From contig CAKOOM010000001.1 of the NCBI GenBank assembly GCA_934098395.1, forward strand, positions 421,493 through 485,492: 64,000 nucleotides of DNA. The letters are read 5' to 3'. The position numbers and the translations under genes were made by a program. Origin of the DNA: an uncultured Bacilli bacterium. Its GTDB lineage: Bacteria > Bacillota_I > Bacilli_A > RF39 > UBA660. The notes under the pieces were generated by a model. It was not told the origin of the DNA. It ran no database searches and saw nothing but the letters and a program-made list of their open reading frames with translations. This document shows, piece by piece, positions 1-64,000 of this stretch (positions are counted from its first letter, which is position 1; the number at the start of each line of letters is the position of its first letter).

Positions 1-21
1 CAAGTCCATTCAGGCCCACCA
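1..21 (+). tRNA. 3' end of an upstream tRNA (identity not determinable; 5' part lies outside the window)
   Basis: CAAGT (end of a TTCAAGT T-loop), 5-nt T-stem strand, 7-nt acceptor strand CAGGCCC, discriminator A, then CCA at 19-21. It lies 11 nt upstream of the next tRNA. Confidence 0.5.
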
Positions 22-32
22 TTTTGTATTTT

Positions 33-109
33 GGCCCGTTGGTGAAGTGGTTCAACACACATGCCTTTCACGCATGCATTCATGGGTTCAAATCCCGTAC
101 GGGTCACCA
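33..109 (+). tRNA. tRNA-Glu (anticodon UUC), CCA encoded
   Basis: Acceptor stem GGCCCGT (33-39) pairs with ACGGGTC (99-105, one G-U). Anticodon stem CATGC/GCATG (60-64/72-76) has loop CTTTCAC, so the anticodon is TTC at 67-69. T-loop GGTTCAAATCC, discriminator A, CCA at 107-109. The fold closely resembles Bacillus tRNA-Glu. Confidence 0.9.
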
Positions 110-120
110 ATTGATAATTT

Positions 121-146
121 AGCCTTTGAAATAAAGGCTTTTTTTC
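121..146 (+). terminator. Rho-independent terminator after the tRNA cluster
   Basis: Perfect 7-bp stem AGCCTTT/AAAGGCT (121-127/133-139), 5-nt loop, then T7. Confidence 0.75.
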
Positions 147-162
147 TTTTTTATATTTATGC

Positions 163-183
163 TAGGTACATATTAGGTACATA
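163..183. repeat. Direct repeat TAGGTACATA x2 (11-bp period) between the tRNA and the integrase remnant
   Basis: TAGGTACATA occurs at 163-172 and again at 174-183. The position fits arm-type recombinase sites or an att remnant. Confidence 0.35.
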
Positions 184-272
184 ATTTTACCAAAAAATAT
201 TAATTTTCTATTAAATTTATTATTTCATTGAGTTTAGATTTATACATGTGTGAATATCTATTTAGTGTCATG

Positions 273-1252
273 CTAACCAAGATATTCGGCTACTAGTTTT
301 GGATCAGCATTTTTGGATATTAATAAACTAGCACGGCTGTGTCTAAAATCATGTATTCTTATTTGCTCAACATTAGCAATTTTACAATATTTATTTTTAT
401 GAAATTGAATAGTGGTTTCGAGTGTAGGTTTTATTCCACCGAATACAAACCAATTACTGTTAAAACCATCCAATTTACATTGTACATTATAAAGCGATTT
501 TAGCTGGCATTTTAATTGATTAGTTTCTATAACTAGATTTGGTTTTTGGTGGGAAAATTGACCATTTTTCACCCTTTATTTTTTTGTGAGAGTTTTATTA
601 ACACTGATGGTTCCTAAATCAAAGTCGATATCATTCCAATTCAATGCTTGTAATTTTCCTTGTCTTAAACCACAACAGAATAACACTTTAAATAATGTTA
701 GCCAAAAGTCATCCGTTATTACAGTGCAAAATTGTTTAAATTCACTCGGATTAAAAAAATCCATTTCTTTCTTTTGCTTAAAAGGATCTTTAAACCCACC
801 AGATAGTTTAGGTATCTTATTGTTTACATCATAAAATGTATCACTATAATTAATTAAAGTTATAACTAACTTATGTATTGTATTTTTATAATCTGTACAT
901 AGGCAGTTTATTTAATTCACTCTTGAATTTTTCATACTTCTCTAATGTTAGGTTATTTATTTTTACATCTCCTAAGTATTTATTGATATATTTATATAAA
1001 TTGTTTTTTCTTAAAATTGCTTGTGGTCTAACATAATCTTTTTTCTTTTCAATATATTTATTATATATGTCATCAAAAGTTAAAGATTTTCTTTTGCTTT
1101 CACCGACAGTTAATAAAAATTTTGCTTCTTCTTTTGTAGAAAACTTTTTACTTTTCTTTTGTTTTATATTTCCGTAAATATCTCTATAATTACATTTAAA
1201 GTCCATATTTTATTGTCTTTTGTTTTTTATTTTTTGTCTTATAAACTGGCAT
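273..1252 (-). pseudogene. Tyrosine recombinase (phage-type integrase), multiply disrupted
   Basis: ATG at 1250-1252 sits 8 nt after the SD TAAGGAG and gives MPVYKTKNKK.., then a stop. The same protein continues in other frames as ORFs 886-1206, 576-764 (FCCGLRQGKLQALNWNDIDF core motif) and 273-572 (IHDFRHSRASLL). There are frameshifts near 1200 and 886, an in-frame TAA at 576-578, and a TAG at 273-275 that cuts EYLG*HDTK* before the catalytic Tyr. Confidence 0.85.
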
Positions 1253-1395
1253 AAAAATCACTCCTTATTTCAAATTTTATATTGAATTAGGATTATATTT
1301 ATGCTATAATTAAATCACATAAAAAATCCTAATCGCACTAGATTAATTTTTTGTGTATTTTGGCTAGATACTGTTCCAGCAGTTCTAGTCTTTTT

Positions 1396-2283
1396 TTAAT
1401 TTGTATCTATTTGTTTTATATTCTCATTGTTTTCTAAATATCTACGATTAATATTATTTTCTTTTGTAATGACATTTCTACCAAGTTCTTTTTCTAAATT
1501 ATCACGAGTATTTTTAGCAATATTACCTCCTCGTTTGGCAATTTCTTTGTTTTGTGTTAATCCTTGTGGATTATATTTCTTTGCTAATTCTCTTGTGGCA
1601 GTTTCGCCAATATCTGTTAATAAGATTTCTAAATCGGACATATTATCTCTTAATGATTCTTTTCTGATTCCTTTATATTCTTTGTATTGACTTGCTTTCA
1701 TTCCAGACCAAGCATTATATATTTCGTTTGTTAATATACCATATTCCATAGGTTCATTTATGCCTCCAGATTTCCATACATCTGTTAATTGAAATCTATG
1801 TAATTGACCTTTTAATCTTTTTTCAATCCAAGCATCACTATATCCTTGTGATTTATAAATCATAATACTTCTATCAATTGCTTTTGACGGATCAAAGGTT
1901 TCATCAATTTTTTCACTACCAACTTGGGCTAACCAAAGTTTAAAGGGTTCTGCTTTGGGACTAGGTACACTTTGTATAAGTCTTAATATTCCTTTGGTAT
2001 CTAATACATCAGTGTTATAAAATTTTCCATCTGCTGATTGCATTTTCAGTTGACTACAAATTGTAGCCAACTCAGAACCTTCATTTTTTAATCTTGTTTT
2101 AAGAACACTCCAATATTTCCTTGGATTTAAGCTGTCGGTTAATGCTTTGATAACATCGACAACACTAAAATAGTAATCTTCTTTTTCAACATCCCATTTT
2201 GTTCTAATATTTGTGTTTTCAAATATTCTTATAATATTTTTCTTTTCATTTAATTCATTCTTCTCTTTGACTTCTGTATCCAT
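1396..2283 (-). CDS. BRO-N domain protein with DinD-like C-terminal region (phage antirepressor-like)
   Basis: 295-aa ORF. The N-terminus IRTKWDVEKEDYYFSVVDVIKALTDSLNPRKYWSVLKTRL is typical of BRO-N. The C-terminal half (LRDNMSDLEILLTDIGETATRELA.., RGGNIAKNTRDNLEKELGRNVIT) resembles DinD-type proteins. Confidence 0.6.
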   Translation of the reverse strand: MDTEVKEKNELNEKKNIIRIFENTNIRTKWDVEKEDYYFSVVDVIKALTDSLNPRKYWSVLKTRLKNEGSELATICSQLKMQSADGKFYNTDVLDTKGILRLIQSVPSPKAEPFKLWLAQVGSEKIDETFDPSKAIDRSIMIYKSQGYSDAWIEKRLKGQLHRFQLTDVWKSGGINEPMEYGILTNEIYNAWSGMKASQYKEYKGIRKESLRDNMSDLEILLTDIGETATRELAKKYNPQGLTQNKEIAKRGGNIAKNTRDNLEKELGRNVITKENNINRRYLENNENIKQIDTN

Positions 2284-2392
2284 TTCATACTTCCTTTCTA
2301 TATTTTAAAAATACCTGTATTAGCATATTTTTAAGCATTTTTTTTGATTATCTTATAAACTATATATGCAATTAGTGCAAAAGAGAAAAATG

Positions 2393-2659
2393 TCATCCAG
2401 TTGTCATAATTATCGTTTTCCTTTTTAGTTTTTCATTTTCTTCTTCTAGTTCTCGAATTTTATCTTCTAATTCCGAGGTATTGTTACCATAATTTGAAGT
2501 GTCGGTTAATTCATATTCATTATCGTAACTTCCACAATTACAACTTGGACTATAAGTTCCATCGTTGCATACCCATTTTCCTACATTGGTATCACAATAT
2601 GCTTGTCCTCCGCGCCAAGAACAACAACCACTTCCAGCATCGACTTTATATGGTATCAA
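2393..2659 (-). CDS. Small Cys-rich secreted protein; its 5' end appears disrupted at a homopolymer
   Basis: The motif is GSGCCSWRGGQAYCDTNVGKWVCNDGTYSPSCNC followed by a charged coil. An in-frame hydrophobic leader (KKILIIIIIAIIIL) extends upstream. The only ATG (2701-2703) is out of frame by one base across a T7/A7 run (2694-2700). Confidence 0.4.
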   Translation of the reverse strand: MIPYKVDAGSGCCSWRGGQAYCDTNVGKWVCNDGTYSPSCNCGSYDNEYELTDTSNYGNNTSELEDKIRELEEENEKLKRKTIIMTTG

Positions 2660-2719
2660 TATAATAATTGCTATTATTATAATTATTAAAATCTTTTTTT
2701 CATTATACTCCCTTTTTAA

Positions 2720-3090
2720 TTATTTATCTTTCTTTATTATAAAATCCTTATTTGCTATTGCAAAATCAATTAGTTTTTTTGCATCTTCTTCTGTAATGCT
2801 TTCATCTGCTAAACCTTTATTCTTTAATAATTGTTTATAATTTTCATTGTTTTCCTCGTTAGGAGCAGTTTCTATGTTGATTGTTCTTAAATCTTTGCTA
2901 ACTAGATCGTACAATGAAACGTTCAATGCATCTGCAATTTTAATAGCATTGTCTATTGTTGTTTCAATTTCATTGTTTTCGATTCTAGAAACTGTAGAAC
3001 GATCTATTCCAACTTATCAGCCAAACCTTGCTGAGAAATTCCATTTTTCGTTCTTAAAAATTTAATATTATTATTTAAAAATTCAGCCAT
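2720..3090 (-). pseudogene. XRE-family (cI-like) repressor, frameshifted
   Basis: ATG 3088-3090 gives MAEFLNNNIKFLRTKNGISQQGLADKLE*, with the stop at 3004-3006. Restoring one G at about 3009-3010 gives ..KLGIDRSTVSRIENNEIETTIDNAIKIADALNVSLYDLVSKDL.., which is continuous with ORF 2720-2926. Confidence 0.7.
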
Positions 3091-3139
3091 CTTATTCCTC
3101 CTCTTTGTTAAATTATAGCATAAAAAAACAACTTTTTTT

Positions 3140-3161
3140 GTGTAAATTTGCACACTATAAT
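3140..3161 (+). promoter_or_regulatory. Operator-like near-palindrome GTGTAAATTTGCAC abutting a TATAAT box in the cI/cro divergent region
   Basis: The 14-bp palindrome at 3140-3153 has 6 of 7 symmetric pairs. TATAAT lies at 3156-3161, upstream of the Cro-like gene. No good -35 was seen. Confidence 0.3.
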
Positions 3162-3183
3162 GGGGTTAGTTAGGAGGGATAAG

Positions 3184-3417
3184 ATGCAAAATGCTATAGG
3201 AAAAGAATTGAAAATTATTAGAATAAGAAATAATTTAAGACTTGAAGATGTAGCTGATGATTTAGATATTAATCGAGAAACACTTAGAAGATATGAAAAT
3301 AATTCAAATGGATTATCGGTTGAAAGACTTGAAGAATTATTAAACTTTTATAAAGTAGATAAATCAATTTTTTTTGAAAACGTATGTGCAAATAAGCATG
3401 GTAAAAAAGAAAAATAG
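3184..3417 (+). CDS. XRE-family HTH protein (Cro-like), divergent from the cI-like pseudogene
   Basis: ATG 3184 lies 5 nt after AGGAGGG (3172-3178). MQNAIGKELKIIRIRNNLRLEDVADDLDINRETLRRYENN is a classic HTH_3 pattern. The track ORF starts earlier at a TTG (3148). Confidence 0.75.
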   Translation: MQNAIGKELKIIRIRNNLRLEDVADDLDINRETLRRYENNSNGLSVERLEELLNFYKVDKSIFFENVCANKHGKKEK

Positions 3418-3542
3418 GAAATAGAAATGTATGACGGCAAATATGAAAAAATATTGCTAATACTTTTATCAATACAATTAGTACTTGCAATATTTATAAT
3501 AATAGGAAGTATAGTAGCAATGATTTTAAAATTTAAAGGACT

Positions 3543-4076
3543 TTAACTAATTCTTTTAATTAGTTCTTGTATGGAATTAGCTATCACTTTTAGTTCATTA
3601 CCATTAATACTTTGTTTGGTGTAAGTAACACCATAATCTTGCTGAAGGTTAATTGTGAAAATTTCAGAATGTTTCTTTTTGCCACTTAAATAATCAATTT
3701 TAAAAGAAATAGCTTCGATTCCAGAACATTTGCTTCTAATAGGTAATTTATAAAATTGATTTGGTGCAATATAAGAATCGTTTAAATATTCTAAAGCTTT
3801 ATTAAGATTCAAGTCGCTAAGTTTATTGATACTTTCCTGATCATATGTTAACGATGTTATATGTGCGGTTGTATTACCACCGTTTTTGATAACTAAATAT
3901 TCAACAGGACTATTAATATTTATAACTTCTTTATACATCATAATAAATGCTTTTTTAGATGATTCAATTATTTGATTATTTTGAATCAAAACTATCACTA
4001 TTGAAATAGTAGAAATTATTGCTAATACACCAGAAGATATCGCAACCCATAATTGTATTGTATCACTTACTGTCAT
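3543..4076 (-). CDS. Hypothetical single-pass membrane protein (element cargo)
   Basis: 177-aa ORF with an N-terminal TM helix (LWVAISSGVLAIISTISIVIVLI) and a soluble domain of about 140 aa. I recognise no motif. Confidence 0.5.
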   Translation of the reverse strand: MTVSDTIQLWVAISSGVLAIISTISIVIVLIQNNQIIESSKKAFIMMYKEVININSPVEYLVIKNGGNTTAHITSLTYDQESINKLSDLNLNKALEYLNDSYIAPNQFYKLPIRSKCSGIEAISFKIDYLSGKKKHSEIFTINLQQDYGVTYTKQSINGNELKVIANSIQELIKRIS

Positions 4077-4179
4077 ATAAATACACCTCTCTTTCTTTAT
4101 AACTTTATATTATAAGTGAGGTAAAAACAAAAGTAAATAAAAAGATGCTGAAACATCTATCTAGTGCGAAAGGAGAAAA

Positions 4180-4458
4180 ATGGGAAAGAGTAAAAAAAGA
4201 CCTGTCTATGATTACATTGAACAGGAAAAAATTCTTAATAAACCTTGGTTAAGTACTGAGGATTTAAAAATTATATTACCGCTCGGAGAAAATGCAATAA
4301 ATGATTTTAGAAAATCTGTTTGCGATGAAATGGAAGAAAATAATGAATTTTATTTTAAAACAAGACCTATATTAATTCCTACTAAAAAGGTAGTAGAAAA
4401 ATTAAATATAGATGTCGCCTTAATAAGAAGAGTGGCAAGTAAAATGAGAAAGGGTTAA
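4180..4458 (+). CDS. Small basic protein, possibly an excisionase-like DNA binder
   Basis: 92 aa, with SD GAAAGGAGAAAAATG. The central PWLSTEDLKIILPLGENAINDFRK loosely resembles ICE/phage Xis HTH segments. This is a weak call. Confidence 0.3.
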   Translation: MGKSKKRPVYDYIEQEKILNKPWLSTEDLKIILPLGENAINDFRKSVCDEMEENNEFYFKTRPILIPTKKVVEKLNIDVALIRRVASKMRKG

Positions 4459-4462
4459 TATA

Positions 4463-4681
4463 ATGAAATTTATTAAAAAAATAAAGCGGGATAGTTCTTT
4501 AAATGGAATAAATAAAATAGCTAAAGAACAGGGAAGAGATGTTGCTTATAAAATTGCAGATAAGATTATAAAAAATACATATAAAACGTTAATGACTAGG
4601 GGAATGAAGGGTTGTTATGTTTATTGTGTAGATAAAAATTTAAGTAATTATATAAAGAAAAGTATAAAGCAAGAGAATTAA
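4463..4681 (+). pseudogene. C-terminal stub of a DUF2075-type (helicase-like ATPase) gene
   Basis: The 72-aa ORF ends ..NTYKTLMTRGMKGCYVYCVDKNLSNYIKK, which is the characteristic C-terminal motif of 500-600-aa DUF2075 proteins. The rest of the gene is absent. Confidence 0.5.
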
Positions 4682-4751
4682 TTATTATATAGAAGTCCTT
4701 AGGGGCTTTTTTTTATTCCTTTTTATGATATAATTAATATAGGTGATATAT

Positions 4752-5960
4752 ATGAAAGATAAATATTTAGTGGTTAATTGTGGTAGTTCTTCATTGAAGT
4801 TTTCTTTATATGAGATGCCAACTGAAAATGAATTGATTAATGGTTATATTGAAAAGATTGGGTTTGAAGATAGTTTTTGGACTATTAAGTATAATGGTAG
4901 TAAAATTAGAAAAAGTAAGTATATTGAGGATCATGGGGATGCCGTATCGGTAATGATAGATGAGTTACTAGAAAACAAAGTAATTGATTCGCTTGATGAG
5001 ATTAAAGGAATAGGACATCGGGTATTACATGGAGGAGAGAAGTATAATGATTCGGTAATAATTGATGAGAATGTACTTTTAGATATTGTTAAGCTTACTA
5101 ATTTAGGACCATTACATCATCCGGGAGAGATTGCTGGTATTAGAGCTATGAGAGATAGTATTCCTAGTGCGGTAAATGTAGCTGTTTTTGATACGGCTTT
5201 TCATCAAACAATGCCAAAGGAAAATTATATATATGCATTACCTTATGAATGGTATGAAAAGTATAAAGTTAGGAGATATGGTTTTCATGGTACCAGTCAT
5301 AAATATATTACAATGATGATGAAGGAGAAACTTGGACGAGATGATGTTAATTTAATAATATGTCATGTTGGTAGTGGTGCTAGTATTACTTGTATTAGAG
5401 ATGGAAAATGTTTTGATACATCAATGGGACTTACACCATTAGATGGATTGATAATGGGAACGCGTTCTGGTGAAGTTGATCCGTCAATTATTAAATTCAT
5501 GGCTGATGAAGCAGGTATGAATGTTGATTATATTACAGATATTCTTAATAAAAAGAGTGGTTTGTTAGGAATATGTGGTAAAAATGATTTTAGAGATGTT
5601 GTGGCATTAAGTAATGCTGGTGATGAGCGAGGAAGACTTGCTTATAAAATGTTTATGGATGCGATTATTAAACATATAGCAGAATATTATTTTGAATTAG
5701 AAGGTAAGTTAGATGCGATAGTATTTTGTGCTGGTGTTCTTGAGAATAATGTTATGTTAAGAGAAGATATTATAAATAGTTTATCACATTGTATGAGTCT
5801 TAAATTAGATAAAGAGAGTAATGATAATATTGGTTATGGCCATGATGAATCTGAAGGAATTATTACTACCAAGGATTCAGATATTTCAGTATATGTACTT
5901 CCAACAAATGAAGAGGTAATGATTGTTAGAGATACATATAGATTAATAAATAGTTGTTAG
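4752..5960 (+). CDS. ackA: Acetate kinase
   Basis: MKDKYLVVNCGSSSLKF.., HRVLHGG, FDTAFHQTMP, RRYGFHGTSH, ICHVGSGASI and GTRSGEVDP are all canonical AckA motifs. ATG 4752 lies 6 nt after AGGTG. Confidence 0.95.
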   Translation: MKDKYLVVNCGSSSLKFSLYEMPTENELINGYIEKIGFEDSFWTIKYNGSKIRKSKYIEDHGDAVSVMIDELLENKVIDSLDEIKGIGHRVLHGGEKYNDSVIIDENVLLDIVKLTNLGPLHHPGEIAGIRAMRDSIPSAVNVAVFDTAFHQTMPKENYIYALPYEWYEKYKVRRYGFHGTSHKYITMMMKEKLGRDDVNLIICHVGSGASITCIRDGKCFDTSMGLTPLDGLIMGTRSGEVDPSIIKFMADEAGMNVDYITDILNKKSGLLGICGKNDFRDVVALSNAGDERGRLAYKMFMDAIIKHIAEYYFELEGKLDAIVFCAGVLENNVMLREDIINSLSHCMSLKLDKESNDNIGYGHDESEGIITTKDSDISVYVLPTNEEVMIVRDTYRLINSC

Positions 5961-5967
5961 TAATGGA

Positions 5968-5999
5968 ATAGTGTTAAACGATGTTTAATGCTATTTTTT
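5968..5999 (+). terminator. Terminator after ackA
   Basis: 11-bp stem ATAGTGTTAAA/TTTAATGCTAT (two G-U pairs), 5-nt loop, then T5. Confidence 0.55.
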
Positions 6000-6000
6000 G

Positions 6001-6075
6001 TGTTATAATAGAAATGCAACCGATAATTTACAAAAAACAACTACTAGTTGGTGGAATGCAACCGGTTATTATAAT
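6001..6075 (+). promoter_or_regulatory. Promoter region with two copies of (G)AATGCAACCG, each next to a TATAAT box
   Basis: TGTTATAAT lies at 6001-6009 and is followed by GAAATGCAACCG (6011-6022). GGAATGCAACCG (6053-6064) is followed by TATAAT (6070-6075). The repeat spacing is 42 bp. Confidence 0.35.
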
Positions 6076-6097
6076 AAAATGGCGATGAGGTGTGAAA

Positions 6098-7519
6098 ATG
6101 GAATTTAATGAAAAATTACAAAAATTAAGAAAAGAACATAATATAACTCAGGAAGGTTTGGCAGATAAGTTAAATGTTAGTAGACAAGCTGTTAGTAAGT
6201 GGGAATCTGGTAGTGCTTATCCAGATATGGAAAAGTTAATATCACTTAGTAGAATTTTTAATATTAGTTTAGATGATCTTGTTAATGATAAGAAATTAGT
6301 ATCTAAAGAGAAATGCGTTAAAAAGATGTATTTTAAGGATATGATAGATAAGGTAATAGAATTTATTTCTAAATCTATTAATATGTTTTGGTCAATGAAA
6401 TTTAGTGAGAAGATAAAGTTTTTATTTGAAATGGGAATAATTGTTTTAATGACTTTATTAATTGCTTATGTTACTACGGAGATTATTTGTTCGATATTTA
6501 GAGAGATTTTGGCAGTTTTACCTAGTGATATATATATATTTATTATGACTTTGATTAGTTCTTTGTTATCTATTATATGGATGATTTTAGGGGTAATAGT
6601 TGTTATTAAGGTATTTAAGGATAGATATTTAGATTATTATTTAGTAGTAGATAACGATATGGAAATGGATATAGATAAAGATATAAATGATAAGAATGAA
6701 TTAGTAGAAAAAGAAAATATTCAGAATAAATTTACTAGAGAAAAGAAAGAGTATAAAGTAATTATTAGGGATCCGGATGATAGTAAATCTAATGTCTTTG
6801 ATAAGTTGTTAAAGATATGTATTAATTTATTTAAATGCTTTTTGTTGTTTGTAGCAATACCAGTAATAATTTTATTTGTATTTTTAGTTGGATGTATGAT
6901 AGTAGATTTATTTTATGTTAAATATGGATTATTATTTGTTGGAGCAGGTATTTCAATAGTTGGTGCTATAGTATTTGTGTATTTATTTATAGAGTTTATT
7001 TATAATGTTATTTTTAATAGAAAACATGCATTTAGTAGGATATTTATTATGCTTATTATTAGTATATCTTTTGTGGGAATAGGACTTGGTTTATCGACAT
7101 ATTCACTTAGTACATATGATTATATTTATAGTGATGAGATAAATAATAAGAAGGATAGTCATATAATTGAAATGGATGATGAATTAGTTTTGATGAATAT
7201 GGATGGTTTACTAGATAAGATAGTTATTGATAATAATAGAAATGATATTAAGATAGATATTAAGACAAGCGATTGTGTGGATGTATATGTATATTCATAT
7301 ATGAGTGAAGATAGTGATGGTAATAGTTATAAGATAATACATATTAATGATAATAGGTATGGGTATGATTATTTTAAAATGGTAGTTAAATATTTAACGA
7401 ATAAGGAAATAGTTGTTAATAATGATGGTTTATATGAAATAGATAAGATATATATATCAGAAGATAACTTGACAAAAATAAAGAAAAATTATGAGAGATA
7501 TATGAATGATTATGAATAA
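6098..7519 (+). CDS. Membrane-tethered XRE-family transcriptional regulator
   Basis: The N-terminus LRKEHNITQEGLADKLNVSRQAVSKWESGSAYPDMEKL is an HTH_3 domain. Several TM helices and a C-terminal domain of about 130 aa follow. ATG 6098 follows GAGGTG. Confidence 0.75.
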   Translation: MEFNEKLQKLRKEHNITQEGLADKLNVSRQAVSKWESGSAYPDMEKLISLSRIFNISLDDLVNDKKLVSKEKCVKKMYFKDMIDKVIEFISKSINMFWSMKFSEKIKFLFEMGIIVLMTLLIAYVTTEIICSIFREILAVLPSDIYIFIMTLISSLLSIIWMILGVIVVIKVFKDRYLDYYLVVDNDMEMDIDKDINDKNELVEKENIQNKFTREKKEYKVIIRDPDDSKSNVFDKLLKICINLFKCFLLFVAIPVIILFVFLVGCMIVDLFYVKYGLLFVGAGISIVGAIVFVYLFIEFIYNVIFNRKHAFSRIFIMLIISISFVGIGLGLSTYSLSTYDYIYSDEINNKKDSHIIEMDDELVLMNMDGLLDKIVIDNNRNDIKIDIKTSDCVDVYVYSYMSEDSDGNSYKIIHINDNRYGYDYFKMVVKYLTNKEIVVNNDGLYEIDKIYISEDNLTKIKKNYERYMNDYE

Positions 7520-7558
7520 TTATAGATAGATGATATAATTAATTAGGGAGGATATTTA

Positions 7559-9760
7559 ATGTTAAAGTTAAAAAATGTATCTAAATATTATTATAGTAAG
7601 GGGGTTATAGCTACAGGTTTTAGTAGGGTTAATATTGAATTTAATATTGGTGAATTTGTAGCAATAGTAGGTGAGAGTGGTTCTGGAAAGAGTACACTTT
7701 TGAATGTTATAACTGGACTTGATAGTTATGAAGAAGGGGAAATGTATATTGATGGTAAGGAAACGAGCCATTATAGTGAAGAAGATTTCCAAGAATATCG
7801 TAAGAAGTATGTTTCTAATATATTTCAGAATTTTAATTTAGTTAATAGTTACACGGTTTATCAAAATATAGAGTTGGTTTTATTACTTAATGGTTATAAA
7901 AGCAGTGAAGTAAAGGAAAAAGTATTAGATTTAATTAATAAGGTTAAACTTACTAAGTATAAAAATACGAAAGTTTCTAAGTTATCTGGTGGGCAGAAAC
8001 AAAGGGTAGCAATAGCAAGAGCGCTAGCTAAAGATACCCCAATTATTGTATGTGATGAACCTACGGGTAATCTTGATAGTAGATCTGCTAAAGAGATTAT
8101 TAAATTACTTAGCGAGATAGCTCATGATAAGTTGGTTATTGTTGTTACGCATAACTTTAAAGAAATTGAGGAACTTGCTACGAGAGTAGTAACAATGCAT
8201 GATGGTAAAATAGTTAGTGATAAGTTAATAGAGAAGAGTAAATCAAGTGATAGGGTATATGAAAATAAGAATAAGGAAGTAGGGTTTTTAAATGTATTAA
8301 AGTTAGGTATTAGAAATACTTTTAATATTATTCCTAAGTTTTTACTTATATTTATAGTATTTTTATTTATTACTTGTAGTTTGCTTACGGTATATGGATC
8401 TTTTAAGAAGAGTGAGTATGAAGAGTCTAGACTTGGTAATAATGATTATTTTAGTAATACTGATGATAAGAGAATCATTGTTAAGAAGAGTGATGGTAGT
8501 AATTTCTTAGATGAAGATATTGAGAAGATAGAAAAGATTAAGAATGTAGCAAATGTTATGAAAAATGATATTTTGTTAGATGAATATATTTATTTTGAAT
8601 CATGCAATGATGAGTATTATGGATTTAGTGGTACTTTTATGAATATAGATAGTTTTAAGGGAAAATTAGATTATGGAAGAATGCCTAAAGATAAGCATGA
8701 AGTTATAGTAGAAGTATCAGATGATGAATGGTTATTTACTAGTATGATAGATGAACTTATTAATAAGAAGTTTTATATTGAAGGAAATAAATTAGGAAAC
8801 TATATAGTACTTGTAGGAGTAAGATATACGGATATTCATAATGGATATGGAGAGGCAGTGGTTTATGCTGATAGTGAATTAATGGCGGAACATATGAAGA
8901 CGATTACTGTTAATTATAGTAAGAACTTAGTTACTATTAATAATAATAAAATTAATGATATAGGAATTAGTTATAGTAATAAAATAAAAGATGGATATGC
9001 GTATATTAGTACTGAGATGGAATATGCTTGTAAGTATGAAAAGTGTCCTCGACAAGAACTTTTGCTAGATGTTAGTAATATTAATTATAAAGATAGTAAG
9101 AAGTTAATGATTAGTAATATTTATAATGAAAAGAATGTGGAAAAGTTACTTGGTATAAATAAGGATGAGATGCCATATAATACGCTTTATATTAGTGAGA
9201 ATGATTATAATAAATTATATAATAAGGGAAGTTATCAGATAAGTGTTTTTGTGGATAAGATAGATAATATAGATAAGGTATCTAGTGTATTAGAAGATTA
9301 TGGGTATGATCAATTACAGATAAGAAAGACTTTTGATAAGAGTGGAAATGACTTAGTTAAGGCTATTAAGATAATTAAATTAGTTGTTATTATAGGAATG
9401 GTTATTACAATGTTCTTTATTTCTTATTTTGTTATTAAGTTAGTGTTAAAATCTAGAAATGTATATTTTTCTACATTAAGAATACTTGGAGCTAATTATA
9501 GAAGTACAAAGAAGATATTAGATGTAGAGTTATTTGTTAATTCAAGTGTGGCTTATCTTACATATATTTTGTTTATATATTTAGTTAGGATTAATGTTAT
9601 AAATATTAATTTTGTTAAGAGTGCATCTGAATATATGAGATTAAATGATTATCTACTGATGTATTTGATACTTATAGTTATGTCTTATTTAATATCACAA
9701 AGATTTGCTAGTAAGATATTTAAGAAGAGTGCAATGAATTCTTATAGGGAGGAAGTATAG
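7559..9760 (+). CDS. Fused ABC ATP-binding domain and FtsX/MacB-type permease
   Basis: Walker A GESGSGKST, signature LSGGQKQR and Walker B IVCDEPTGNLD are present. One TM, an extracytoplasmic domain of about 330 aa and three C-terminal TMs follow, which is the MacB/FtsX topology. Confidence 0.85.
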   Translation: MLKLKNVSKYYYSKGVIATGFSRVNIEFNIGEFVAIVGESGSGKSTLLNVITGLDSYEEGEMYIDGKETSHYSEEDFQEYRKKYVSNIFQNFNLVNSYTVYQNIELVLLLNGYKSSEVKEKVLDLINKVKLTKYKNTKVSKLSGGQKQRVAIARALAKDTPIIVCDEPTGNLDSRSAKEIIKLLSEIAHDKLVIVVTHNFKEIEELATRVVTMHDGKIVSDKLIEKSKSSDRVYENKNKEVGFLNVLKLGIRNTFNIIPKFLLIFIVFLFITCSLLTVYGSFKKSEYEESRLGNNDYFSNTDDKRIIVKKSDGSNFLDEDIEKIEKIKNVANVMKNDILLDEYIYFESCNDEYYGFSGTFMNIDSFKGKLDYGRMPKDKHEVIVEVSDDEWLFTSMIDELINKKFYIEGNKLGNYIVLVGVRYTDIHNGYGEAVVYADSELMAEHMKTITVNYSKNLVTINNNKINDIGISYSNKIKDGYAYISTEMEYACKYEKCPRQELLLDVSNINYKDSKKLMISNIYNEKNVEKLLGINKDEMPYNTLYISENDYNKLYNKGSYQISVFVDKIDNIDKVSSVLEDYGYDQLQIRKTFDKSGNDLVKAIKIIKLVVIIGMVITMFFISYFVIKLVLKSRNVYFSTLRILGANYRSTKKILDVELFVNSSVAYLTYILFIYLVRINVININFVKSASEYMRLNDYLLMYLILIVMSYLISQRFASKIFKKSAMNSYREEV

Positions 9761-9761
9761 G

Positions 9762-12161
9762 ATGATTAGAATAGATAAACTTAATAAGTTTTATAATAAA
9801 GGTAGAAAGAATCAAATACATGTTATTAATAATACTAGTTTAGAACTTCCTGATAAGTCTTTGGTGGCATTGCTTGGACCATCTGGTTGTGGTAAGACAA
9901 CACTTCTTAATGCAATAGGAGGTCTTGATAAGGTAAATAAGGGAAATATTTATATATTTGATAAGAAAATTACTAGGAGATGTTCAACGAAAATAGACAA
10001 TATTAGAAACTTAGATATTGGTTATATATTTCAAGACTATAAGTTGATAGATAATATGACGGTGTATGATAATGTAGCAATGGTTCTTAAGATGATTGGT
10101 ATTAAGGATAAGTTAGAAATTAGTACTAGAGTTGATTATATCTTAGAGAGAGTTGGGATGTATCGATATAGGTATCGTCCTTGTGGGATGCTATCAGGGG
10201 GAGAAAGACAAAGGGTTGGAATAGCTAGGGCACTAGTTAAAAATCCAAAGATAATTTTAGCTGATGAACCAACGGGAAACTTAGATAGTAAAAATACAAT
10301 AGAAGTTATGAATATTATTAAATCTATATCTAAAGATAAGTTAGTTATATTAGTTACACATGAGGTAGAGTTGGCTAAGTTTTATGCTGATAGAATAATA
10401 GAAGTTAATGATGGAACGGTGGTAGCTGATTATAAGAATGAATTTGCTGGGGACTTGGATTATAAGATAGATAATAAGTTTTATTTAAAAGATTTTGAAT
10501 ATCAAGAGAATATTAAAGATAAATTTGTAAATATAGACTATTATAGTGATGATAAGAATAAGTTGGATTTAGCAATTGTTTTTAAGAATGGTAATATTTA
10601 TATAGAGAATAAAAATAAAAATGATTTAAAGATAGAAGTAGTAGATAATAATTCAAATATAGAATTAATTAATGATAATTATAAGTCTATGGATAAGAGT
10701 ATTTATGAAAAGTATTCATTTGATTTTGATAAGATTATTAATAAAAATATTAAATTAAAATATAGTTCTATATTTAATATATTTACAATATTTAGCAATG
10801 GTTTTAAAAGAGTGTTTGGATATTCAGTAGTTAAGAAATTATTATTAATTGGATTTTTATTGTCTTCGATGTTTGTTACTTATTCGATTAGTAATACGTT
10901 GGGAGTATTAACAGTTAAGGAAGAGAATTTTATTACAAGAAATAAGAATTATTTAGCTATTAATAATAATAAAAATAAAATAAATAAATATCTAGAATAT
11001 GAGAAGATGGATGATATTAATTATATATTACCTGGTAGTAGTATAGTTAATTTATATATTAATAGTACTAAATATTATCAGACTATGAATAGTGAGATGA
11101 AGATTAGTGGATCTTTATCTAGTATAGAAATGATTAATGATGGAGATATAATTGTTGGTAGAATGCCAGAGAAAGATAATGAGATAGTTGTTGATAAGAT
11201 GATATATGATAAGACTGATAATATTGAGATGTTAGGTTTTTATGATATGGATAAATTTATTGGTAGTAGTTTGTATACGAAGAATGGGTTATTTAATTAT
11301 ACAGTAGTAGGAATAGTTGATAAGAAGAGTCCTAGTATATACATGTCTCAAGATAAATTATTAGATACGGTAATTAATAGTGATGAGAAACAGAGACAAG
11401 TATATGATTATAATTTATATAAAGATAAGATTAAGATAAGTAAAGGTAGAGAACCTAAGAATGATTATGAAGTTATTGTTAATGAAGGATTAATGGATAA
11501 TTTTAAATTAAATAAAGAAATAGATGTAAAACTTAATGATAAGAAATTAATGGTAGTTGGTTATTATAAAACACAAGATGATATTAATAGTTATTTTACT
11601 AATAATAATATGGTTAAGTATGATTATGTAGAAAATTCTAAGGGAATTATTATTTATCCGAAAGATAAAGATAAAGTTATTGAAGAATTTAATAAAATGA
11701 AAGTTGATATTAAAGATATATATAATGCGGATAAGAAGAATTATAAAGATGAGAGAAAAGATAGTGTTAAATCTAATTTAGTAATTGCTTTAATAATACT
11801 AGGAATATCTTTGATAGAGATTATTTTAATGGTTAGATCATCGTTTTTATCTAGGATAAAAGAAGTTGGAATATATAGAGCTATTGGAGTTAAGAAGAGC
11901 GATATATATAAGATGTTTACAGGAGAGAGTTTTGCTATTACGACATTAGCTTCAGTACCAGGAGTATTGTTTGTTAGTTATTGTTTGTATGTACTTAGGG
12001 ATATAAGTTATATTAGTAATAATTATGTGATAAATGGATATGTAGTAATATTATCGATAATAGTGATGTATTTATTTAATATTATAGTTGGTTTAATACC
12101 AGTATTTAATACGATGAGGAAATCTCCAGCAGCAATACTTGCAAGACATGATTTAGATTGA
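9762..12161 (+). CDS. Fused ABC ATP-binding domain and FtsX/MacB-type permease (paralogue)
   Basis: GPSGCGKTT, LSGGERQR and ILADEPTGNLD are present, with the same 1+3 TM topology and a large external loop. It starts 1 nt after the upstream stop. Confidence 0.85.
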   Translation: MIRIDKLNKFYNKGRKNQIHVINNTSLELPDKSLVALLGPSGCGKTTLLNAIGGLDKVNKGNIYIFDKKITRRCSTKIDNIRNLDIGYIFQDYKLIDNMTVYDNVAMVLKMIGIKDKLEISTRVDYILERVGMYRYRYRPCGMLSGGERQRVGIARALVKNPKIILADEPTGNLDSKNTIEVMNIIKSISKDKLVILVTHEVELAKFYADRIIEVNDGTVVADYKNEFAGDLDYKIDNKFYLKDFEYQENIKDKFVNIDYYSDDKNKLDLAIVFKNGNIYIENKNKNDLKIEVVDNNSNIELINDNYKSMDKSIYEKYSFDFDKIINKNIKLKYSSIFNIFTIFSNGFKRVFGYSVVKKLLLIGFLLSSMFVTYSISNTLGVLTVKEENFITRNKNYLAINNNKNKINKYLEYEKMDDINYILPGSSIVNLYINSTKYYQTMNSEMKISGSLSSIEMINDGDIIVGRMPEKDNEIVVDKMIYDKTDNIEMLGFYDMDKFIGSSLYTKNGLFNYTVVGIVDKKSPSIYMSQDKLLDTVINSDEKQRQVYDYNLYKDKIKISKGREPKNDYEVIVNEGLMDNFKLNKEIDVKLNDKKLMVVGYYKTQDDINSYFTNNNMVKYDYVENSKGIIIYPKDKDKVIEEFNKMKVDIKDIYNADKKNYKDERKDSVKSNLVIALIILGISLIEIILMVRSSFLSRIKEVGIYRAIGVKKSDIYKMFTGESFAITTLASVPGVLFVSYCLYVLRDISYISNNYVINGYVVILSIIVMYLFNIIVGLIPVFNTMRKSPAAILARHDLD

Positions 12162-12167
12162 TTAATA

Positions 12168-12195
12168 AAAGGAACATTTTTTGTTCTTTTTATTT
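12168..12195 (+). terminator. Probable terminator after the ABC pair
   Basis: Stem GGAACA/TGTTCT (one G-U), extended by A/T pairs, followed by a T-rich tail. Confidence 0.45.
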
Positions 12196-12221
12196 ACTTT
12201 TAGATTAGTAATTGATATAAT
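12193..12221 (+). promoter_or_regulatory. Sigma-A-type promoter for the 1748-aa gene
   Basis: TTTACT (12193-12198), 17-nt spacer, TATAAT (12216-12221). Confidence 0.4.
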
Positions 12222-12268
12222 TATGATAGTAGGTATAGATAGATAAATATATATAGAGAGGTGTAGTT

Positions 12269-15200
12269 ATGAAGAAATATGTTAAGTATTTAATAATTAC
12301 TTTAGTAGTAGGAATAATAATTGCAATAGGTACTTATGCTTATTGGAGTTATGAAAGTAATAATAAGAAAAATATTTCTATTAGAACTAGTCGGGAATTA
12401 TCTAATTATATTATATATGATGAGGGTGAATCTAAGTTTACGGGTGAACTTAAGGTAGGAAGTAGTTATTTAGATGGGATACATACGACTATTTCTATTA
12501 AGAAAACGGCTGATGCGAGTAATTTAGAGTTAATGGCTACGGTTAATATGACAGTTAATGCAATTGGAGATAATATTAAAAATTCTTATGGACTTAAGTG
12601 GGCTATAACTAAGGGTGATAGTACAAGCACAGGAACATTATTAAATCAGGGCAATTTTTATGGTAAAAATAATGATGATGTAATTGAACTTAAAACAGGT
12701 ATTGAAGTAACTACGACAGAAGAAAAATATACGGTATGGATATGGATAGATGGTAGTGAGAATCCTGATCCGAAAATAGTGGGAGAAACACTGGATACGA
12801 GTGTTTGGACACAGGTAGATCAAATTCTTGATAATCGTTTTGAAGTTACGAGTATTAATAGTAATTATCAATTTATTAATGCTAGCGCAGTAAACACGAC
12901 GAAGAATATTGTGGCATATGCGGTTACAAACACAAGTAGTCAACCAAGCAGTTACACGAATTTAACAACACAGGAACAAGGCAATGTATATAATGTGGTT
13001 GATTATAAAGTAACAAGCACCGGAACATATTATGTGTGGTTTAAAGATAGTGCAGGAAGTACAGTAAATAAAAGTGTAGCAGTTTCTAAGATAGATACGA
13101 CACCACCAGTATGTACGTTTGGTAATTTTGAACCTTCTACGATAAAGAATGGTGAAACATCCGTAGTTGAATTGACTTGTGTGGATGAAGAAATTGATAT
13201 AAAGAGTAGTGATATAACTAGTTCTAGTATAACTCTTAATGGAAGTAGCGTAACGCTTAATAGTAATATAGAAAAAACAAGAATTACAAATGGATTTAAA
13301 TATAAGTTAACAGTAACTGGTACTTCAACAGATGGAGATACTTCGTTATCATTAAAGGCTGGTGTAGTAAATAACAAAGCTGGACTTAGCAATAGTACTC
13401 CTTCGAGCACACCAACAGTCAAAGTACAAAATTTAACGAGTGTTGCTATTCCAATTCAAAGTGGTACGCTTACATATAATAGTACAAGCCAGACGGTAAC
13501 TTGGTCTAATTATGATAGTTCAAAGATGACAGTATCAGGAACGACATCAGCGACGAATGCGGGAACATATAGTGCAACATTTACATTAAAAGATACGACA
13601 AAATATAAATGGCCTGATGGAACAAGCACAGCAAAGACAGTTAGTTGGACAATTAATAAAGCAGATTTAAGTGATGCAGTAATTGATGGTGTAGAAGATA
13701 AGACATATACGGGTTCGGCAATAACACAAAGCCCAACGGTTTATGTAAACATATTAAAAAATTATAATACATGTTATGCAAGTTGTATTAGAAATTCTGC
13801 AGAAGAATATCCTTGTGTAATACAATGTTCTTATACGGCGGTAAGTGGAACAGATTATACGATTAGTTATAGCAACAATATAAATGCTGGTACAGCTACG
13901 TTGACTATAACTGGTAAAGGTAATTTTACCGGAACTGCTTCCACAACTTTTACAATAAATAAAGCTAGTTTGACGGTTCCTAGCCAAAGTGGAACATTGA
14001 CTTATGATACATTGGAGCATTCACCAGCTTGGTCTAATTACAGCGATTCAGCAATGACAATATCTGGAACATCGTCTGCGACGGATGCGGGAACATATAA
14101 TGCAATATTTACATTAAAAAGCACAACAAATTATAAATGGTCAGACGGAACAACTGCGGCAAAGACGGTTAGTTGGAAGATTGAACGGTATGATATATCT
14201 AATTTAGGATTTGATATAAATCCATCGAGTTATACATATACGGGTTCGGCAATAACACCGCTACCAACAGCCACGGGTGAAATATTTGATGCAGATGGTT
14301 GGAATGTATGCTATTCAGCATGTGATCACTCAGGAGATTCGGTAGCATGTGGTGCTGCATGTGATAAAGAATTTACTTATATACCAGTAAAGGATACGGA
14401 TTATACATTAAGTTATAGTAATAATACAAATGTTGGTACAGCGACTGTGACTATAACAGGAAAGGGTAACTTTAACGGTAGTACTCAATTACCTTTTGAG
14501 ATAGTCTATAAAAAAGTAACGGTATATCAAAATATATTTGATGATTTTAAGGATTATTCAGTAAGTGGTAATAATACGACTATTTCATATGATGCTGGAA
14601 AAAATGAGTATACTTTTAATAACACTTCAACAAGTGATCCTTATGCAGAAATTAGTCAGAAAGCTTATTTGACCGCAAATACTACGTATACGATTCATGC
14701 AGATTTTAAAACTACCGATGGTACAAAAATAACTGGTTCTTCGAAAATTTTTCAAATTTTTTATAAAACACAAAGTGGTGCATATAGCGAGGCTAATAGT
14801 GTTAAACTTTCACCAAGTAGTAATACGGTAACTTTTAAACCAACTTCGACGGGTTATTATTATTTTAGATTTGATAATGATTATGGTAATAACATGATAG
14901 TTTATAATTTTAGTATTGGTTTTACTAAAGATACTACTTATGGTAAAACTTATGGTGACTTAACTTCAGGAAGTCAAATAGTAGGTAGTAATACAGAATT
15001 GTTCGTTGGATGGTATACGGAGACAAGTTATACCAATAAAGTTACTTCGACAACAATGGTTACAAATATAAATTCACATGTTTTATTTGCTAAATGGAAA
15101 TTATATGGTAAATTTAATTATTGGAATGGTTCAAGTATTGCTAGTACTTATAGTACATGTGAGTTAACAAGTGGTAGTACTTGTACATTATCTGTTCCAA

Positions 15201-17515
15201 GTGCTGTTAGCAGTAGTAAGCCTAAAAATAATTCTAGTTATGCAGGAGTATCTACGAGTACTTCTAGTATGACAGCTAGTTCACTAACTATTAGTAGGAA
15301 TCAAACGTATTATGCTTATTATAGTGCTACAATTTCAAATAAATATTATAAGGGAACTAACAATAGTAATGATTATGATCATCAAACTGATTGGGGAACT
15401 AGGAGTCTATATAAAAATGTATTTTTCACTAGTGGAAGTGCTTTAAGTTATGTTATTAGTGATAGCAAAACTGGTACAACAAATTTATCACATGGTACCG
15501 GTATGGGGGGAGCGGCATTTAAAGGATTTTCTAGTGATAAATTAAATTACATGACAATGGGAACTGCGGCTGAGTCAACAAATGCGGTTTTATATTCAGT
15601 TTATAATATTTGGTATAATGCTAGTAAATCGGCTTATTATAATAGTTTATCAACAGCAGTACAAGGTGCTACAGCAGGTAATACTTTAACACTTAATGCA
15701 TCTTATTTAGAGGATTATGAGAAAACAGTTATAAATAAGAAGATATATCTAGTTATATCAAGTGGAAAAACAGTTGAATTTAGTAATAATTTGGGTGATA
15801 TTCCAATTGCGATTAGAGACAGTGGCGGTACCATTACAGCTGGAGATTTATATTTATCTGGTACTGGTACACTTAAATCCAATAATAAAAGAACAATTTA
15901 TAATTATGGGGGAATATTACAGTGTGAGAGTGTAAATTTTACTGGTTCGGCAATACATATTTCTTCGATTAGTGGTACGGTATATTTAGGTACTAGTAGT
16001 GGAACGAATGGTTGTAGTATTACAAAGACTAGTACTACGAATAATCAATCTGCCGTGGTTGTTGGTGGCGGTACAGCATATATGTATGCAGGGTCAATAG
16101 ATAGTGCCGGTTATGGAATATACGTTCAAGACGCTGGTACTGTTAATGTGTATGGGGGTAGTATTACTTCGACAGATAGTGCAATTTATTCTGCAGCTGG
16201 AAGTTCGGGTTATATTCGTATTGGTAGAGCTTTTTCTGATGATAAAACTTTAAATCCGAATGGAATTTCTGACACAGCAAAAAATAGGTATTCTGGTTTG
16301 GGAAAAACAGCAAACGTTACTAATCCAAAAATTATAGTAGATGGAACTGGTAACCCTGCTATTAATATATATTCAACTTCCTCAAGTGCAAATAATGCTT
16401 ATTTGAGAATAAATCATGGTTATATTGAGGCAAAAAGTACAGTTGTTAGTATTTCTTCGAATGCTAAAAATACGGTTTACATAGATGGTGGAGCATTATA
16501 TTCATCTGGATCTCATGTTTATCATAATCAATCTACAAGTGTTATAACGGCTTTTACAGGTAGCGCTCATTTGTATTCAGACGGATATTCCGCAGTCAAT
16601 TCAGTTAATACACTTAGGATTAATACTAGTCTTAATGATGTATATAATGGAATAGAAGAATCGCGAAGTGATTGTTCTGATTCCGATAGTTCTGGTTTAG
16701 GTAGATATTATGGTACGTATATTATGAGTAAAAGTTCTTATGGAATTTATTCTTCTAATAATTCAGCAATTGGAGTATCTGTTGGAGATAGTACTTATAC
16801 GCAAGGTAGTAAAACTTGTGATAAATTTAAAAATGAGGGTGCTACGATAGCAAGCTATAAAGCTACGTTTATCGGTAATATTAATTTGTATTGGTATGCA
16901 GGATCGTCTTATCATAATTCGGCTGGTTCAACGAGTTATGCTGGTGATAACGTTACAAAGAAAACGGCTGCTACAACGCGATTACATTCAAAAAATAATG
17001 CAATTACTGCTACGACAATTACTCAAAGCTTTAATGGTACAAGTAGAAGCGTTAGTATTGATAGAAGAAGTTATCCATATCAAACTGAATTAACTAAGGC
17101 ATTTGGAAGTGAAGTTACTACTGTTACTAGAACATCTGGTACGTTATATGCTTGGCGTTCTGGTTCATCTTGTACAAGTCTTAGTAGTTGTGGAACTGGT
17201 AGTTGTAATAGTATTGGAGTTATTAAGTCTAATTGGAACATTTATGTTATATCAAATCATTCAACGTATTCAAATTTATATTATGCTTGGGTTCCGATAA
17301 CTTCGGATGCATGGAGCGATAAATATCCTGGTTATCATATTTTAGCAAAAGATGGAAATGCTGCTATATCTACTTGTTCTGGTTTATCAAAACCTATTAC
17401 TTTTAGCAGTTATGTAACAACAACTTATAATAAAAGAACTTATGCAAAAGTAATAATACCGTTAAAAAATGGTAGTACTTGTTATGTAAGCAGCTGTAGC
17501 AATTTACCTAATTAG
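12269..17515 (+). CDS. Giant (1748 aa) cell-surface protein with a TasA/SipW-like signal, Ig-like and MBG-like repeats, a Listeria-Bacteroides-type repeat and a beta-helix-like region
   Basis: Uninterrupted 5.2-kb ORF with SD GAGAGGTG. The N-terminal TM ends ..AIGTYAYWSYES. DTTPPVCTF begins an Ig-like module. TYTGSAIT...DYTISYSNNINAGTATLTITGKGNFTG repeats are present. ELFVGWYTETSYTN..LFAKW is Flg_new-like. A Gly/Ser/Thr-rich periodic region runs from about 15.7 to 16.7 kb. There is no C-terminal anchor. Confidence 0.85.
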   Translation: MKKYVKYLIITLVVGIIIAIGTYAYWSYESNNKKNISIRTSRELSNYIIYDEGESKFTGELKVGSSYLDGIHTTISIKKTADASNLELMATVNMTVNAIGDNIKNSYGLKWAITKGDSTSTGTLLNQGNFYGKNNDDVIELKTGIEVTTTEEKYTVWIWIDGSENPDPKIVGETLDTSVWTQVDQILDNRFEVTSINSNYQFINASAVNTTKNIVAYAVTNTSSQPSSYTNLTTQEQGNVYNVVDYKVTSTGTYYVWFKDSAGSTVNKSVAVSKIDTTPPVCTFGNFEPSTIKNGETSVVELTCVDEEIDIKSSDITSSSITLNGSSVTLNSNIEKTRITNGFKYKLTVTGTSTDGDTSLSLKAGVVNNKAGLSNSTPSSTPTVKVQNLTSVAIPIQSGTLTYNSTSQTVTWSNYDSSKMTVSGTTSATNAGTYSATFTLKDTTKYKWPDGTSTAKTVSWTINKADLSDAVIDGVEDKTYTGSAITQSPTVYVNILKNYNTCYASCIRNSAEEYPCVIQCSYTAVSGTDYTISYSNNINAGTATLTITGKGNFTGTASTTFTINKASLTVPSQSGTLTYDTLEHSPAWSNYSDSAMTISGTSSATDAGTYNAIFTLKSTTNYKWSDGTTAAKTVSWKIERYDISNLGFDINPSSYTYTGSAITPLPTATGEIFDADGWNVCYSACDHSGDSVACGAACDKEFTYIPVKDTDYTLSYSNNTNVGTATVTITGKGNFNGSTQLPFEIVYKKVTVYQNIFDDFKDYSVSGNNTTISYDAGKNEYTFNNTSTSDPYAEISQKAYLTANTTYTIHADFKTTDGTKITGSSKIFQIFYKTQSGAYSEANSVKLSPSSNTVTFKPTSTGYYYFRFDNDYGNNMIVYNFSIGFTKDTTYGKTYGDLTSGSQIVGSNTELFVGWYTETSYTNKVTSTTMVTNINSHVLFAKWKLYGKFNYWNGSSIASTYSTCELTSGSTCTLSVPSAVSSSKPKNNSSYAGVSTSTSSMTASSLTISRNQTYYAYYSATISNKYYKGTNNSNDYDHQTDWGTRSLYKNVFFTSGSALSYVISDSKTGTTNLSHGTGMGGAAFKGFSSDKLNYMTMGTAAESTNAVLYSVYNIWYNASKSAYYNSLSTAVQGATAGNTLTLNASYLEDYEKTVINKKIYLVISSGKTVEFSNNLGDIPIAIRDSGGTITAGDLYLSGTGTLKSNNKRTIYNYGGILQCESVNFTGSAIHISSISGTVYLGTSSGTNGCSITKTSTTNNQSAVVVGGGTAYMYAGSIDSAGYGIYVQDAGTVNVYGGSITSTDSAIYSAAGSSGYIRIGRAFSDDKTLNPNGISDTAKNRYSGLGKTANVTNPKIIVDGTGNPAINIYSTSSSANNAYLRINHGYIEAKSTVVSISSNAKNTVYIDGGALYSSGSHVYHNQSTSVITAFTGSAHLYSDGYSAVNSVNTLRINTSLNDVYNGIEESRSDCSDSDSSGLGRYYGTYIMSKSSYGIYSSNNSAIGVSVGDSTYTQGSKTCDKFKNEGATIASYKATFIGNINLYWYAGSSYHNSAGSTSYAGDNVTKKTAATTRLHSKNNAITATTITQSFNGTSRSVSIDRRSYPYQTELTKAFGSEVTTVTRTSGTLYAWRSGSSCTSLSSCGTGSCNSIGVIKSNWNIYVISNHSTYSNLYYAWVPITSDAWSDKYPGYHILAKDGNAAISTCSGLSKPITFSSYVTTTYNKRTYAKVIIPLKNGSTCYVSSCSNLPN
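13439..14509 (+). repeat. Tandem intragenic duplication (176 + 181 aa units) inside the giant gene
   Basis: Unit A (13439-13966) and unit B (13967-14509) align end to end: SGTLTY..WSNY..M T(V/I)SGT(T/S)SAT(N/D)AGTY...KTVSW.I... YTGSAIT ... DYT(I/L)SYSNN.N.GTAT.TITGKGNF.G. Confidence 0.8.
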
Positions 17516-17544
17516 TATATGAATAAATTTATATAGAGGTGGAT

Positions 17545-18060
17545 ATGAATAAGAAGAAAATAGTAATTATATCGATATTTATAGTTATAGTAGTTGGTAT
17601 TTGTTTACTTTTAATCTTTAATGGAAAAGGAAATAAAAAAGGATATGCTACTGTTGAAGAACCAGATAATTTTGTGGTGGATACAGAAAATAAAGAGAAT
17701 GTTGATATAATTGACAATATTAAGATTAATAATTCACAAAAAGTTAAAGGTAAGATTTATGCTAAACCTTTGAATAAAGGGAAAGATAATGTTGTTTATA
17801 TGGAGAATGCCAGTATTAAATCAGATATAGATAATGATACATGTGTATTTGAAGGTGTTGTTTATAATAATACTGGTAAAGATATTAATAGATTATGTAT
17901 TGGGATTGTATTTTACTCTTCTGATGATAAAATTATTGGAACAGTTGAATATTATGTTACGGATATAAAGAATAATGGTAGTCAAACTGTTAAATATGAT
18001 TCAGTATATGATTTATCTAATGCTTATAGATATACTTTGACGTATGATATTGTAGAATGA
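17545..18060 (+). CDS. Small membrane-anchored protein, FxLYD-like beta-sandwich candidate
   Basis: ATG 17545 follows AGAGGTGG. There is an N-terminal TM (IVIISIFIVIVVGICLLLIF). The C-terminal GVVYNNTGKDINRLCIGIVFYSSDDKIIG resembles FxLYD/DUF4352-type domains. The family assignment is tentative. Confidence 0.45.
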   Translation: MNKKKIVIISIFIVIVVGICLLLIFNGKGNKKGYATVEEPDNFVVDTENKENVDIIDNIKINNSQKVKGKIYAKPLNKGKDNVVYMENASIKSDIDNDTCVFEGVVYNNTGKDINRLCIGIVFYSSDDKIIGTVEYYVTDIKNNGSQTVKYDSVYDLSNAYRYTLTYDIVE

Positions 18061-18073
18061 TAATTTTAATTAA

Positions 18074-18107
18074 AAAACCAAGATATGAAAATATACCTTG
18101 GTTTTTT
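18074..18107 (+). terminator. Terminator after the surface-protein locus
   Basis: AAAAACCAAGATAT..ATATACCTTGGTTTTTT forms a stem with one bulge, followed by a T run. Confidence 0.55.
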
Positions 18108-18285
18108 GCTGTAATTTTTTAGGGGATAGTTTCGCTATTAGTTACTTATTATAGAAAATAAATAAAGAGAAGTCAAGATAAAAAAATAGTAAATTTTTGG
18201 AAGAAAAAAATAGGTGTAAAAAATGTGTCAAATCTATTGATATATGGATAAAAATAGTTAAAATAAGAAGACATGAAAAGGAGAT

Positions 18286-18320
18286 GTGACTGTTATTAAT
18301 TATTGTTTAATAGCAGTCAC
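18286..18320 (+). promoter_or_regulatory. 14-bp inverted repeat in the lon leader
   Basis: GTGACTGTTATTAA (18286-18299), 7 nt, TTAATAGCAGTCAC (18307-18320). There is one mismatch. It ends 14 nt before the lon SD. Confidence 0.4.
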
Positions 18321-18346
18321 AAAATCGTTATATGGAGGTGATTATC

Positions 18347-20623
18347 GTGGTTGAGACTAATTTACCAATATTATTTTTAAGAGATGTTGTTTTACTTCCT
18401 TATAACGAACTTAGAATAGAGATAAATACGGAAATTGAAAAGAATATATTAGATATTAGTGAGAGACGTCATGATAATCATATATTATTTATAAATTTAA
18501 TTGATGCTTTAGAAGAAAGACCAAGTGTTAGAAAATTACCTAAAATGGGTATTTTAGGTAAGATTAAAACTAAACTTGAATTACCTAACGGAATTGTTAG
18601 ATTAGTAGTTACGGGTATTGATAGAGTAGAAGTAATGAACTACTGTGAGAATGAAGATGGATCATATGAAGCCTTTGTTATACCTACGAAGGAGTATGAT
18701 TATAGTGAGTTAGAAGCTAATGCTTTAAGAAGAATATTAATTAAAGACTTAAATGATTATATAGAAATATCTTCATATATATCTAATAACGTACTTGGGA
18801 GAATTAGTGGAATTACTAGTTTATCTAGATTATCTGATATAGTATTAGCTGAGTTACCGATAGATTATTTAAGTAAGATTAGATATATTGATATGCCTAA
18901 TCCGATGAATAGAATTAAAGCTATTATTGAAGATTTGAATAGAGAGATGGAAACTGTTAAGTTAGAGAATGATATTGAGGATAATTTAAAGATTAAGTTA
19001 GATGAAGAAAATAAGAATTATATTTTAAAGGAAAAGATTAAATTAATTAAAGAAGAGATTAATGAAGTAGATATTAAAGATAATGATATAGAAAAATTAA
19101 ATAGTAAGATTAACGGAAGAGATTTTCCGGATTATATTAGTAATAGACTAAGAGATGAAATGAATAGATATGAGCTTACTTCACCAACAAGTCCAGAGAT
19201 GTCTATTATTAGAAATTATATTGATTGGTTGATAGATTTACCTTGGAATGATTCGACAATTGATAATATGGATATTGAAGATATTAGGAGGAAATTAGAT
19301 AATACTCATTTTGGACTTAATAGTGTTAAAGAAAGAATTGTTGAATATATAGCAGTTAGTAAGATAAGAAAGAAAAATAAGAGTCCTATTTTATGTTTGA
19401 TTGGTCCACCTGGAGTTGGTAAAACAACTTTAGCTAGATCTATTGCTCGGGCACTTGATAGAAAGTTTGTTAAGATTAGCGTGGGTGGTATTCATGATGA
19501 AGGAGAGATTGTTGGACATAGAAGGACTTATATTGGAGCTAATCCAGGTAAAATAATTCAGGGATTAAAGAGAGCTAAAGTTAATAATCCAGTATTTTTA
19601 ATAGATGAAGTAGATAAATTAACAAAGGATTATAAGGGAGATCCAGCTTCGGCTTTATTAGATGTACTTGATAGAGAACAAAATAGTGGTTTTTGTGATA
19701 ATTATATTGAAGAAGAGTTTGATTTATCAAATGTATTATTTATACTTACAGGAAATGATGAGGAGAGAATACCTGAAGCATTAAGAGATAGATTAGAAAT
19801 TATTAATTTATCTAGTTATACGATATCTGAGAAAGAGAATATAGCAGTTAATTATATTATTCCTAAATTAGAGGATGAATATGGAATAACAGTTAATATA
19901 ACGCATAGTAATATAAAAAATATTATACTTAATTATACGAGAGAAGCTGGTGTTAGGCAGTTAGAGAGATGTTTTGATGAAATATTTAGAAAGAGAATAA
20001 TTGAGGGTGGAGAGATTAAAAAGATAGATATTAAGGATTATTTAGGTAATTATAAATATCAAGAATTGTCTAATGAAAAGGATAGTTATGTTGGTATTAT
20101 TAATGCACTTGGGTATACTCCATATGGGGGATGTATTTTGAAGGTTAGTAGTTTACTTTATAAGGGTAAAGGTAATATTAAGTTAACAGGAATGCTTGGA
20201 GATGTTATTTTAGAGAGTGCTTATGTTGCTATTAGTTATATAAAAGCTAATAATATTATTATGGATATTGATAATAAGATATTTGATGAAAATGATTTTC
20301 ATATTCATTTTGAAGGTGGAGCAACCCATAAGGATGGTCCTTCAGCAGGAGTGGCAATAATTAGTGCATTAATTAGTTTGATTAAGAAAAAGCCAATAGA
20401 TAGTTCTATTAGTATGACGGGTGAAATTACATTAAGAGGCAAGGTATTACCTGTTGGTGGAATTAAAGAAAAAGTGCTTGCGGCTCTTAATAATAATATT
20501 AAAACAATATATATACCTATAGATAATAAAGAAGATGTAAGAGAGATACCGAGAGAGTTACTTAAGGGGATAAATATTAAATATATTAATAATTATTTAG
20601 AAATATATAATGACTTATTTTAA
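18347..20623 (+). CDS. lon: ATP-dependent Lon protease
   Basis: LON N-domain (LPILFLRDVVLLPY), Walker A GPPGVGKTT, and catalytic DGPSAGVA with a downstream Lys. GTG 18347 lies 6 nt after GGAGGTG; the track ORF begins at ATG 18332, which has no SD. Confidence 0.95.
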   Translation: MVETNLPILFLRDVVLLPYNELRIEINTEIEKNILDISERRHDNHILFINLIDALEERPSVRKLPKMGILGKIKTKLELPNGIVRLVVTGIDRVEVMNYCENEDGSYEAFVIPTKEYDYSELEANALRRILIKDLNDYIEISSYISNNVLGRISGITSLSRLSDIVLAELPIDYLSKIRYIDMPNPMNRIKAIIEDLNREMETVKLENDIEDNLKIKLDEENKNYILKEKIKLIKEEINEVDIKDNDIEKLNSKINGRDFPDYISNRLRDEMNRYELTSPTSPEMSIIRNYIDWLIDLPWNDSTIDNMDIEDIRRKLDNTHFGLNSVKERIVEYIAVSKIRKKNKSPILCLIGPPGVGKTTLARSIARALDRKFVKISVGGIHDEGEIVGHRRTYIGANPGKIIQGLKRAKVNNPVFLIDEVDKLTKDYKGDPASALLDVLDREQNSGFCDNYIEEEFDLSNVLFILTGNDEERIPEALRDRLEIINLSSYTISEKENIAVNYIIPKLEDEYGITVNITHSNIKNIILNYTREAGVRQLERCFDEIFRKRIIEGGEIKKIDIKDYLGNYKYQELSNEKDSYVGIINALGYTPYGGCILKVSSLLYKGKGNIKLTGMLGDVILESAYVAISYIKANNIIMDIDNKIFDENDFHIHFEGGATHKDGPSAGVAIISALISLIKKKPIDSSISMTGEITLRGKVLPVGGIKEKVLAALNNNIKTIYIPIDNKEDVREIPRELLKGINIKYINNYLEIYNDLF

Positions 20624-20651
20624 TCATATGAAAAAATTCATATGATTTTTT
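20623..20651 (+). terminator. Terminator after lon
   Basis: Perfect 10-bp stem ATCATATGAA/TTCATATGAT, 4-nt loop, T5. Confidence 0.8.
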
Positions 20652-20721
20652 AATTTTAAATTTAAAAATGGGTTGTTAATAATGTTAATTTATGTTATAT
20701 TTATATAGAGGATAGATAAGT

Positions 20722-21651
20722 ATGAAGAGAATATTATTGTTTTTATTTTTATTAATACCATTTAGTGTTTTTGCGGATACGGTTAAATTAACTTGTCCTG
20801 ATGAGATAGCTAGTGGTGAAGAATTTACTTGCTCGATAGAAGGAAATACAAATGGTATAATTATTTCAGTTGATATGAATGCAAGATTTGGAAGTAATTT
20901 AAAGATGATATCGTTTGTTCCTGATGGTAAATGGTCTGGAGACGGAGCTAGTGGATATATTCGATTATATACATATGTTGATGTTAATGAGAGTTTTAAA
21001 ATAGGAACTTTGAAATTAAGAAATGATAGCGGTAGTAATAACAGCGTTATACTTGACGAAATTAAATTTTATTATGATGATGATAGTTTCCTAGAATTAA
21101 ACTCAATAACTAAAAATATTAAGATTAAGAGTACTACCAATAGCAGTAATAGTAACAGTAATAGTAATAAGAGTGATACGAGTAGTGGAAATACAAAAGT
21201 AGATAATAATAGTGATAGTAAAAAAGATACTAAGAGTGATAATACAACAAATAAGAATGAAGATAATAATCAAGATAATGTAGATAGTACTGATAGTGAT
21301 GTTTATGGAAATGCTTATTTAGTAGATATTATAATTGGTAGTTATGATATACCATTTGAAAAAGATGTATATGAGTATGAGTTGGCTATTAAAGACGAGA
21401 GTAAACTTGATATAGAACCAGTTTTAATGGATAGTAGTTCAAAGTATTCAATAACGGGTAATAATAAATTAAAAAATGGGAGTGTTATTGAGATTAAAGT
21501 AACGGCTACGAATGGAGATACAGAGACTTATAAGATAAAAATAATTAAAGAGGAAAAAAGCAGTAATATATATAAAATAGTATTTATTGGAATAATAGGA
21601 ATACTTGTAATAATTAATATTATAAGAGTAGTAAGTAGGAGACGAAAATGA
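20722..21651 (+). CDS. Surface protein with signal peptide, cohesin-like domain, Ser/Asn/Asp linker, cadherin-like beta-sandwich and C-terminal TM anchor
   Basis: Signal MKRILLFLFLLIPFSVFA|D. VKLTCPDEIASGEEFTCSIEG...FKIGTLKLRN fits a cohesin-type pattern. NAYLVDIIIGSYDIPFEKDVYEYELAI...TATNGDTETYKIKIIK fits the cadherin-like pattern. The C-terminus is a TM helix followed by RRRK. Confidence 0.65.
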   Translation: MKRILLFLFLLIPFSVFADTVKLTCPDEIASGEEFTCSIEGNTNGIIISVDMNARFGSNLKMISFVPDGKWSGDGASGYIRLYTYVDVNESFKIGTLKLRNDSGSNNSVILDEIKFYYDDDSFLELNSITKNIKIKSTTNSSNSNSNSNKSDTSSGNTKVDNNSDSKKDTKSDNTTNKNEDNNQDNVDSTDSDVYGNAYLVDIIIGSYDIPFEKDVYEYELAIKDESKLDIEPVLMDSSSKYSITGNNKLKNGSVIEIKVTATNGDTETYKIKIIKEEKSSNIYKIVFIGIIGILVIINIIRVVSRRRK

Positions 21652-23279
21652 AGAAGATAATTGAAATGATTAAGAAGAATTATGTTATAAGTGCTGGTGT
21701 TTTATTATTAATATGTTTATTTGTAGGTGTTACGATATTTATAATAAATAAAGGTACAAGAGCATTAGATGAAGGTGTAACTAATAGTGTGGCTTTACGT
21801 TGCCCTGAGAAAGTAGCAATCGATGGTGAGGCAAAATGTGAAGTTATAGCTAATATAGTTGATAAGACTGTTATGTCAGTAAATGCTAACTATAATCTTC
21901 CTGAGGGAGTAACTGTTAGTGAATTTACAGTGAATACAGAATGTGCTGAAGGGGATTGTTTTGAAGAGTTTGCAAATACAGAGAATGGATTTGCAATGGC
22001 TAATTTGAATGGTATTAATAAAAGTACTTCTTTGGGAACTTTAACTCTTAAATTTAGTACTCCGGTAGTATCTAATAAAACATATGATATTGAATTTGTC
22101 AATGTTGAGTATAGTGTTGAAGCTGGTAGTGGTGAATATGAGATGTTAAGTTTAGAGAATACAAAGGCACAAGTTAGAACATTATCTGATGTTAATACGT
22201 TAGATAGTGTAGAAATAAATGGTACTTTTGATAAAGAATTTAGTAGTGATGTACTTGAATATAAAGTTACAGTTGAAAAAGATGTTGATAAGATTAAAAT
22301 AAATGCAAAAGCAAGTGATGAAAATGCAAAAATATCTGGTGATACTGAAGAAACTAGTTTACATTATGGTACCAATAGTTTAAAGATTATTGTAACAAGT
22401 GAAGACGGTAAGGAAAAAACGTATACATTTAATGTATATAGAAAATATGAATTTAATACAGATAGTTATATTTATAATAAAGATAAAAATGTATTATTTA
22501 CTGGTAGTGTTTATGATAATGATAAAATTATAGCTGGTTTGAAATTAGATGATAGTTTAAATAAAAAGATTAATAATGGTAAATTAGAAGTAATGTATGG
22601 CGAAGAAGTTATTAGTACAGTAGATTTGGCTAACTTTAAATATACAAATACAGTAAGTAATAAGATGCTTTATATTGATAAAGATACAACATATGAGACA
22701 TTAGTTAATAATTTAACTTTGAATAAAGTTAGTATTAAAGTAATTGATAGTAGTAAGCAAGAAGTTAATAGTGGTGTAATTAATGATAGTATGAAGATGG
22801 AAGTATATTACGAAGATACTTTATTAGATACATATACATTTACTGTTAGTTATTTGAAGTTAGATGATAGTTTAAATGTTAATGAAGAAAAGAAATTCTT
22901 TGAAAAACAAACAGCAGGTACTAAAATAGGCGAGTTAAAGAGTAAGATTAGTACTAGTGGAGAAGTTAATTATATTTCTAATGATGGCAATGCAGTAGAA
23001 GATAATGATATTATTAAGACTGGTGATAAAGTTAGTATTAATATAAATGGTACTAAAACTGAATATAAAGTGATAGTATTTGGTGATGTCACTGGTGATG
23101 GCGAAATAAGAAGCAACGATGTTGCAAAAGTTTATAGATTTATAAGAGGAAGAATATCTAGTGATGTGTTTGATGATTTATGTGTATCTGCAGGAGAAGT
23201 TACTGGTGATGGTGAAATAAGAAGCAACGATGTTGCAAAGATTTATAGATTCATAAGAGGAAGAATATCGTCTTTGTAA
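21648..23279 (+). CDS. Membrane-anchored or secreted protein with cohesin-like domain, cadherin-like beta-sandwich and a C-terminal duplicated dockerin
   Basis: ATGA overlap with the upstream stop. LRCPEKVAIDGEAKCEV.. is cohesin-like. LDSVEINGTFDKEFSSDVLEYKVTV...SEDGKEKTYTFNVYR is cadherin-like. The C-terminus carries GDVTGDGEIRSNDVAKVYRFIRGRIS twice (23091-23160 and 23202-23271), which is the dockerin EF-hand-like pattern. Confidence 0.75.
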   Translation: MKKIIEMIKKNYVISAGVLLLICLFVGVTIFIINKGTRALDEGVTNSVALRCPEKVAIDGEAKCEVIANIVDKTVMSVNANYNLPEGVTVSEFTVNTECAEGDCFEEFANTENGFAMANLNGINKSTSLGTLTLKFSTPVVSNKTYDIEFVNVEYSVEAGSGEYEMLSLENTKAQVRTLSDVNTLDSVEINGTFDKEFSSDVLEYKVTVEKDVDKIKINAKASDENAKISGDTEETSLHYGTNSLKIIVTSEDGKEKTYTFNVYRKYEFNTDSYIYNKDKNVLFTGSVYDNDKIIAGLKLDDSLNKKINNGKLEVMYGEEVISTVDLANFKYTNTVSNKMLYIDKDTTYETLVNNLTLNKVSIKVIDSSKQEVNSGVINDSMKMEVYYEDTLLDTYTFTVSYLKLDDSLNVNEEKKFFEKQTAGTKIGELKSKISTSGEVNYISNDGNAVEDNDIIKTGDKVSININGTKTEYKVIVFGDVTGDGEIRSNDVAKVYRFIRGRISSDVFDDLCVSAGEVTGDGEIRSNDVAKIYRFIRGRISSL

Positions 23280-23286
23280 TATTAGA

Positions 23287-23315
23287 TTTACAAAACAAAA
23301 AATAAATGCTATAAT
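23287..23315 (+). promoter_or_regulatory. Promoter for the third cohesin-like gene
   Basis: TTTACA (23287-23292), 17 nt, TGcTATAAT (TATAAT at 23310-23315). Confidence 0.45.
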
Positions 23316-23341
23316 TTATTTATATGATAGTGAGGTATATA

Positions 23342-24517
23342 ATGAAAAGAAAAATATTTATATTGGGTATTATGTTGTTAATTCTTTCTCCGCTTAGAAT
23401 TTATGCGGCTGAACAGGTTAGTATGGTGTGTGATAAGACAACGGCTAAACCTGGAGATCAAATTAGTTGTGACATTAAGCTCAGTACAACAATTGAAGTT
23501 ACTGCTGTTGAAGGTAATATTGCAACAAGTGATAATTTGGAATTTGTTAGTGTAGTTCCTATGAGTGATTTTGTTTTTCAAGGAGGAGCTATTGATGAAA
23601 AAGAAAAAAAAATTACTCTTACGCGTGAAGTTGTAATTAAAGATGAATTTGTTGCTGGTAAAGTTATTTTAAAGGTTAAGAGTGATGCAAAGAGTGGCGA
23701 TGCAACGATTGAATTGACAAATGCAAGCATTGGTAATGATAAGGGTAAAATGTATGATATTACTAGTAATAAAACTACGATTAAGATAGAAGTTCCTGTA
23801 GTTAAGGGACTTAAGAGTCTTAATATTAGTAAGGGTTATATAAAGGATAGTTCTTTCAGTTCTTCAAGAGAAGGTTATACTGTAATTATTGAAGGTAATA
23901 CTTTTGGACTTAGTATGACTGCTAATAATTCTAGTGATAATATAGTTGTTACTGATGGTAAGGGTAATACAATAAATGATGTTAATAATATAAAATTTGA
24001 TCCAAATGATAGTGGATTAATGCTTCTTTATATTGGTGTTGGAAGTGGAGATACGGCATTTAAGTATACACTTTCAGTAAGTAAAGATGTAGATGATGAT
24101 TATCGTGGTTATTTATCAAAACTTGTTATTGGTGGCGTAAATGTTGAACTTACAAGAGGAAAAACAGAATATACAATTTATTTAGATAATATTAGTAGTT
24201 ATGATATATCAGCTTATTTAGAGAATTCAGAAAATTTTATGATTGAAAATGGTGGAATTTCTAAAGGAAATGGTTCATGGGTTAATATAAAGATTGTTCC
24301 TAAGGATCCATCAAGCGGAGCTAAATCAATTACTTATACGATTAATGTGCTAAAGAAAGGTTCTAGTTCTAATGGTACAAATAATAGTAGTAATAATGCT
24401 AGTAAATCTCCACAAACGGGTGATATATCAATGTTCTTTATGGCTTTGATACTTATATCATCACTTGTTGGTAGTTTGTATTTGTATAAGAAAAATTTAG
24501 TTGATTTAAAGAAATAA
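23342..24517 (+). CDS. Sortase-anchored surface protein with cohesin-like domain, two cadherin-like beta-sandwich domains and an SPQTG sorting signal
   Basis: ATG 23342 lies 6 nt after GTGAGG. Signal ..LRIYA|AEQ. MVCDKTTAKPGDQISCDIKL...GDATIELTNASIG is cohesin-like. The C-terminus is SPQTGD, then a hydrophobic stretch (ISMFFMALILISSLVGSLYLY), then KK. Confidence 0.75.
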   Translation: MKRKIFILGIMLLILSPLRIYAAEQVSMVCDKTTAKPGDQISCDIKLSTTIEVTAVEGNIATSDNLEFVSVVPMSDFVFQGGAIDEKEKKITLTREVVIKDEFVAGKVILKVKSDAKSGDATIELTNASIGNDKGKMYDITSNKTTIKIEVPVVKGLKSLNISKGYIKDSSFSSSREGYTVIIEGNTFGLSMTANNSSDNIVVTDGKGNTINDVNNIKFDPNDSGLMLLYIGVGSGDTAFKYTLSVSKDVDDDYRGYLSKLVIGGVNVELTRGKTEYTIYLDNISSYDISAYLENSENFMIENGGISKGNGSWVNIKIVPKDPSSGAKSITYTINVLKKGSSSNGTNNSSNNASKSPQTGDISMFFMALILISSLVGSLYLYKKNLVDLKK

Positions 24518-24520
24518 TAT

Positions 24521-24549
24521 GAAAAAGAACAAAAAGTTGTTCTTTTTTT
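24521..24549 (+). terminator. Terminator after the cohesin-like cluster
   Basis: GAAAAAGAACAA/TTGTTCTTTTT stem, 4-nt loop, T run. Confidence 0.7.
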
Positions 24550-24571
24550 CATATTATATAATGGTGATAAG

Positions 24572-25381
24572 ATGAAATTGTTCTTAAAGGGATTGATTAT
24601 AGGGATAGGTAAGATTATACCAGGAGTATCTGGAGCAATGTTGGCAATTAATTTTAATGTTTATGAAAAGGCAATTGAAGCAGTTAGTAATTTTTTTTAT
24701 GATTGGAAGAATAATTTAAAGTTTCTTTTATTACTTGGAAGTGGAATATTTATATCGATAGTATTATGTAGTAATATAGTTATATATTTTCTTAGTAATT
24801 ATATGTTTGTTACTTTGATGTTGTTTATTGGATTAATAATGGGAGGAACTTATAATTTTTCTCGAAAGATAGTATATAATAAAAAGAGTATATTTTTAAT
24901 TTTTTTGATTATGGTATTGTTTTTATTAATTAGTTTAGGAAATACGAATTATAAATATGTTCTTAGTTATAAATTTATGGATAATATTATGTTTTTTTTA
25001 GGAGGTATTATTGAGATAGTAGCATCAATTGTACCAGGAATTAGTGGGACTGCGCTTTTAATGGTTATGGGGATTTATGATATAGTAATGGAGATGATTA
25101 GTAATATATTTGATGTTAACTATGTAATTAATAATATTAATTTGTATATTAGTTATGGTGTTGGGATGGGTGTTTCATTTATTTTAACTGTTACTTTGAT
25201 AAATTATTTGATAAAAAGATATAGAAATATAACATATACAGTTATTTTAGGGTTGTGTGTTTCAGCAATTATTTTTTTGATTATTATGGCTTTTGGAGAA
25301 AAGATTGAAATTATTGAATTTATACTGGGAATGATGAGTATGATGGTTGGATTACTTATTAGTTGTATATTTGATAAATAA
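24572..25381 (+). CDS. DUF368 family polytopic membrane protein
   Basis: There are two internal repeats, each with the IPGVSG/VPGISG motif (GKIIPGVSGAMLA and IVASIVPGISGTALL), and about 8 TMs. The family has been implicated in undecaprenyl-phosphate recycling. Confidence 0.75.
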   Translation: MKLFLKGLIIGIGKIIPGVSGAMLAINFNVYEKAIEAVSNFFYDWKNNLKFLLLLGSGIFISIVLCSNIVIYFLSNYMFVTLMLFIGLIMGGTYNFSRKIVYNKKSIFLIFLIMVLFLLISLGNTNYKYVLSYKFMDNIMFFLGGIIEIVASIVPGISGTALLMVMGIYDIVMEMISNIFDVNYVINNINLYISYGVGMGVSFILTVTLINYLIKRYRNITYTVILGLCVSAIIFLIIMAFGEKIEIIEFILGMMSMMVGLLISCIFDK

Positions 25382-25454
25382 TTAATTGTAAAGTATATAG
25401 TAATTAATAGACAAAATAAGATAAATTTGATATATTTAGTATGGTGGTAAGAGT

Positions 25455-26141
25455 ATGAGAGGTAAATTAATTGTAGTAGAGGGAACTGATTGTTCTGGGA
25501 AGGAAACACAAACTAATTTATTGTTAGAAAGGTTAAGAGAAAAAGGATTAAAAGTAAAAAAATATAGTTTTCCTAACTATAATAGTGCTACGGGGAAAAT
25601 AGTTGGTGGTCCATACCTAGGTAAGAGTTATATATGTAATGGATGGTTTCCAGAGGGAGCTAGTAGGGTAGAGCCGGAAGTCTCTTCACTTTATTATGCG
25701 GCAGATAGAAAATACAATATATGGTTAATAAATGAAGATTTAAATAATGGATTTAATGTTATTTTAGATAGATATGTATATTCGAATATGGCTCATCAAG
25801 GTGGTAAACTTGATACGAGCGAAGAAAGAGACAGAATGTTTAAATGGTTAGAGAAGCTAGAATTTGAATTACTCGAGTTACCAAAAGCAGATATAAAAGT
25901 GTTTTTACATATGCCATATGGAGCATCATTGAAATTAAAAGAGAGTAGAGCTAAAAATGAGGAAATGGATCAATTAGAGAGTTCTAAGGAGCATTTACTT
26001 AAAGCAGAGAGAGCTTATTTAGAATTATCTGATAAATATGATTTTTATAAAATAGAATGCGCGATAGGAAATGATGCTAAGAGTATTGAAGATATTAATT
26101 TGGAGCTTTATGATTATATAATAAAACAATTAGAGAAATAG
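25455..26141 (+). CDS. tmk: Thymidylate (dTMP) kinase
   Basis: MRGKLIVVEGTDCSGKETQ P-loop, DRYVYSNMAHQ, and a lid region. Confidence 0.85.
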   Translation: MRGKLIVVEGTDCSGKETQTNLLLERLREKGLKVKKYSFPNYNSATGKIVGGPYLGKSYICNGWFPEGASRVEPEVSSLYYAADRKYNIWLINEDLNNGFNVILDRYVYSNMAHQGGKLDTSEERDRMFKWLEKLEFELLELPKADIKVFLHMPYGASLKLKESRAKNEEMDQLESSKEHLLKAERAYLELSDKYDFYKIECAIGNDAKSIEDINLELYDYIIKQLEK

Positions 26142-26720
26142 TTATTCCTCTAATTGTATTTTTTTATTTATTTTATAGTTTATATTATTGTTTATTAAGA
26201 TAGATAGGTCTGACGACTTGATATCTATATTATATGATACGGTAGTATCAAATATTTTATTATTTATTTTGATATCTTTTAAGAGATAATTTATAAGGGG
26301 TACTTGGTTATAATCGAAGGTTATATCAATGTTATATCCATCGATTAGGGTTAGTAGTTTATTTTCTTTAATAGCATTAGTTAGACATTTTGAATAGGCT
26401 CTTGTTAGGCCACTAGCACCAAGTAGTATTCCTCCGAAGTATCTGACTGTAATGGCAAGAGTATTTACAATATTCATAGTGTCTAAAACTTTTAACATGG
26501 GTATTCCAGCAGTACCTTTGGGTTCTTTATCATCAGATGATTTTTTGATGTCATTTATTATAAATGCATAACAGTAGTGGGTAGCTTGAGGATATTTAGT
26601 TTTGGCTAGTTCTAAATATTTATCTACATCTATGGGACTATTTATTTTATATAATAGACAGATAAATCTAGAATTTTTTATAATAAGTTCATATTCAGAA
26701 TTATTGTTTATGGTATACAT
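26142..26720 (-). CDS. YigZ/IMPACT (UPF0029) family protein
   Basis: IKNSRFICLLYKI.., SSDDKEPKGTAGIPMLKVL and VRYFGGILLGASGLTRAY motifs. Its stop abuts the tmk stop with no intergenic base. Confidence 0.8.
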   Translation of the reverse strand: MYTINNNSEYELIIKNSRFICLLYKINSPIDVDKYLELAKTKYPQATHYCYAFIINDIKKSSDDKEPKGTAGIPMLKVLDTMNIVNTLAITVRYFGGILLGASGLTRAYSKCLTNAIKENKLLTLIDGYNIDITFDYNQVPLINYLLKDIKINNKIFDTTVSYNIDIKSSDLSILINNNINYKINKKIQLEE

Positions 26721-26818
26721 ATAATCACCAACTTCAATATAATTATATAGTAAAAAAAGGATTGTGACAAGTTAATGTTGTGGTATAATTAATTTATGAA
26801 TTATTTGGGAGGTGTTTT

Positions 26819-28594
26819 ATGAATGAGATAGATGAATTATTAAATACGGCTCCGCATAGTCCGGGATGTTATTTAATGAAAGATAAGAATGGTTGTGTTA
26901 TTTATGTTGGTAAAAGTAAGAATTTAAAGAATAGACTTAGTTCTTATTTTAAACAAAGTCATAGTGGTAAGACAATGATGCTTGTTAGAGATATAGTTAC
27001 TTTTGAATATATTTTAACTAATTCAGAAGTGGAATCTTTGTTACTTGAACTTAATTTAATAAAGAAGTATACCCCTAAATATAATATTTTATATAAAGAT
27101 GATAAGAGTTATCCATATATAGAGCTTACTAATGATAAGGTACCTCGTTTGTTAATAGTAAGAAACCCAAATATTAAGAGAAGTGGTAATAGAAAATTAT
27201 TTGGTCCGTATCCGAATGTTACGGCAGCAAAGAGAGTAGTAGAAATTCTTAATAGATTATATCCCCTTAGAAAATGTCATACGATGGGAAAAAAGGAATG
27301 TTTGTATTATCATATTGGGGAATGCTTAGGATATTGTATTAAAGAGATAGATAAAGATATGATAGATAATATGAGAGATGAGATAATAGCATTTTTTAAT
27401 GGAAATAGTCAAATAGTTATATCTAAACTAGAGAAAAAAATGCAAGAAACGGCTGAGAAGTTACAATTTGAGAAGGCAATTGAATATAAAGAATATTTAT
27501 CATATATTAATATTACTTTAGAGAAACAGAAGGTAATATTAGATGATAATTATGATAGAGATGTTATTGGTTATTATGAGGAAGATAATTATTTATCAAT
27601 TAATATTTTATTTATTAGAGGGGGAAAATTACTTGATAAGAAGAGTAATATCTTTCCAATGATAAATGATACGAGGGAAGAGGTTCTTAGTTATATATCT
27701 AATTTTTATGATAAGCATACGACTAGGGTTAAGGAAGTATTGGTACCAGATATGGACATTAATTTAGTACTTGAAGAGAGTTTTTCTCTTAAGTTTATTA
27801 CACCACAAAGAGGAGTTAAGAGAGAGATATTGAAATTAGCTATGGATAATGCAAAGAATTATTATAATGAGCAGATATCTATGATAAAGAAGGATGATGA
27901 AAAGATTAATAATAGTTTGAATCTTCTTAGTGAATTACTTTTAATAGATAAGTGTAATCATATTGAGATATTTGATAATTCGAATATTTTTGGTAGTTTT
28001 AATGTTTCTGGAATGGTAGTATTTATTGATGGTAAGAAACAGGTTAATATGTATCGTAAGTTTAAGATATCTAATGATAAGAATGATGATTATGGTACGA
28101 TGAGAGAAGTAATTTATAGGAGATATTTTAGGGTACTTAAGGACAATCTTGAGAGACCAGATTTAATTATTGTAGATGGTGGTGTGGGACAGATAAATGT
28201 AGCTAGAGAAGTAATTAAAGAACTTGGTCTTGATATAGCAGTAGCTGGTTTAAAGAAGGATGATAAGCATAGTACGAATGTACTTTTAGGAAGGGAACCA
28301 CTTGAAGAGATAGTGTTAAAAAAAGATAGTGATTTATTTTATTTACTTACAAGAATGCAAGATGAGGTTCATAGATATACGATTAGTTATCATAAGGATA
28401 TTCGTAGTAAGGGAGCTTTAGCATCAATACTTGATAATATTCCTGGTATTGGGGATGTTAGAAAGAAAAAAATACTTAAGAAGTATCATACGATAGATAA
28501 GATGAAGAATGCTAGTATAGAAGAATTAGGAGAAATTATGCCTGAAGATGTAGCAAAGGAATTTCATGAATATTTAGAAAAAATAGATAAATAA
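26819..28594 (+). CDS. uvrC: Excinuclease ABC subunit C
   Basis: GIY-YIG (PGCYLMKDKNGCVIYVGKSKNLKNRL), a UVR domain (LQFEKAIEYKE), an Endo V-like domain and a C-terminal (HhH)2 (IPGIGDVRKKKILKKY). Confidence 0.95.
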   Translation: MNEIDELLNTAPHSPGCYLMKDKNGCVIYVGKSKNLKNRLSSYFKQSHSGKTMMLVRDIVTFEYILTNSEVESLLLELNLIKKYTPKYNILYKDDKSYPYIELTNDKVPRLLIVRNPNIKRSGNRKLFGPYPNVTAAKRVVEILNRLYPLRKCHTMGKKECLYYHIGECLGYCIKEIDKDMIDNMRDEIIAFFNGNSQIVISKLEKKMQETAEKLQFEKAIEYKEYLSYINITLEKQKVILDDNYDRDVIGYYEEDNYLSINILFIRGGKLLDKKSNIFPMINDTREEVLSYISNFYDKHTTRVKEVLVPDMDINLVLEESFSLKFITPQRGVKREILKLAMDNAKNYYNEQISMIKKDDEKINNSLNLLSELLLIDKCNHIEIFDNSNIFGSFNVSGMVVFIDGKKQVNMYRKFKISNDKNDDYGTMREVIYRRYFRVLKDNLERPDLIIVDGGVGQINVAREVIKELGLDIAVAGLKKDDKHSTNVLLGREPLEEIVLKKDSDLFYLLTRMQDEVHRYTISYHKDIRSKGALASILDNIPGIGDVRKKKILKKYHTIDKMKNASIEELGEIMPEDVAKEFHEYLEKIDK

Positions 28595-28652
28595 TATTTT
28601 ATAAATTAGTTATTTATAGTATAATATTAATGAATAGATAGGGTGATATATA

Positions 28653-29513
28653 ATGAAGGGAAAAATACTAAAGATATCTAGTAATGATTTATATGGAAAT
28701 ACAGATGATAGATTAGTAGCGGTATATGCTTGTTTTACTCAGAAAAAATATATGAATAAGTATATTATATTTTCTATATATGGGGAAAATGATAAGAATA
28801 AGTTATACTATGGATCTATTCACTTAAAGACTAATTCTTTAGTAGTTTTTTCGGTTAGAGATGAAGAATTAAATTATATTAAGCCTTTTATTGATGAATA
28901 TATGAATGGTAGTATAAATGAAATGGAGTATGAGTTAATAGATCTTGATAAAATTGAGAAGATAGAGTTAATTTCATATAATTCACTTGATTTTGATAAA
29001 TTAGCTTATTTAGAAGAAAAATATATTCCTAAAGTTCAAAATAATGATAAGGAAAATGGTAAAAAGAATAAGGGTATGGGAACAATATTTTTATATATTT
29101 TGTTATTTATTTTAATAATACTACTTATGGGAATTAGTTATTTACATTTTTTTCCAGAAGATTTTCAGGTTGAATTAAAGACTTTAAGATGTACGAATAC
29201 ATTACATAATTCTAGATTAGAGATGGATTATCAGATAGATAAAAATATTGATTTTGATAAGGATGATAAATTTAAACATATAAATGTTATAGAAAGATAT
29301 AATTTTATGGATCAAGATCAATATTTAGAATTTAAAAATAATATAGATAAGGATGATTATTTTAAGATAGATGGTAGTTATAAATATAATGATGATGATA
29401 ATCAATTTGTAGTTATGTATAAAGAAAATAGTATAATGGAAGATTATAATGAAATATTAGAATATTTAAAAGGGGAAGGTTATGAGTGTGTAGAAGGGAC
29501 TATATATGAATAA
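28653..29513 (+). CDS. Hypothetical bitopic membrane protein
   Basis: 286 aa with a central TM (TIFLYILLFILIILLMGISYL) and acidic domains on both sides. It overlaps holA by 8 nt. Confidence 0.55.
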   Translation: MKGKILKISSNDLYGNTDDRLVAVYACFTQKKYMNKYIIFSIYGENDKNKLYYGSIHLKTNSLVVFSVRDEELNYIKPFIDEYMNGSINEMEYELIDLDKIEKIELISYNSLDFDKLAYLEEKYIPKVQNNDKENGKKNKGMGTIFLYILLFILIILLMGISYLHFFPEDFQVELKTLRCTNTLHNSRLEMDYQIDKNIDFDKDDKFKHINVIERYNFMDQDQYLEFKNNIDKDDYFKIDGSYKYNDDDNQFVVMYKENSIMEDYNEILEYLKGEGYECVEGTIYE

Positions 29514-30447
29514 TTTATATTTAATTATAGGGGAAGATGAAAAAATAGTTAATTTTAATTTATATAATATATTAGATAAAATTGATTATGTTGATGATAA
29601 TAAGATTATATATGATCATAGTGTAGATAGTTTAACTAGTGTAATAGATGAAGCTTCGATGATGAGTTTAAATGGGCTTTTAAAAGTTATTATTTTTAAT
29701 AATTTTGATTTGAGTAAGGTAGACAGTAATGAAATAGATTATTTATCTAGATATATTAATAGTAAAAACAAAGATGCTTATATTATACTTGTTGCTAAAA
29801 AAATTGATGGTAGAAAGAAAGAATATAAGATATTTAAAGATAATTTTAATATTATAAATACAGTAGTAGATAATGATAATAAGAGTAAGATACGTGATTA
29901 TATAGATAATTATATAAAGAGTAAGAGATATAAAATAGATAGTGTTAATTTAGATTATTTGGTTAGTAAACTTGGAATAGATATTAATAATATTAATTTA
30001 GAATGTGATAAGTTAATGTTATATAAAAATGATGATAAATATATAGATAGACAAACAATAGATTTATTAATATCTGATAATATAGATAATATTATATATG
30101 AGTTTACTAATGCAATAATAGAAAAAGATAATGATAAGATAGTTAAGATGTATAATGATTTTAAGACAATGAATATTGGTTATGATTATCTTTTAGTATC
30201 AATTGCGAATTATTTTAGGCAATTACTTATTATTAAGATGTTATATAATGATGGTAAGAGTAATATAGAGATATCTAAGGTAATAGGAAAAAAAGAGTTT
30301 TATATAAAAAAAACATTAGAGAGATTATATAATTATACGGAAGATGATTTAAAGAGTAAGATTAGTCAATTAGGAAAGATAGATATAGATTTTAAGAGTG
30401 GTAATAGCAAAATAGACATGCTTTTATTATTTTTAGTAAAGAGTTAA
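29506..30447 (+). CDS. holA: DNA polymerase III delta subunit
   Basis: 313 aa. The N-terminus NLYLIIGEDEKI.. and overall helical domain pattern are typical of Firmicute HolA. The call rests on size and pattern rather than a sharp motif. Confidence 0.7.
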   Translation: MNNLYLIIGEDEKIVNFNLYNILDKIDYVDDNKIIYDHSVDSLTSVIDEASMMSLNGLLKVIIFNNFDLSKVDSNEIDYLSRYINSKNKDAYIILVAKKIDGRKKEYKIFKDNFNIINTVVDNDNKSKIRDYIDNYIKSKRYKIDSVNLDYLVSKLGIDINNINLECDKLMLYKNDDKYIDRQTIDLLISDNIDNIIYEFTNAIIEKDNDKIVKMYNDFKTMNIGYDYLLVSIANYFRQLLIIKMLYNDGKSNIEISKVIGKKEFYIKKTLERLYNYTEDDLKSKISQLGKIDIDFKSGNSKIDMLLLFLVKS

Positions 30448-30467
30448 TTTTATTTAACTCTTTTATT
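30441..30467 (+). terminator. Terminator overlapping the holA stop
   Basis: GAGTTAA/TTAACTC 7-bp stem (30441-30447/30454-30460) followed by TTTTATT. Confidence 0.6.
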
Positions 30468-30494
30468 GTAATATAAATATAAATATGTTAAAAT
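30466..30494 (+). promoter_or_regulatory. Extended -10 promoter of pilin-like gene 1
   Basis: TTGTAA (30466-30471), 17 nt, TGtTAAAAT (-10 at 30489-30494). It is nearly identical to 33700-33728. Confidence 0.55.
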
Positions 30495-30508
30495 TATGGT
30501 AGGGTGAT

Positions 30509-33259
30509 ATGATGAGAAAGTTAAATAGTAGAGGATTTACGTTAACTGAGTTATTAGCTACTTTAGCAGTATTATCATTAGTTAGTACAATAGTGATATA
30601 TGTAGCGATTAATGTTGTTAATTCTGCTAAGGATAAGAGTTATTTAGTAACAAGTAACAATGTAGAAAAGGCTGCAGTTAGCTATTTGGAAGAAAATAAT
30701 GATAAGATTCATTTTGTTAAATATGATGATAATATTGAATATCAATGCGTAACTGTCCAAAATTTAATAGATACGAATTATTTTGATAAAGATGTATTGA
30801 ATTCGAAGATAAGTAAAGATAAGACTATAAGTGATAGTGATTATATTTATATTGAAAGAGATAAAGGAAGTAAGGCTATTAAAAATAGTAAATTAGTTAC
30901 TGATAGTGATAGTGATAGTGAATATAGTACAATATGTGGTAATTATAATTCTAGATTGGATGGAGATATAGAATTTAAGATACCTGGAGGATATGCAAAA
31001 GAAAAGGATGTATTAATTAGGTATTGTTTATACAATGTTACTAATTATAAAGAAATTAAATATTTATATAATTATGTACCTAGTGATAAAAGTAGTTTTA
31101 TTAAAGAATATGATGAAGATAATTGCTTTGTTAAAAATATTAAAATACTTGATAATGGTGAATTAACGGCAGAGGTTAAGGATACGGATATTAAGAAGAG
31201 TACTTCAATAACTGGTATTGATAATACGGCACCAGTTATTAAGATAGAACCAAATGGGGATAATACTTATACGAAGAATAAGACGATAAATATTAATATA
31301 AGTGATGATTTAAGTGGAATAAGTAGTGATAGTACAATAAAATATGGATTTAGTAAATCTAAGAGTGAAGAACCTGGTAGTTATAAAGAGGTTAATGTAA
31401 GTACTGGTAATGTAAAGGTTATAGAGAGTAGTTTAACTGGAGAGTATTACTTATGGGTTAAACCTAGTGTTAAAGATAATATAGGAAATGAGAATAATGG
31501 TACGTTAGTAAGTAATGTATATAAATTTGATAATACAGCACCAAGTATACCTACATATATAGCTAAATATAGAGATGGTAGTGGTAGTTATACATCTGGA
31601 AGTAATGCAAATAAAGAGGTAGTAACTGAGATATCTACGACTGAAGCTGATAGTGGAATAGAAGGAATATATTATTCGAAAGATAAGAATAGTAAGACTA
31701 AATTTAACTTTGGAGTATCAGCGTTAGCACAAAATGGTAGTACATGGAGTGGTACAGAATCATGGGATTTTAAAAACGGAAGAAATGATAGTTATTACTT
31801 TATGGCATGTGATAAGGCTGGAAACTGTTCTGATTGGTCTAGTATATTTAATATAAAATATTTAACTTCAGTATATATAAAATATAATGCTAATGGTGGC
31901 AGTATGGCAAGTAGTCATGGAAGTGAATATGAGGTAAATTCAGATGGAATGATTACTAAGAATGGTAGTATATTAACAACAAAAATTAATTATCAGGGAA
32001 AATTAGGTAGTAATGGTTTGTATAATACTAAGAATTCAAATGCAGTTAATTTAACTAATGGAAGTTATTCAATATTTAGTGGTCGTGAGTGGTGTACTAT
32101 TTCAAATGGTAGTGGAAAATGTTATGATGAGGATGCTCAGTATAGTGCGAGTGATTTTTGTGATATATCAAGTAATGATTGTGAAGTAACTTTATATGCG
32201 AACTGGTTAAGTTATTATTGCTCATATACGAGAAGGAGCTATCCGACTAGATCAGAGGCGGTTAGAGCATGTACAGTGACATCAATTAAGAATGTGGAAA
32301 CTACAACAACGACTACATATAGTTGTCCAGCTGGATATACGTGTAGTGGAGGAACATGTACAAGTACAAGTACTTGTCAAAAGACGGTAGATGGAACGAT
32401 TACAACAAAATATTATTGTTCTCATAATGGTAAATACCAAGATAGTTCTACATGTAGTTATATGAGTGGTGGTTATTATGATGATCATTATGATTTAAAT
32501 TGTGTTAATGGGTCTAACTGTACTTCCAGTTGCCCTAGTGGTAGTACATTGAAGAACGGAAAATGTTATAAATATGATAAAACTTCTTGTGGATCAGGAT
32601 GGAGTGCGACAGCAAATGGATATTGTGCTTATACATGCGGTTATTCACATGGTTTGCAATATTCTCACTGTACTGTTAATTATAAAACTTGTCAAAGTAA
32701 TCCGGCTAACTATTCTTGTACTTCTACTTGTGGAAGTGGTGATGACAGTAATTGTAAATCTGGATTTTATATTAGCGGTAGTAGTCCACATGCAAATTGT
32801 AAAACAGATTGGAAATATTATACTTGTTCTAAGAATGCAACAAAGAGTTGTAATAAAGTATATAAAGCAGGTAGTAAGAGCGATACGAAGACTTATGGTA
32901 GTTGTGCTTCTGGGTATACAGCATCTAGAGGAACTGGTTGTACTACGAAAATTACTAAAGATGGTAAAGAGTATTGTGATACTAGAACATATTGGAATGG
33001 TAGAAGTTGTACGTCTTCTTACTCTGGAGGTTCTACGAATAGAGTGGATATGAAATGTACTAAAACTGGAGAATTAAGATATTACTGTAGTCTTACAGGT
33101 AAATATACGACTTCTAAACCATCTTGTACAAATACAGAAAAAGGAAATTTGATTAGTACAACAACTACATCTTATTCTTGTCCGACAGGATATGATTCTA
33201 CAGGTAATTTGAATCAAAATAGTGTATGTACTAAAACTGTTGTTTATAATGTGTATTAA
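30509..33259 (+). CDS. Giant (916 aa) modular protein with a prepilin-type (class III) N-terminal signal, Ig-like modules, a B-repeat-like module and a Cys-rich C-terminal region
   Basis: MMRKLNSRG|FTLTELLATLAVLSLVSTIVIYVAI matches the G-FTLxE prepilin motif followed by a hydrophobic helix. DNTAPVIKIEPNG.. and DNTAPSIPTY.. begin Ig-like modules. VYIKYNANGGSM...EVTLYANW is an InlB/Listeria-Bacteroides-like repeat. The last roughly 345 aa hold about 32 Cys by hand count. Confidence 0.85.
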   Translation: MMRKLNSRGFTLTELLATLAVLSLVSTIVIYVAINVVNSAKDKSYLVTSNNVEKAAVSYLEENNDKIHFVKYDDNIEYQCVTVQNLIDTNYFDKDVLNSKISKDKTISDSDYIYIERDKGSKAIKNSKLVTDSDSDSEYSTICGNYNSRLDGDIEFKIPGGYAKEKDVLIRYCLYNVTNYKEIKYLYNYVPSDKSSFIKEYDEDNCFVKNIKILDNGELTAEVKDTDIKKSTSITGIDNTAPVIKIEPNGDNTYTKNKTININISDDLSGISSDSTIKYGFSKSKSEEPGSYKEVNVSTGNVKVIESSLTGEYYLWVKPSVKDNIGNENNGTLVSNVYKFDNTAPSIPTYIAKYRDGSGSYTSGSNANKEVVTEISTTEADSGIEGIYYSKDKNSKTKFNFGVSALAQNGSTWSGTESWDFKNGRNDSYYFMACDKAGNCSDWSSIFNIKYLTSVYIKYNANGGSMASSHGSEYEVNSDGMITKNGSILTTKINYQGKLGSNGLYNTKNSNAVNLTNGSYSIFSGREWCTISNGSGKCYDEDAQYSASDFCDISSNDCEVTLYANWLSYYCSYTRRSYPTRSEAVRACTVTSIKNVETTTTTTYSCPAGYTCSGGTCTSTSTCQKTVDGTITTKYYCSHNGKYQDSSTCSYMSGGYYDDHYDLNCVNGSNCTSSCPSGSTLKNGKCYKYDKTSCGSGWSATANGYCAYTCGYSHGLQYSHCTVNYKTCQSNPANYSCTSTCGSGDDSNCKSGFYISGSSPHANCKTDWKYYTCSKNATKSCNKVYKAGSKSDTKTYGSCASGYTASRGTGCTTKITKDGKEYCDTRTYWNGRSCTSSYSGGSTNRVDMKCTKTGELRYYCSLTGKYTTSKPSCTNTEKGNLISTTTTSYSCPTGYDSTGNLNQNSVCTKTVVYNVY

Positions 33260-33268
33260 GGAGGCAAT

Positions 33269-33682
33269 ATGAAGAAAATATTATTATGTTTAATGTTTGT
33301 TTTACTGCTAAGTGGATGTGGTAAAGATGTTAATACCAATAATGAAAAAGTGTTGGAAGATAAAAAAGATATTAATATAACGCAAAAGGAAGATACTGTT
33401 GGTGATACGGGACTTAATGTTAGAATAGATAGTTTTTATTATAAAGATAATAGTTCTACGGTTAATTTAATTGTTAAAAATAATAATGATTATGATGTAT
33501 ATATTGGTGAGTATAGCGTAATGGTTTATGATAAAGACAATAAATTACTTGGAGTATATACATTAAATATGAATACGACTATTAAGAGTGGTGAAGAGAC
33601 TAATCAAATGTTTAGTGCTAATGAAGATTATAGTAATGCTTCAAAGTTTGTATATGTGTTTGATGATACGAAGAGAATGTAA
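33269..33682 (+). CDS. Lipoprotein, FxLYD-like beta-sandwich candidate
   Basis: Lipobox LLLSG|C (MKKILLCLMFVLLLSGCG). LIVKNNNDYDVYIGEYSVMVYDKDNKLLG resembles FxLYD-type domains. SD GGAGG lies 5 nt upstream. Confidence 0.6.
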   Translation: MKKILLCLMFVLLLSGCGKDVNTNNEKVLEDKKDINITQKEDTVGDTGLNVRIDSFYYKDNSSTVNLIVKNNNDYDVYIGEYSVMVYDKDNKLLGVYTLNMNTTIKSGEETNQMFSANEDYSNASKFVYVFDDTKRM

Positions 33683-33699
33683 AAGTACATTCTCTTTTA
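33673..33699 (+). terminator. Terminator overlapping the lipoprotein stop
   Basis: Perfect 9-bp stem GAGAATGTA/TACATTCTC, 4-nt loop, TTTT. Confidence 0.7.
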
Positions 33700-33728
33700 T
33701 TGTAATATAAAAATAAATATGGTAAAAT
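33700..33728 (+). promoter_or_regulatory. Extended -10 promoter of pilin-like gene 2 (duplicate of 30466-30494)
   Basis: TTGTAA (33700-33705), 17 nt, TGgTAAAAT (-10 at 33723-33728). Confidence 0.55.
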
Positions 33729-33745
33729 TATGATGTGGTGATGCG

Positions 33746-36376
33746 ATGAAAAAGTTAGATAATAGAGGTTTTACTTTGGTAGAATTATTAGCTACTTTGG
33801 CAGTGTTATCATTAGTTAGTACAATAGTAATATATGTAGCAATTAATGTTGTTAATTCTGCTAAAGATAAGAGTTATCTAGTAACAATTAATGATGTAGA
33901 GGATGCAGCAGTTAGTTATTTAAGGGAGAATAGTGATAAGGTTCGCTTTGTTAAATACGATGATGATATTGAATATCAATGTATAACTGTTCAAAATTTA
34001 ATAGACACGAATTATTTTGATAAAGATGTATTGAATTCGAAGATAAGCAAAGATAAGACTATACGTAGCAATAATTATATTTATATCGAAAGAGATAGTA
34101 ACAATAAGACTGTTACTAATAGTAAGTTGATTGCTGATAGTAATAGTGACTATAATACTTTATGTGGAAAAGCTAGTTTGGATGGAAATATAGAATTTAT
34201 GATAAGTCCTAATGGTTTTGCACGTGAGAAAAATGTAGATATAAAATATTGTTTATATAACGTATCTGATTATAAAAATGTAGAATATTTTTCTCAATAC
34301 AATGATTTAATATATAACGATGGGAATAGTGACAATACTTTTAGTGATAACTGTTTAATTAGAAAAGTTACAGTAAATGAAAATGGAGATATGATTGCTA
34401 AGATATTGAAAAGGAATACTGATGGCAATAAGGAAGAGGTAAAGTCAGCTATTGCTAAGGTTAGTAGTATTGATAATACAGCACCAGTTATTAAGATAGA
34501 ACCTAATGGGGATAATACTTATACGAAGAGTAAGACAATAAATATTAATATAAGTGATGATTTAAGTGGAGTAAGTAGTGATAGCACAATAAAATATGGA
34601 TTTAGTAAGTCTAAAAATGAAGAACCTGGTAGTTATAAGGAAGTTAAAGTTAATGGTGATATAAAAATTATAGAGAGTAGTTTAACCGGAGAGTATTATT
34701 TATGGATTAAACCTAATGTTAAAGATAATGCAGGGAATGTGAATAATGATACATTGATAAGTGATGTATATAAATTTGATAAGACAGCACCAAGTATACC
34801 TACATATATAGCTAAGTATAGAGATGGTAGTGGTAGATATACATCTGGAAGTACTGCAAATAAAGAAGTAGTGACAGAGATATCTGCGACTGATCCGGAC
34901 AGTGGGGTAGAAGGAATATATTATTCGAAAGATAAAATTAATAAAACTAAATTTAACTTTGGAGTGTCAGCATTAACACAAAATGGTAGTACATGGAGTG
35001 GTACAGAATCATGGGATTTTCGTGATGGAAGAAATGATGGTTATTATTTTATGGCATGTGATAAGGTTGGAAACTGTTCTGACTGGTCTAGTATATTTAA
35101 TATAAAATATAAGACAAATAAGGTATATATAAAATATCACTCTAATGGTGGCAGTATGAGTAATAACAATAGTAATTATACGATTAATTCAACTAGTAAG
35201 TTAATTGAGTATAATGGTAATAGTAAATTTCATAGTGTAAGTTACGGAAATAGTTTAGGTAGCAATGGCTTATATGATGCAAATAATTTAAAGTATATTA
35301 ATTTGATTAGAACTGGATATTCAGTAGTATCGGGTAAAGAATGGTATATTAAGAGTGATGGAAGTGAAAAGTATTACAATCAAACAAAACAATATAAAGC
35401 GAATGATTTTTGTGATGCATCAAATAACGACTGTGAAGTAACATTATATGCAAATTGGAAAATTAATAAATTGTATATAAGATATCATGCAAACGGTGGT
35501 AGTATGGCAACAAATCATGGAGTTAATTATAGTATAAGTAATGATGTAGTTGTTTATAAAAATACAAGTGGTAATTATGAGACTAGATTTCATAGTGTAA
35601 AATATGGTGAAAAGATAGATTTTTATAATACGAATAATTCGAGTTATATTAATTTAGTTAGAACTGGATATTCAATAGTATCAGGTAGCGAGTGGTGTAC
35701 TAAAAATGATGGAAGTGGTACTTGCTATAATCAAGTTAGTGAATATTTGGCAACATATATATGTAGTTCACTAAAAACCGGTAATTGTACGATTGATTTA
35801 TATGCAAATTGGAAGAAAAAAAATACATGTCCGAGTGGATATGTTGAATCATCTACTAAGTATGATTGTGAAAAAGTAACAAATCCAACAAAAAAATATA
35901 CGAAGACTACAACAAAATGTGCTAGTACTGGTAAATATAAATGTAGCACGAGTCCAACTATATCGGATAAACATACTTTTAAATGTTCTTGTCCAGATGG
36001 TACTGATCTTCGTGGTTATTATGGAAATAACGCTAACTGTACGCCAAGTGCATCTGGTCAAAGAGGAAGATATGCAATATGTAGATATTATGAATGTCCA
36101 GAAGGGTACACAAAGTCAGGTAGTAAAACTAGTGCGACATGCTATAAAGCTGGACAAACTTCATGTCCGAGCGGATATACAAAAACTAAAGAATATAAAT
36201 TTAAAGATTCAACATCTACTGTAAGTAGTTGTACTAAGGGAAGTTCATTTACTTGTAATAGTAGTAATTCTGGTAAATCATATGTATCAAACTGTAAGGT
36301 TATAAGTACAACATGTTTGGATGGTAATTATGATTCAAGATATGATAAGTGTTATGCATATGCTAGTTATGAATAA
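33746..36376 (+). CDS. Giant (876 aa) paralogous prepilin-signal modular protein with two B-repeat-like modules and a different Cys-rich C-terminus
   Basis: MKKLDNRG|FTLVELLATLAVLSLVSTIVIYVAI. The N-terminal 120 aa and the central DNTAPVIK...SIFNIKY block are near-identical to gene 1. There are two copies of YI(K/R)YH(S/A)NGGSM...LYANWK. The last roughly 183 aa hold about 16 Cys, with CP(S/E/D)G(Y/T) motifs. Confidence 0.85.
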   Translation: MKKLDNRGFTLVELLATLAVLSLVSTIVIYVAINVVNSAKDKSYLVTINDVEDAAVSYLRENSDKVRFVKYDDDIEYQCITVQNLIDTNYFDKDVLNSKISKDKTIRSNNYIYIERDSNNKTVTNSKLIADSNSDYNTLCGKASLDGNIEFMISPNGFAREKNVDIKYCLYNVSDYKNVEYFSQYNDLIYNDGNSDNTFSDNCLIRKVTVNENGDMIAKILKRNTDGNKEEVKSAIAKVSSIDNTAPVIKIEPNGDNTYTKSKTININISDDLSGVSSDSTIKYGFSKSKNEEPGSYKEVKVNGDIKIIESSLTGEYYLWIKPNVKDNAGNVNNDTLISDVYKFDKTAPSIPTYIAKYRDGSGRYTSGSTANKEVVTEISATDPDSGVEGIYYSKDKINKTKFNFGVSALTQNGSTWSGTESWDFRDGRNDGYYFMACDKVGNCSDWSSIFNIKYKTNKVYIKYHSNGGSMSNNNSNYTINSTSKLIEYNGNSKFHSVSYGNSLGSNGLYDANNLKYINLIRTGYSVVSGKEWYIKSDGSEKYYNQTKQYKANDFCDASNNDCEVTLYANWKINKLYIRYHANGGSMATNHGVNYSISNDVVVYKNTSGNYETRFHSVKYGEKIDFYNTNNSSYINLVRTGYSIVSGSEWCTKNDGSGTCYNQVSEYLATYICSSLKTGNCTIDLYANWKKKNTCPSGYVESSTKYDCEKVTNPTKKYTKTTTKCASTGKYKCSTSPTISDKHTFKCSCPDGTDLRGYYGNNANCTPSASGQRGRYAICRYYECPEGYTKSGSKTSATCYKAGQTSCPSGYTKTKEYKFKDSTSTVSSCTKGSSFTCNSSNSGKSYVSNCKVISTTCLDGNYDSRYDKCYAYASYE

Positions 36377-36489
36377 CAAATATATATAAATGTTAATATT
36401 AGTTGACAAAATTCCAATTTAAGTTGCTAGACAAAGATTAAAAAAATTATTAAAATATTAACTAATTTAAAAAAGGAGAAATTGTTTTT

Positions 36490-37230
36490 ATGAAATTTTA
36501 TGAGAAATTGATAATATTGAGAAAGAAAGCGTTATTATCACAAGAAGCTTTAGCAGAAAAATTAGATGTAACTAGGCAAACAGTATCTAAATGGGAGCTT
36601 GGGCAAACTAAACCTGATATAGATAAATTAAATGAAATTAGTAAATTGTTTTCAGTTGATATAAATGTTTTAACTAATGATGAGGTGACTTTAGATGATG
36701 AGAAGAAAGAGAATGTTAAGAAGGAAGAGAAAAAGGATAGAACTTATATTCTTTATATAGCGATTGTTATTTTAGTACTTTCAATATCTGTTTTGGTTTA
36801 TAGAGTTGGATTTTCAATAAAAGATAAGTATGACACTTATAAAGAGAATGCTCAAGCGGAGTTAAGAAGGCAACAAGAAGAAGATGACAAAATAAAAAAA
36901 CAACAACAAGAAGAGACGGCTAAGAAAGAGGCTGAAAAAGCGAAGAATAATTTTAATAGAGAACTTGAATTTTATATTGGTTCAGAAATCGGAAATAATG
37001 TAGGTAGTGAACTAGATAGAGTTATAAAGAGTAATAAAACAAGTACAGAACATTTAGTTGAAGTAGTATTTGATGGAGTATCATGTGGATATGATACAGA
37101 AAAAATAAAAAATTTAAAATCTAAATTAAAGAATTTTAAAGATGATGGTACAGGATTTCAATATTATGAAGTATCAGTTGATTATGATGAGAATGGTTAT
37201 ATATATAAGGTAACTATAGAGACAAGGTAG
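36490..37230 (+). CDS. Membrane-tethered XRE-family HTH protein
   Basis: LRKKALLSQEALAEKLDVTRQTVSKWELGQTKPDIDKL HTH, one TM (YILYIAIVILVLSISVLVY), a coiled Lys/Glu-rich stretch and a small C-terminal domain. Confidence 0.7.
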   Translation: MKFYEKLIILRKKALLSQEALAEKLDVTRQTVSKWELGQTKPDIDKLNEISKLFSVDINVLTNDEVTLDDEKKENVKKEEKKDRTYILYIAIVILVLSISVLVYRVGFSIKDKYDTYKENAQAELRRQQEEDDKIKKQQQEETAKKEAEKAKNNFNRELEFYIGSEIGNNVGSELDRVIKSNKTSTEHLVEVVFDGVSCGYDTEKIKNLKSKLKNFKDDGTGFQYYEVSVDYDENGYIYKVTIETR

Positions 37231-37231
37231 G

Positions 37232-37780
37232 GTGATAGGAATGTTAATAAATATATTGTTGGTAATTTTGATTATTATATCTGGAACTATTATTAGTTAT
37301 TATAATAAGTTTGTAAAAAATGGTAATAGGGTTTTGGAAAGAGAGTCACAAATAGATGTTTTAATGAAACAGAGATTTGATTTGATTCCTAATATTGTTG
37401 AATGTGTTAAGGGATATACGAAACATGAATCATCTACGTTAAAGGAACTTACTGAGTTGCGTTCTTCTTATAAAGATAATGGCTTTAGTATTGAAGAAGC
37501 GGAGAAGGCTGATAAAAAATTTAATAATATAATGATGTTATCTGAAGCATATCCAGAACTTAAAGCTAATACACAGTTTTTAAAACTTCATGATAATTTG
37601 AGTGAAATTGAAGATGAGTTAAGTGATGCTAGGACAAGTTATAATTATGCTGTTACAACTTATAATAATTTAGTTGAATCTGTTCCTTCGAATATTATTG
37701 CTAAAATATTTGCTTTTAGTAAGAAGAAATTGTTTGAAATAGAAGATAAAGAAAAAGAAAATAATAAACTTGAATTTTAA
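37232..37780 (+). CDS. LemA family protein
   Basis: N-terminal TM, then YNKFVKNGNRVLERESQIDVLMKQRFDLIPNIVE..ELKANTQFLKLHDNLSEIEDELSDARTSYN, the typical LemA pattern. An ATG at 37241 is an alternative start. Confidence 0.8.
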   Translation: MIGMLINILLVILIIISGTIISYYNKFVKNGNRVLERESQIDVLMKQRFDLIPNIVECVKGYTKHESSTLKELTELRSSYKDNGFSIEEAEKADKKFNNIMMLSEAYPELKANTQFLKLHDNLSEIEDELSDARTSYNYAVTTYNNLVESVPSNIIAKIFAFSKKKLFEIEDKEKENNKLEF

Positions 37781-37856
37781 GGAATCTTTATGGTTCTTTT
37801 TCTTTGGTTGATTAATTTAGATTTATTTGTTATAATTTCTAAGAAGGACTGATATT

Positions 37857-39656
37857 ATGGATAGTAAAAACATTAGAAATTTTTGTATTATTGCACATAT
37901 TGATCATGGTAAAAGTACGTTAGCTGATCGAATACTTGAGTATACGGGAACAATTGATAAACGTGATATGAAAGATCAGATACTTGATTCGATGGAATTG
38001 GAAAGAGAAAGAGGAATAACTATTAAGTTGAATGCAGTTAGAATTAATTATAATGGTTATATTCTTAATTTAATAGATACTCCAGGTCATGTAGATTTTA
38101 CTTATGAAGTTTCTAGAAGTATGGCAGCTTGTGAGGGAGCTATTTTGATTGTAGATGCAGCCCAAGGAATAGAAGCTCAAACTTTATCTAATGTTTATTT
38201 AGCCTTAGAAAATGATTTGGAAATAATTCCAGTTATTAATAAAATTGATTTACCTAGTGCTGATGTGGAAAAGCGTATTAGTGAACTTAATAAGACTTTT
38301 GGTTTTAAAAGAGAAGAAATAATTTTAACTAGTGCTAAGACTGGTGTTGGAATAGGTGATGTAGTTGATGCAGTTATCAATAGAATTCAACCACCAGAAT
38401 GTAGTTATGATGATAATAAACTTAGATGTTTAATTTTTGATAGTTATTTTGATTCTTATCGCGGGGTTGTTTCTTTAATAAGAGTAGTTAGTGGTAGTGT
38501 TAGTAATAAAGATAGAATTAAAATGGTTACAACTGGTGCTAGTTATGATGTTACAGAGATTGGTTATCACACACCAAGTGAAAAGGTAGTGGATAAGTTA
38601 TCTGCTGGTGAGGTAGGCTTTTTATGTGCTTCAATAAAATCAATCGATAGTGTTAGAGTAGGAGATACGATTACTTTAGAAAAGAATCCGTGTGATTTGG
38701 GATTACCAGGGTATAAGTCTTTAAAACCAATGGTTTTTTGTGGAATATATCCGATTGATAGTAAAAAATATCCGAATTTGAGAGAAGCTTTGGAAAAGTT
38801 AAAGCTTAATGATGCTTCTTTATCATTTGAACCGGAAACATCAGCTACGCTTGGATTTGGTTTTAGAACCGGTTTTTTAGGATTGTTACATTTAGATATT
38901 ATTACAGAGAGAATAGAGAGGGAATTTAATACTTCGATTATAGCTACGGCACCATCAGTAATATATGAGATTACTTTAACTGATGGTTCGACGTTAATGG
39001 TTGATAATCCAGCTGATTTTCCTCCGAAGGTTAAAATTGCTAAGATTAAAGAACCATATATTAGAACTAATATATATGTTCCAAATGAATATATTGGTAG
39101 TATGATGGAATTGTGTCAAGAAAAAAGAGGGACATATATATCAACGGATTATATTGATACGACAAGAGTTAATATTCATTATGAGATTCCGTTATCAGAG
39201 ATAGTATATGATTTTTTTGATAAGCTTAAGAGTTATACGAAGGGATATGCTTCGTTTGATTATGAACTTATTGGTTATAAGGAATCTGATTTAGTAAAGA
39301 TGGATATTATGTTAAATGGAGATATTGTTGATGCTTTATCGGTAATAGTACATAGAGATTTTGCTTATAAAAGGGGTAGAGTAATTGTTGATAATTTAAA
39401 GGAAATAATACCTAGACAGATGTTTGAGATACCAGTTCAAGCAGTTATTGGGTCTAAAGTAATAGCTAGATCTGATATTAAGGCTATGAGAAAAGATGTA
39501 CTTGCTAAATGTTATGGTGGGGATATTACTAGAAAGAGAAAACTTTTGGAAAAGCAAAAGGAAGGTAAGAAGAAAATGAAGACTATAGGCAAGGTAGAAT
39601 TACCTAAGGAAGCGTTCTTATCGGTACTTAAGGCGAATGATATTAAAAAGGATTAG
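37857..39656 (+). CDS. lepA: Elongation factor 4 (LepA)
   Basis: [33 protein letters not shown], and the LepA-specific C-terminal domain (..[24 protein letters not shown]). Confidence 0.95.
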
Positions 39657-39673
39657 ATCTTGTCTTTCTTTTT

Positions 39674-39702
39674 TTGACAAATTTATAATTGTGTGTTATT
39701 AT
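39674..39702 (+). promoter_or_regulatory. Promoter upstream of a small ORF
   Basis: TTGACA (39674-39679), 17 nt, TGtTATTAT (-10 at 39697-39702). Confidence 0.45.
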
Positions 39703-39725
39703 ACATAGTCAAATTTGGAGGGGAT

Positions 39726-39941
39726 ATGATGGGTTATATTGAAGCTTGTAATGTTTTAGGCGTATCAGGGAATGAAACTTTTGAAAATATTAGTGCTAAA
39801 TATTATATGTTAATTAGTAAATATGCTTCGAAGAATATAGCTGATTTATTTTATAATGAAGAGGCTAGTTTATTGATAATTGCCTACTACAGTATTAAAA
39901 AGTTTTATAGTATGGATAAAAGAATGATTAAGAGTAGATAA
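39726..39941 (+). CDS. Small hypothetical protein with a J-domain-like helix but no HPD motif
   Basis: Tandem ATGs at 39726 and 39729 follow GGAGGGG. ACNVLGVSGNETFENISAKYYMLISKY resembles J-domain helices I-II, but ASKN replaces HPD. Confidence 0.4.
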   Translation: MMGYIEACNVLGVSGNETFENISAKYYMLISKYASKNIADLFYNEEASLLIIAYYSIKKFYSMDKRMIKSR

Positions 39942-40015
39942 ATATTCTTAATTTTCTTTTTTTACTATACTTTTTATTTTATATATTATATAATTTATAA
40001 GGGAAGTGAAGAAGT

Positions 40016-41431
40016 ATGAATTTACCTAATATGTTAGAAGCAAAAAAGAGAAGTAATAAAAAAGTAGATATTGTATATGATGATTATAATAATAATGATA
40101 TAGATAATATTGGTACTGGTAAGAAATATATGATTTTAACTTATGGATGTCAAATGAACGTTCATGATAGTGAAAATATTTCTGGGATAATGGAAGATCT
40201 TGGTTATGATAAAACTGAGGAAATGGAAGATAGTGATGTTATTATTGTTAATACTTGTGCTATTAGAGAGAATGCTCATAATAAGGCAGAGGGGATGCTT
40301 GGTAGAATTAAGCATTTTAAGGAAGAACATGATAATGTTATAGTTATTTTTTGTGGATGTATGGCACAAGAAGAAGGATTAGTTAATAAGATTAAGGATT
40401 ATAAATGGATAGATATTATATGTGGGACACATAATTATCATAAAATACCAGAATATTTATATGAATATATAGAAAAGCATGAGGATGTTAGAGAAGTATT
40501 TAGTATTGAGGGAAATGTGTATGAGAATATTCCTGTTAAGAGAGATAGTAAATATAGTGCTTGGGTTAATATTCAGTATGGTTGTGATAAGTTTTGTACT
40601 TATTGTATAGTTCCTTATACACGTGGTAAACAAAGAAGTAGAAAACATGAAGATATTATTGATGAGGTAAGAGAATTATATAATAATGGATATCAAGAAG
40701 TTACTTTGTTAGGACAGAATGTTAATGCTTATGGAAAAGATTTTGATGATGGTTATGATTTTGCAACGTTACTTGGTGAAGTTAGTCAAACAGGTATTCC
40801 AAGAATTAGATTTGTAACTAGTCATCCATGGGATTTTACCGATAAAATGATTGATGTTATTAGCAAGTGTGATAATATTATGCCATATATTCATTTACCT
40901 TTACAATCTGGCTCTGATCGTATTTTAAAGTTGATGGGTAGAAAATATGCGACTGAAGAATATTTAGAACTTGTTAGAAAAATTAGAAAAAAAGTTGATA
41001 ATGTTAGTATTACAACTGATATTATTGTAGGCTTTCCAGGTGAGACTGAGGAAGATTTCGAAAAAACAATAGATATGGTTAATTTAGTTAAGTATGATCT
41101 TGCATATACATTTATATTTTCTTCGAGAGAGGGAACTCCAGCAAGTAAGATGAAGGATGATACGAGTATGGAGATTAAAAAGAGCAGATTAGCTAGACTT
41201 AATGAATTAATCAATAAGTATGCACTTGAGGCTAATGAAAAGATGAAAGATAAGGTAGTGGATGTATTAATCGTATCTGAATCTGATAAGAATGGTAAGT
41301 ATATGGGATATACGGATAATATGAAATTAGTTAATGTAGCATGTGATTCTGGGTATGTTGGGAAAATAGTACCTGTTAAAATTACTGGTGTTAAGACTTG
41401 GTCTTTAGATGGAGAAGTATATGATAAATAG
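40016..41431 (+). CDS. miaB: tRNA-i6A37 methylthiotransferase MiaB
   Basis: UPF0004 N-domain (TYGCQMN..NTCAIRE), radical-SAM CDKFCTYCIVP, and a C-terminal TRAM domain. Confidence 0.9.
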   Translation: MNLPNMLEAKKRSNKKVDIVYDDYNNNDIDNIGTGKKYMILTYGCQMNVHDSENISGIMEDLGYDKTEEMEDSDVIIVNTCAIRENAHNKAEGMLGRIKHFKEEHDNVIVIFCGCMAQEEGLVNKIKDYKWIDIICGTHNYHKIPEYLYEYIEKHEDVREVFSIEGNVYENIPVKRDSKYSAWVNIQYGCDKFCTYCIVPYTRGKQRSRKHEDIIDEVRELYNNGYQEVTLLGQNVNAYGKDFDDGYDFATLLGEVSQTGIPRIRFVTSHPWDFTDKMIDVISKCDNIMPYIHLPLQSGSDRILKLMGRKYATEEYLELVRKIRKKVDNVSITTDIIVGFPGETEEDFEKTIDMVNLVKYDLAYTFIFSSREGTPASKMKDDTSMEIKKSRLARLNELINKYALEANEKMKDKVVDVLIVSESDKNGKYMGYTDNMKLVNVACDSGYVGKIVPVKITGVKTWSLDGEVYDK

Positions 41432-41750
41432 TAGTATTAGTGAGTTATTTAATACAATAGAGAATTCTAAATTATATAAAGATTATAAAAAGATGGCAGA
41501 TATTCTTAGTAGAGATAGTGAAATAAAAGAGATAATAGATGAGATTAAAGAATTAGAAAAGAAGGCTACTTATTTAGAGAGTATCGGGGATAATAAGTAT
41601 TTAGAAATAGATGAAATTATTAAAGAAAAAGCGAATATTTTAAATAATAAGCAAGTATATATAGAATATTTAGAAAAGATGGAAGAATTTAATAATGAAT
41701 TAGCTATATCTAGTAATATGATTAATAAATATATTAGTGAGAAGGTGTAG
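41421..41750 (+). CDS. YmcA/YlbF (RicA-like) family protein
   Basis: Helical protein of about 110 aa immediately after miaB, as in the Bacillus ymcB-ymcA pair. ATG 41421 follows GGAG. The track start at 41409 overlaps miaB. Confidence 0.55.
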   Translation: MINSSISELFNTIENSKLYKDYKKMADILSRDSEIKEIIDEIKELEKKATYLESIGDNKYLEIDEIIKEKANILNNKQVYIEYLEKMEEFNNELAISSNMINKYISEKV

Positions 41751-41752
41751 TA

Positions 41753-42466
41753 ATGCCTTCTTTTGTTAGTCATATAGAATTATCAAAAGATGTTAGCGAT
41801 AAACTTTGTTTTGATAATGTATTAACGAGATATGCAAGTACTTATTCTTTAGGGGGAGACTTGTGTAGATTTTCTAAATGTAGGAGATTATCTCATAGAA
41901 AGAAAAAAGAAGAATTTATTTTTAATATGGTTAATTATATTAAGGAAAATAAACTTACTGATAATAAAGAAGTTATGGGAATACTATATGGGCATATTAG
42001 TCATTATATTATGGATGATACGATGCATCCCTTAGTTAGATTAATAGATAAAGAAAGTAGTCCAGTAAGAATGAAGAGTCATACATTGATTGAAGGAATG
42101 ATAGATAGTTATATTGTTAAATATAAGTATAATAAGGAAATAGATGAGTATTTAAATAAAGGAATGCTTATAGTGGGAATTAATAAAGATGGTTATAAAA
42201 TGATTAATAAGGTATATGAAAAGACTTATGGTGTTAAAAATGTGGCTATTAGTTATATACTTAGTAAGTTTGTTTATGGGAAGATTTATTTATTAATTAG
42301 ATTAATTGGTAAGAATAATCTAAAAAAAATTACGGGGTATGATAAGTTTATAGCTAAAAATAAAGATGTTATTGATAGAAATAATAAGATTATTTCTTTA
42401 TATGAAGAGAGTGTTAGATTAGTAGTATTAGAAATAAATAGAGTAGTTAAATATATGGAATTATAA
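41753..42466 (+). CDS. Zinc-dependent phospholipase C-like family protein
   Basis: N-terminal SHIELSKDV and the GHISHYIMDDTMHPLV histidine motifs are typical of the Zn_dep_PLPC-like family. Confidence 0.5.
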   Translation: MPSFVSHIELSKDVSDKLCFDNVLTRYASTYSLGGDLCRFSKCRRLSHRKKKEEFIFNMVNYIKENKLTDNKEVMGILYGHISHYIMDDTMHPLVRLIDKESSPVRMKSHTLIEGMIDSYIVKYKYNKEIDEYLNKGMLIVGINKDGYKMINKVYEKTYGVKNVAISYILSKFVYGKIYLLIRLIGKNNLKKITGYDKFIAKNKDVIDRNNKIISLYEESVRLVVLEINRVVKYMEL

Positions 42467-42491
42467 AATGTGTTAAAAGATGGAGGAATGA

Positions 42492-42520
42492 TTTACATTT
42501 CTCTTTTTATTTGTTATAAT
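42492..42520 (+). promoter_or_regulatory. Promoter of the amino-acid ABC/arc block
   Basis: TTTACA (42492-42497), 17 nt, TGtTATAAT (-10 at 42515-42520). Confidence 0.5.
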
Positions 42521-42541
42521 TGTTTATGATAGGAGGAGCGT

Positions 42542-43258
42542 ATGAAGAGGATAGTTTTAGTTATTATGTTATCTATTTTAGTATTTAGTGGTTGTTCTAA
42601 GAATGGTGATGAATTGGTAATGGTAACAGAAGCTGGTTTTAAACCTTATGAATACTACGAAGGAGGAGAAATTGTCGGAGTTGATGTTGATATAGCTGAA
42701 GAGATAGCTAAGTATTTAGGTAAGAAATTAGTTGTTAAGGATGTAGCTTTTGACTCAATTATTAATGAACTTAATAGTGGAAAAGCTGATTTTGCAGCGG
42801 CAGGAATGAGTGTTACTCCGGAGAGAATGGAAGAAGTAGATTTTTCTTTAGAATATGTTGTTAGTAATCAAGTTGTTATGGTAAGAAAAAATAGTGATAT
42901 TAGTTTAGATAAGATAGATGGCAAGAAGATTGCAGTACAACTTGGAAGTGTTGCAGATACTTATGCGAATAAGAATTTTAAAAACTCAGAAATTATTTCA
43001 CAAAAAAAATATTTAACAATGATTGAGGATTTAAAAGCTGGAAAAGTTGATTTAATTATTATGGATAATTTACCTGCTAAAGAAATAATTGATGAAAATA
43101 GTGAACTTAAGATATTAGATGGATATTTATTTAGTGATAGTTATGGAATAGCTGTTAAAAAAGGTAATTCTGAGTTATTAGAGAGTATTAATACGGTACT
43201 TAGTAAATTAATAGATGATGGAAAGATAGAAGAATATGTTATAAAACATTCTGAGTAG
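42542..43258 (+). CDS. Polar amino-acid ABC transporter substrate-binding lipoprotein
   Basis: Lipobox VFSG|C. SBP_bac_3 pattern (PYEY.., GVDVDIAEEIAK, DFAAAGMSVTPER, GIAVKKGN). Confidence 0.85.
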   Translation: MKRIVLVIMLSILVFSGCSKNGDELVMVTEAGFKPYEYYEGGEIVGVDVDIAEEIAKYLGKKLVVKDVAFDSIINELNSGKADFAAAGMSVTPERMEEVDFSLEYVVSNQVVMVRKNSDISLDKIDGKKIAVQLGSVADTYANKNFKNSEIISQKKYLTMIEDLKAGKVDLIIMDNLPAKEIIDENSELKILDGYLFSDSYGIAVKKGNSELLESINTVLSKLIDDGKIEEYVIKHSE

Positions 43259-43266
43259 GAGTAGTT

Positions 43267-43950
43267 ATGAATGATATAGTATTAGATTTTTATAAGACAG
43301 TAATATATGATGATAGATATATGATGATACTGGAGGGGTTAAAGAATACAATATTAATTGCTCTTGGATCAATAGTTATTGGTATTTTATTAGGATTATT
43401 AATAGCAATAGTTAGGGATATGTACGAAAAGAATGGTAAGGGATTAATATTAAATAAAATATGTAAAATATACGTAGATGTTATTCGAGGTACTCCAGCA
43501 CTTTTACAATTAATGATTATATATTATGTAATATTTAAAAGTGTATCGATTGATTTAGTTTTAGTTGGAATATTAGCTTTTGGTCTTAATTCTTCAGCTT
43601 ATGTTAGTGAAATTATTAGAGCAGGAATAAATTCGATTGATGTAGGACAGATGGAAGCTGCGAAGAGTTTAGGCTTTAAGTATTTTCAAAGTATGAGATA
43701 TATTATATTACCACAGGCTATTAAGAATGTATTACCAGCTCTTGGCAATGAGTTTATTACTTTAGTAAAAGAAACTTCAGTAGCTGGATATATTGGAATA
43801 ATGGAATTAACAAAGTCAACGGATATGATTGCTTCAAGAACGTATAATTACTTTTTCCCTTTAATAATTGCTGCTTTGATTTATTTAGGGTTAACAATGT
43901 TATTAACTAAACTTTTAAATAGATTTGAAAGGAAGGTTAGTAATGCTTAA
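43267..43950 (+). CDS. Polar amino-acid ABC transporter permease
   Basis: His/Glu/Gln/Arg-type permease with an EAA loop ([23 protein letters not shown]). Confidence 0.85.
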
Positions 43951-44656
43951 GATAGAGAAATTATATAAAAATTTTAATGATTTAAAGGTATTAAAAAATA
44001 TAAATATTCAGGTTAATAAAGGCGAGAGAGTTGTAATAATTGGTCCATCTGGTTCAGGGAAAAGTACATTACTTAGATGTATTAATTATATGGAAATACC
44101 TACGAAAGGAAAAATATCTTTTGATAATCAGATACTTAATGATAAAAATATAGATAAGTATAGGCAAAAGATTGGAATGGTATTTCAAAGCTTTAATTTA
44201 TTTAATAATTTAACGGTTTTAGATAATCTTATATTAGCACCGGTAAAGATAATGAATATGTCTTATGATGATGCGAAGAAGAAGGCAATAGATTATTTAA
44301 AAAGAATAGATTTAGTAGATAAAATGAATGTATACCCAAGCAGTTTGTCTGGGGGACAAAAACAGAGAGTAGCTATTGTTAGAACAATGATGATGAATCC
44401 AGAGATGATTTTGTTTGATGAACCAACATCAGCACTTGATCCGGAAATGGTTAAAGGAGTTCAAGATATGATGCTAGAGTTAGCTGATTTAGGAATGACA
44501 ATGGTTATTGTAACACATGAACTAAGTTTTATTAAGAAGGTAGCAACGAAGATAATATTTATGGATAATGGAGAAATAAAATTTAGTGGGACTTATGAGG
44601 AGATAAAAAAGTGTGATGATGAAATTATTAAAACATTTTTATCTAATATAGAATGA
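43943..44656 (+). CDS. Polar amino-acid ABC transporter ATP-binding protein
   Basis: [20 protein letters not shown] and [15 protein letters not shown] 43943 overlaps the permease stop, and the SD GGAAGG lies upstream. Confidence 0.9.
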
Positions 44657-44672
44657 AAGGAAGGATGAAAAA

Positions 44673-45896
44673 ATGATAAATGTAAAAAGTGAAATTATGC
44701 CACTTAAGAAGGTCTTATTACATAGACCAGGGAATGAATTGTTGAATTTAACACCAGATTCTTTAGGAAGACTTTTATTCGATGATATTCCGTATTTAAA
44801 GATAGCAAGAGAGGAACATGATGAATTTGCAAGGATTCTTAGAAGTAATGGAGTAGAGGTAGTATACTTAGAAGATTTAATGGCGCAAACGCTTGATCAA
44901 AATCCAGATATTCGTGAAAAATTCATTAGACAATTTGTATATGAAGCTGGAATAAAGACTCCGAAGTATAAAGATGAAGTAATAGATTTCTTAATGGAAT
45001 TTAGTGATAATAAGGAATTAGTTTTAAAAACTATGCAAGGTATTAGAGTATCTGAATTATCTGCAATGGAGAGAGATTGTGAACATTCTTTAGTAGATAT
45101 GGTTACTGAGGATTCAAAGTTCTTAGCAGATCCGATGCCTAACTTAGTATTTACTAGAGATAACTTTGCATCAATTGGTAATGGTATTAGTTTGAATAAG
45201 ATGTATTCAGTTACGAGAAATAGAGAAACTATATATGCAGAATATATCTTTAGTTATCATAAAGATTATAAAGATACGCCAAAGTATTATGATAGATATA
45301 ATCCATATCATATTGAGGGTGGAGATATTTTAGTGCTTAATGAGCATACTTTAGCTATTGGTGTTAGTCAAAGAACAATGGCTGAATCTATTGAACAATT
45401 AGCAAGAAATATTTTTAAGGATAAAGATACTTCAATTGATACGGTATTAGCGTTTACAATACCTAGTTCTAGAGCATTTATGCATTTGGATACGGTATTT
45501 ACACAAATAGATTATGATAAATTTACTTTCCATCCAGGTATTATGGATACTCTTCAAGTATTTGAGATAAGTGAAGGAGTAATGGATGAGATAAAAGTTA
45601 AGGAAGTTAATGATAACTTAGAAAATATCTTAGAACATTATTTAAAAAGAGATGTTACTTTAATTCCATGTGGTGGTGGAGATAAGATTATTTCTGAGAG
45701 AGAACAATGGAATGATGGAAGTAATACTTTATGTATAGCTCCAGGAGTTGTTATTGTATATGATAGAAATAATATTACTAATGCTGTGTTAAGAAGATAT
45801 GGTATTAAAGTACTTGAGATGCATGGATCTGAATTGTCTCGTGGTAGAGGTGGCCCAAGATGTATGAGTATGCCTTTAATAAGGAGTGATAATTAG
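44673..45896 (+). CDS. arcA: Arginine deiminase
   Basis: [24 protein letters not shown] and the catalytic-Cys motif [10 protein letters not shown]. Confidence 0.95.
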
Positions 45897-46891
45897 TGAA
45901 TTTAAAAGGAAGAGATTTTCTTACTTTATTAGATTATACACCCGAAGAAATTCGTCATTTGTTAGATTTAGCGAAATATTTTAAAGAACTTAAAAGAAAA
46001 GGAATAACTCATAAATTTCTAGAAGGGAAGAATATAGCAATATTATTTGAAAAGGATAGTACGAGAACAAGATGCGCTTTTGAGGTAGCTGGATATGATC
46101 TTGGTATGGGTGTTACTTATTTAGGACCAACAGGAAGTCAAATGGGTAAAAAAGAAAGTATTGCAGATACGGCTAGAGTACTTTGTAGGATGTATGATGG
46201 AATAGAATATCGTGGATTTGATCAAAGTATTGTTGAAGATTTAGCAAAATATAGTTCAGTTCCAGTATGGAATGGATTAACTACACAGTTTCATCCGACA
46301 CAAATGTTAGCAGATATTATGACTGCTGAAGAAACATTTGGTGATATGAAGGGAAAAACATTGGTATTTTGTGGAGATGCTAGAAATAATGTTGGTAATT
46401 CTCTAATGGTAGTTTGTTCTAAATTAGGAATTAATTTTACATGTTGTGCTCCGAAGGATTTATGGCCTAGTAGTGAATTGGTTTTGAAATGTAAGGAAAT
46501 AGCTGAAGGTAGTGGCAGTAAAATTTTGATGACTGAAGATATAATGGAAGGTACTAAAGGAGCTTCGGTAATATATACGGATGTATGGGTATCTATGGGT
46601 GAAGATCCAGCAAAATGGGAAGAAAGAATTAATCTTTTAAAACCATATCAAGTAACAATGAATGTTATGAATAACGCATCGGATAATGCAATATTTTTAC
46701 ATTGTTTACCATCATTCCATGATACGAATACGACTATTGGAGCAGAAATTAGTGAAAAATATGGTATTGATGAGATGGAAGTTACGAATGAAGTTTTTGA
46801 AAGTGAAAGATCAAAAGTATTTGATGAAGCTGAAAATAGAATGCATACGATAAAAGCAGTAATATATGCGACAATGGGTGAAGAAAAATGA
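45896..46891 (+). CDS. arcB: Ornithine carbamoyltransferase (catabolic context)
   Basis: [17 protein letters not shown] and HCLPSFHD motifs. The GTG start overlaps the arcA stop by 1 nt. Confidence 0.93.
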
Positions 46892-47853
46892 AAATTGTTT
46901 TAGCTTTAGGAGGGAATGCTTTAGGGAATACTCCAGAAAAGCAACTTAGTTTAGTAAAAAAAACAGCTAAACAAATAGTTAAAATTGTAGCTGAGGGTCA
47001 TCAGGTAATTGTAGTTCATGGTAATGGACCACAGGTTGGAATGATTAATTTAGCTTTTGACAATGCGTATCAGTGTGATGCGGGTACTCCATTAATGCCT
47101 TTTGCTGAATGTGGAGCAATGAGTCAAGGATATATTGGCTATCATTTACAACAAGCAATAAGTGATGAACTTAGAAAGAATAAAATAGATAAAAATTGTG
47201 TGACAATCATTACTCAGGTAGAAGTTGATTTAAAGGATAAAGCTTTTAAAAATCCGACTAAACCTGTAGGAATGTTTTATAACCAAGAGCAAGCTAAGAA
47301 AATTAGAGATGAGAAGGGTTATATATTTGTCGAAGATGCAGGACGTGGTTATCGAAGAGTTGTACCTTCTCCGAAACCAGTTAGCATTGTTGAACAGGAA
47401 GTAATAGAGAACCTTGTTAATGATGGACAAATTGTTATTAGTTGTGGTGGTGGTGGAATACCGGTAATCACTAAGAAAGGAATACATGTAGGAGTAGATG
47501 CGGTAATTGATAAAGACTTTGCTGCTTGTAAGTTAGCAACATTAGTTAAAGCAGATGTTTTATTGATACTGACGGCGGTTGAAAAAGTATGTATTGGCTT
47601 TAAAACTGATAATGAACGTGAACTTGATGTAATTAATGTAGATGAAGCAAAAAAATATATTGCAGATAATGAATTTGCTAAAGGAAGTATGCTTCCTAAA
47701 ATAGAAGCTTGTATTAATTTTGTTGAGTCTAATAATAAAGGTGTAGCTATTATTACTGATTTAAAAAAGGGACTTTTGGCTTTGAAGGGTAAGACAGGTA
47801 CGAAAATAATTATGGGAGGAAATGAAAAAAATGACAAAGAAAAAGAAAAATAA
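46888..47853 (+). CDS. arcC: Carbamate kinase
   Basis: [21 protein letters not shown] and GGGGIPV motifs. A short Lys/Glu-rich tail arises where it overlaps the next gene. Confidence 0.93.
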
Positions 47854-49270
47854 AAATATTTTGTCAGCGTTCTCAATTATATTGCTTATCATTATTGCAT
47901 TAGGAATTATTTCTCATATTTTACCAGTAGCGCAATTTGTTGATGGTGAAATTGTTGATGGTAGCGGTGTAACTGGAGCGAAGCTATCTGATGTCTTAAT
48001 GAGTCCAATTTTAGGATTTAAAGATGCATTTAGTGTATGTATATTTATAATGATACTTGGAGCATTTTTAGCGGTAATTACTAAAACTGGAGCACTTGAG
48101 ACTGGAATTAAAGTTTTAATTAAAAAGCTTAAAGGAAGAGAGCTGCTTTTAATACCAATTCTGATGTTTATCTTTAGTATTGGTGGTACAACATATGGAA
48201 TGCTTGAAGAAACAGTTGGTTTTTATGCATTGTTGTCTGCTACAATGGTAGCTGCTGGAATGGATACGATAGTGGCATCTGCTACGATATTACTTGGTGC
48301 TGGTGTTGGTGTTCTTGGATCAACAGTTAATCCATTTGCAGTAGGAGCTGCAGTGGATGCATTACCAGAAGGTATTGTAGTTAATCATGCTATTATTATT
48401 GCAATAGGTGTTGCTTTATGGATCACTTCTTATGTAATTGCAACATTATTTGTAATGAATTATGCAAAGAAAGTTAAAAAGGATAAAGGCTCTACATTCT
48501 TATCACTTCAAGAGCAAAATGCTATGGAGAAGAGATATGGTAAGAATAAGATAGAAGATGATGTTAAACTTACAGGTAAACAAAAAGTTACTTTATGGAT
48601 ATTTGCAATATCATTTTTGATAATGATTTTAGGATTTATTCCTTGGGAATCATTTGGAGTTACTATATTTAATGATTTTACAGGTTGGTTAATTGGTGTA
48701 CCAATTGGTCAATGGTATTTTGATGAAGCTTCATTGTGGTTCTTCCTTATAACTATATTATTATGTATAGTTAATAGATTTACTGAAAAAGAGACAGTTG
48801 ATACATTTGTAGATGGTGCAGATGATATGATTGGAGTAATTCTTATCATTGCGGTAGCTCGTGGAGTATCTGTTTTGATGGGTGTAACACATTTAGATAA
48901 TTATATTATATATAATGCTGCTGAATGGTTGAATGGAATGCCTGCAATATTATATGCACCATGTAATTATTTACTTCATATAGTATTATCTGTGTTGGTT
49001 CCATCTTCATCTGGAATTGCTAGTTTATCAACACCAATTATGGGGCCTTTAACAGCTCAATTAGGATTTTCAGTTGAAGTTAATGTTATGATTTTAGTAG
49101 CTGCAAATGGTCTAGTTAACTTGATAACTCCAACGTGTGGAGCTATTATGGGAGGACTTGCACTTGCACGTGTTGAATATTCAACATGGTTTAAATGGGC
49201 TTGGAAATTAGTAGCTTATTTAGGGCTTGCTTCAATGATAATCTTAACACTTGGAATGATTATATTTTAA
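47831..49270 (+). CDS. YfcC/C4-dicarboxylate-anaerobic-carrier family transporter (ArcD-type arginine/ornithine antiporter candidate)
   Basis: Polytopic protein of about 480 aa directly after arcC, as in streptococcal arc operons. ATG 47831 is better spaced from GGGAGGA (47814-47820) than the track start at 47822. Confidence 0.75.
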   Translation: MTKKKKNKNILSAFSIILLIIIALGIISHILPVAQFVDGEIVDGSGVTGAKLSDVLMSPILGFKDAFSVCIFIMILGAFLAVITKTGALETGIKVLIKKLKGRELLLIPILMFIFSIGGTTYGMLEETVGFYALLSATMVAAGMDTIVASATILLGAGVGVLGSTVNPFAVGAAVDALPEGIVVNHAIIIAIGVALWITSYVIATLFVMNYAKKVKKDKGSTFLSLQEQNAMEKRYGKNKIEDDVKLTGKQKVTLWIFAISFLIMILGFIPWESFGVTIFNDFTGWLIGVPIGQWYFDEASLWFFLITILLCIVNRFTEKETVDTFVDGADDMIGVILIIAVARGVSVLMGVTHLDNYIIYNAAEWLNGMPAILYAPCNYLLHIVLSVLVPSSSGIASLSTPIMGPLTAQLGFSVEVNVMILVAANGLVNLITPTCGAIMGGLALARVEYSTWFKWAWKLVAYLGLASMIILTLGMIIF

Positions 49271-49282
49271 TTAATTGGAAAT

Positions 49283-49325
49283 AATAGGGTAATATAATAT
49301 GTTTTGTATTACCTTATTTATTTAG
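49283..49325 (+). terminator. Terminator after the arc block
   Basis: 12-bp stem AATAGGGTAATA/TATTACCTTATT (one G-U), 12-nt loop, T-rich tail. Confidence 0.55.
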
Positions 49326-49334
49326 GAGATTAAT

Positions 49335-50063
49335 ATGAAAAGTAAGAATATTATAATAATTATTTTATCTATCTTGGTAGTTTGCTTATCTGGATATATA
49401 GTTTATGATAAGGTTTTATTAGATAATGATGATAAAAATAATGATAATGGTAATAATAAGCAACAGACAGTTGTAGAAAATAAATATAAACAATATAGGA
49501 CAGGCGATACGGTAAAATTAGAGAATAACACTGAGTGGATAGTGTTAACTGATAGTGGAAATGACATGGATTATGTTACAATATTATCTAGGACGCAATT
49601 TGATATTGATTCGAATTATTATGATGAATTATCTAATGAATATTATAATCGAAGTGATGATTGGAAATTTTCTAATTCAAAAATGTATAATTATTTAAAG
49701 ATAATTCAAAAAGATATCCCTGCTGATTTTAAAAAAATTGATGGATATGAAATAAGATTAATTAGTGTTGATGAAATTCTTAAAATGGATAATTTATTTC
49801 AATATAATTCAGAAACTGATTCTTATGATTATCAAGGAGATAATGTAAATAAAAATTTAATTGGATTATCAACAATGGACAAAACAAAGTGTGGTATGGG
49901 TAAATGTGCTCAATATTATACGACTGGAAGTGCGGTGGATTATAGTTCATGTTCAGGAGATAATGATTGTAATAAATCAAGATATTTTATATCTACTTGG
50001 TCATTTGGTCTTGTTAACCCAACTCCAGTTATTAATGTATATAAAAGTAGTATTTTTGAATAA
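49335..50063 (+). CDS. Hypothetical membrane-anchored or secreted protein
   Basis: 242 aa with an N-terminal TM (IIIIILSILVVCLSGYIVY), an Asn/Asp linker and a C-terminal domain with several Cys (KCGMGKCAQ, SCSGDNDC). No family recognised. Confidence 0.55.
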   Translation: MKSKNIIIIILSILVVCLSGYIVYDKVLLDNDDKNNDNGNNKQQTVVENKYKQYRTGDTVKLENNTEWIVLTDSGNDMDYVTILSRTQFDIDSNYYDELSNEYYNRSDDWKFSNSKMYNYLKIIQKDIPADFKKIDGYEIRLISVDEILKMDNLFQYNSETDSYDYQGDNVNKNLIGLSTMDKTKCGMGKCAQYYTTGSAVDYSSCSGDNDCNKSRYFISTWSFGLVNPTPVINVYKSSIFE

Positions 50064-50064
50064 C

Positions 50065-50098
50065 AAAAAAAGGTTGTTCTTTGGAACAATCTTTTTTT
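50065..50098. terminator. Bidirectional terminator between convergent genes
   Basis: A6, then stem AGGTTGTTC/GAACAATCT (one G-U), then T7. Confidence 0.75.
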
Positions 50099-50101
50099 AT
50101 G

Positions 50102-53100
50102 TTAGAATAAGTTTTTAATTCTAGTAAATAGATTAGTTTTTTCTTTAGTAGTATTAGTAGTTTTAACTGTTTTTTCTTTGGCTTTTTGACCATCTATTAC
50201 CATGATGAATTTGGTTGTACCATCAGTATCATTATTCTTCATAGTAAATGTTTGATAATCATTACCAAGTTCAAGTAATTTTTCTAATCTAGCAGAGGTT
50301 GGAGCTACTTCGGTATTAATCAAGTTTGTTAATACTTTGATACCTTCTTCGTTATATTTATGAATGCCTTTATTTAATTCGTCAGCACCATTGTATACTT
50401 TAGTAGTACCATTATAGAATTCATAAGTAAGAGCATCTATTTGATTTAAATCTTTATAAATATTTTCTTTAGTAGTATCAATGTTAGCTATTTCTCTCTT
50501 TAAGGCTTCGACTACAGGTTTAATAGTTTTAATTAATTCTTCAACATTATTATATATTTCAGTTAAAACATCTTTGTTTTGTTCTAATGTTTTTAGGTTA
50601 TTACTTAATAATTCGATTAATTCTTGGTTGTTTTTATAGTTAGTTTCAAAATTATATTTGATGTTATATAAATTTTTAGTTGGATCCATTTCTAGAACTT
50701 CATCATAAGTATAACTATCTAGATTGTTTTGATAGTATTCGGCAAATAAGTTATCATTTATTTTTTTCATACTGTCAATCATGTTTTTAGTTTTTTCTAG
50801 TAAATCAATAATGTTAGCAAGGGATTCATCATTGTTGGCATTATTTAGGTAATCTTTAATACTTTGAAGTTTTTCTAGAGTTTGAATAAGGCCATCTATT
50901 TTATCAATATTACCATTTTTTACTTCATTAATTATATTGTTTATATAATGAACGTTAGTATATATAGAACCAGTAATATCGTTTATTTGTTTAGTACCAG
51001 CAAGTAATTTTTCGGAACCTGATTCGATTTGATCGATACCATTTTGTAACATAGTGGCTTTATCTTCTATACTTGTTAACTCGTTTAGAATAGATAAATC
51101 ACTTTCGTTTAGAAGATTAGATGTAGCTATATTATATATAGTAGGTAATTCAAATTTTTCAGTATCATAAGAGATAGTTATTTTATTTAGTGGTGTAAGA
51201 TTAGATAGTTTTAAACTTTCTTCAAGACCAGGTGAAGTAATACCTAGTAGGATGTTATTTATACCATTATTGATTATTTTACCATTAGTAATTTTAATAT
51301 TAGAATTTCCTTCTTCAGGTAAAATTAGAGAAGTTGCAACAACAAATGGGGTATACATAGATTCATTTTTACCGGAAATATTGACATATTTTAATTCGTT
51401 ATTATAGTAATTTATAATAATTTCGATATGTCCTTTTTTACCTAGAGCTTTGTCTAGTGATACTTCTTTACCATCTAATTTATAAGTTAATTTAATAGTT
51501 ATTGGTAATTGTTTATTAATTATACCTTGGTATGCAATATTATTTCCATTAGTATTTAGAGTAAGAATGTTATTATTTATATTGATTTTTTCTTCGTTGC
51601 TTAAATTAATTATATTTTCTAGATTAGATATATCATTAACTGATTTATCTTTGTTATTATTTACGATTTGTTCTGTAACAATGGTATTTTTAACTTTACC
51701 AGTTTCGTCTAATTTAGAATATACGGTTTCATTTTTAGTTAGAGCATTTACGGGTGTTATAAAGGTAAATGCAAGTAACATTGGTAATATTAATTTCTTT
51801 TTCATAAATTTTCTCTCCTTTGTTTTTAGAATAGTAGTTTTAGTTATTAATTTATCAAATGTTAGTAGAATAGTAGGTAAGAATAAGATTACACTAAACA
51901 TACTGATGATGGCACCACGTGATATTAAGAAACATAGTGAACCAACCATTTCTAAGTGTGAATAGATACCTACGCCAAATGTGGCGGCGAAGAAACATAA
52001 TCCACTGACAATTGTTGAATTAGTTGAGTTATTGCAAGCTTTTAACATAGCTTCTTTTTTCTCTAAGCCATCTTTTTTATTAGATAGATAGTTAGTGGTT
52101 AGAAGGATTGCATAGTCGATAGTAGCTCCCAATTGGATAGTACCTAGAACGATAGGTGCTACGAAAGGTAAGATGGAACCACTAAAGTATGATAAACTCA
52201 TATTCATAAATATGGCAAATTCAATTGTAGTGATTAGTAGTATTGGCAATGAAATTGATTTTAGAGTAAACAACATAATTAATAGTATGCAGATAATAGA
52301 TGAGTAATTAACGTTTATGAAGTCTTGATCACTGATACTGATAAGATCTTTCATAAGTGGCCCTTCACCAGCTAAGATAGCTTTATTATCATAGTTTTTA
52401 ATTATTTTATCAATAGTAGTTATTTGATTATTTAATTCATCAGTAGCTATATCATATATAGAATTAACTAATATTAATTGATATTTATCACTTTCCATAA
52501 TACTTAATAGTTCACTACTTAGATATTCTTTGTTAAGACCTAGATCTGATAATTTATCTTCAGATAATACAAGATCTATACCTTCGACTGATTCGATTTC
52601 TTTAGTTAGTTTTTTTAGGGTATCTGTTTTAATATCTTTATTTACAAGAATTATTTCTGGAGATACGATATTGAAATTTTCTTTAATTTCTTTATTTGAT
52701 TTGATACTTTCTAGGGTACTAGGTAGGGTTTCATCCATTTTGTAGTATACTTCGACTTGCTTGTATCCAAGATATGCTGGAATGAATAATATAATGAATA
52801 CGACTAGAAGAATAGCTTGATGATTTATAATAAATTTGTTAAGACTATTGAATTTAGGTACTAAACAACGATGGGCTGTTTTATCAATAGCATTACTAAA
52901 GAATAGTAATAGACTAGGGAATATAGTTAATACTGATATTACTCCAAGAAATACACCTTTAGCCATAACTAGACCTAAATCGGTACCTAGGGTTAGTTTC
53001 ATAGTACATAATACTAAGAAACCAGCGATGGTAGTAATGGATGAAGCAGATACTGAGGTGAATGTTGATTTAATAGCTTTAACCATAGCTTCATCATTGT

Positions 53101-53875
53101 TTTTCTCAGTTTTACGATAATTCATATAAGCATGATATAAGAATATCGAGAAGTCAGTAGTGACTCCTAATTGTAATACAGCTACGAGAGCTTTAGTAAT
53201 ATATGAAATATTTCCAAATATAATATTAGATCCTAGATTTAGAATAATAGCTATACCAATATTTGCTAGTAGTAATACTGGTACAATGTAAGAATCAAGA
53301 GCTAACTCTAATATTAATAAGCAAAGGGCTACTGCTATTACAATATATACAGTTATTTCTTTTTCGGATAATTCCATAGTATCTAGAACCATAGAACTCA
53401 TACCACTTACTGAATAGCTACGATTTTCAATGTTTCTTAATTCTTTTATAGCATTTAGAGTAGTTTCATCTGAAGTGGAACCGTTAAATGTAACAATTAA
53501 AAGATCACTTTCTCCTTTACTTACTTTATCAATAATTTCTGATGGTAAGATTTCTTTAGGAATATCAGTACCAATTACATCATATAGACTGGCTACTTTG
53601 TTAACACCATCTATTTTTTTGATAGTTTTTTCTAGTTCTAATATTTCTTTAGGACTCATATCATCAGTAACTACGATGGAAAAGGCCCCCATGTTAAAGT
53701 TATCTGTTAAAATGTTTTGTCCTTTTACTGTTTCTATATCTTCAGGTAAGTATAATAAAATGTTATAATTGATTTTAGTTAAACTCATACCTACTAAGGA
53801 TAATAGGAATAGTATAGATGTAATAATTAAAACTAATGTTTTGTTTTTACATATAAATTTACCAAATTTTTGCAT
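50102..53875 (-). CDS. MMPL/RND-superfamily transporter fused in frame to a secreted helical-repeat (YhgE/Pip-like xxxLxxG) protein
   Basis: The N-terminal roughly 690 aa hold two MMPL halves with 6 TMs each. Residues encoded from ATG 51803-51805 start MKKKLILPMLLAFTFITPVNA|L.. and continue for about 567 aa with heptad-like repeats (QIESGSEKLLAGTKQIND, YNGADELNKGIHKY). The likely start is ATG 53873-53875, 8 nt after GGAGG. Confidence 0.8.
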   Translation of the reverse strand: MQKFGKFICKNKTLVLIITSILFLLSLVGMSLTKINYNILLYLPEDIETVKGQNILTDNFNMGAFSIVVTDDMSPKEILELEKTIKKIDGVNKVASLYDVIGTDIPKEILPSEIIDKVSKGESDLLIVTFNGSTSDETTLNAIKELRNIENRSYSVSGMSSMVLDTMELSEKEITVYIVIAVALCLLILELALDSYIVPVLLLANIGIAIILNLGSNIIFGNISYITKALVAVLQLGVTTDFSIFLYHAYMNYRKTEKNNDEAMVKAIKSTFTSVSASSITTIAGFLVLCTMKLTLGTDLGLVMAKGVFLGVISVLTIFPSLLLFFSNAIDKTAHRCLVPKFNSLNKFIINHQAILLVVFIILFIPAYLGYKQVEVYYKMDETLPSTLESIKSNKEIKENFNIVSPEIILVNKDIKTDTLKKLTKEIESVEGIDLVLSEDKLSDLGLNKEYLSSELLSIMESDKYQLILVNSIYDIATDELNNQITTIDKIIKNYDNKAILAGEGPLMKDLISISDQDFINVNYSSIICILLIMLFTLKSISLPILLITTIEFAIFMNMSLSYFSGSILPFVAPIVLGTIQLGATIDYAILLTTNYLSNKKDGLEKKEAMLKACNNSTNSTIVSGLCFFAATFGVGIYSHLEMVGSLCFLISRGAIISMFSVILFLPTILLTFDKLITKTTILKTKERKFMKKKLILPMLLAFTFITPVNALTKNETVYSKLDETGKVKNTIVTEQIVNNNKDKSVNDISNLENIINLSNEEKININNNILTLNTNGNNIAYQGIINKQLPITIKLTYKLDGKEVSLDKALGKKGHIEIIINYYNNELKYVNISGKNESMYTPFVVATSLILPEEGNSNIKITNGKIINNGINNILLGITSPGLEESLKLSNLTPLNKITISYDTEKFELPTIYNIATSNLLNESDLSILNELTSIEDKATMLQNGIDQIESGSEKLLAGTKQINDITGSIYTNVHYINNIINEVKNGNIDKIDGLIQTLEKLQSIKDYLNNANNDESLANIIDLLEKTKNMIDSMKKINDNLFAEYYQNNLDSYTYDEVLEMDPTKNLYNIKYNFETNYKNNQELIELLSNNLKTLEQNKDVLTEIYNNVEELIKTIKPVVEALKREIANIDTTKENIYKDLNQIDALTYEFYNGTTKVYNGADELNKGIHKYNEEGIKVLTNLINTEVAPTSARLEKLLELGNDYQTFTMKNNDTDGTTKFIMVIDGQKAKEKTVKTTNTTKEKTNLFTRIKNLF

Positions 53876-54047
53876 ATATTTTTCCTCCATTCGTTAATAT
53901 TTTATTTCTTTAATTATAAATATTCCACACACATAATGTATTCTTTGTATGATAATAGACATATGTAGGAAAATGTACTAATATATTAATAAGAAACTTT
54001 ACAAAAATAAATATATGGTTATAATATAATTAACTGGTGGTGATATT

Positions 54048-54623
54048 ATGGATAATAAAAAACAAGATTTGAGGATAGTTAAGACTAAACGACTTTTGTA
54101 TGATACGTTAATTGAACTTATGAAAGAGATGCCTTTTGAAGAGATAAAAGTATCGGATATATGCAATAGAGCTTTAATTAATAGATCTACTTTTTATAGT
54201 CATTATTCAGATAAATATGATTTGTTTAGTGAGTATATTAATGATTTAAAAAATACGTTAGCTACTTCTTTAGAGAATAATAGGGATTATAAGGATGCAA
54301 GAGAATATTATATTGAACTTATTTCAATATTTTTAAATCATGTTGAAGATAATAGAGAGATGTATAGATTAATTTTATTAAATAATAAGAATAGTATTGT
54401 TATGGATATTGTGTATGATGTTTTAGATAATGATATTAAAAAACATATTTATGAATTTGATAAGAATAATAAAAGAGTACCAATAGATATTGTTACTAAA
54501 TTTTATTTAGGAGCTATATTTAATGTTGGTATTGAGTATTTGAATAGTGAATATAAATATACCAAGGAAGAGATAGTTAGATATATTTCTTTATTAATAC
54601 CTAGAGAAATTAGTAATTTATAG
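54048..54623 (+). CDS. TetR/AcrR family transcriptional regulator, divergent from the MMPL gene
   Basis: N-terminal HTH IKVSDICNRALINRSTFYSHYSDKYDL, 191 aa. Confidence 0.85.
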   Translation: MDNKKQDLRIVKTKRLLYDTLIELMKEMPFEEIKVSDICNRALINRSTFYSHYSDKYDLFSEYINDLKNTLATSLENNRDYKDAREYYIELISIFLNHVEDNREMYRLILLNNKNSIVMDIVYDVLDNDIKKHIYEFDKNNKRVPIDIVTKFYLGAIFNVGIEYLNSEYKYTKEEIVRYISLLIPREISNL

Positions 54624-54696
54624 TAGACTTTTTAAAAAAATGTGTTATAATATAGAACCAAGCATATTTTAATTATATATAGAAAGGATGATAAAT

Positions 54697-55320
54697 ATGA
54701 AAATATACAAAAAAGAAAATGATATGATTGAAGTATATGAAATGGGTATTAATGATGAAGTAGTTAAATTATATAAAGATAGTCTTGCTAATAGAATTAA
54801 GTTTTATGATATTAAATCAAGCAATAATGATAAACTAAGAAAGTTTGATAAACAAGATATTATGAATGCTGGAGCACTAAATGGATATAAGGGTAAATAT
54901 GATTGGATTTTTACAGGTATTAGTAATGAGAAATATGGTCAAGACGAGATATTAAGTAAGTATATTGATGGTGAATATGATCAAGTTAGTGTTAAGGAAA
55001 TATATGGTAGTAATAAGGATAATTTTGATGAAGTGTTATATGCTTTAATACCAAGTGATAATTCAATAGTTATTACTAGAGATGAAAATGTTGGAGATAT
55101 ATATGCTCTTGAAAATATTTTAGTATTACCTTATGAATTATATAAACTTCAGATGTTATTACAAGGAAGATTTGATAAGTTATTACCTAAAGATTTAGAA
55201 TTATTTAACTCATTTTATAACTTAGAGTATTTAGGTAATTTAGAACATAGTTTAGTTAGTGAGATAATTACTGATAAGGAAATTAATATATGCAATAGAA
55301 TTTTGAAAAAGGCAAGATAA
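54697..55320 (+). CDS. Hypothetical protein
   Basis: ORF of about 207 aa. ATG 54697 lies 8 nt after GAAAGGA. No motif recognised. Confidence 0.5.
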   Translation: MKIYKKENDMIEVYEMGINDEVVKLYKDSLANRIKFYDIKSSNNDKLRKFDKQDIMNAGALNGYKGKYDWIFTGISNEKYGQDEILSKYIDGEYDQVSVKEIYGSNKDNFDEVLYALIPSDNSIVITRDENVGDIYALENILVLPYELYKLQMLLQGRFDKLLPKDLELFNSFYNLEYLGNLEHSLVSEIITDKEINICNRILKKAR

Positions 55321-55396
55321 TTCTTGTTTTTTTTCCTTATAAAAAAGTAAGTTTGATTTGTTTATATGATATAATTATTCAAAGGAGGGAGAAATA

Positions 55397-55840
55397 ATGG
55401 AATATAAACACTTAGGAGTATATGGATTAGTTATTAAAGGAGAGGAGGTACTACTGATTAAGAAGGCTGTTGGCCCTTATAAGGGTAAGTTAGATTTACC
55501 TGGAGGAACAGTTAATTTTGGTGAAAGACCAAATGAAACATTGATAAGAGAATTTGATGAAGAAACAGGTTTAGCAATAACTGATTATAGTTTATTTGAT
55601 GTGGATTCAGTAAAGTTTTTGTATAAAGAAAATGACAAGAGTATAATGGTACATCATATGGGAATATTTTATAAGATACTGGGATATGAGAATGATATTA
55701 AAGAAAATATTTCAGTGGATTTAGTTAATGATGATTCGTTGGGAGCAGGATTTTATAAGATAAGTTCTCTTAGAAAAGAAGATTTATCAAAAATTGCTAT
55801 ATTAGAACTGGAAAAGTTAGGGTATGAATTAAATGACTGA
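55397..55840 (+). CDS. NUDIX hydrolase
   Basis: Complete Nudix box GGTVNFGERPNETLIREFDEETGL (Gx5Ex7REx2EExG). Confidence 0.9.
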   Translation: MEYKHLGVYGLVIKGEEVLLIKKAVGPYKGKLDLPGGTVNFGERPNETLIREFDEETGLAITDYSLFDVDSVKFLYKENDKSIMVHHMGIFYKILGYENDIKENISVDLVNDDSLGAGFYKISSLRKEDLSKIAILELEKLGYELND

Positions 55841-56171
55841 AATGAAATTGCAAGATAAGTATTATGAATATATACTTAATGGAACGAAAAGAATTGAAAT
55901 AAGGTTAAATGATGAGAAGAGACAGGGGATTAAAATAGGTGATAAGATTAAGTTTATTAATGAGAGTGATGCATCTAAATATTTTATAGCAACAGTATGC
56001 AACTTAACTTATTATAATACGATAGATGAGATGTTTAATGATTACAATATAGAAATACTTGCGGATAAGAGTATGACTAAAGAAGAACTTAGGCAGGTAT
56101 TAATGGAATTTTATACGATAGAGAAACAAAATAAATATGGAATGGTTGCTATTTTGATAAAACTCGATTAA
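55833..56171 (+). CDS. ASCH domain protein
   Basis: 112 aa. LQDKYYEYILNGTKRIEIRLNDEKRQGIKIGDKIKF is the typical ASCH N-terminal beta-barrel pattern. It overlaps the Nudix gene by 8 nt. Confidence 0.65.
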   Translation: MTEMKLQDKYYEYILNGTKRIEIRLNDEKRQGIKIGDKIKFINESDASKYFIATVCNLTYYNTIDEMFNDYNIEILADKSMTKEELRQVLMEFYTIEKQNKYGMVAILIKLD

Positions 56172-56283
56172 GAGCTGACAATTTATCTTTAATAGACATA
56201 AAAAAGTGATGTTTCAATAATTTATTGATGGTAGGAACAGGAGAGTTATAAGTTTTTAGTTAAGAAAAAATAAATATATCGAT

Positions 56284-56325
56284 TTGACAAAAGCATACGA
56301 ATTTGTTATAATTTAGTATGCTTTT
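56284..56325 (+). promoter_or_regulatory. Consensus sigma-A promoter embedded in a perfect 10-bp inverted repeat, upstream of the RNase J gene
   Basis: TTGACA (56284-56289), 17 nt, TGtTATAAT (-10 at 56307-56312). AAAAGCATAC (56289-56298) and GTATGCTTTT (56316-56325) flank the -10 box. Confidence 0.6.
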
Positions 56326-56355
56326 ATACTTTATTTAAATTAAGAAAGGAGAGAA

Positions 56356-58002
56356 ATGAGTAAAATAAATATATTTAGTCTTGGTGGGCTAAATGAAAAT
56401 GGTAAGAATATGTATGTTATCGAAGTAGATAATGATATATTTGTTTTTGAAGCGGGTTTACAGTATGCGGATGAGCATACGTTAGGAATAGATTATGTTA
56501 TTCCAAATATAGATTATTTAAAGAATAATAAGGATAGAATAAAAGGGTTGTTTTTGACACATGGACATGATGAGAATATTGGAGCATTAGTAGATATAGT
56601 TGATGCGTTAGATAATGTTAAGATATATGCATCAAGATTTACAATGAATATTGTTAAACATGAATTTATGACTTATAAGAAAGATATAAGTAATTTAATT
56701 GAAATAAAGGAAAATAAAGCACTAGATTTTGGTAATGTTAGGATAGTTCCTACGAGTTTATCACACTCGATACCAGATAATTTTGGATATGCAGTGTATA
56801 CTCCGGATGGGGTTATATTTTATGCATCTGATTTTGTTATAGATTCGATGATGAGAGGTCCATATAAGACAGAACTTGGAAGACTTGCTTATATTGGTAG
56901 ACAAAATGTTTTGTGTTTAATGGCAGAATCTTTGTATGCAATGAAGAAGGATCATACTTCTCCGAATCATAGAATACAAGGACTAATTAATGAAACGTTA
57001 ACAAAACATAAGGGAAGAATTATATTTAATGTTCTTAATTCACATTTATATAGAATACAAGAATTATTTAATGAAGTATCTAAGACTGATCGTAAGATTG
57101 TAGTTATGGGTAAAAGATTACAAAATATAGTTAAGTATTCGATTGAAAATAATTATTTACATATAGATGAGAGTTTTATTGGTGATTTATCGAATATTAA
57201 TGATAGTAATGTAGTAATTTTGAATTCAAATGAAAGAGAAAAACCTTATGTAAATATTATTAAGATATTAGATGGATATGATAAATTTATAAGAATTAAT
57301 AAAAATGATACGATATTTTTGGCTACGCCTATTTATGAGGGAAGAGAGAAGACTTTCTATAGACTTTTAGATAGAATAGCAATGACAGGGGCTACAGCGG
57401 TTACCCTTAATCCGAAAAAATATTTATCTCATCATGCTTCATCTGAGGATTTGATGTTGATGATTGATTTAATGAATCCGAAGTATTATTTTCCAATAAA
57501 GGGAGAATATTCAGAACAAGTAGCTAATGGTGATTTGGCTTATGAACTTGGTATCCCTAGAGAAAATATTATTTTAAAAGAGAATGGTAGTGTAGCTACA
57601 TTTGAAAATGGAGTATTAATAGATAACTTTAAGCAGGTACATACGGGTATTGTGTGTATTGATGGTGATTCTTCGGATGATATTGGAGAATTGGTTTTAA
57701 AGGATAGAGAAATGCTTTCTAATAATGGTATAGTTATTATTAGTGCAACGATTGATAAGAAGAGTAAGGCTATTTTATCAGGGCCTGAAATACTTACCAG
57801 GGGATTTATTTACGTAAAAGATAGTCAAGATCTTATTAATAGTATTAAAAAGATGAGTTCTTCAATTATTGTAAGTAACGTTCATAATAATTATATTGAT
57901 TATTCGAAGGTGAAGAATACTATTAGGGAAAATTTATCAAAATATTTATTTGAACAAACGGGTAATAGACCAATGATAATAACAGTTATTCAAGAAATTT
58001 AA
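56356..58002 (+). CDS. rnj: Ribonuclease J family protein (J2-like, with degenerate metal-binding motifs)
   Basis: It aligns by eye along its full length with Bacillus RNase J1 (IFSLGGLNENGKNMY.., LGIDYVIPN, SHSIPD, SDF, RGFIYVKDS, RPMIITVIQEI). Motif HGHEDH is HGHDEN here (56560-56577) and PIHGE is PIKGE (Lys codon 57499-57501). Confidence 0.85.
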   Translation: MSKINIFSLGGLNENGKNMYVIEVDNDIFVFEAGLQYADEHTLGIDYVIPNIDYLKNNKDRIKGLFLTHGHDENIGALVDIVDALDNVKIYASRFTMNIVKHEFMTYKKDISNLIEIKENKALDFGNVRIVPTSLSHSIPDNFGYAVYTPDGVIFYASDFVIDSMMRGPYKTELGRLAYIGRQNVLCLMAESLYAMKKDHTSPNHRIQGLINETLTKHKGRIIFNVLNSHLYRIQELFNEVSKTDRKIVVMGKRLQNIVKYSIENNYLHIDESFIGDLSNINDSNVVILNSNEREKPYVNIIKILDGYDKFIRINKNDTIFLATPIYEGREKTFYRLLDRIAMTGATAVTLNPKKYLSHHASSEDLMLMIDLMNPKYYFPIKGEYSEQVANGDLAYELGIPRENIILKENGSVATFENGVLIDNFKQVHTGIVCIDGDSSDDIGELVLKDREMLSNNGIVIISATIDKKSKAILSGPEILTRGFIYVKDSQDLINSIKKMSSSIIVSNVHNNYIDYSKVKNTIRENLSKYLFEQTGNRPMIITVIQEI

Positions 58003-58066
58003 CAAGTAAAATTGTTAGATTTTTTTATTAACTAAAGAATATTATGATATAATTATGGTATAGTGG

Positions 58067-58771
58067 ATGGTGATTATAGTGAAGTTTGTAGTAGTTATTC
58101 CAAGTTTTAATCCGAGTGAAGCACTTATTAAAATAGTAGATGAGTTAATTATTAATGATGTTCGGAAAATTATTATTGTTAATGATGGTAGTGAAAATAG
58201 ATGTAATAGGATTTTTTCTGAGTTAAGAAAAAGAAAAGAATGTGTAGTATTAAGACATAAAGAGAATATGGGTAAGGGAGTAGCTATTAAGACCGCACTT
58301 AATTATTATTTTAATAATTTATTTACTACGTATAAGGGAATTGTTACAATGGATTGTGATTCACAACATTTGGTTAAGGATGTAATTAAAGTAGGTAAAG
58401 CGGTAATACTTGAAGATAAATTTGTACTTGGAATGCGTGATTTTTCGTTAGATAATGTTCCTTTAAGAAATAAGCTTGGTAATAAGATAACTTCATGGGT
58501 ATTTAAAAAGTTATATCATGTTTATTTAAGAGATACACAAACTGGTCTTAGAGGAATACCTAATAGATTAGTTAGATATTTAAAGAAAATTGATGGGGAT
58601 AGATTTGAATATGAAATTAATGAGCTAATTGATTTGGTTAAAGATAAGGAAGAAATATATCAAGTAGATATTGATACGGTATATTTAAAGGATAGTAATA
58701 AACATAGTAAGTTTAAAGTATTTAGAGATTCTTATAATATATATAAGGTTATATTTAAGAGAAGAAAGTAA
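58067..58771 (+). CDS. Family 2 glycosyltransferase
   Basis: VVIPSFNPSE..VNDGS..MDCDSQH (DxD-type) and the fold pattern of GT2 enzymes. 234 aa, no TM. Confidence 0.75.
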   Translation: MVIIVKFVVVIPSFNPSEALIKIVDELIINDVRKIIIVNDGSENRCNRIFSELRKRKECVVLRHKENMGKGVAIKTALNYYFNNLFTTYKGIVTMDCDSQHLVKDVIKVGKAVILEDKFVLGMRDFSLDNVPLRNKLGNKITSWVFKKLYHVYLRDTQTGLRGIPNRLVRYLKKIDGDRFEYEINELIDLVKDKEEIYQVDIDTVYLKDSNKHSKFKVFRDSYNIYKVIFKRRK

Positions 58772-58797
58772 AATCTACACAAAAGTGTAGATTTTTA
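58770..58797. terminator. Bidirectional terminator between the GT2 and sortase genes
   Basis: Perfect 10-bp stem AAATCTACAC/GTGTAGATTT, AAAA loop, flanked by A and T runs. Confidence 0.75.
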
Positions 58798-59748
58798 TCG
58801 ATATTCAGCTTTAATCATTTTAGCATGAATTACTATTCTTTTTGTTCCATCATCAGTACAAGTAGATAGAGTTAGGATTTTATCTTTGTATGTTACATCT
58901 TCGTTGAAGTTGTAAATACTACGAGATTTGATAGTATTTATAAATTCTTTATGTTCTTCATCACTGTCAAAGTATGTTTTTATGTAATAAGCTTCAGGTT
59001 TTATTATATATATTGAAAATATTTTCCATACGGTATTTGAGTCTGGAGTTGATAACTTAATATACATATTTTCTTCGTTTTTATACCATGATTCTTTTAA
59101 ACACCAGACAAGAGAACCAAACATAGTTCTGTTAGTTAAGTTATGGGCATAAATGATGGTATTATTTTCAAAATATTTAAAATTATCACGATAATCAGCA
59201 AAAACCCAACCGTTGTAATTACTATTTTTATTAAAGTCGTGATGGAGATAATATTCATTATCATTGTGTTGAACGATTGAATAGTTAACATTAGTATTGT
59301 TTACTTTAATCCATCCGACAGTTTCACTATTTTTTTTAATTAGATCATTAAAGTCCACGGAGATATAACTTATATTTTTGTATTTATCATTGTCAACAGG
59401 GTTATATTCGAAGGTTTCATTATTAGTATTTTGTTCTTCTTTTTCAATAATTTCAGTACTTGATATAATATCTTTTGATAGGTAGTCTATTTTTAATTTT
59501 TGAACGTACCATCTAGATATTATGAATATGCATATAAAATATACGGATAGACTAAGAAAAATCATAATTATAGGAATAATTGGTTTACCTTTATATTTTA
59601 AATTAGCTCCTTTTTTAGGATTTATAATGCATATTAATCCTTTTATGAAATATTTTGGAATAATAGTTATAGTTGTATATAATCCGAGGAAGAACCAACG
59701 TATTATTTTTATAAGAAACACCTCCTTATATTGTTTTAAGTATATCAT
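58795..59748 (-). CDS. srtB: Class B sortase with an extended two-TM N-terminus
   Basis: TVGWIKVNNTNVNYSIVQ, IIYAHNL (His), TLSTC (catalytic Cys) and RIVIHAK (Arg). The start is uncertain: ATG 59748 has no SD, and the strong SD at 59719-59728 has no canonical start after it. The track ORF extends to 59913 but overlaps the neighbouring promoter and gene. Confidence 0.8.
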   Translation of the reverse strand: MIYLKQYKEVFLIKIIRWFFLGLYTTITIIPKYFIKGLICIINPKKGANLKYKGKPIIPIIMIFLSLSVYFICIFIISRWYVQKLKIDYLSKDIISSTEIIEKEEQNTNNETFEYNPVDNDKYKNISYISVDFNDLIKKNSETVGWIKVNNTNVNYSIVQHNDNEYYLHHDFNKNSNYNGWVFADYRDNFKYFENNTIIYAHNLTNRTMFGSLVWCLKESWYKNEENMYIKLSTPDSNTVWKIFSIYIIKPEAYYIKTYFDSDEEHKEFINTIKSRSIYNFNEDVTYKDKILTLSTCTDDGTKRIVIHAKMIKAEYR

Positions 59749-59775
59749 AATTTTGTCAAAAATGGTATATATACT

Positions 59776-59803
59776 TTGAAAAATAAAAAAATTTTGGTAT
59801 AAT
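59776..59803 (+). promoter_or_regulatory. Promoter of the DUF402 gene
   Basis: TTGAAA (59776-59781), 16 nt, TGgTATAAT (-10 at 59798-59803). Confidence 0.5.
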
Positions 59804-59825
59804 ATGTTTAGTTTTAAGGAAGAAG

Positions 59826-60377
59826 GTGAGTTTAGTGAATGTTGATGGTATAAAAATAGGTGATAAGTTACAAATTCATTGTTATAAACATGATGGTAGT
59901 TTACATAGAACATGGGATGAAGCTGTTGTTTTAGATATTTTTGATGATTATATGGTGTTTGGTAATAATAGAACTACAGTAGTTGATTCGGACGGCAAGA
60001 TTTGGAAAACGAGAGAACCAGCAGTTATGTTTTTCTTTACTAATAGATGGTTTAATATAATTGGGCAATTAAAAGATTATGGAATTTATTATTATTGTAA
60101 TATAGCTACGCCAGCTTTGATAGATAATAGAGTAATTAAGTATATAGATTATGATTTGGATTTGAGAGTATTTCCTAATGGAAGTTTTAAAATCTTAGAT
60201 AGAATGGAATACAAATATCATAGAAAACAGATGCATTATTCGAATAGATTAGATTTTATACTGAAATATGAACTAGCTAATTTAATTGAAATGGTAAGAG
60301 AAAGAGAATTACCTTTTGATAAGAATATAATTAATAAATATTATGATAAGTATGTTTCATTAGTTTCTAAACAGTAG
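59826..60377 (+). CDS. DUF402 (UPF0374) nucleoside tri/diphosphatase-like protein
   Basis: Strong resemblance to staphylococcal Ntdp and Bacillus YgaC: IHCYKHDGSLHRTWDE, TREPAVMFF, GIYYYCNIATP, KYIDYDLDLRVFPNG. Confidence 0.8.
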   Translation: MSLVNVDGIKIGDKLQIHCYKHDGSLHRTWDEAVVLDIFDDYMVFGNNRTTVVDSDGKIWKTREPAVMFFFTNRWFNIIGQLKDYGIYYYCNIATPALIDNRVIKYIDYDLDLRVFPNGSFKILDRMEYKYHRKQMHYSNRLDFILKYELANLIEMVRERELPFDKNIINKYYDKYVSLVSKQ

Positions 60378-60392
60378 TAATACTGTTTTTTC
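60369..60392 (+). terminator. Terminator overlapping the DUF402 stop
   Basis: AAACAGTA/TACTGTTT stem, GTAA loop, T run. Confidence 0.65.
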
Positions 60393-60454
60393 TTTTTATA
60401 AAATGAAAAATATGGTATAATTAATGTATAAGTATATAAGATTAGGAGATAGAT

Positions 60455-62410
60455 ATGAATAAAGTAGAGAGAATGAAGGAATTAATAGCTACGCTTAATC
60501 AGGCTTCGGTTTTATACTACCAATATAGTACAATAATGATGACTGATTATGAGTATGATAAATTATATGATGAGTTAGTAGAACTTGAGAAGGAGACAGG
60601 GATAACTTTATCTAATAGTCCAACTATTAATGTAGAACCTGAGGTATCTAGTTCTCTTAAGAAGGTAGAGCATCCATCTCCAATGTTATCTTTGGCTAAG
60701 ACTAAGAATATAGATGAGTTAGAAGAATTTTTAGGAAAACAGAACGGTCTTTTATCTTGGAAATTAGATGGGTTAACGATAGTGCTTACTTATGATAAGG
60801 GGGAACTTATTAGTGGAGTTACTCGTGGTAATGGGATTATTGGTGAGGATGTATATGAGAATGTGCGTCAGTTTAAGAATATTCCTTTAAGAATAGCTTA
60901 TAAAGGGAGACTTGTTTTAAGAGGAGAAGCTATTATTAAATATTCTGATTTTGAGAGAATGAATAATGAACTTGGTGACTCAGTAAATCAATATAAGAAT
61001 CCACGTAATTTATGTTCTGGTTCAGTTAGACAACTTGATAGTAAGATAACAGCTAAGAGATGTGTTAATTTGATTGTTTTTGCTTTGATTAGTGCAAGTG
61101 ATAAGGATTTTAGTACAAAGAGTGAAGAATTTGCTTGGCTTAGTTCTTTAGGATTTACGGTGGTTGAGAATTTTCCAGTTACAAAGGATACGGTTAGGGA
61201 GAGAGTACTTGATTTTAAAAATAGAGTAGTTAGTTATGATATTCCATCTGATGGTTTAGTACTTACTTATGATTCAATAGAATATAGCAATAGTTTAGGT
61301 ACTACGGCTAAATATCCGAAACATTCGATGGCTTTTAAGTGGCAAGATGAAACGGCTGAAACGGTTATTAGAGATATTGATTGGATGGTATCAAGAACGG
61401 GATTAATTAATCCAGTAGCAGTATTTGATCCGGTAGAACTTGAGGGTACGGTTGTATCTAGAGCATCACTTCATAATGTTTCAGTATTAAAAGGATTGAA
61501 AATAGGAATTGGGGATACTGTTTTGGTATATAAAGCTAATATGATTATTCCGCAAATAGCTGATAATTTAACAAAGAGTAATAATTTATTAATTCCAGAT
61601 AAGTGTCCGCGTTGTAATCATCAAGCTAAGATAATTAGCGAGAATGATATAGAATATTTATATTGTATGAATGAAGTATGTCCTGCTAAATTGATAAAGA
61701 GATTAAGTCTTTTTGTTAGTAGAAATGCAATGAATATAGATGGACTTAGTGACCAGATACTAAGTAAATTAATTGAAATGGGAATTGTTAATAGTCCAGC
61801 TTCAATATATAGAATAAGTAAATATAAAGATACGATTATGTCTTCTTTTGGATTTGGAGTTAAATCTTATAATAATTTAATAGATTCGATTGAAGCATCA
61901 AGAAATGTACGAATAGCTAACTTTATTTATTCTTTAGGTATTCCAGAGATTGGTTTATCAAGAGCAAAACTTATATGTAAAAATTTTAATAATTCAATAG
62001 ATAAAATTAGAAATTTAGAATTTGATGAATTGAGTCAAATATATGGAATTGGTCCTATTATAGCTAGAGAATGGATGGATGCTTTTAATAATGAGGATTT
62101 TTTACAAGAGTTTAATGAGATTCTTAAAGAAGTTAATATAATTAGTGAAGATGATAATAGTCAAATACTTGATAAGTTAAACTTTGTTATTACAGGAAGT
62201 TTATCTAAATTTGATAATAGAGATATGTTAGTTGAATATATAGAAAATAATGGTGGTAAGGTGTTAAAAGCAGTATCTAGTAATGTAGATTATTTAATTA
62301 ATAATGATGTTACTTCAAATTCTTCGAAGAATAAAAAAGCTAAAGAACTTGGAATAAAGATTATTAGTGAAGATGAGTTTTTGGAGTTATGTAAGGGAGA
62401 TACAGAATGA
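60455..62410 (+). CDS. ligA: NAD-dependent DNA ligase
   Basis: Adenylation motif SWKLDG, OB fold, Cys4 zinc finger (CPRCNH..CMNEVCPAK), HhH repeats and a C-terminal BRCT domain. Confidence 0.95.
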   Translation: MNKVERMKELIATLNQASVLYYQYSTIMMTDYEYDKLYDELVELEKETGITLSNSPTINVEPEVSSSLKKVEHPSPMLSLAKTKNIDELEEFLGKQNGLLSWKLDGLTIVLTYDKGELISGVTRGNGIIGEDVYENVRQFKNIPLRIAYKGRLVLRGEAIIKYSDFERMNNELGDSVNQYKNPRNLCSGSVRQLDSKITAKRCVNLIVFALISASDKDFSTKSEEFAWLSSLGFTVVENFPVTKDTVRERVLDFKNRVVSYDIPSDGLVLTYDSIEYSNSLGTTAKYPKHSMAFKWQDETAETVIRDIDWMVSRTGLINPVAVFDPVELEGTVVSRASLHNVSVLKGLKIGIGDTVLVYKANMIIPQIADNLTKSNNLLIPDKCPRCNHQAKIISENDIEYLYCMNEVCPAKLIKRLSLFVSRNAMNIDGLSDQILSKLIEMGIVNSPASIYRISKYKDTIMSSFGFGVKSYNNLIDSIEASRNVRIANFIYSLGIPEIGLSRAKLICKNFNNSIDKIRNLEFDELSQIYGIGPIIAREWMDAFNNEDFLQEFNEILKEVNIISEDDNSQILDKLNFVITGSLSKFDNRDMLVEYIENNGGKVLKAVSSNVDYLINNDVTSNSSKNKKAKELGIKIISEDEFLELCKGDTE

Positions 62411-63624
62411 AAGAAAAATATTATAAGTATGCAGAATTATTATTGAAAAAGGGACTTGATATTAAAGTAGGACAGCCACTTTTGGTAAACTTTCCAGCTG
62501 AAGCAATGGATTTTATTAGAGTATTAACAGAAGTAGCTATGAATTTAGGAGTTAGAGATATCTACTACGATATAAGTGATGAAGAATTAAAACATATGCA
62601 ATTAAAATATTATTCAATTGGGGATATTAAGAATAGTAGATTTTGGAATAAGAGTATTCATGATGAGTATGCAAAGAAGGGAGCAGCATTTTTGTTTTTT
62701 GTGTCTTCAGTTAATGATAGAATGAAGGATATTGATAATGAAAAGTTAGAAGTGGCTCAAAGACATTCTCTTCAGACAAGGAAATTGTATAGAGAAATGC
62801 AAGAGAAAAACGAGGTTGATTGGTGTATTGCTTCAGTAGCTACGAAAGAATGGGGAGACATGATATATGGAGATACAACTAACTCAAGAGAAAAGCTATG
62901 GGAGACAATATTTGATATTTGTTTAATTAATGAAGATGATCCTTGTTTAGCATGGACTAGGAAGATGGAAGAAAATAGAAGAAATTATCAAAAATTAAAT
63001 GATTTACATATAAAAGAATTACATTATAGGAATAGTTTAGGTACTGATTTAAAAATAGGTCTTAGTGATAAGGCTAGATGGCTTGGCGGAGCTAGTTTAA
63101 TAAAGGGAAGAGAAATAATTGTTAATATTCCTACTGAAGAAGTATTTACGACACCAGATAAGCATAAAACTAATGGGGTAGTTTACTGCTCTAAGCCACT
63201 TCTTTATTCAGGAAGTATTATTAAAGATATTATGCTTGAATTTAGGGATGGTAAAGTCGTTAATTATAGTGCTAGTAGTAATCAACAAGTTCTTAAAAAT
63301 ATAATTGATTATGATGAAGAGTCTAGTTATCTTGGAGAAGTAGCTTTAGTAGATTATGATTCGAAGATATCTAATACGAATATTCTTTTTTATGAGACAT
63401 TATTTGATGAGAATGCTTCATGTCATATAGCTTTGGGTAGAGGATTTAGAGAATGTTTAGAAAATGGTAATGATTTAAATGATTTAGAACTTGAGGAAGT
63501 TGGATATGATAAATCTAGAAATCATGTTGATGTTATGATAGGTACTAAAGATTTGGAGATAATTGCTAAGACAAGTGATGGTTTAGAAATTGAATTGTTT
63601 AAAAATGGTGGTTTTTGTATATAA
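62407..63624 (+). CDS. M29 family aminopeptidase (AmpS/PepS-like)
   Basis: KYAELLLKKGLDIKVGQPLLVNFPAEA.., EEVFTTPD, LFDENASCHIALG and HVDVMIG motifs. It overlaps the ligA stop (ATGA). Confidence 0.85.
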   Translation: MKEKYYKYAELLLKKGLDIKVGQPLLVNFPAEAMDFIRVLTEVAMNLGVRDIYYDISDEELKHMQLKYYSIGDIKNSRFWNKSIHDEYAKKGAAFLFFVSSVNDRMKDIDNEKLEVAQRHSLQTRKLYREMQEKNEVDWCIASVATKEWGDMIYGDTTNSREKLWETIFDICLINEDDPCLAWTRKMEENRRNYQKLNDLHIKELHYRNSLGTDLKIGLSDKARWLGGASLIKGREIIVNIPTEEVFTTPDKHKTNGVVYCSKPLLYSGSIIKDIMLEFRDGKVVNYSASSNQQVLKNIIDYDEESSYLGEVALVDYDSKISNTNILFYETLFDENASCHIALGRGFRECLENGNDLNDLELEEVGYDKSRNHVDVMIGTKDLEIIAKTSDGLEIELFKNGGFCI

Positions 63625-63675
63625 GAGTTGTTGTTCATTTTGATGAATATTTTCCAGACTATAATGAGCGAATAC

Positions 63676-63713
63676 CAAAAAAGAAGAGAAGTCAAATATG
63701 ACTTCTTTTTTGG
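63676..63713 (+). terminator. Terminator after the aminopeptidase gene
   Basis: Stem AGAAGTCA/TGACTTCT (63687-63694/63699-63706), extended by A/T pairs, followed by T5. Confidence 0.75.
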
Positions 63714-63757
63714 TATAAAAAATAATAAAAAGAAAATAATAATATTGGTGATAAAGG

Positions 63758-64000
63758 ATGAATGAAAATAATGAATTGTTAATGTATATTTATCAGAATA
63801 GTTTGATGGGAGTTAAGTCTACGACAAAGTTGATTAATTTGTTAAATAAATCTGATAATAAAATTAAAGAAATTGTTGAAGGAGAGTTAAAAGGATACGA
63901 GAACTTTTTAAAAGAAAGTAAAAAGTTGTTAAAAAAACATAAAATAGAACCTAAGAATAAGAATATTATTGCAGAAATTACTTCTTCAATAGCAATGAAT
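63758..64000 (+). CDS. Hypothetical helical protein, 5' part only (runs off the window)
   Basis: ATG 63758 follows AAAGGA. An open frame of 81 codons (MNENNELLMYIYQNSLMGVKS..) reaches the window edge. It is not in the supplied track because it has no stop. Confidence 0.45.
   Translation, partial: MNENNELLMYIYQNSLMGVKSTTKLINLLNKSDNKIKEIVEGELKGYENFLKESKKLLKKHKIEPKNKNIIAEITSSIAMN

Follow-up and report, generated by a model that had tools for sequence, protein, structure and literature searches.

Three consecutive, co-directional genes on the forward strand of a 64-kb window (the whole stretch of DNA analysed, from an uncultured Bacilli bacterium) encode surface proteins with three cohesin-like modules and one dockerin among them, raising the question of whether these proteins bind only one another or also hold partners encoded elsewhere. 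A sequence-only reading of the locus had favored a self-contained, enzyme-free scaffold, with the cohesin of the dockerin-bearing protein left free for another ligand, as a non-cellulosomal use of cohesin-dockerin assembly. We favor, with a probability of roughly 0.6, an operon encoding the scaffoldins of a divergent system for surface assembly by cohesin and dockerin, one that serves as a general display and anchoring device. Gene 1 (20722..21651) encodes protein 1 (P1, 309 aa), gene 2 (21648..23279) protein 2 (P2, 543 aa), and gene 3 (23342..24517) protein 3 (P3, 391 aa from its probable start); all coordinates below refer to the forward strand unless noted, and all three proteins start with a module of ~120-135 aa.

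Pfam searches returned the cadherin-like family PF12733 on P2 (E 7e-12), left Dockerin_1 under its cut-off, and gave no Cohesin match in P1, P2 or P3 even at E<=1, so the cohesin assignment rests on profile and fold. A profile built from 39 modules of the family placed PDB cohesins at the top (5n5p, E 7e-6, and ~20 more), and 14 of the 39 members match Pfam Cohesin (best E 2e-10). The AF2 model of cohesin module 3 (P3 residues 24-152; 23411..23797) has a pLDDT of 95.7; cohesins make up nearly all of its best 50 Foldseek matches, and TM reaches 0.80 against non-cellulosomal cohesins of C. perfringens. Module 1 (P1 residues 19-137; 20776..21132) aligns with this modelled module and scores 115.8 bits against the family profile, and module 2 (P2 residues 46-181; 21783..22190), which holds an insertion with Cys99/Cys104, scores 92.8 bits. 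The Cys pair described previously recurs in all three (C25/C37 in P1, C52/C64 in P2, C30/C43 in P3); across 83 distinct related modules, both Cys are present in 62, neither in 20, and one in a single module. By profile and predicted fold alike, the N-terminal modules of P1-P3 are assigned as cohesins, in keeping with the original description.

The flanking architecture distinguishes the three proteins. In P1, a signal peptide and the cohesin are followed by an S/N/D-rich linker, a cadherin-like module (residues 202-277; 21325..21552) recovered by iterative search from the P2 PF12733 domain (E 7e-24), and a C-terminal TM helix (residues 286-304) with an RRRK tail (21577..21648) that is kept in orthologues. 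The P1 orthologue family comprises 22 proteins found, and PF12733 itself matches two of nine P1 orthologues. P3 has a signal peptide, its cohesin, two cadherin-like modules (residues 157-248 and 258-339; 23810..24358; iterative search, E 1e-9 and 3e-16; PF12733 matches in 7 of 18 orthologues), an S/N-rich linker, and a cell-wall sorting signal (24407..24514) made up of SPQTG (24407-24421), a 21-aa hydrophobic stretch and KKNLVDLKK. This signal scores 16.9 with TIGR01167 (cut-off 15.9), and P3 orthologues carry NPQTG, NPKTG, NPSTG or NPETG in its place. P1 is thus predicted to be a membrane-anchored, and P3 a wall-anchored, scaffoldin with a single, distal cohesin each. A sortase gene on the reverse strand (58798..59913; 372 aa, LTLSTC active-site motif; Pfam Sortase E 4.5e-12, 46.3 bits versus 26.6) encodes a candidate enzyme for anchoring P3.

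P2 begins with a hydrophobic segment (residues 12-33) followed by NKGTRALDEG (21681..21776), at a position where relatives show [KRH]-G-T-[FY]-[SA]-[LIV]; this segment could either anchor P2 in the membrane or be a long leader that is cleaved off. Its cohesin precedes the PF12733 module (22191..22451; Pfam match to residues 187-266, 46.1 bits versus a cut-off of 24.2) and a beta-rich middle region (residues 269-473; 22452..23066), for which AF2 gave a pLDDT of 70-90 over model residues ~70-210 and Foldseek weak Ig-like matches only. The last ~75 aa of this region form a conserved module that relatives and cargo proteins also have ahead of their dockerins, with a '..Y.[IL]SV.GD' junction between the two. 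The dockerin itself (23082..23276) consists of two EF-hand-like loop and helix segments, encoded in part by two 77-nt copies (23082-23158 and 23193-23269) that lie 111 nt apart, are 91% identical (7 mismatches), and specify GDVTGDGEIRSNDVAKVYRFIRGRIS and GEVTGDGEIRSNDVAKIYRFIRGRIS. Although its Dockerin_1 score of 21.2 bits falls slightly below the 22.9 cut-off, phmmer aligns it with PDB dockerins at E 5.4e-5, and the AF2 model places two helices where expected, at low confidence (pLDDT <50). We therefore classify the repeat as a type-I-like dockerin from its sequence, and P2, which pairs a single cohesin with a dual-segment dockerin at the C terminus, as a probable adaptor-type scaffoldin. 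The cadherin-like modules in all three proteins, both C-terminal anchors and the duplicated dockerin of P2 had all been proposed in the sequence-only reading, and each withstood this analysis.

Positions 9-10 of the dockerin loop change together in both segments across orthologues (RS, MI, KI, LI, KV), and such paired change is expected of two equivalent binding faces. In strain L039 the dockerin has collapsed to a single segment; either the dual segment is not strictly required or the L039 allele is defective.

The triad is not peculiar to this contig. The order Lon, P1, P2, P3, VCA0040-like, Tmk is identical in the related loci L001, L003/L004, L005/L006 and L010, and the three genes follow lon in the same order in at least four species, pointing to an operon conserved in an uncultured lineage of ~27% GC. 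More widely, when clustered at 50% identity, the best 150 dockerin matches include ~25 groups that combine a leader, a cohesin and a C-terminal dockerin.

Between near-identical strains, divergence peaks in the cohesins and the dockerin. Compared with L001, whose flanks are ~99% identical at the nucleotide level, amino acid identity is 71% in the P2 cohesin (Coh2), 66% in the P3 cohesin (Coh3), which varies most of any part of the locus, and 91% in the dockerin; dS is 0.036 for Lon and 0.31-0.38 for Coh2, Coh3 and the dockerin. Among the strains seen, no dockerin allele and no Coh3 allele is shared. With strands taken from DSSP of the model and faces assigned by analogy to a C. thermocellum cohesin, the mean identity of five close Coh3 orthologues to the window protein is 0.42 on strands 8-3-6-5 versus 0.73 on strands 9-1-2-7-4 (p 7e-5), the variation lying on b3, b5 and b6. 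Coh3 variation thus appears concentrated on those strands with which canonical cohesins bind dockerins. Strains L001 and L039 have Coh2 modules that are 99% identical, with 67% identity in the dockerin and 54% in Coh3, a pattern that would fit a dockerin whose target is Coh3 or Coh1 and not the Coh2 of the same protein. As Coh3 differs in every strain pair (n=5), co-variation of dockerin and Coh3 is not separable from independent diversification.

Whether the assembly is closed depends on the presence of other dockerins. The locus is indeed free of enzymes: no catalytic domain was found within or adjoining it, and the neighbors encode Lon, a DUF368/VCA0040-like protein, Tmk, an Impact_N protein and UvrC. 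The 64-kb window contains no cohesin or dockerin beyond the three cohesins and the P2 dockerin, and a search extending 10 kb from the triads of L001, L003 and L005 found no further dockerin. The same dockerin subtype, however, occurs in similarly AT-rich organisms on GH43, Peptidase_C1 (papain-like) and NlpC/P60 proteins, and also together with Flg_new, Big_2/3, LRR, DUF11 or SLH domains. Moreover, L010, with the same Lon-to-Tmk synteny, encodes, 2.4 kb beyond the 3' end of the triad, a dockerin-tagged autolysin combining SH3_3, a GH73-like glucosaminidase (PDB SagB, E 4e-19), a cadherin-like module and a canonical dockerin (52 bits). This dockerin differs in type from that of L010 P2, as expected of a two-tier assembly. 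The absence of enzymes from the locus stands, while a self-contained system is not established from the 64 kb of the genome covered; the presence of cargo in this genome is assumed.

In the mechanism we propose, P2 would be attached through its dockerin, in a Ca2+-dependent manner, to the P3 cohesin, the P1 cohesin or both. The cohesins that remain free, chiefly that of P2, would capture dockerin-bearing products of other loci in the genome. As in relatives, these may include enzymes (autolysins, proteases and glycoside hydrolases) as well as adhesins of LRR or Ig type. The cadherin-like modules would act as stalks and the cohesins and dockerin as strain-variable parts, the outcome being a general surface display and anchoring device and not a cellulose-degrading machine. 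The role of P3 would be similar to that of ScaE of R. flavefaciens and Sca2 of R. bromii, with R. bromii Sca2 and Amy4 serving as precedent (PMC4611034). The closest relatives of the triad are the anchoring and adaptor scaffoldins of Ruminococcus, a genus in which both TM-anchored single-cohesin scaffoldins and Pfam-invisible cohesins are described (PMC13463774). As for the non-cellulosomal use suggested earlier, cohesin-dockerin assembly outside cellulosomes has already been documented in R. bromii (PMC4611034); the triad would be a small, strain-variable relative of cellulosome- or amylosome-type surface assemblies rather than a new kind of machine.

Other readings account for part of these observations. 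Were the P2 dockerin the sole one in the genome, the three proteins would bind each other in a cargo-free lattice, as the content of the window and of the L001, L003 and L005 surroundings might suggest, along with the conserved housekeeping neighborhood and the stalk-like modules in all three proteins. We consider this unlikely: the view is limited to 64 kb of the genome, organisms of comparable AT content have the dockerin subtype and leader motif on enzymes and on adhesin-like proteins, the L010 autolysin adjoins the syntenic block, and one dockerin for three cohesins leaves two sites unused. Less probable again is the use of the triad in self or kin recognition, with the P2 dockerin binding either the cohesin of another P2 head-to-tail, in non-covalent fibers based on P1 or P3, or the cohesins of a neighboring cell; on both options, strain-specific cohesin and dockerin alleles would make adhesion strain-specific. 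P2 does carry both cohesin and dockerin, self-recognition is documented for R. bromii Amy4 (PMC4611034), the hypervariability would suit such a role, and an N-terminal anchor would fix P2 at the opposite end to P1 and P3, leaving its dockerin distal. Yet the L001/L039 comparison argues against tight coupling of the dockerin to Coh2, polymerization would be an assumption, and phage or immune pressure on exposed tips explains the hypervariability equally well.

Exposed, variable tips are likewise a feature of many adhesins, and the cohesin-fold modules could bind host or dietary glycans or proteins, making P1-P3 three independent fibrillar adhesins in which the P2 dockerin has another role or none. 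Many relatives (P0007-P0017, P0039, P0057-P0061) consist of a signal peptide, a cohesin-like module, 2-5 cadherin-like repeats and a TM helix, with no dockerin, and the CLIPPER adhesin domain 9ifr was matched at Foldseek rank 39 (profile E 5.7e-5). We hold this, too, to be improbable, given that the best structural matches are true dockerin-binding cohesins, that at least four species retain three cohesins together with a dockerin in a single operon, and that proteins with both cohesin and dockerin form a large family. Least probable of all, and in our estimate very unlikely, is an ordinary cellulosome, in which the triad would supply the anchoring and adaptor scaffoldins of a fiber degrader with many dockerin-bearing glycoside hydrolases. 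Low-GC metagenome contigs (L007, L011, L013, L016) do carry GH5 and GH43 with related dockerins, and the wording of some records' names, taken by itself, suggests that the samples came from ruminant gut; those contigs, however, are not assignable to the triad lineage. The window shows one cohesin per protein with no CBM or multi-cohesin primary scaffoldin, and the sole cargo gene found in physical linkage with a triad encodes a peptidoglycan hydrolase.

The transcription signals are compatible with expression of the scaffoldin genes as an operon. A hairpin and T-run seen by eye 3' of the lon stop codon (20625..20653; TCATATGAaaaaaTTCATATGAtttttt) is the likely lon terminator, in which case the triad would form its own transcription unit; the terminator scan did not list this hairpin, a miss attributable to its AT-rich stem. 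The start codon of gene 2 overlaps the stop codon of gene 1 in an ATGA (21648-21651) with GGAG 7 nt upstream, matching the translational coupling proposed for this pair. A promoter of its own had also been proposed for gene 3, and the site TTTACA-17-TGcTATAAT (23287..23315) is present, fitting 11 of 12 consensus positions as the best-scoring site of the region. It is a consensus match only, though; promoter-like sites in this AT-rich DNA are no more numerous than in shuffled sequence, and genes 2 and 3 overlap in three other species. The most likely start codon of gene 3 is the one at 23342 (MKRKIF), where GAGG lies 6 nt upstream and the orthologue P0018 also begins; a start at 23324 is disfavored by this spacing and by the P0018 start. 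Gene 3 is followed by a further hairpin and T-run visible in the sequence (24521..24550; AAAAAGAACAAaaagTTGTTCTTTTTTT), likely the operon terminator.

The three co-directional genes of the triad lie between lon (18332–20623) and a DUF368/VCA0040-like gene (24572–25381), and encode proteins of 309 aa (P1, 20722–21651), 543 aa (P2, 21648–23279) and 391 aa (P3). The P3 ORF is listed from 23324, but we consider 23342 the most likely translation start, since it opens MKRKIF..., has GAGG 6 nt upstream and agrees with the start of the orthologue P0018. The sequence-only reading had genes 1 and 2 translationally coupled; the stop of P1 and the start of P2 do share ATGA, with GGAG upstream. A hairpin with a T-run follows lon and a second follows P3, which suggests that the triad is transcribed as a unit of its own. 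The separate promoter proposed for P3, TTTACA-17-TGcTATAAT, is present as the best match of the region, a match to the consensus; promoter-like sites were no commoner there than in shuffled sequence. Genes 2 and 3 overlap in three other species, unlike in the window.

Each triad protein begins with an N-terminal module (Coh1, Coh2 and Coh3, respectively) that had initially been taken for a cohesin. No match to the Pfam family Cohesin (PF00963) was returned on P1, P2 or P3 at E ≤ 1. Pairwise, the modules aligned at 23–26% identity with a common Cys pair. We built an alignment of 39 members from relatives of the three modules; cohesins ranked first when its profile was compared with the PDB (5n5p at E 7e-6, then 2xdh, 5m2s, 1qzn, 1g1k, 1aoh and others), and 14 of the 39 members individually matched PF00963, the best at E 2e-10. 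An AlphaFold2 model of P3 residues 24–152 was all-beta with a pLDDT of 95.7, and the P1 and P2 modules align to the modelled P3 module. In a Foldseek search of the PDB with this model, cohesins made up nearly all of the best 50 matches (E down to 5e-9, TM-scores 0.62–0.80), among which the top TM-scores, 0.76–0.80, belonged to non-cellulosomal cohesins of C. perfringens. Model and search together place the P3 module in the nine-stranded beta-sandwich (jelly-roll) fold of cohesins. With profile and predicted fold in agreement, the N-terminal modules are, on this modelling, cohesins that ordinary annotation has overlooked, so the first outcome named as refuting the sequence-only reading, modules that score or fold as something else, did not arise. 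Matches of the alignment profile to acetylcholine-binding proteins were set aside as spurious; they spanned only profile positions 3–62, and none appeared in the Foldseek top 50.

Among 83 distinct related modules, 62 had both cysteines of the conserved pair, 20 had neither and a single module had one. This joint presence or absence fits a disulfide, which we infer for the cohesins that carry the pair. Coh2 has an insertion (window 21936–21959, P2 residues 97–104), absent from Coh1 and Coh3, with a second Cys pair, TECAEGDC. All members of the P2 family keep Cys99, and a pair of closely spaced cysteines recurs in their insertions.

The P2 C-terminus carries a dockerin (Doc) whose two repeat copies (23082–23158 and 23193–23269) are 77 nt each, 91% identical and 111 nt apart. 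Each copy encodes an EF-hand-like loop (D/E-V-T-G-D-G-E-I-R-S-N-D) and a helix, VAK(V/I)YRFIRGR, with the segments 37 aa apart; a structure model predicted helices at both, with low confidence. Doc therefore has the tandem duplication of about 22 residues, with an EF-hand-like Ca2+ loop and a helix, by which type I dockerins are recognized. The Dockerin_1 model (PF00404) scored 21.2 bits on P2, below its cut-off of 22.9, and precomputed PF00404 matches exist for the orthologues P0003–P0005. In the PDB, the phmmer match nearest to Doc was the adaptor dockerin of A. cellulolyticus ScaB (E 5.4e-5), and further type I dockerins came next. Repeat structure, phmmer match and near-threshold Pfam score jointly bear out the duplicated dockerin of the sequence-only reading.

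Cadherin-like modules, also part of that reading, were recovered in all three proteins. Pfam identified the P2 domain directly (PF12733, 46.1 bits against a cut-off of 24.2, E 7e-12), and iterative searching from it found one module in P1 (7e-24) and two in P3 (1e-9 and 3e-16), assignments that are also backed by PF12733 matches of the orthologues. The model of P2 residues 267–543 had a mean pLDDT of 63, falling below 50 in the dockerin part, and drew weak Ig-like Foldseek matches only (TM about 0.2).

Both anchors first called for P1 and P3 are present. P1 ends in a TM helix followed by RRRK, and P3 in SPQTG, 21 hydrophobic residues and a basic tail, KKNLVDLKK. The sorting-signal model TIGR01167 scored 16.9 on P3 against a cut-off of 15.9, a weak LPXTG signal in the combined Pfam/NCBIfam scan. 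A sortase gene lies on the minus strand at 58798–59913 (372 aa with an LTLSTC motif, matching Pfam Sortase at E 4.5e-12), set among the housekeeping genes for RNase J, a glycosyltransferase and LigA, and is a candidate to act on the SPQTG signal. Thus P3 combines the pentapeptide, hydrophobic stretch and positive tail of an LPXTG-type substrate with a sortase gene in the same window. The P3 pentapeptide agrees with (S/P)PXTG, the motif ascribed to the sortase of C. difficile.

P2 begins differently. Its N-terminus has a 22-residue hydrophobic segment and then NKGTRA/LDEG; judged from the sequence, the segment may either stay uncleaved as an anchor or serve as a long leader. Directly 3’ of it (window 21747–21776, P2 residues 34–43) is the site of a motif, [KRH]-G-T-[FY]-[SA]-[LIV]-(D/E), the first six positions of which occur at the P2-leader position in 20 of the 45 related proteins with a dockerin and may mark a dedicated processing or sorting site. 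Carriers (P0084, P0089, P0093, P0097, P0148 and others) have a single C-terminal dockerin and include enzyme cargo; P1 and P3, whose signal peptides are of the ordinary kind, lack the motif. The P2-type motif bears a loose likeness to SipW-type signal peptides; NCBIfam models gave nothing above noise on P1 or P2, and no SipW-type signal-peptide model matched the P2 leader. A prepilin-type leader was rejected because KGT[FY]S[LI] follows the hydrophobic segment rather than preceding it.

The order Lon / P1 / P2 / P3 / VCA0040-like / Tmk is kept in a close strain (locus L001, with P2 88% identical to that of the window), in a distant species (L003/L004, P2 33% identical, from a metagenome-assembled genome labelled “uncultured Clostridia bacterium”), in a further species (L005/L006) and in L010, a relative with a short P2 of 346 aa. 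A dockerin-profile search of 1.84 billion representative proteins returned 5800 matches; the best 150 of these included about 25 clusters with the P2 architecture of leader, cohesin and C-terminal dockerin, in either a ~310-aa or a ~545-aa form. A scan of a genome collection returned one locus, from a metagenome-assembled genome with that same Clostridia label. Shared synteny and the P2-type clusters show that the triad belongs to the conserved core genome of a low-GC lineage and is no one-off.

Within this fixed frame the binding modules vary sharply between strains. Flanking sequence of the window and L001 is ~99% identical (Lon dS 0.036), and the stalk regions between divergence peaks are 97–100% identical. 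The peaks fall on Coh2 (71% aa identity, dS 0.38), Coh3 (66%, dS 0.31), Doc (dS 0.33, where loop positions 9–10 are altered in either segment) and the more C-terminal of the two P3 cadherin modules; Coh1 is less divergent at 90% aa identity. The variable parts ranked in the same order in three more strains. High dS in such short blocks suggests that alleles of the cohesin and dockerin blocks were exchanged by recombination rather than changed in place. In Coh3 of five close orthologues, mean identity to the window protein was 0.42 on the putative 8-3-6-5 strands, against 0.73 for the opposite sheet (p 7e-5), where strands were assigned by DSSP and by analogy to the canonical dockerin-binding sheet (8-3-6-5), not from coordinates. 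This pattern is indirect evidence that Coh3 would bind a dockerin by its 8-3-6-5 face. Comparing L001 with a further strain, L039, Coh2 was 99% identical while the dockerins were 67% and Coh3 54% identical; the same Coh2 beside diverged dockerins is a weak argument against a match between the dockerin and the Coh2 of the same protein. In L039, where P2 has 508 aa (L039 462–1988), the dockerin consists of a single segment, a natural half-dockerin. Exactly 37 aa, one 111-nt repeat spacing, have been lost, which looks like recombination between the near-identical copies.

We looked for partners of these modules beyond the triad. A six-frame HMM scan of the 64-kb window found three cohesins and one dockerin, all in the triad, and no dockerin-bearing glycoside hydrolase; within 10 kb of the triad, L001, L003/L004 and L005/L006 contained no further cohesins or dockerins. 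The neighbours of the triad are housekeeping genes, so that the locus is enzyme-free in the window, as the sequence-only reading had it. That reading had also made the system self-contained, and here the relatives point the other way. The dockerin subtype of P2, GD.TG.G.I.[IV].DV.K.Y[RQ]..KG.., also occurs at the C-terminus of other proteins, often with the same leader motif, from organisms that are similarly AT-rich; these proteins carry GH43, Peptidase_C1, NlpC/P60, Flg_new, Big_2/3, LRR, DUF11 or SLH domains. The sequence records of two such cargo proteins, P0097 and P0111, span just 2.6 and 4.0 kb. Related dockerins are also borne by GH43 and GH5 proteins on low-GC contigs of unassigned lineage. 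On metagenome contigs of ~25% GC, proteins combining a GH5 cellulase with DUF285/LRR (L011 1432–3807, L013 384–2990, L016 1088–3700) have a related dockerin near the N-terminus (residues ~105–185), not at the C-terminus.

The one cargo gene physically linked to a triad is in L010, a relative with Lon...Tmk-type synteny, where a 690-aa protein (L010 13759–15831) is encoded 2.4 kb downstream. This dockerin-tagged autolysin comprises SH3_3, a GH73-like glucosaminidase that matched SagB/AtlE in the PDB (E 4e-19 for SagB), a cadherin-like module and a type I dockerin of canonical form, which scores 52 bits in Pfam. Its dockerin, GDVNGDGKIAATDYVAIKNHIM, is of another type than that of the L010 P2; a two-tier assembly would need two such types, one joining cargo to adaptor and the other adaptor to anchor. 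The gene next to that of the autolysin (L010 15841–17247) encodes a signal peptide, cadherin-like repeats and a C-terminal TM helix.

Judged from these related sequences, a system that bears dockerin-tagged cargo is the more likely one, and we assign a probability of about 0.6 to the following arrangement. P3 at the wall and P1 at the membrane would be anchoring scaffoldins, each with a distal cohesin. P2 would be the adaptor, its dockerin plugging into Coh3 and/or Coh1, presumably in a Ca2+-dependent manner and perhaps after processing of its leader, while the cohesins left free would carry dockerin-tagged surface proteins encoded elsewhere in this genome. A closed triad, with no cargo beyond the three proteins, matches what the window scan found at the locus itself, but it sits poorly with the dockerin-tagged enzymes and adhesins of relatives, and we think it unlikely. 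An ordinary cellulosome is highly improbable. GH43 and GH5 proteins do bear related dockerins, but each triad protein has one cohesin and Pfam found no CBM on P1–P3; lacking a multi-cohesin CBM scaffoldin, the triad falls outside cellulosomes proper.

Two further alternatives give the variable modules other work. The triad might be a strain-specific self-recognition structure, in which the distal dockerin of P2 clasps the cohesins at the far ends of P3 or P1, either within one cell or between neighbours, or chains P2 into non-covalent fibres. The co-diversifying alleles, as mosaic cassettes in ~99% identical genomes, would then be a lock-and-key code for kin-specific aggregation. A fibre of this kind for recognising self or kin, or a role in adhesion between cells, draws on the strain variation; the Coh2 shared by L001 and L039 beside diverged dockerins argues against tight coupling of dockerin and Coh2, and we regard the reading as quite improbable. 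If true, it would give cohesin-dockerin pairing a role in bacterial social recognition, not enzyme display. We are similarly doubtful that the modules are adhesin tips independent of dockerins.

The anchoring and adaptor arrangement that we favour has close counterparts in ruminococci. In R. bromii, Sca2 combines one cohesin with a sortase signal, Amy4 has a cohesin and a dockerin that recognises its own cohesin, and dockerins of this species also occur on peptidases and LRR proteins (PMC4611034). P3 resembles Sca2 and R. flavefaciens ScaE in wall anchoring by a sortase-signal single-cohesin protein (PMC4611034), and P2 resembles Amy4 (Amy4/Sca1) in joining a cohesin and a C-terminal dockerin, although Amy4 is an amylase and P2 has no catalytic module. 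The peptidase and LRR dockerins of R. bromii, which indicate general surface anchoring, have parallels in the cargo types of the triad’s relatives. By analogy, the triad would work like R. bromii-type general surface display: it has the sortase-anchored single-cohesin scaffoldin and the cohesin/dockerin protein, with the diverse cargo seen in relatives only. Its differences from the R. bromii and R. flavefaciens systems are the cadherin-like spacers, Pfam-undetected cohesins with a conserved Cys pair, three scaffoldins that share an operon with a constant place among housekeeping genes, and a host of ~27% GC from an uncultured Clostridia lineage instead of Ruminococcus.

A 2026 report on Ruminococcus described single-cohesin scaffoldins with a TM anchor as well as cohesin families invisible to Pfam (PMC13463774). 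The former resemble P1, with its C-terminal TM anchor and one cohesin; the latter, like the triad’s, keep the fold, are missed by sequence annotation and are found by structure prediction. Those species have many dockerin-bearing glycoside hydrolases or amylases, whereas the triad set is minimal (three cohesins, one dockerin) and syntenic, and the text of that report mentions neither cadherin-like spacers nor a Cys pair. The C. perfringens cohesins (PDB 2jh2, 2vo8, 2w1n) that are structurally nearest to Coh3 (TM 0.76–0.80) are likewise compact and outside cellulose degradation, but share only 16–18% sequence identity with it and sit, by PDB titles, on the glycoside hydrolases GH33 and GH84C rather than on non-catalytic anchored proteins. 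Cellulosilyticum lentocellum has a one-cohesin, one-dockerin pair from adjacent genes, ClcC/ClcD, whose complex raises cellulase activity (PMC13487519); it too is a very small system, whereas the triad locus has no enzyme, three cohesins and explicit surface anchors. Classical C. thermocellum and A. cellulolyticus scaffoldins (PDB 4uyq and 4uyp, ScaB dockerin–ScaC cohesin) resemble P2 as an adaptor that plugs into an anchoring cohesin; P1 and P3 are anchored instead by a TM helix and sortase, and Pfam found no SLH module on P1–P3. Overall, the triad is set apart by its host lineage, cadherin-like stalks and Cys pair, by a membrane anchor, adaptor and wall anchor packed in one syntenic operon, and by scaffoldins without enzyme or CBM whose binding modules are hypervariable between strains. 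A literature search for an architecture of cohesin, dockerin, cadherin-like modules and sortase signal found nothing relevant.

Cohesin-dockerin assembly may reach far past Ruminococcus and the classical cellulolytic clostridia, into a lineage of Clostridia that is uncultured and very rich in AT. It takes the form there of a fixed cassette of just three genes, in which the three ways of anchoring stand next to one another. Since an autolysin is the only cargo physically linked to a triad, in a relative, the system may serve to arrange adhesins and enzymes of the cell wall instead of enzymes that degrade fibre. Binding modules that change fastest between near-identical strains offer a natural allele series for the evolution of specificity, and their alleles are possibly new orthogonal pairs for protein engineering.

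Other ORFs of the window also differ between strains. An ORF of 1748 aa on the plus strand (12269–17515), without a Pfam match and kept beside the triad region in L001, is hypervariable at about 15.0–17.4 kb (73–92% nt identity between the window and L001, against a ~99% background) and probably encodes another exposed surface protein. Two plus-strand ORFs of 916 and 876 aa (30509–33259 and 33746–36376) encode very large proteins that begin with a motif for prepilin N-methylation (matched by Pfam N_methyl at E 2.6e-5 and 3.5e-6); the second aligned to L001 only as a separate, much weaker BLAST piece, at 79% overall and 62–92% per 200-nt window. The window has a GC content of 24–33% and a GC skew that is unusually strong and positive, with most 2-kb segments of 1–64000 at about +0.4 to +0.58. 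The skew drops or reverses only at 1–4000 and 50–54 kb, the sites of minus-strand ORFs such as an MMPL gene (50102–53890), and nearly all the other genes lie on the plus strand.

Follow-up and report, generated by a model that had tools for sequence, protein, structure and literature searches.

Gene organisation of the locus

The window, as the whole stretch of 64,000 nucleotides analysed here will be called, belongs to an uncultured bacterium of the human gut and carries, between holA and lepA, two very large ORFs in tandem (ORF A and ORF B), separated by a small lipoprotein gene and each preceded by a hairpin and a promoter-like site:

30438-30463, +, terminator-like hairpin with a 10-bp stem over the holA stop codon, then TTTTATTG (-11 kcal/mol, z -3.55)
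30466-30494, +, promoter-like TTGTAA-17-TAAAAT with TG extended -10, upstream of ORF A (motif scan)
30509-33259, +, ORF A, giant modular prepilin, 916 aa, mature form ~100 kDa (ORF call)
33269-33682, +, 137-aa lipoprotein gene, weak FxLYD-like domain
33670-33697, +, terminator-like hairpin with a 12-bp stem over the lipoprotein stop codon, then TTTATTG (-15.7 kcal/mol, z -5.6)
33700-33728, +, promoter-like TTGTAA-17-TAAAAT with TG extended -10, upstream of ORF B (motif scan)
33746-36376, +, ORF B, giant modular prepilin, 876 aa, mature form ~97 kDa (ORF call)

Going by the alignment with ORF B, translation of ORF A probably starts at the second ATG (30512). A T-rich run follows each of the two hairpins, the first of which was skipped by a simple terminator scan because its stem is AT-rich. 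The initial annotation had described a duplicated arrangement of hairpin and promoter. This arrangement is found at both genes, but the duplicated part comprises only the promoter and the hairpin 3' arm, the 5' arms being different; the left edge of the cassette is the 3' arm of the 30438-30463 hairpin. The lipoprotein gene begins 9 nt past the ORF A stop codon, has its own AAGGAGG ribosome-binding site and accompanies the same type of tail as that of ORF A in other genomes.

Prepilin signals and predicted pilin heads

Both leaders are basic and end in Gly, with a hydrophobic stretch after FTL(T/V)E: MMRKLNSRG followed by FTLTE in ORF A, where cleavage is predicted before Phe10 and Glu stands at +5, and MKKLDNRG followed by FTLVE in ORF B. 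The class III (prepilin) signal noted initially on both ORFs passed the profile searches, which gave 24.0 and 26.8 bits with Pfam N_methyl (PF07963, curated cut-off 21.2) and 24.9 and 27.1 bits with NCBIfam TIGR02532 (curated cut-off 16.3). In an alignment of 20 heads, the residues Gly(-1), Phe(+1), Thr(+2) and Glu(+5) never change, nor do Cys80 and Cys143 (ORF A numbering), while the surrounding leaders vary; the cleavage motif is likewise unchanged in all 25 close variants, whose adjacent leader residues differ.

The pilin module of ORF A (30509-30958, +) consists of the leader, a predicted helix and a small beta-sheet head with the Cys pair. AlphaFold2 places the helix at aa 12-62, followed by the sheet (pLDDT 80-90), with four strands packed after the helix. 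A profile built from the first 150 residues of the family gave 17 matches in the PDB at E <=1, all of them type IV pilins or pseudopilins, for instance Geobacter PilA-N (6e-7, the lowest E value), S. sanguinis PilE1 (3.6e-4), PilA, MshA, PAK pilin, PpdD and GspG. Where a PDB chain was deposited in mature form, its residue 1 falls on profile position 10, the predicted cleavage site. A Foldseek search of the PDB with the 237-aa N-terminal model retrieved no pilins; all it gave were weak Ig matches stemming from residues 151-235. The profile and alignment data identify both N-termini as true class III signals and the N-terminal helix as a homologue of the helix in type IV pilins of known structure.

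Stalk, repeats and tails

Beyond the pilin module the two proteins are assembled from the following parts:

30959-31213, +, Ig-like domain 1 of ORF A, aa 151-235 (AlphaFold2, divergence data)
31214-31864, +, conserved stalk of ORF A, Ig-like domains 2 and 3, aa 236-452 (prediction, alignment)
31865-32206, +, 120-aa repeat of ORF A ending in LYANW, aa 453-566 (sequence comparison)
32207-33256, +, tail of ORF A, type T1, 350 aa with 32 Cys, rich in Ser, Thr, Tyr and Gly, with C-P-x-G-Y-T motifs
35117-35812, +, two tandem 120-aa LYANW repeats of ORF B, aa 458-571 and 572-689
35813-36373, +, tail of ORF B, type T2, 187 aa with 16 Cys, with C-P-x-G-Y-T motifs

Up to the Cys-rich tail, the predicted anatomy comprises a 50-residue helix, a small head, three Ig-like domains and, after these, a 120-aa repeat in one or two copies. 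The conserved stalk has a high-confidence model that matches chains of Ig/FN3 domains. It is 85% identical in amino acids to that of ORF B, and its domains 2 and 3 each open with an (I/F)DNTAP motif. The initial annotation had spoken of B-repeat modules; the resemblance of the LYANW repeats to Flg_new (PF09479, the Flg_new/InlB type) is a sub-threshold one, with 11-12 bits and E 0.3-0.4 at a Pfam cut-off of 27, and the homologues P0030, P0033, P0049 and P0050 exceed that cut-off elsewhere in their sequences. The T1 tail matched no family and no PDB entry, and its model has a pLDDT below 50. Both the LPXTG motif and a C-terminal hydrophobic stretch are absent from the two proteins, which places them outside the sortase-anchored class. 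A sortase gene is present in the window at 58795-59913.

Homology between the two genes

A single blastn alignment joins 30458-32206 with 33692-35458 (78% over 1,794 nt), and BLASTP aligns aa 1-566 of ORF A with aa 1-571 of ORF B at 68% identity. In 60-nt windows, identity amounts to 85-93% at 30560-30859, falls to 48-57% at 31037-31243, rises to 80-97% at 31244-31900 and is 50-62% thereafter, with a spike of 83% at 32138-32197 and background values further on. The initial annotation saw two conserved blocks and differing tails, both of which are borne out; the blocks are not separate islands, since by these alignments the homology is continuous over some 570 aa. The first 120 codons, taken by eye as almost identical, are ~85% identical in nucleotides with a dS of ~0.5, and the segment between the blocks, thought to be unrelated, is homologous at 47% amino acid identity. 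This hypervariable proximal segment corresponds in ORF A to the end of the head (aa 119-150) plus Ig-like domain 1, with a dN of 0.38. Residues 466-566 of ORF A are likewise homologous to ORF B. Only the tails lack significant composition-corrected similarity (BLASTP, E 0.37), as had been proposed for the C-terminal third; even so, they are alike in composition (Cys, Ser, Thr, Tyr, Gly) and in the recurring C-P-x-G-Y-T motif.

Across five blocks of the A/B comparison dS is 0.50, 0.54, 0.69, 0.31 and 0.97. The conserved head and stalk blocks are under purifying selection (dN/dS ~0.1-0.25), the N-terminal block having a dN of 0.065 against a dS of 0.50.

Gene conversion and exchange of modules among strains

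In the sister strain L029 the two genes are 100% identical over 1,440 nt, made up of 54 nt upstream and 1,386 nt of coding sequence, and then diverge abruptly. The tract begins precisely with the duplicated promoter cassette, runs as far as a domain boundary and takes in the promoter-like site of ORF A; in the window it corresponds to:

30458-31897, +, gene-A counterpart of the L029 1,440-nt tract, gene-conversion unit (strain comparison)
33692-35131, +, gene-B partner of the L029 tract (strain comparison)

Sequence identity of this kind indicates that gene conversion between the tandem genes occurs in this species. Of the recent duplication or conversion suggested initially, conversion is therefore upheld by L029, while a recent event in the window itself is contradicted by the dS of 0.3-1.0. 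Furthermore, the proximal domains, the number of repeats (1-5) and three tail types reassort across strains, and the idea of a conserved carrier (head plus Ig-like stalk) with interchangeable distal modules is supported by the comparison of related strains.

The strain comparison shows modules being exchanged by homologous recombination, both within the tandem pair and from strain to strain, with the promoter cassette and the conserved stalk as homology arms. The outcome is either a homogenised carrier or a reassortment of proximal Ig domain, repeat number and tail type.

A conserved N-terminus with recombining C-terminal tips also resembles polymorphic toxin loci, and the proteins could be conceived as contact-dependent effectors, in which the carrier delivers a variable C-terminal module and the lipoprotein acts as cognate immunity or partner protein. 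The 137-aa lipoprotein gene does follow the T1 tail in the window as well as in L029, and also when this tail type sits on the unrelated carrier P0028 (locus L006, where the P0028 tail is 50% identical to T1 and the downstream lipoprotein 54% identical). We regard this as very improbable, as none of the tails contains a detectable toxin or enzyme domain, the Cys-, Ser-, Thr- and Tyr-rich tails look adhesin-like, T2 tails have no downstream partner gene either in the window or in L029, and the sole match of the lipoprotein is the weak FxLYD-like one.

Pilus machinery and genomic context

The absence of pilus machinery from the window, already remarked on initially, was found again by three routes: tblastn with the PilC and PilD of a relative gave nothing in the window, no PilB-type Walker motif was present in it, and T2SSE, T2SSF and Peptidase_A24 were missing from the Pfam lists of same-species loci, which cover most of the window and continue for ~10 kb past its right end and ~17 kb past its left end. 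No gene for PilB, PilC, PilD or PilM-O was found in the window or these flanks, nor could one be linked to this species. An ordinary 134-aa prepilin gene of the same species lies ~8 kb to the left of the window, on the same 486,385-bp contig, and is full length in 14 of 14 variants.

In related lineages (LepA ~67% identical) pilC-pilD stands immediately after lepA. This position is occupied by miaB in the window, so the pair has been moved or lost here. Prepilin genes of ~700 to ~1,560 aa follow pilC-pilD directly or closely in those lineages (loci L004, L036, L040, L050 and L085, two further prepilins being cut by contig ends), and the giant prepilin of L004 is one of ORF A's own matches. PilD adjoins PilC in 79 of 80 metagenomic loci of related lineages, as well as in the ENA loci L004 and L019-L028. 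No PilB-type Walker A motif was found within 10 kb of any of the ~90 PilC loci scanned, and the majority of the giant-pilin loci examined do not adjoin machinery.

The missing pilC-pilD at the conserved position after lepA and the lack of machinery in the window and flanks would be expected if type IV filaments had been lost altogether, the N-termini now being uncleaved signal anchors of ordinary surface proteins. To such relics we give hardly any credence: the cleavage motif has been kept in 25 of 25 close variants despite changing neighbours, the 134-aa pilin has stayed intact, and the N-terminal block is under purifying selection.

The head family comprises 286 clusters at 50% identity (E <=1e-10); among the top 150, lengths reach 1,828 aa, with a median of 703 aa. 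Flg_new, Big_13 and PF12810 are among the modules that homologues carry. Several giant prepilins per genome are often found: the MAGs CAMGAM01 and CAKOQC01 have two loci each, and L005 and L007 have tandem pairs. The T1 tail also occurs on P0028, a protein with an ordinary signal-anchor N-terminus, which implies that a pilin head is not required for displaying this cargo.

These observations bear on a further reading, namely that the proteins are peptidase-processed surface adhesins that are not part of long pili, the class III signal and head serving for surface display as membrane anchor or as part of a very short pseudopilus stub. Comparable cases are the class III signals on sugar-binding proteins of archaea and the pseudopilins of type II secretion. 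The scattering of the genes among housekeeping genes distant from machinery, the presence of T1 on a conventional signal-anchor protein, the frequent multiplicity of giant prepilins and the lack of a PilB-like ATPase motif near any scanned pilC-pilD pair all agree with it. On the other hand, a strict Glu5 and a head with an invariant Cys pair over hundreds of clusters exceed the needs of a plain anchor, and the ordinary 134-aa pilin of the same species suggests a real filament. Such an anchor or stub appears rather unlikely.

Relation to known systems

The initial annotation had considered proteins of this size and composition apparently undescribed. The class is already known from a catalogue of 264 architectures with more than 1,200 modular pilins (Raynaud et al. 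2021, PMC8179133). Its dataset includes N_methyl with Listeria-Bacteroides repeats, with Big_13 and with PF12810, the architectures seen in relatives here, and an 860-aa case. ORF A falls under the definition of a modular pilin, since the three Ig-like domains, the single repeat and the Cys-rich tail take up residues 151-916. The pair does not lie within a pil locus; such a location characterises the model organism S. sanguinis and is outside the class definition.

The closest parallel is with S. sanguinis PilB (vWA) and PilC (lectin), in which a class III signal and a small pilin module are also fused to bulky non-pilin modules in a monoderm (PMC8179133, PMC9934059), and which have been placed at the pilus tip (PMC8179133, PMC9934059). 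There too two modular pilins occur per genome, with tip display for adhesion as the predicted role. The present proteins differ in being about double the size (97-100 kDa against ~50 kDa), in a predicted stalk of four or five domains with a tail that matches no known family, in the location of their genes outside a pil locus with one promoter each, and in the shuffling of modules between strains by gene conversion.

CofB of enterotoxigenic E. coli and TcpB of Vibrio cholerae likewise have extra beta-rich domains, joined by a linker to the pilin module that precedes them, and are located at the tip of the pilus (for CofB, PMC8179133). These, in contrast, belong to diderm T4b systems, with genes inside the pilus operon and CofB as a tip trimer, and they have neither a Cys-rich tail nor paralog conversion. 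At ~500 aa they are also much smaller. PilC/PilY1 of diderm type IV pili is similar as a very large tip-presented effector with constant carrier and variable modules (PMC8179133, PMC9934059). PilY1, however, is no pilin, is held by a minor-pilin complex and is absent from monoderms, whereas the carrier here is itself a pilin. In the pilE/pilS system of Neisseria, non-reciprocal recombination between pilin copies, with conserved segments as homology arms, yields variant pilins. Here, by contrast, both copies are complete, full-length ORFs with their own promoter-like sites rather than silent cassettes, so that silent-cassette variation of this type does not apply, and what varies is not the head of a major pilin but entire domains or tails of a minor-type one.

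Proposed function

We consider it probable that the two ORFs encode giant modular pilins of the type IV class, which act as tip-displayed adhesins of a type IV filament. Each gene would be driven by its own sigma-70-like promoter behind a hairpin, and the class III signal would take the product into the membrane, where a prepilin peptidase is expected to cut after Gly and methylate Phe+1. The hydrophobic N-terminal helix with Glu5 would then dock the protein into a filament whose body may be formed by ordinary pilins, such as the 134-aa prepilin. The body of the filament has no room for a cargo of ~85 kDa, so the tip is the expected location of the protein, as modelled on S. sanguinis PilB and PilC; there, the predicted stalk of three Ig-like domains plus one or two 120-aa repeats would present the disulfide-rich tail as a binding surface. 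The pair would be a very large new member of the known class of modular pilins, and not a new kind of system.

The tandem giant prepilins

The prepilin starts that the initial annotation had assigned to two tandem giant open reading frames, ORF A and ORF B, are real: a basic leader, a Gly, the FTL(T/V)E motif and a hydrophobic stretch are found in both, and each protein clears the curated thresholds of Pfam N_methyl and TIGR02532.

30509-33259: ORF A, 916 aa, mature mass about 100 kDa
33746-36376: ORF B, 876 aa, mature mass about 97 kDa

The predicted mature N-terminal peptide would be (N-methyl)FTLTELLATLAVLSLV, with the mature protein starting at Phe10 in ORF A and at Phe9 in ORF B. The duplicated regulatory cassette has also been confirmed: a significant hairpin (z -3.6 for ORF A and -5.6 for ORF B) stands upstream of each gene, together with a promoter-like site of the extended -10 type. 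LPXTG motifs and C-terminal anchors are absent from both giant pilins, and sortase anchoring was rejected because of the missing LPXTG, while a sortase gene is found in the window at 58795-59913 (- strand).

The similarity between the two genes forms a single continuous tract (30458-32206 versus 33692-35458) with 78% nucleotide identity, and with 68% protein identity across about 570 residues. The mosaic of conserved blocks separated by unrelated sequence, as first described, stands in part: identity is high at 30560-30859 and 31244-31900, but the intervening 31037-31243, although low in identity, is still homologous. Identity is intermediate up to 32206 and falls to background past this position.

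The pilin head and its family

The head, or pilin module, was represented by a profile built on residues 1-150 of 20 family members and run against 177,635 PDB sequences. Only type IV pilins and pseudopilins were matched, including Geobacter PilA-N (6e-7), S. sanguinis PilE1 (3.6e-4), PilA, MshA, PAK pilin, PpdD and GspG, and in chains deposited as mature proteins residue 1 aligned exactly with the predicted cleavage site. Moreover, Gly(-1), Phe(+1), Thr(+2), Glu(+5) and the Cys80/Cys143 pair are invariant in the head alignment. The view that the N-termini are relic signal anchors is considered highly improbable.

When residues 1-150 were searched exhaustively with phmmer, the result was 1,315 representatives of 50%-identity clusters at E <=1e-3 and 286 at E <=1e-10. 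The best 150 matches all lie at the N-terminus of their own protein, with lengths of 109-1,828 aa (median 703); the head is thus a widespread carrier for large cargo. Genome matches came from MAGs labelled Bacilli, "Tenericutes", Clostridia/Clostridiales and Muribaculaceae (n=1), as well as from Clostridium sp. CAG:914. A GTDB genome scan with the head-and-stalk alignment recovered 11 loci at 30-41% identity, the window's species not being among them, and a protein search with residues 1-65 scored five candidates, consisting of contig-end fragments and one unrelated 94-aa pilin.

Tandem giant prepilin pairs were also observed in other gut Bacilli, at L005 7705-14092 (757 and 1,208 aa) and L007 8339-14026 (537 and 1,190 aa). 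In both loci the mature N-terminal helix is identical within the pair and a small membrane protein follows, an arrangement resembling that of the window.

Domain organisation and fold

An AlphaFold2 model of ORF A was built from a 45-sequence alignment.

Domain organisation of ORF A in the AlphaFold2 model
Residues 12-62: single long helix
Residues 70-130: small beta-sheet
Residues 151-235, 236-345 and 346-452: three beta-sandwich domains
Residues 453-566: repeat module
Residues 567-916: Cys-rich tail, unmodelled, pLDDT below 50

The pLDDT is 82-95 over most of residues 40-560 and falls to 65-72 at 131-150. With the whole model, Foldseek matched only strings of Ig/FN3 domains, through the stalk; with a 237-residue N-terminal model, the predicted head fold gave no pilin match. 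The 120-aa repeat ending in LYANW is present once in ORF A, twice in ORF B and up to five times in close relatives; the Flg_new relationship suggested for such modules holds as a resemblance that stays below threshold. The tails contain 32 Cys (ORF A) and 16 Cys (ORF B) with recurrent C-P-x-G-Y-T motifs. Searches of stalk and tails against Pfam, NCBIfam and PDB sequences gave nothing significant, and the tails match no family there.

In the best-supported reading, for which S. sanguinis PilB and PilC serve as the model (PMC8179133, PMC9934059), ORF A and ORF B are probably modular pilins presented at the pilus tip and acting as variable adhesins.

Gene conversion and module swapping

The dS between ORF A and ORF B is 0.50 over residues 1-35, 0.54 over 36-118, 0.69 over 119-244, 0.31 over 245-465 and 0.97 over 466-560, and dN is low, about 0.07-0.09, for head and stalk, whereas the proximal Ig segment and the repeat reach 0.37-0.50. 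With dS values of 0.3-1.0, the recent duplication or conversion proposed for the window has to be rejected, the paralogues being old.

In a sister strain (L029, LepA 99.5% identical), the tandem genes are 100% identical over 54 nt upstream and 1,386 nt of coding sequence. The left end of this tract coincides exactly with that of the cassette, at CTCTTTTATTGTAATATAAA, and its right end is codon 462, where Ig domain 3 joins the repeat; beyond it dS jumps to 0.78. The perfect homogenisation of these 1,440 nt shows that recombination has been recent in at least one strain. The same pattern is repeated by the proteins P0004 and P0011, taken as a second strain from their shared contig figure of 62,168 bp.

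Among 25 close variants, the proximal-segment types and repeat numbers from one to five are found in free combination with three tail types.

Tail types among the close variants
T1 (tail of ORF A): 341-353 aa, 32 Cys
T2 (tail of ORF B): 187-228 aa, 16-22 Cys
T3: 161 aa, 14 Cys

Thus, a B-type head carries a T1 tail in P0007 and a T3 tail in P0022, and P0016, P0020 and P0023 are identical over their first 560 residues and continue with T3 and five repeats, T3 and three repeats, and T2 and two repeats, respectively. On the basis of the homogenised tracts and the reassorted variants, conversion and module swapping are demonstrated for the species, so that the tip swapping originally put forward is seen among related strains but is not recent in the window. 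The reassortment of proximal domain, repeat number and tail between strains suggests that host, phage or immunity exerts a diversifying pressure.

Tail-associated lipoprotein and other surface proteins

Downstream of a T1-type tail there is always a gene for a 137-aa lipoprotein, in which a weak FxLYD-like domain is seen.

33269-33682: lipoprotein in the window
L006 13615-14013: lipoprotein in another organism
L029 9524-9937: lipoprotein in the sister strain

No lipoprotein neighbours the T2 tails of the window or L029. In L006 the T1 tail (50% identical) and the lipoprotein (54% identical) co-occur behind a non-pilin carrier, P0028. This persistence behind a different carrier favours an alternative in which the giant proteins are polymorphic effectors and the downstream lipoprotein is their partner, which is nevertheless considered very unlikely.

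Elsewhere in the window, 12269-18060 holds a 1,748-aa surface protein (12269-17515) with a signal-anchor N-terminus, followed by a 173-aa membrane protein that passes the NCBIfam FxLYD cut-off (25.6 bits versus 23). Here a small FxLYD protein accompanies a giant surface protein for the second time; kinship of the 1,748-aa protein with the giant pilins was rejected, as no BLAST similarity was found. Furthermore, three secreted or surface proteins are encoded at 20722-24517, one of them with a Cadherin-like domain and two C-terminal dockerin-like GDVTGDGEIRSNDV repeats, which hints at a cohesin-dockerin style surface assembly.

Pilus machinery

As had been reported from the sequence, no pilus machinery gene is found in the window; none was found either in about 10 kb beyond its right edge or about 17 kb beyond its left edge. 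In uncultured gut and rumen Bacilli (L004, L019-L028, L035-L114), the genes for the platform protein (pilC, T2SSF) and the prepilin peptidase (pilD, Peptidase_A24) form a conserved pair, usually with lepA immediately upstream and ileS downstream. A metagenome scan gave 80 PilC loci, PilD adjoining in 79 of them. The platform protein is nearer to PilC/GspF than to ComGB (273 versus 148 bits) and has an N-terminal extension of 100-200 aa in these loci.

Giant prepilins are found beside this pair. P0047 (1,327 aa, N_methyl and Flg_new), a distant homologue, is encoded directly 3' of pilC and pilD, beside lepA. At once or at a short distance, pilD is followed by a prepilin gene in L036 (about 1,560 aa), L050 (about 700 aa) and L004, and likewise in L040 (at least 509 aa) and L085 (at least 591 aa), both ended by a contig edge; in four further PilC loci, prepilins of 375-690 aa are encoded a few kb upstream. 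No PilB/PilT-type Walker A motif (GxTGSGK[ST]) of an assembly ATPase occurs within 10 kb of pilC-pilD in roughly 90 loci. Surface display following peptidase processing, with no long filaments being formed, is unlikely, although it is the least improbable of the alternatives to tip-presented adhesins.

No PilC of the window's species was recognised among the 80 metagenome loci, whose tetranucleotide correlation is at most 0.79 (same-species yardstick 0.89-0.95) and whose LepA identity is 64-78%. With a relative's PilC as query, the best 120 of 3,933 matches are 57-69% identical, and one from the window's species would be expected to rank below them because the species' LepA is 67% identical to that of the query relative. 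Cluster members of nine PilC candidates come from other MAGs, and in the window's species the post-lepA position is occupied by miaB.

An ordinary 134-aa prepilin, a candidate major pilin, starts with MNRKG followed by FTLIELIV and has two Cys; its gene shares the 486,385-bp contig with the window's locus and lies some 8 kb to the left of the window.

L033 19765-20169, - strand (= L034 10001-10405): 134-aa prepilin, between ytxH and ireB-ruvX, alone amid housekeeping genes

Host, novelty and significance

The host belongs to uncultured human-gut Bacilli of low GC (about 27%); its LepA, UvrC and LigA have exact copies in NCBI MAGs labelled "Bacilli bacterium" or "Erysipelotrichaceae bacterium". 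The locus was found again in gut metagenomes, those of the Hadza among them, with contigs reaching 486 kb, the sister-strain copy lying on a 788-kb contig. GC skew is very strong in the window and tracks the coding strand: it is +0.2 to +0.58 (2-kb windows) over + strand genes, against about -0.1 (1-4000) and about 0.04-0.09 (50-54 kb) over genes of the - strand. A Bro-N protein, a phage-integrase fragment, small HTH genes and a Schlafen-like helicase fragment are grouped at the left end (window 886-4076; L033 7603-11398), probably as a decayed mobile element. Moreover, the HTH_3-transmembrane and LemA genes between ORF B and lepA (36490-37780) are missing in the sister strain (L029 13108-13621), where lepA directly follows ORF B, a strain-specific insertion or deletion.

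Modular pilins form a well-known and catalogued class of more than 1,200 proteins and 264 architectures, including N_methyl with Listeria-Bacteroides repeats, in which 860 aa was the most extreme size noted in a 2021 survey (PMC8179133). ORF A and ORF B are very large additions to this class, whose concept is already known; what is new here is that hundreds of clusters have a conserved carrier head in common, that the genes stand alone with promoters of their own, and that conversion of a cassette-like kind is documented. A wider proposal, decidedly speculative and rather improbable, is that reduced-genome gut Bacilli have a family of pilins dedicated to carrying cargo (286 clusters or more, with cargoes of up to about 1,800 aa), in which one filament system would display interchangeable giant cargoes swapped by conversion at fixed module boundaries, with pilC-pilD lacking a PilB-type motif within 10 kb and at least one cargo, the T1 tail, accompanied by a cognate lipoprotein as in polymorphic effector-partner systems. 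The whole would be a cassette system at the pilus tip, serving strain-specific recognition of the host or other bacteria.

The current understanding of type IV filaments is not overturned by the giant pair. If the pilus-tip location is true, ORF A and ORF B (876-916 aa) would be among the largest pilins seen, with same-head relatives of up to 1,828 aa, and would show the reach of the strategy of grafting a module on a pilin in wall-bearing monoderms. Since the host is a prevalent, uncultured human-gut bacterium, the giant pilins are candidates for colonisation factors specific to strains and lend themselves to use as strain markers.
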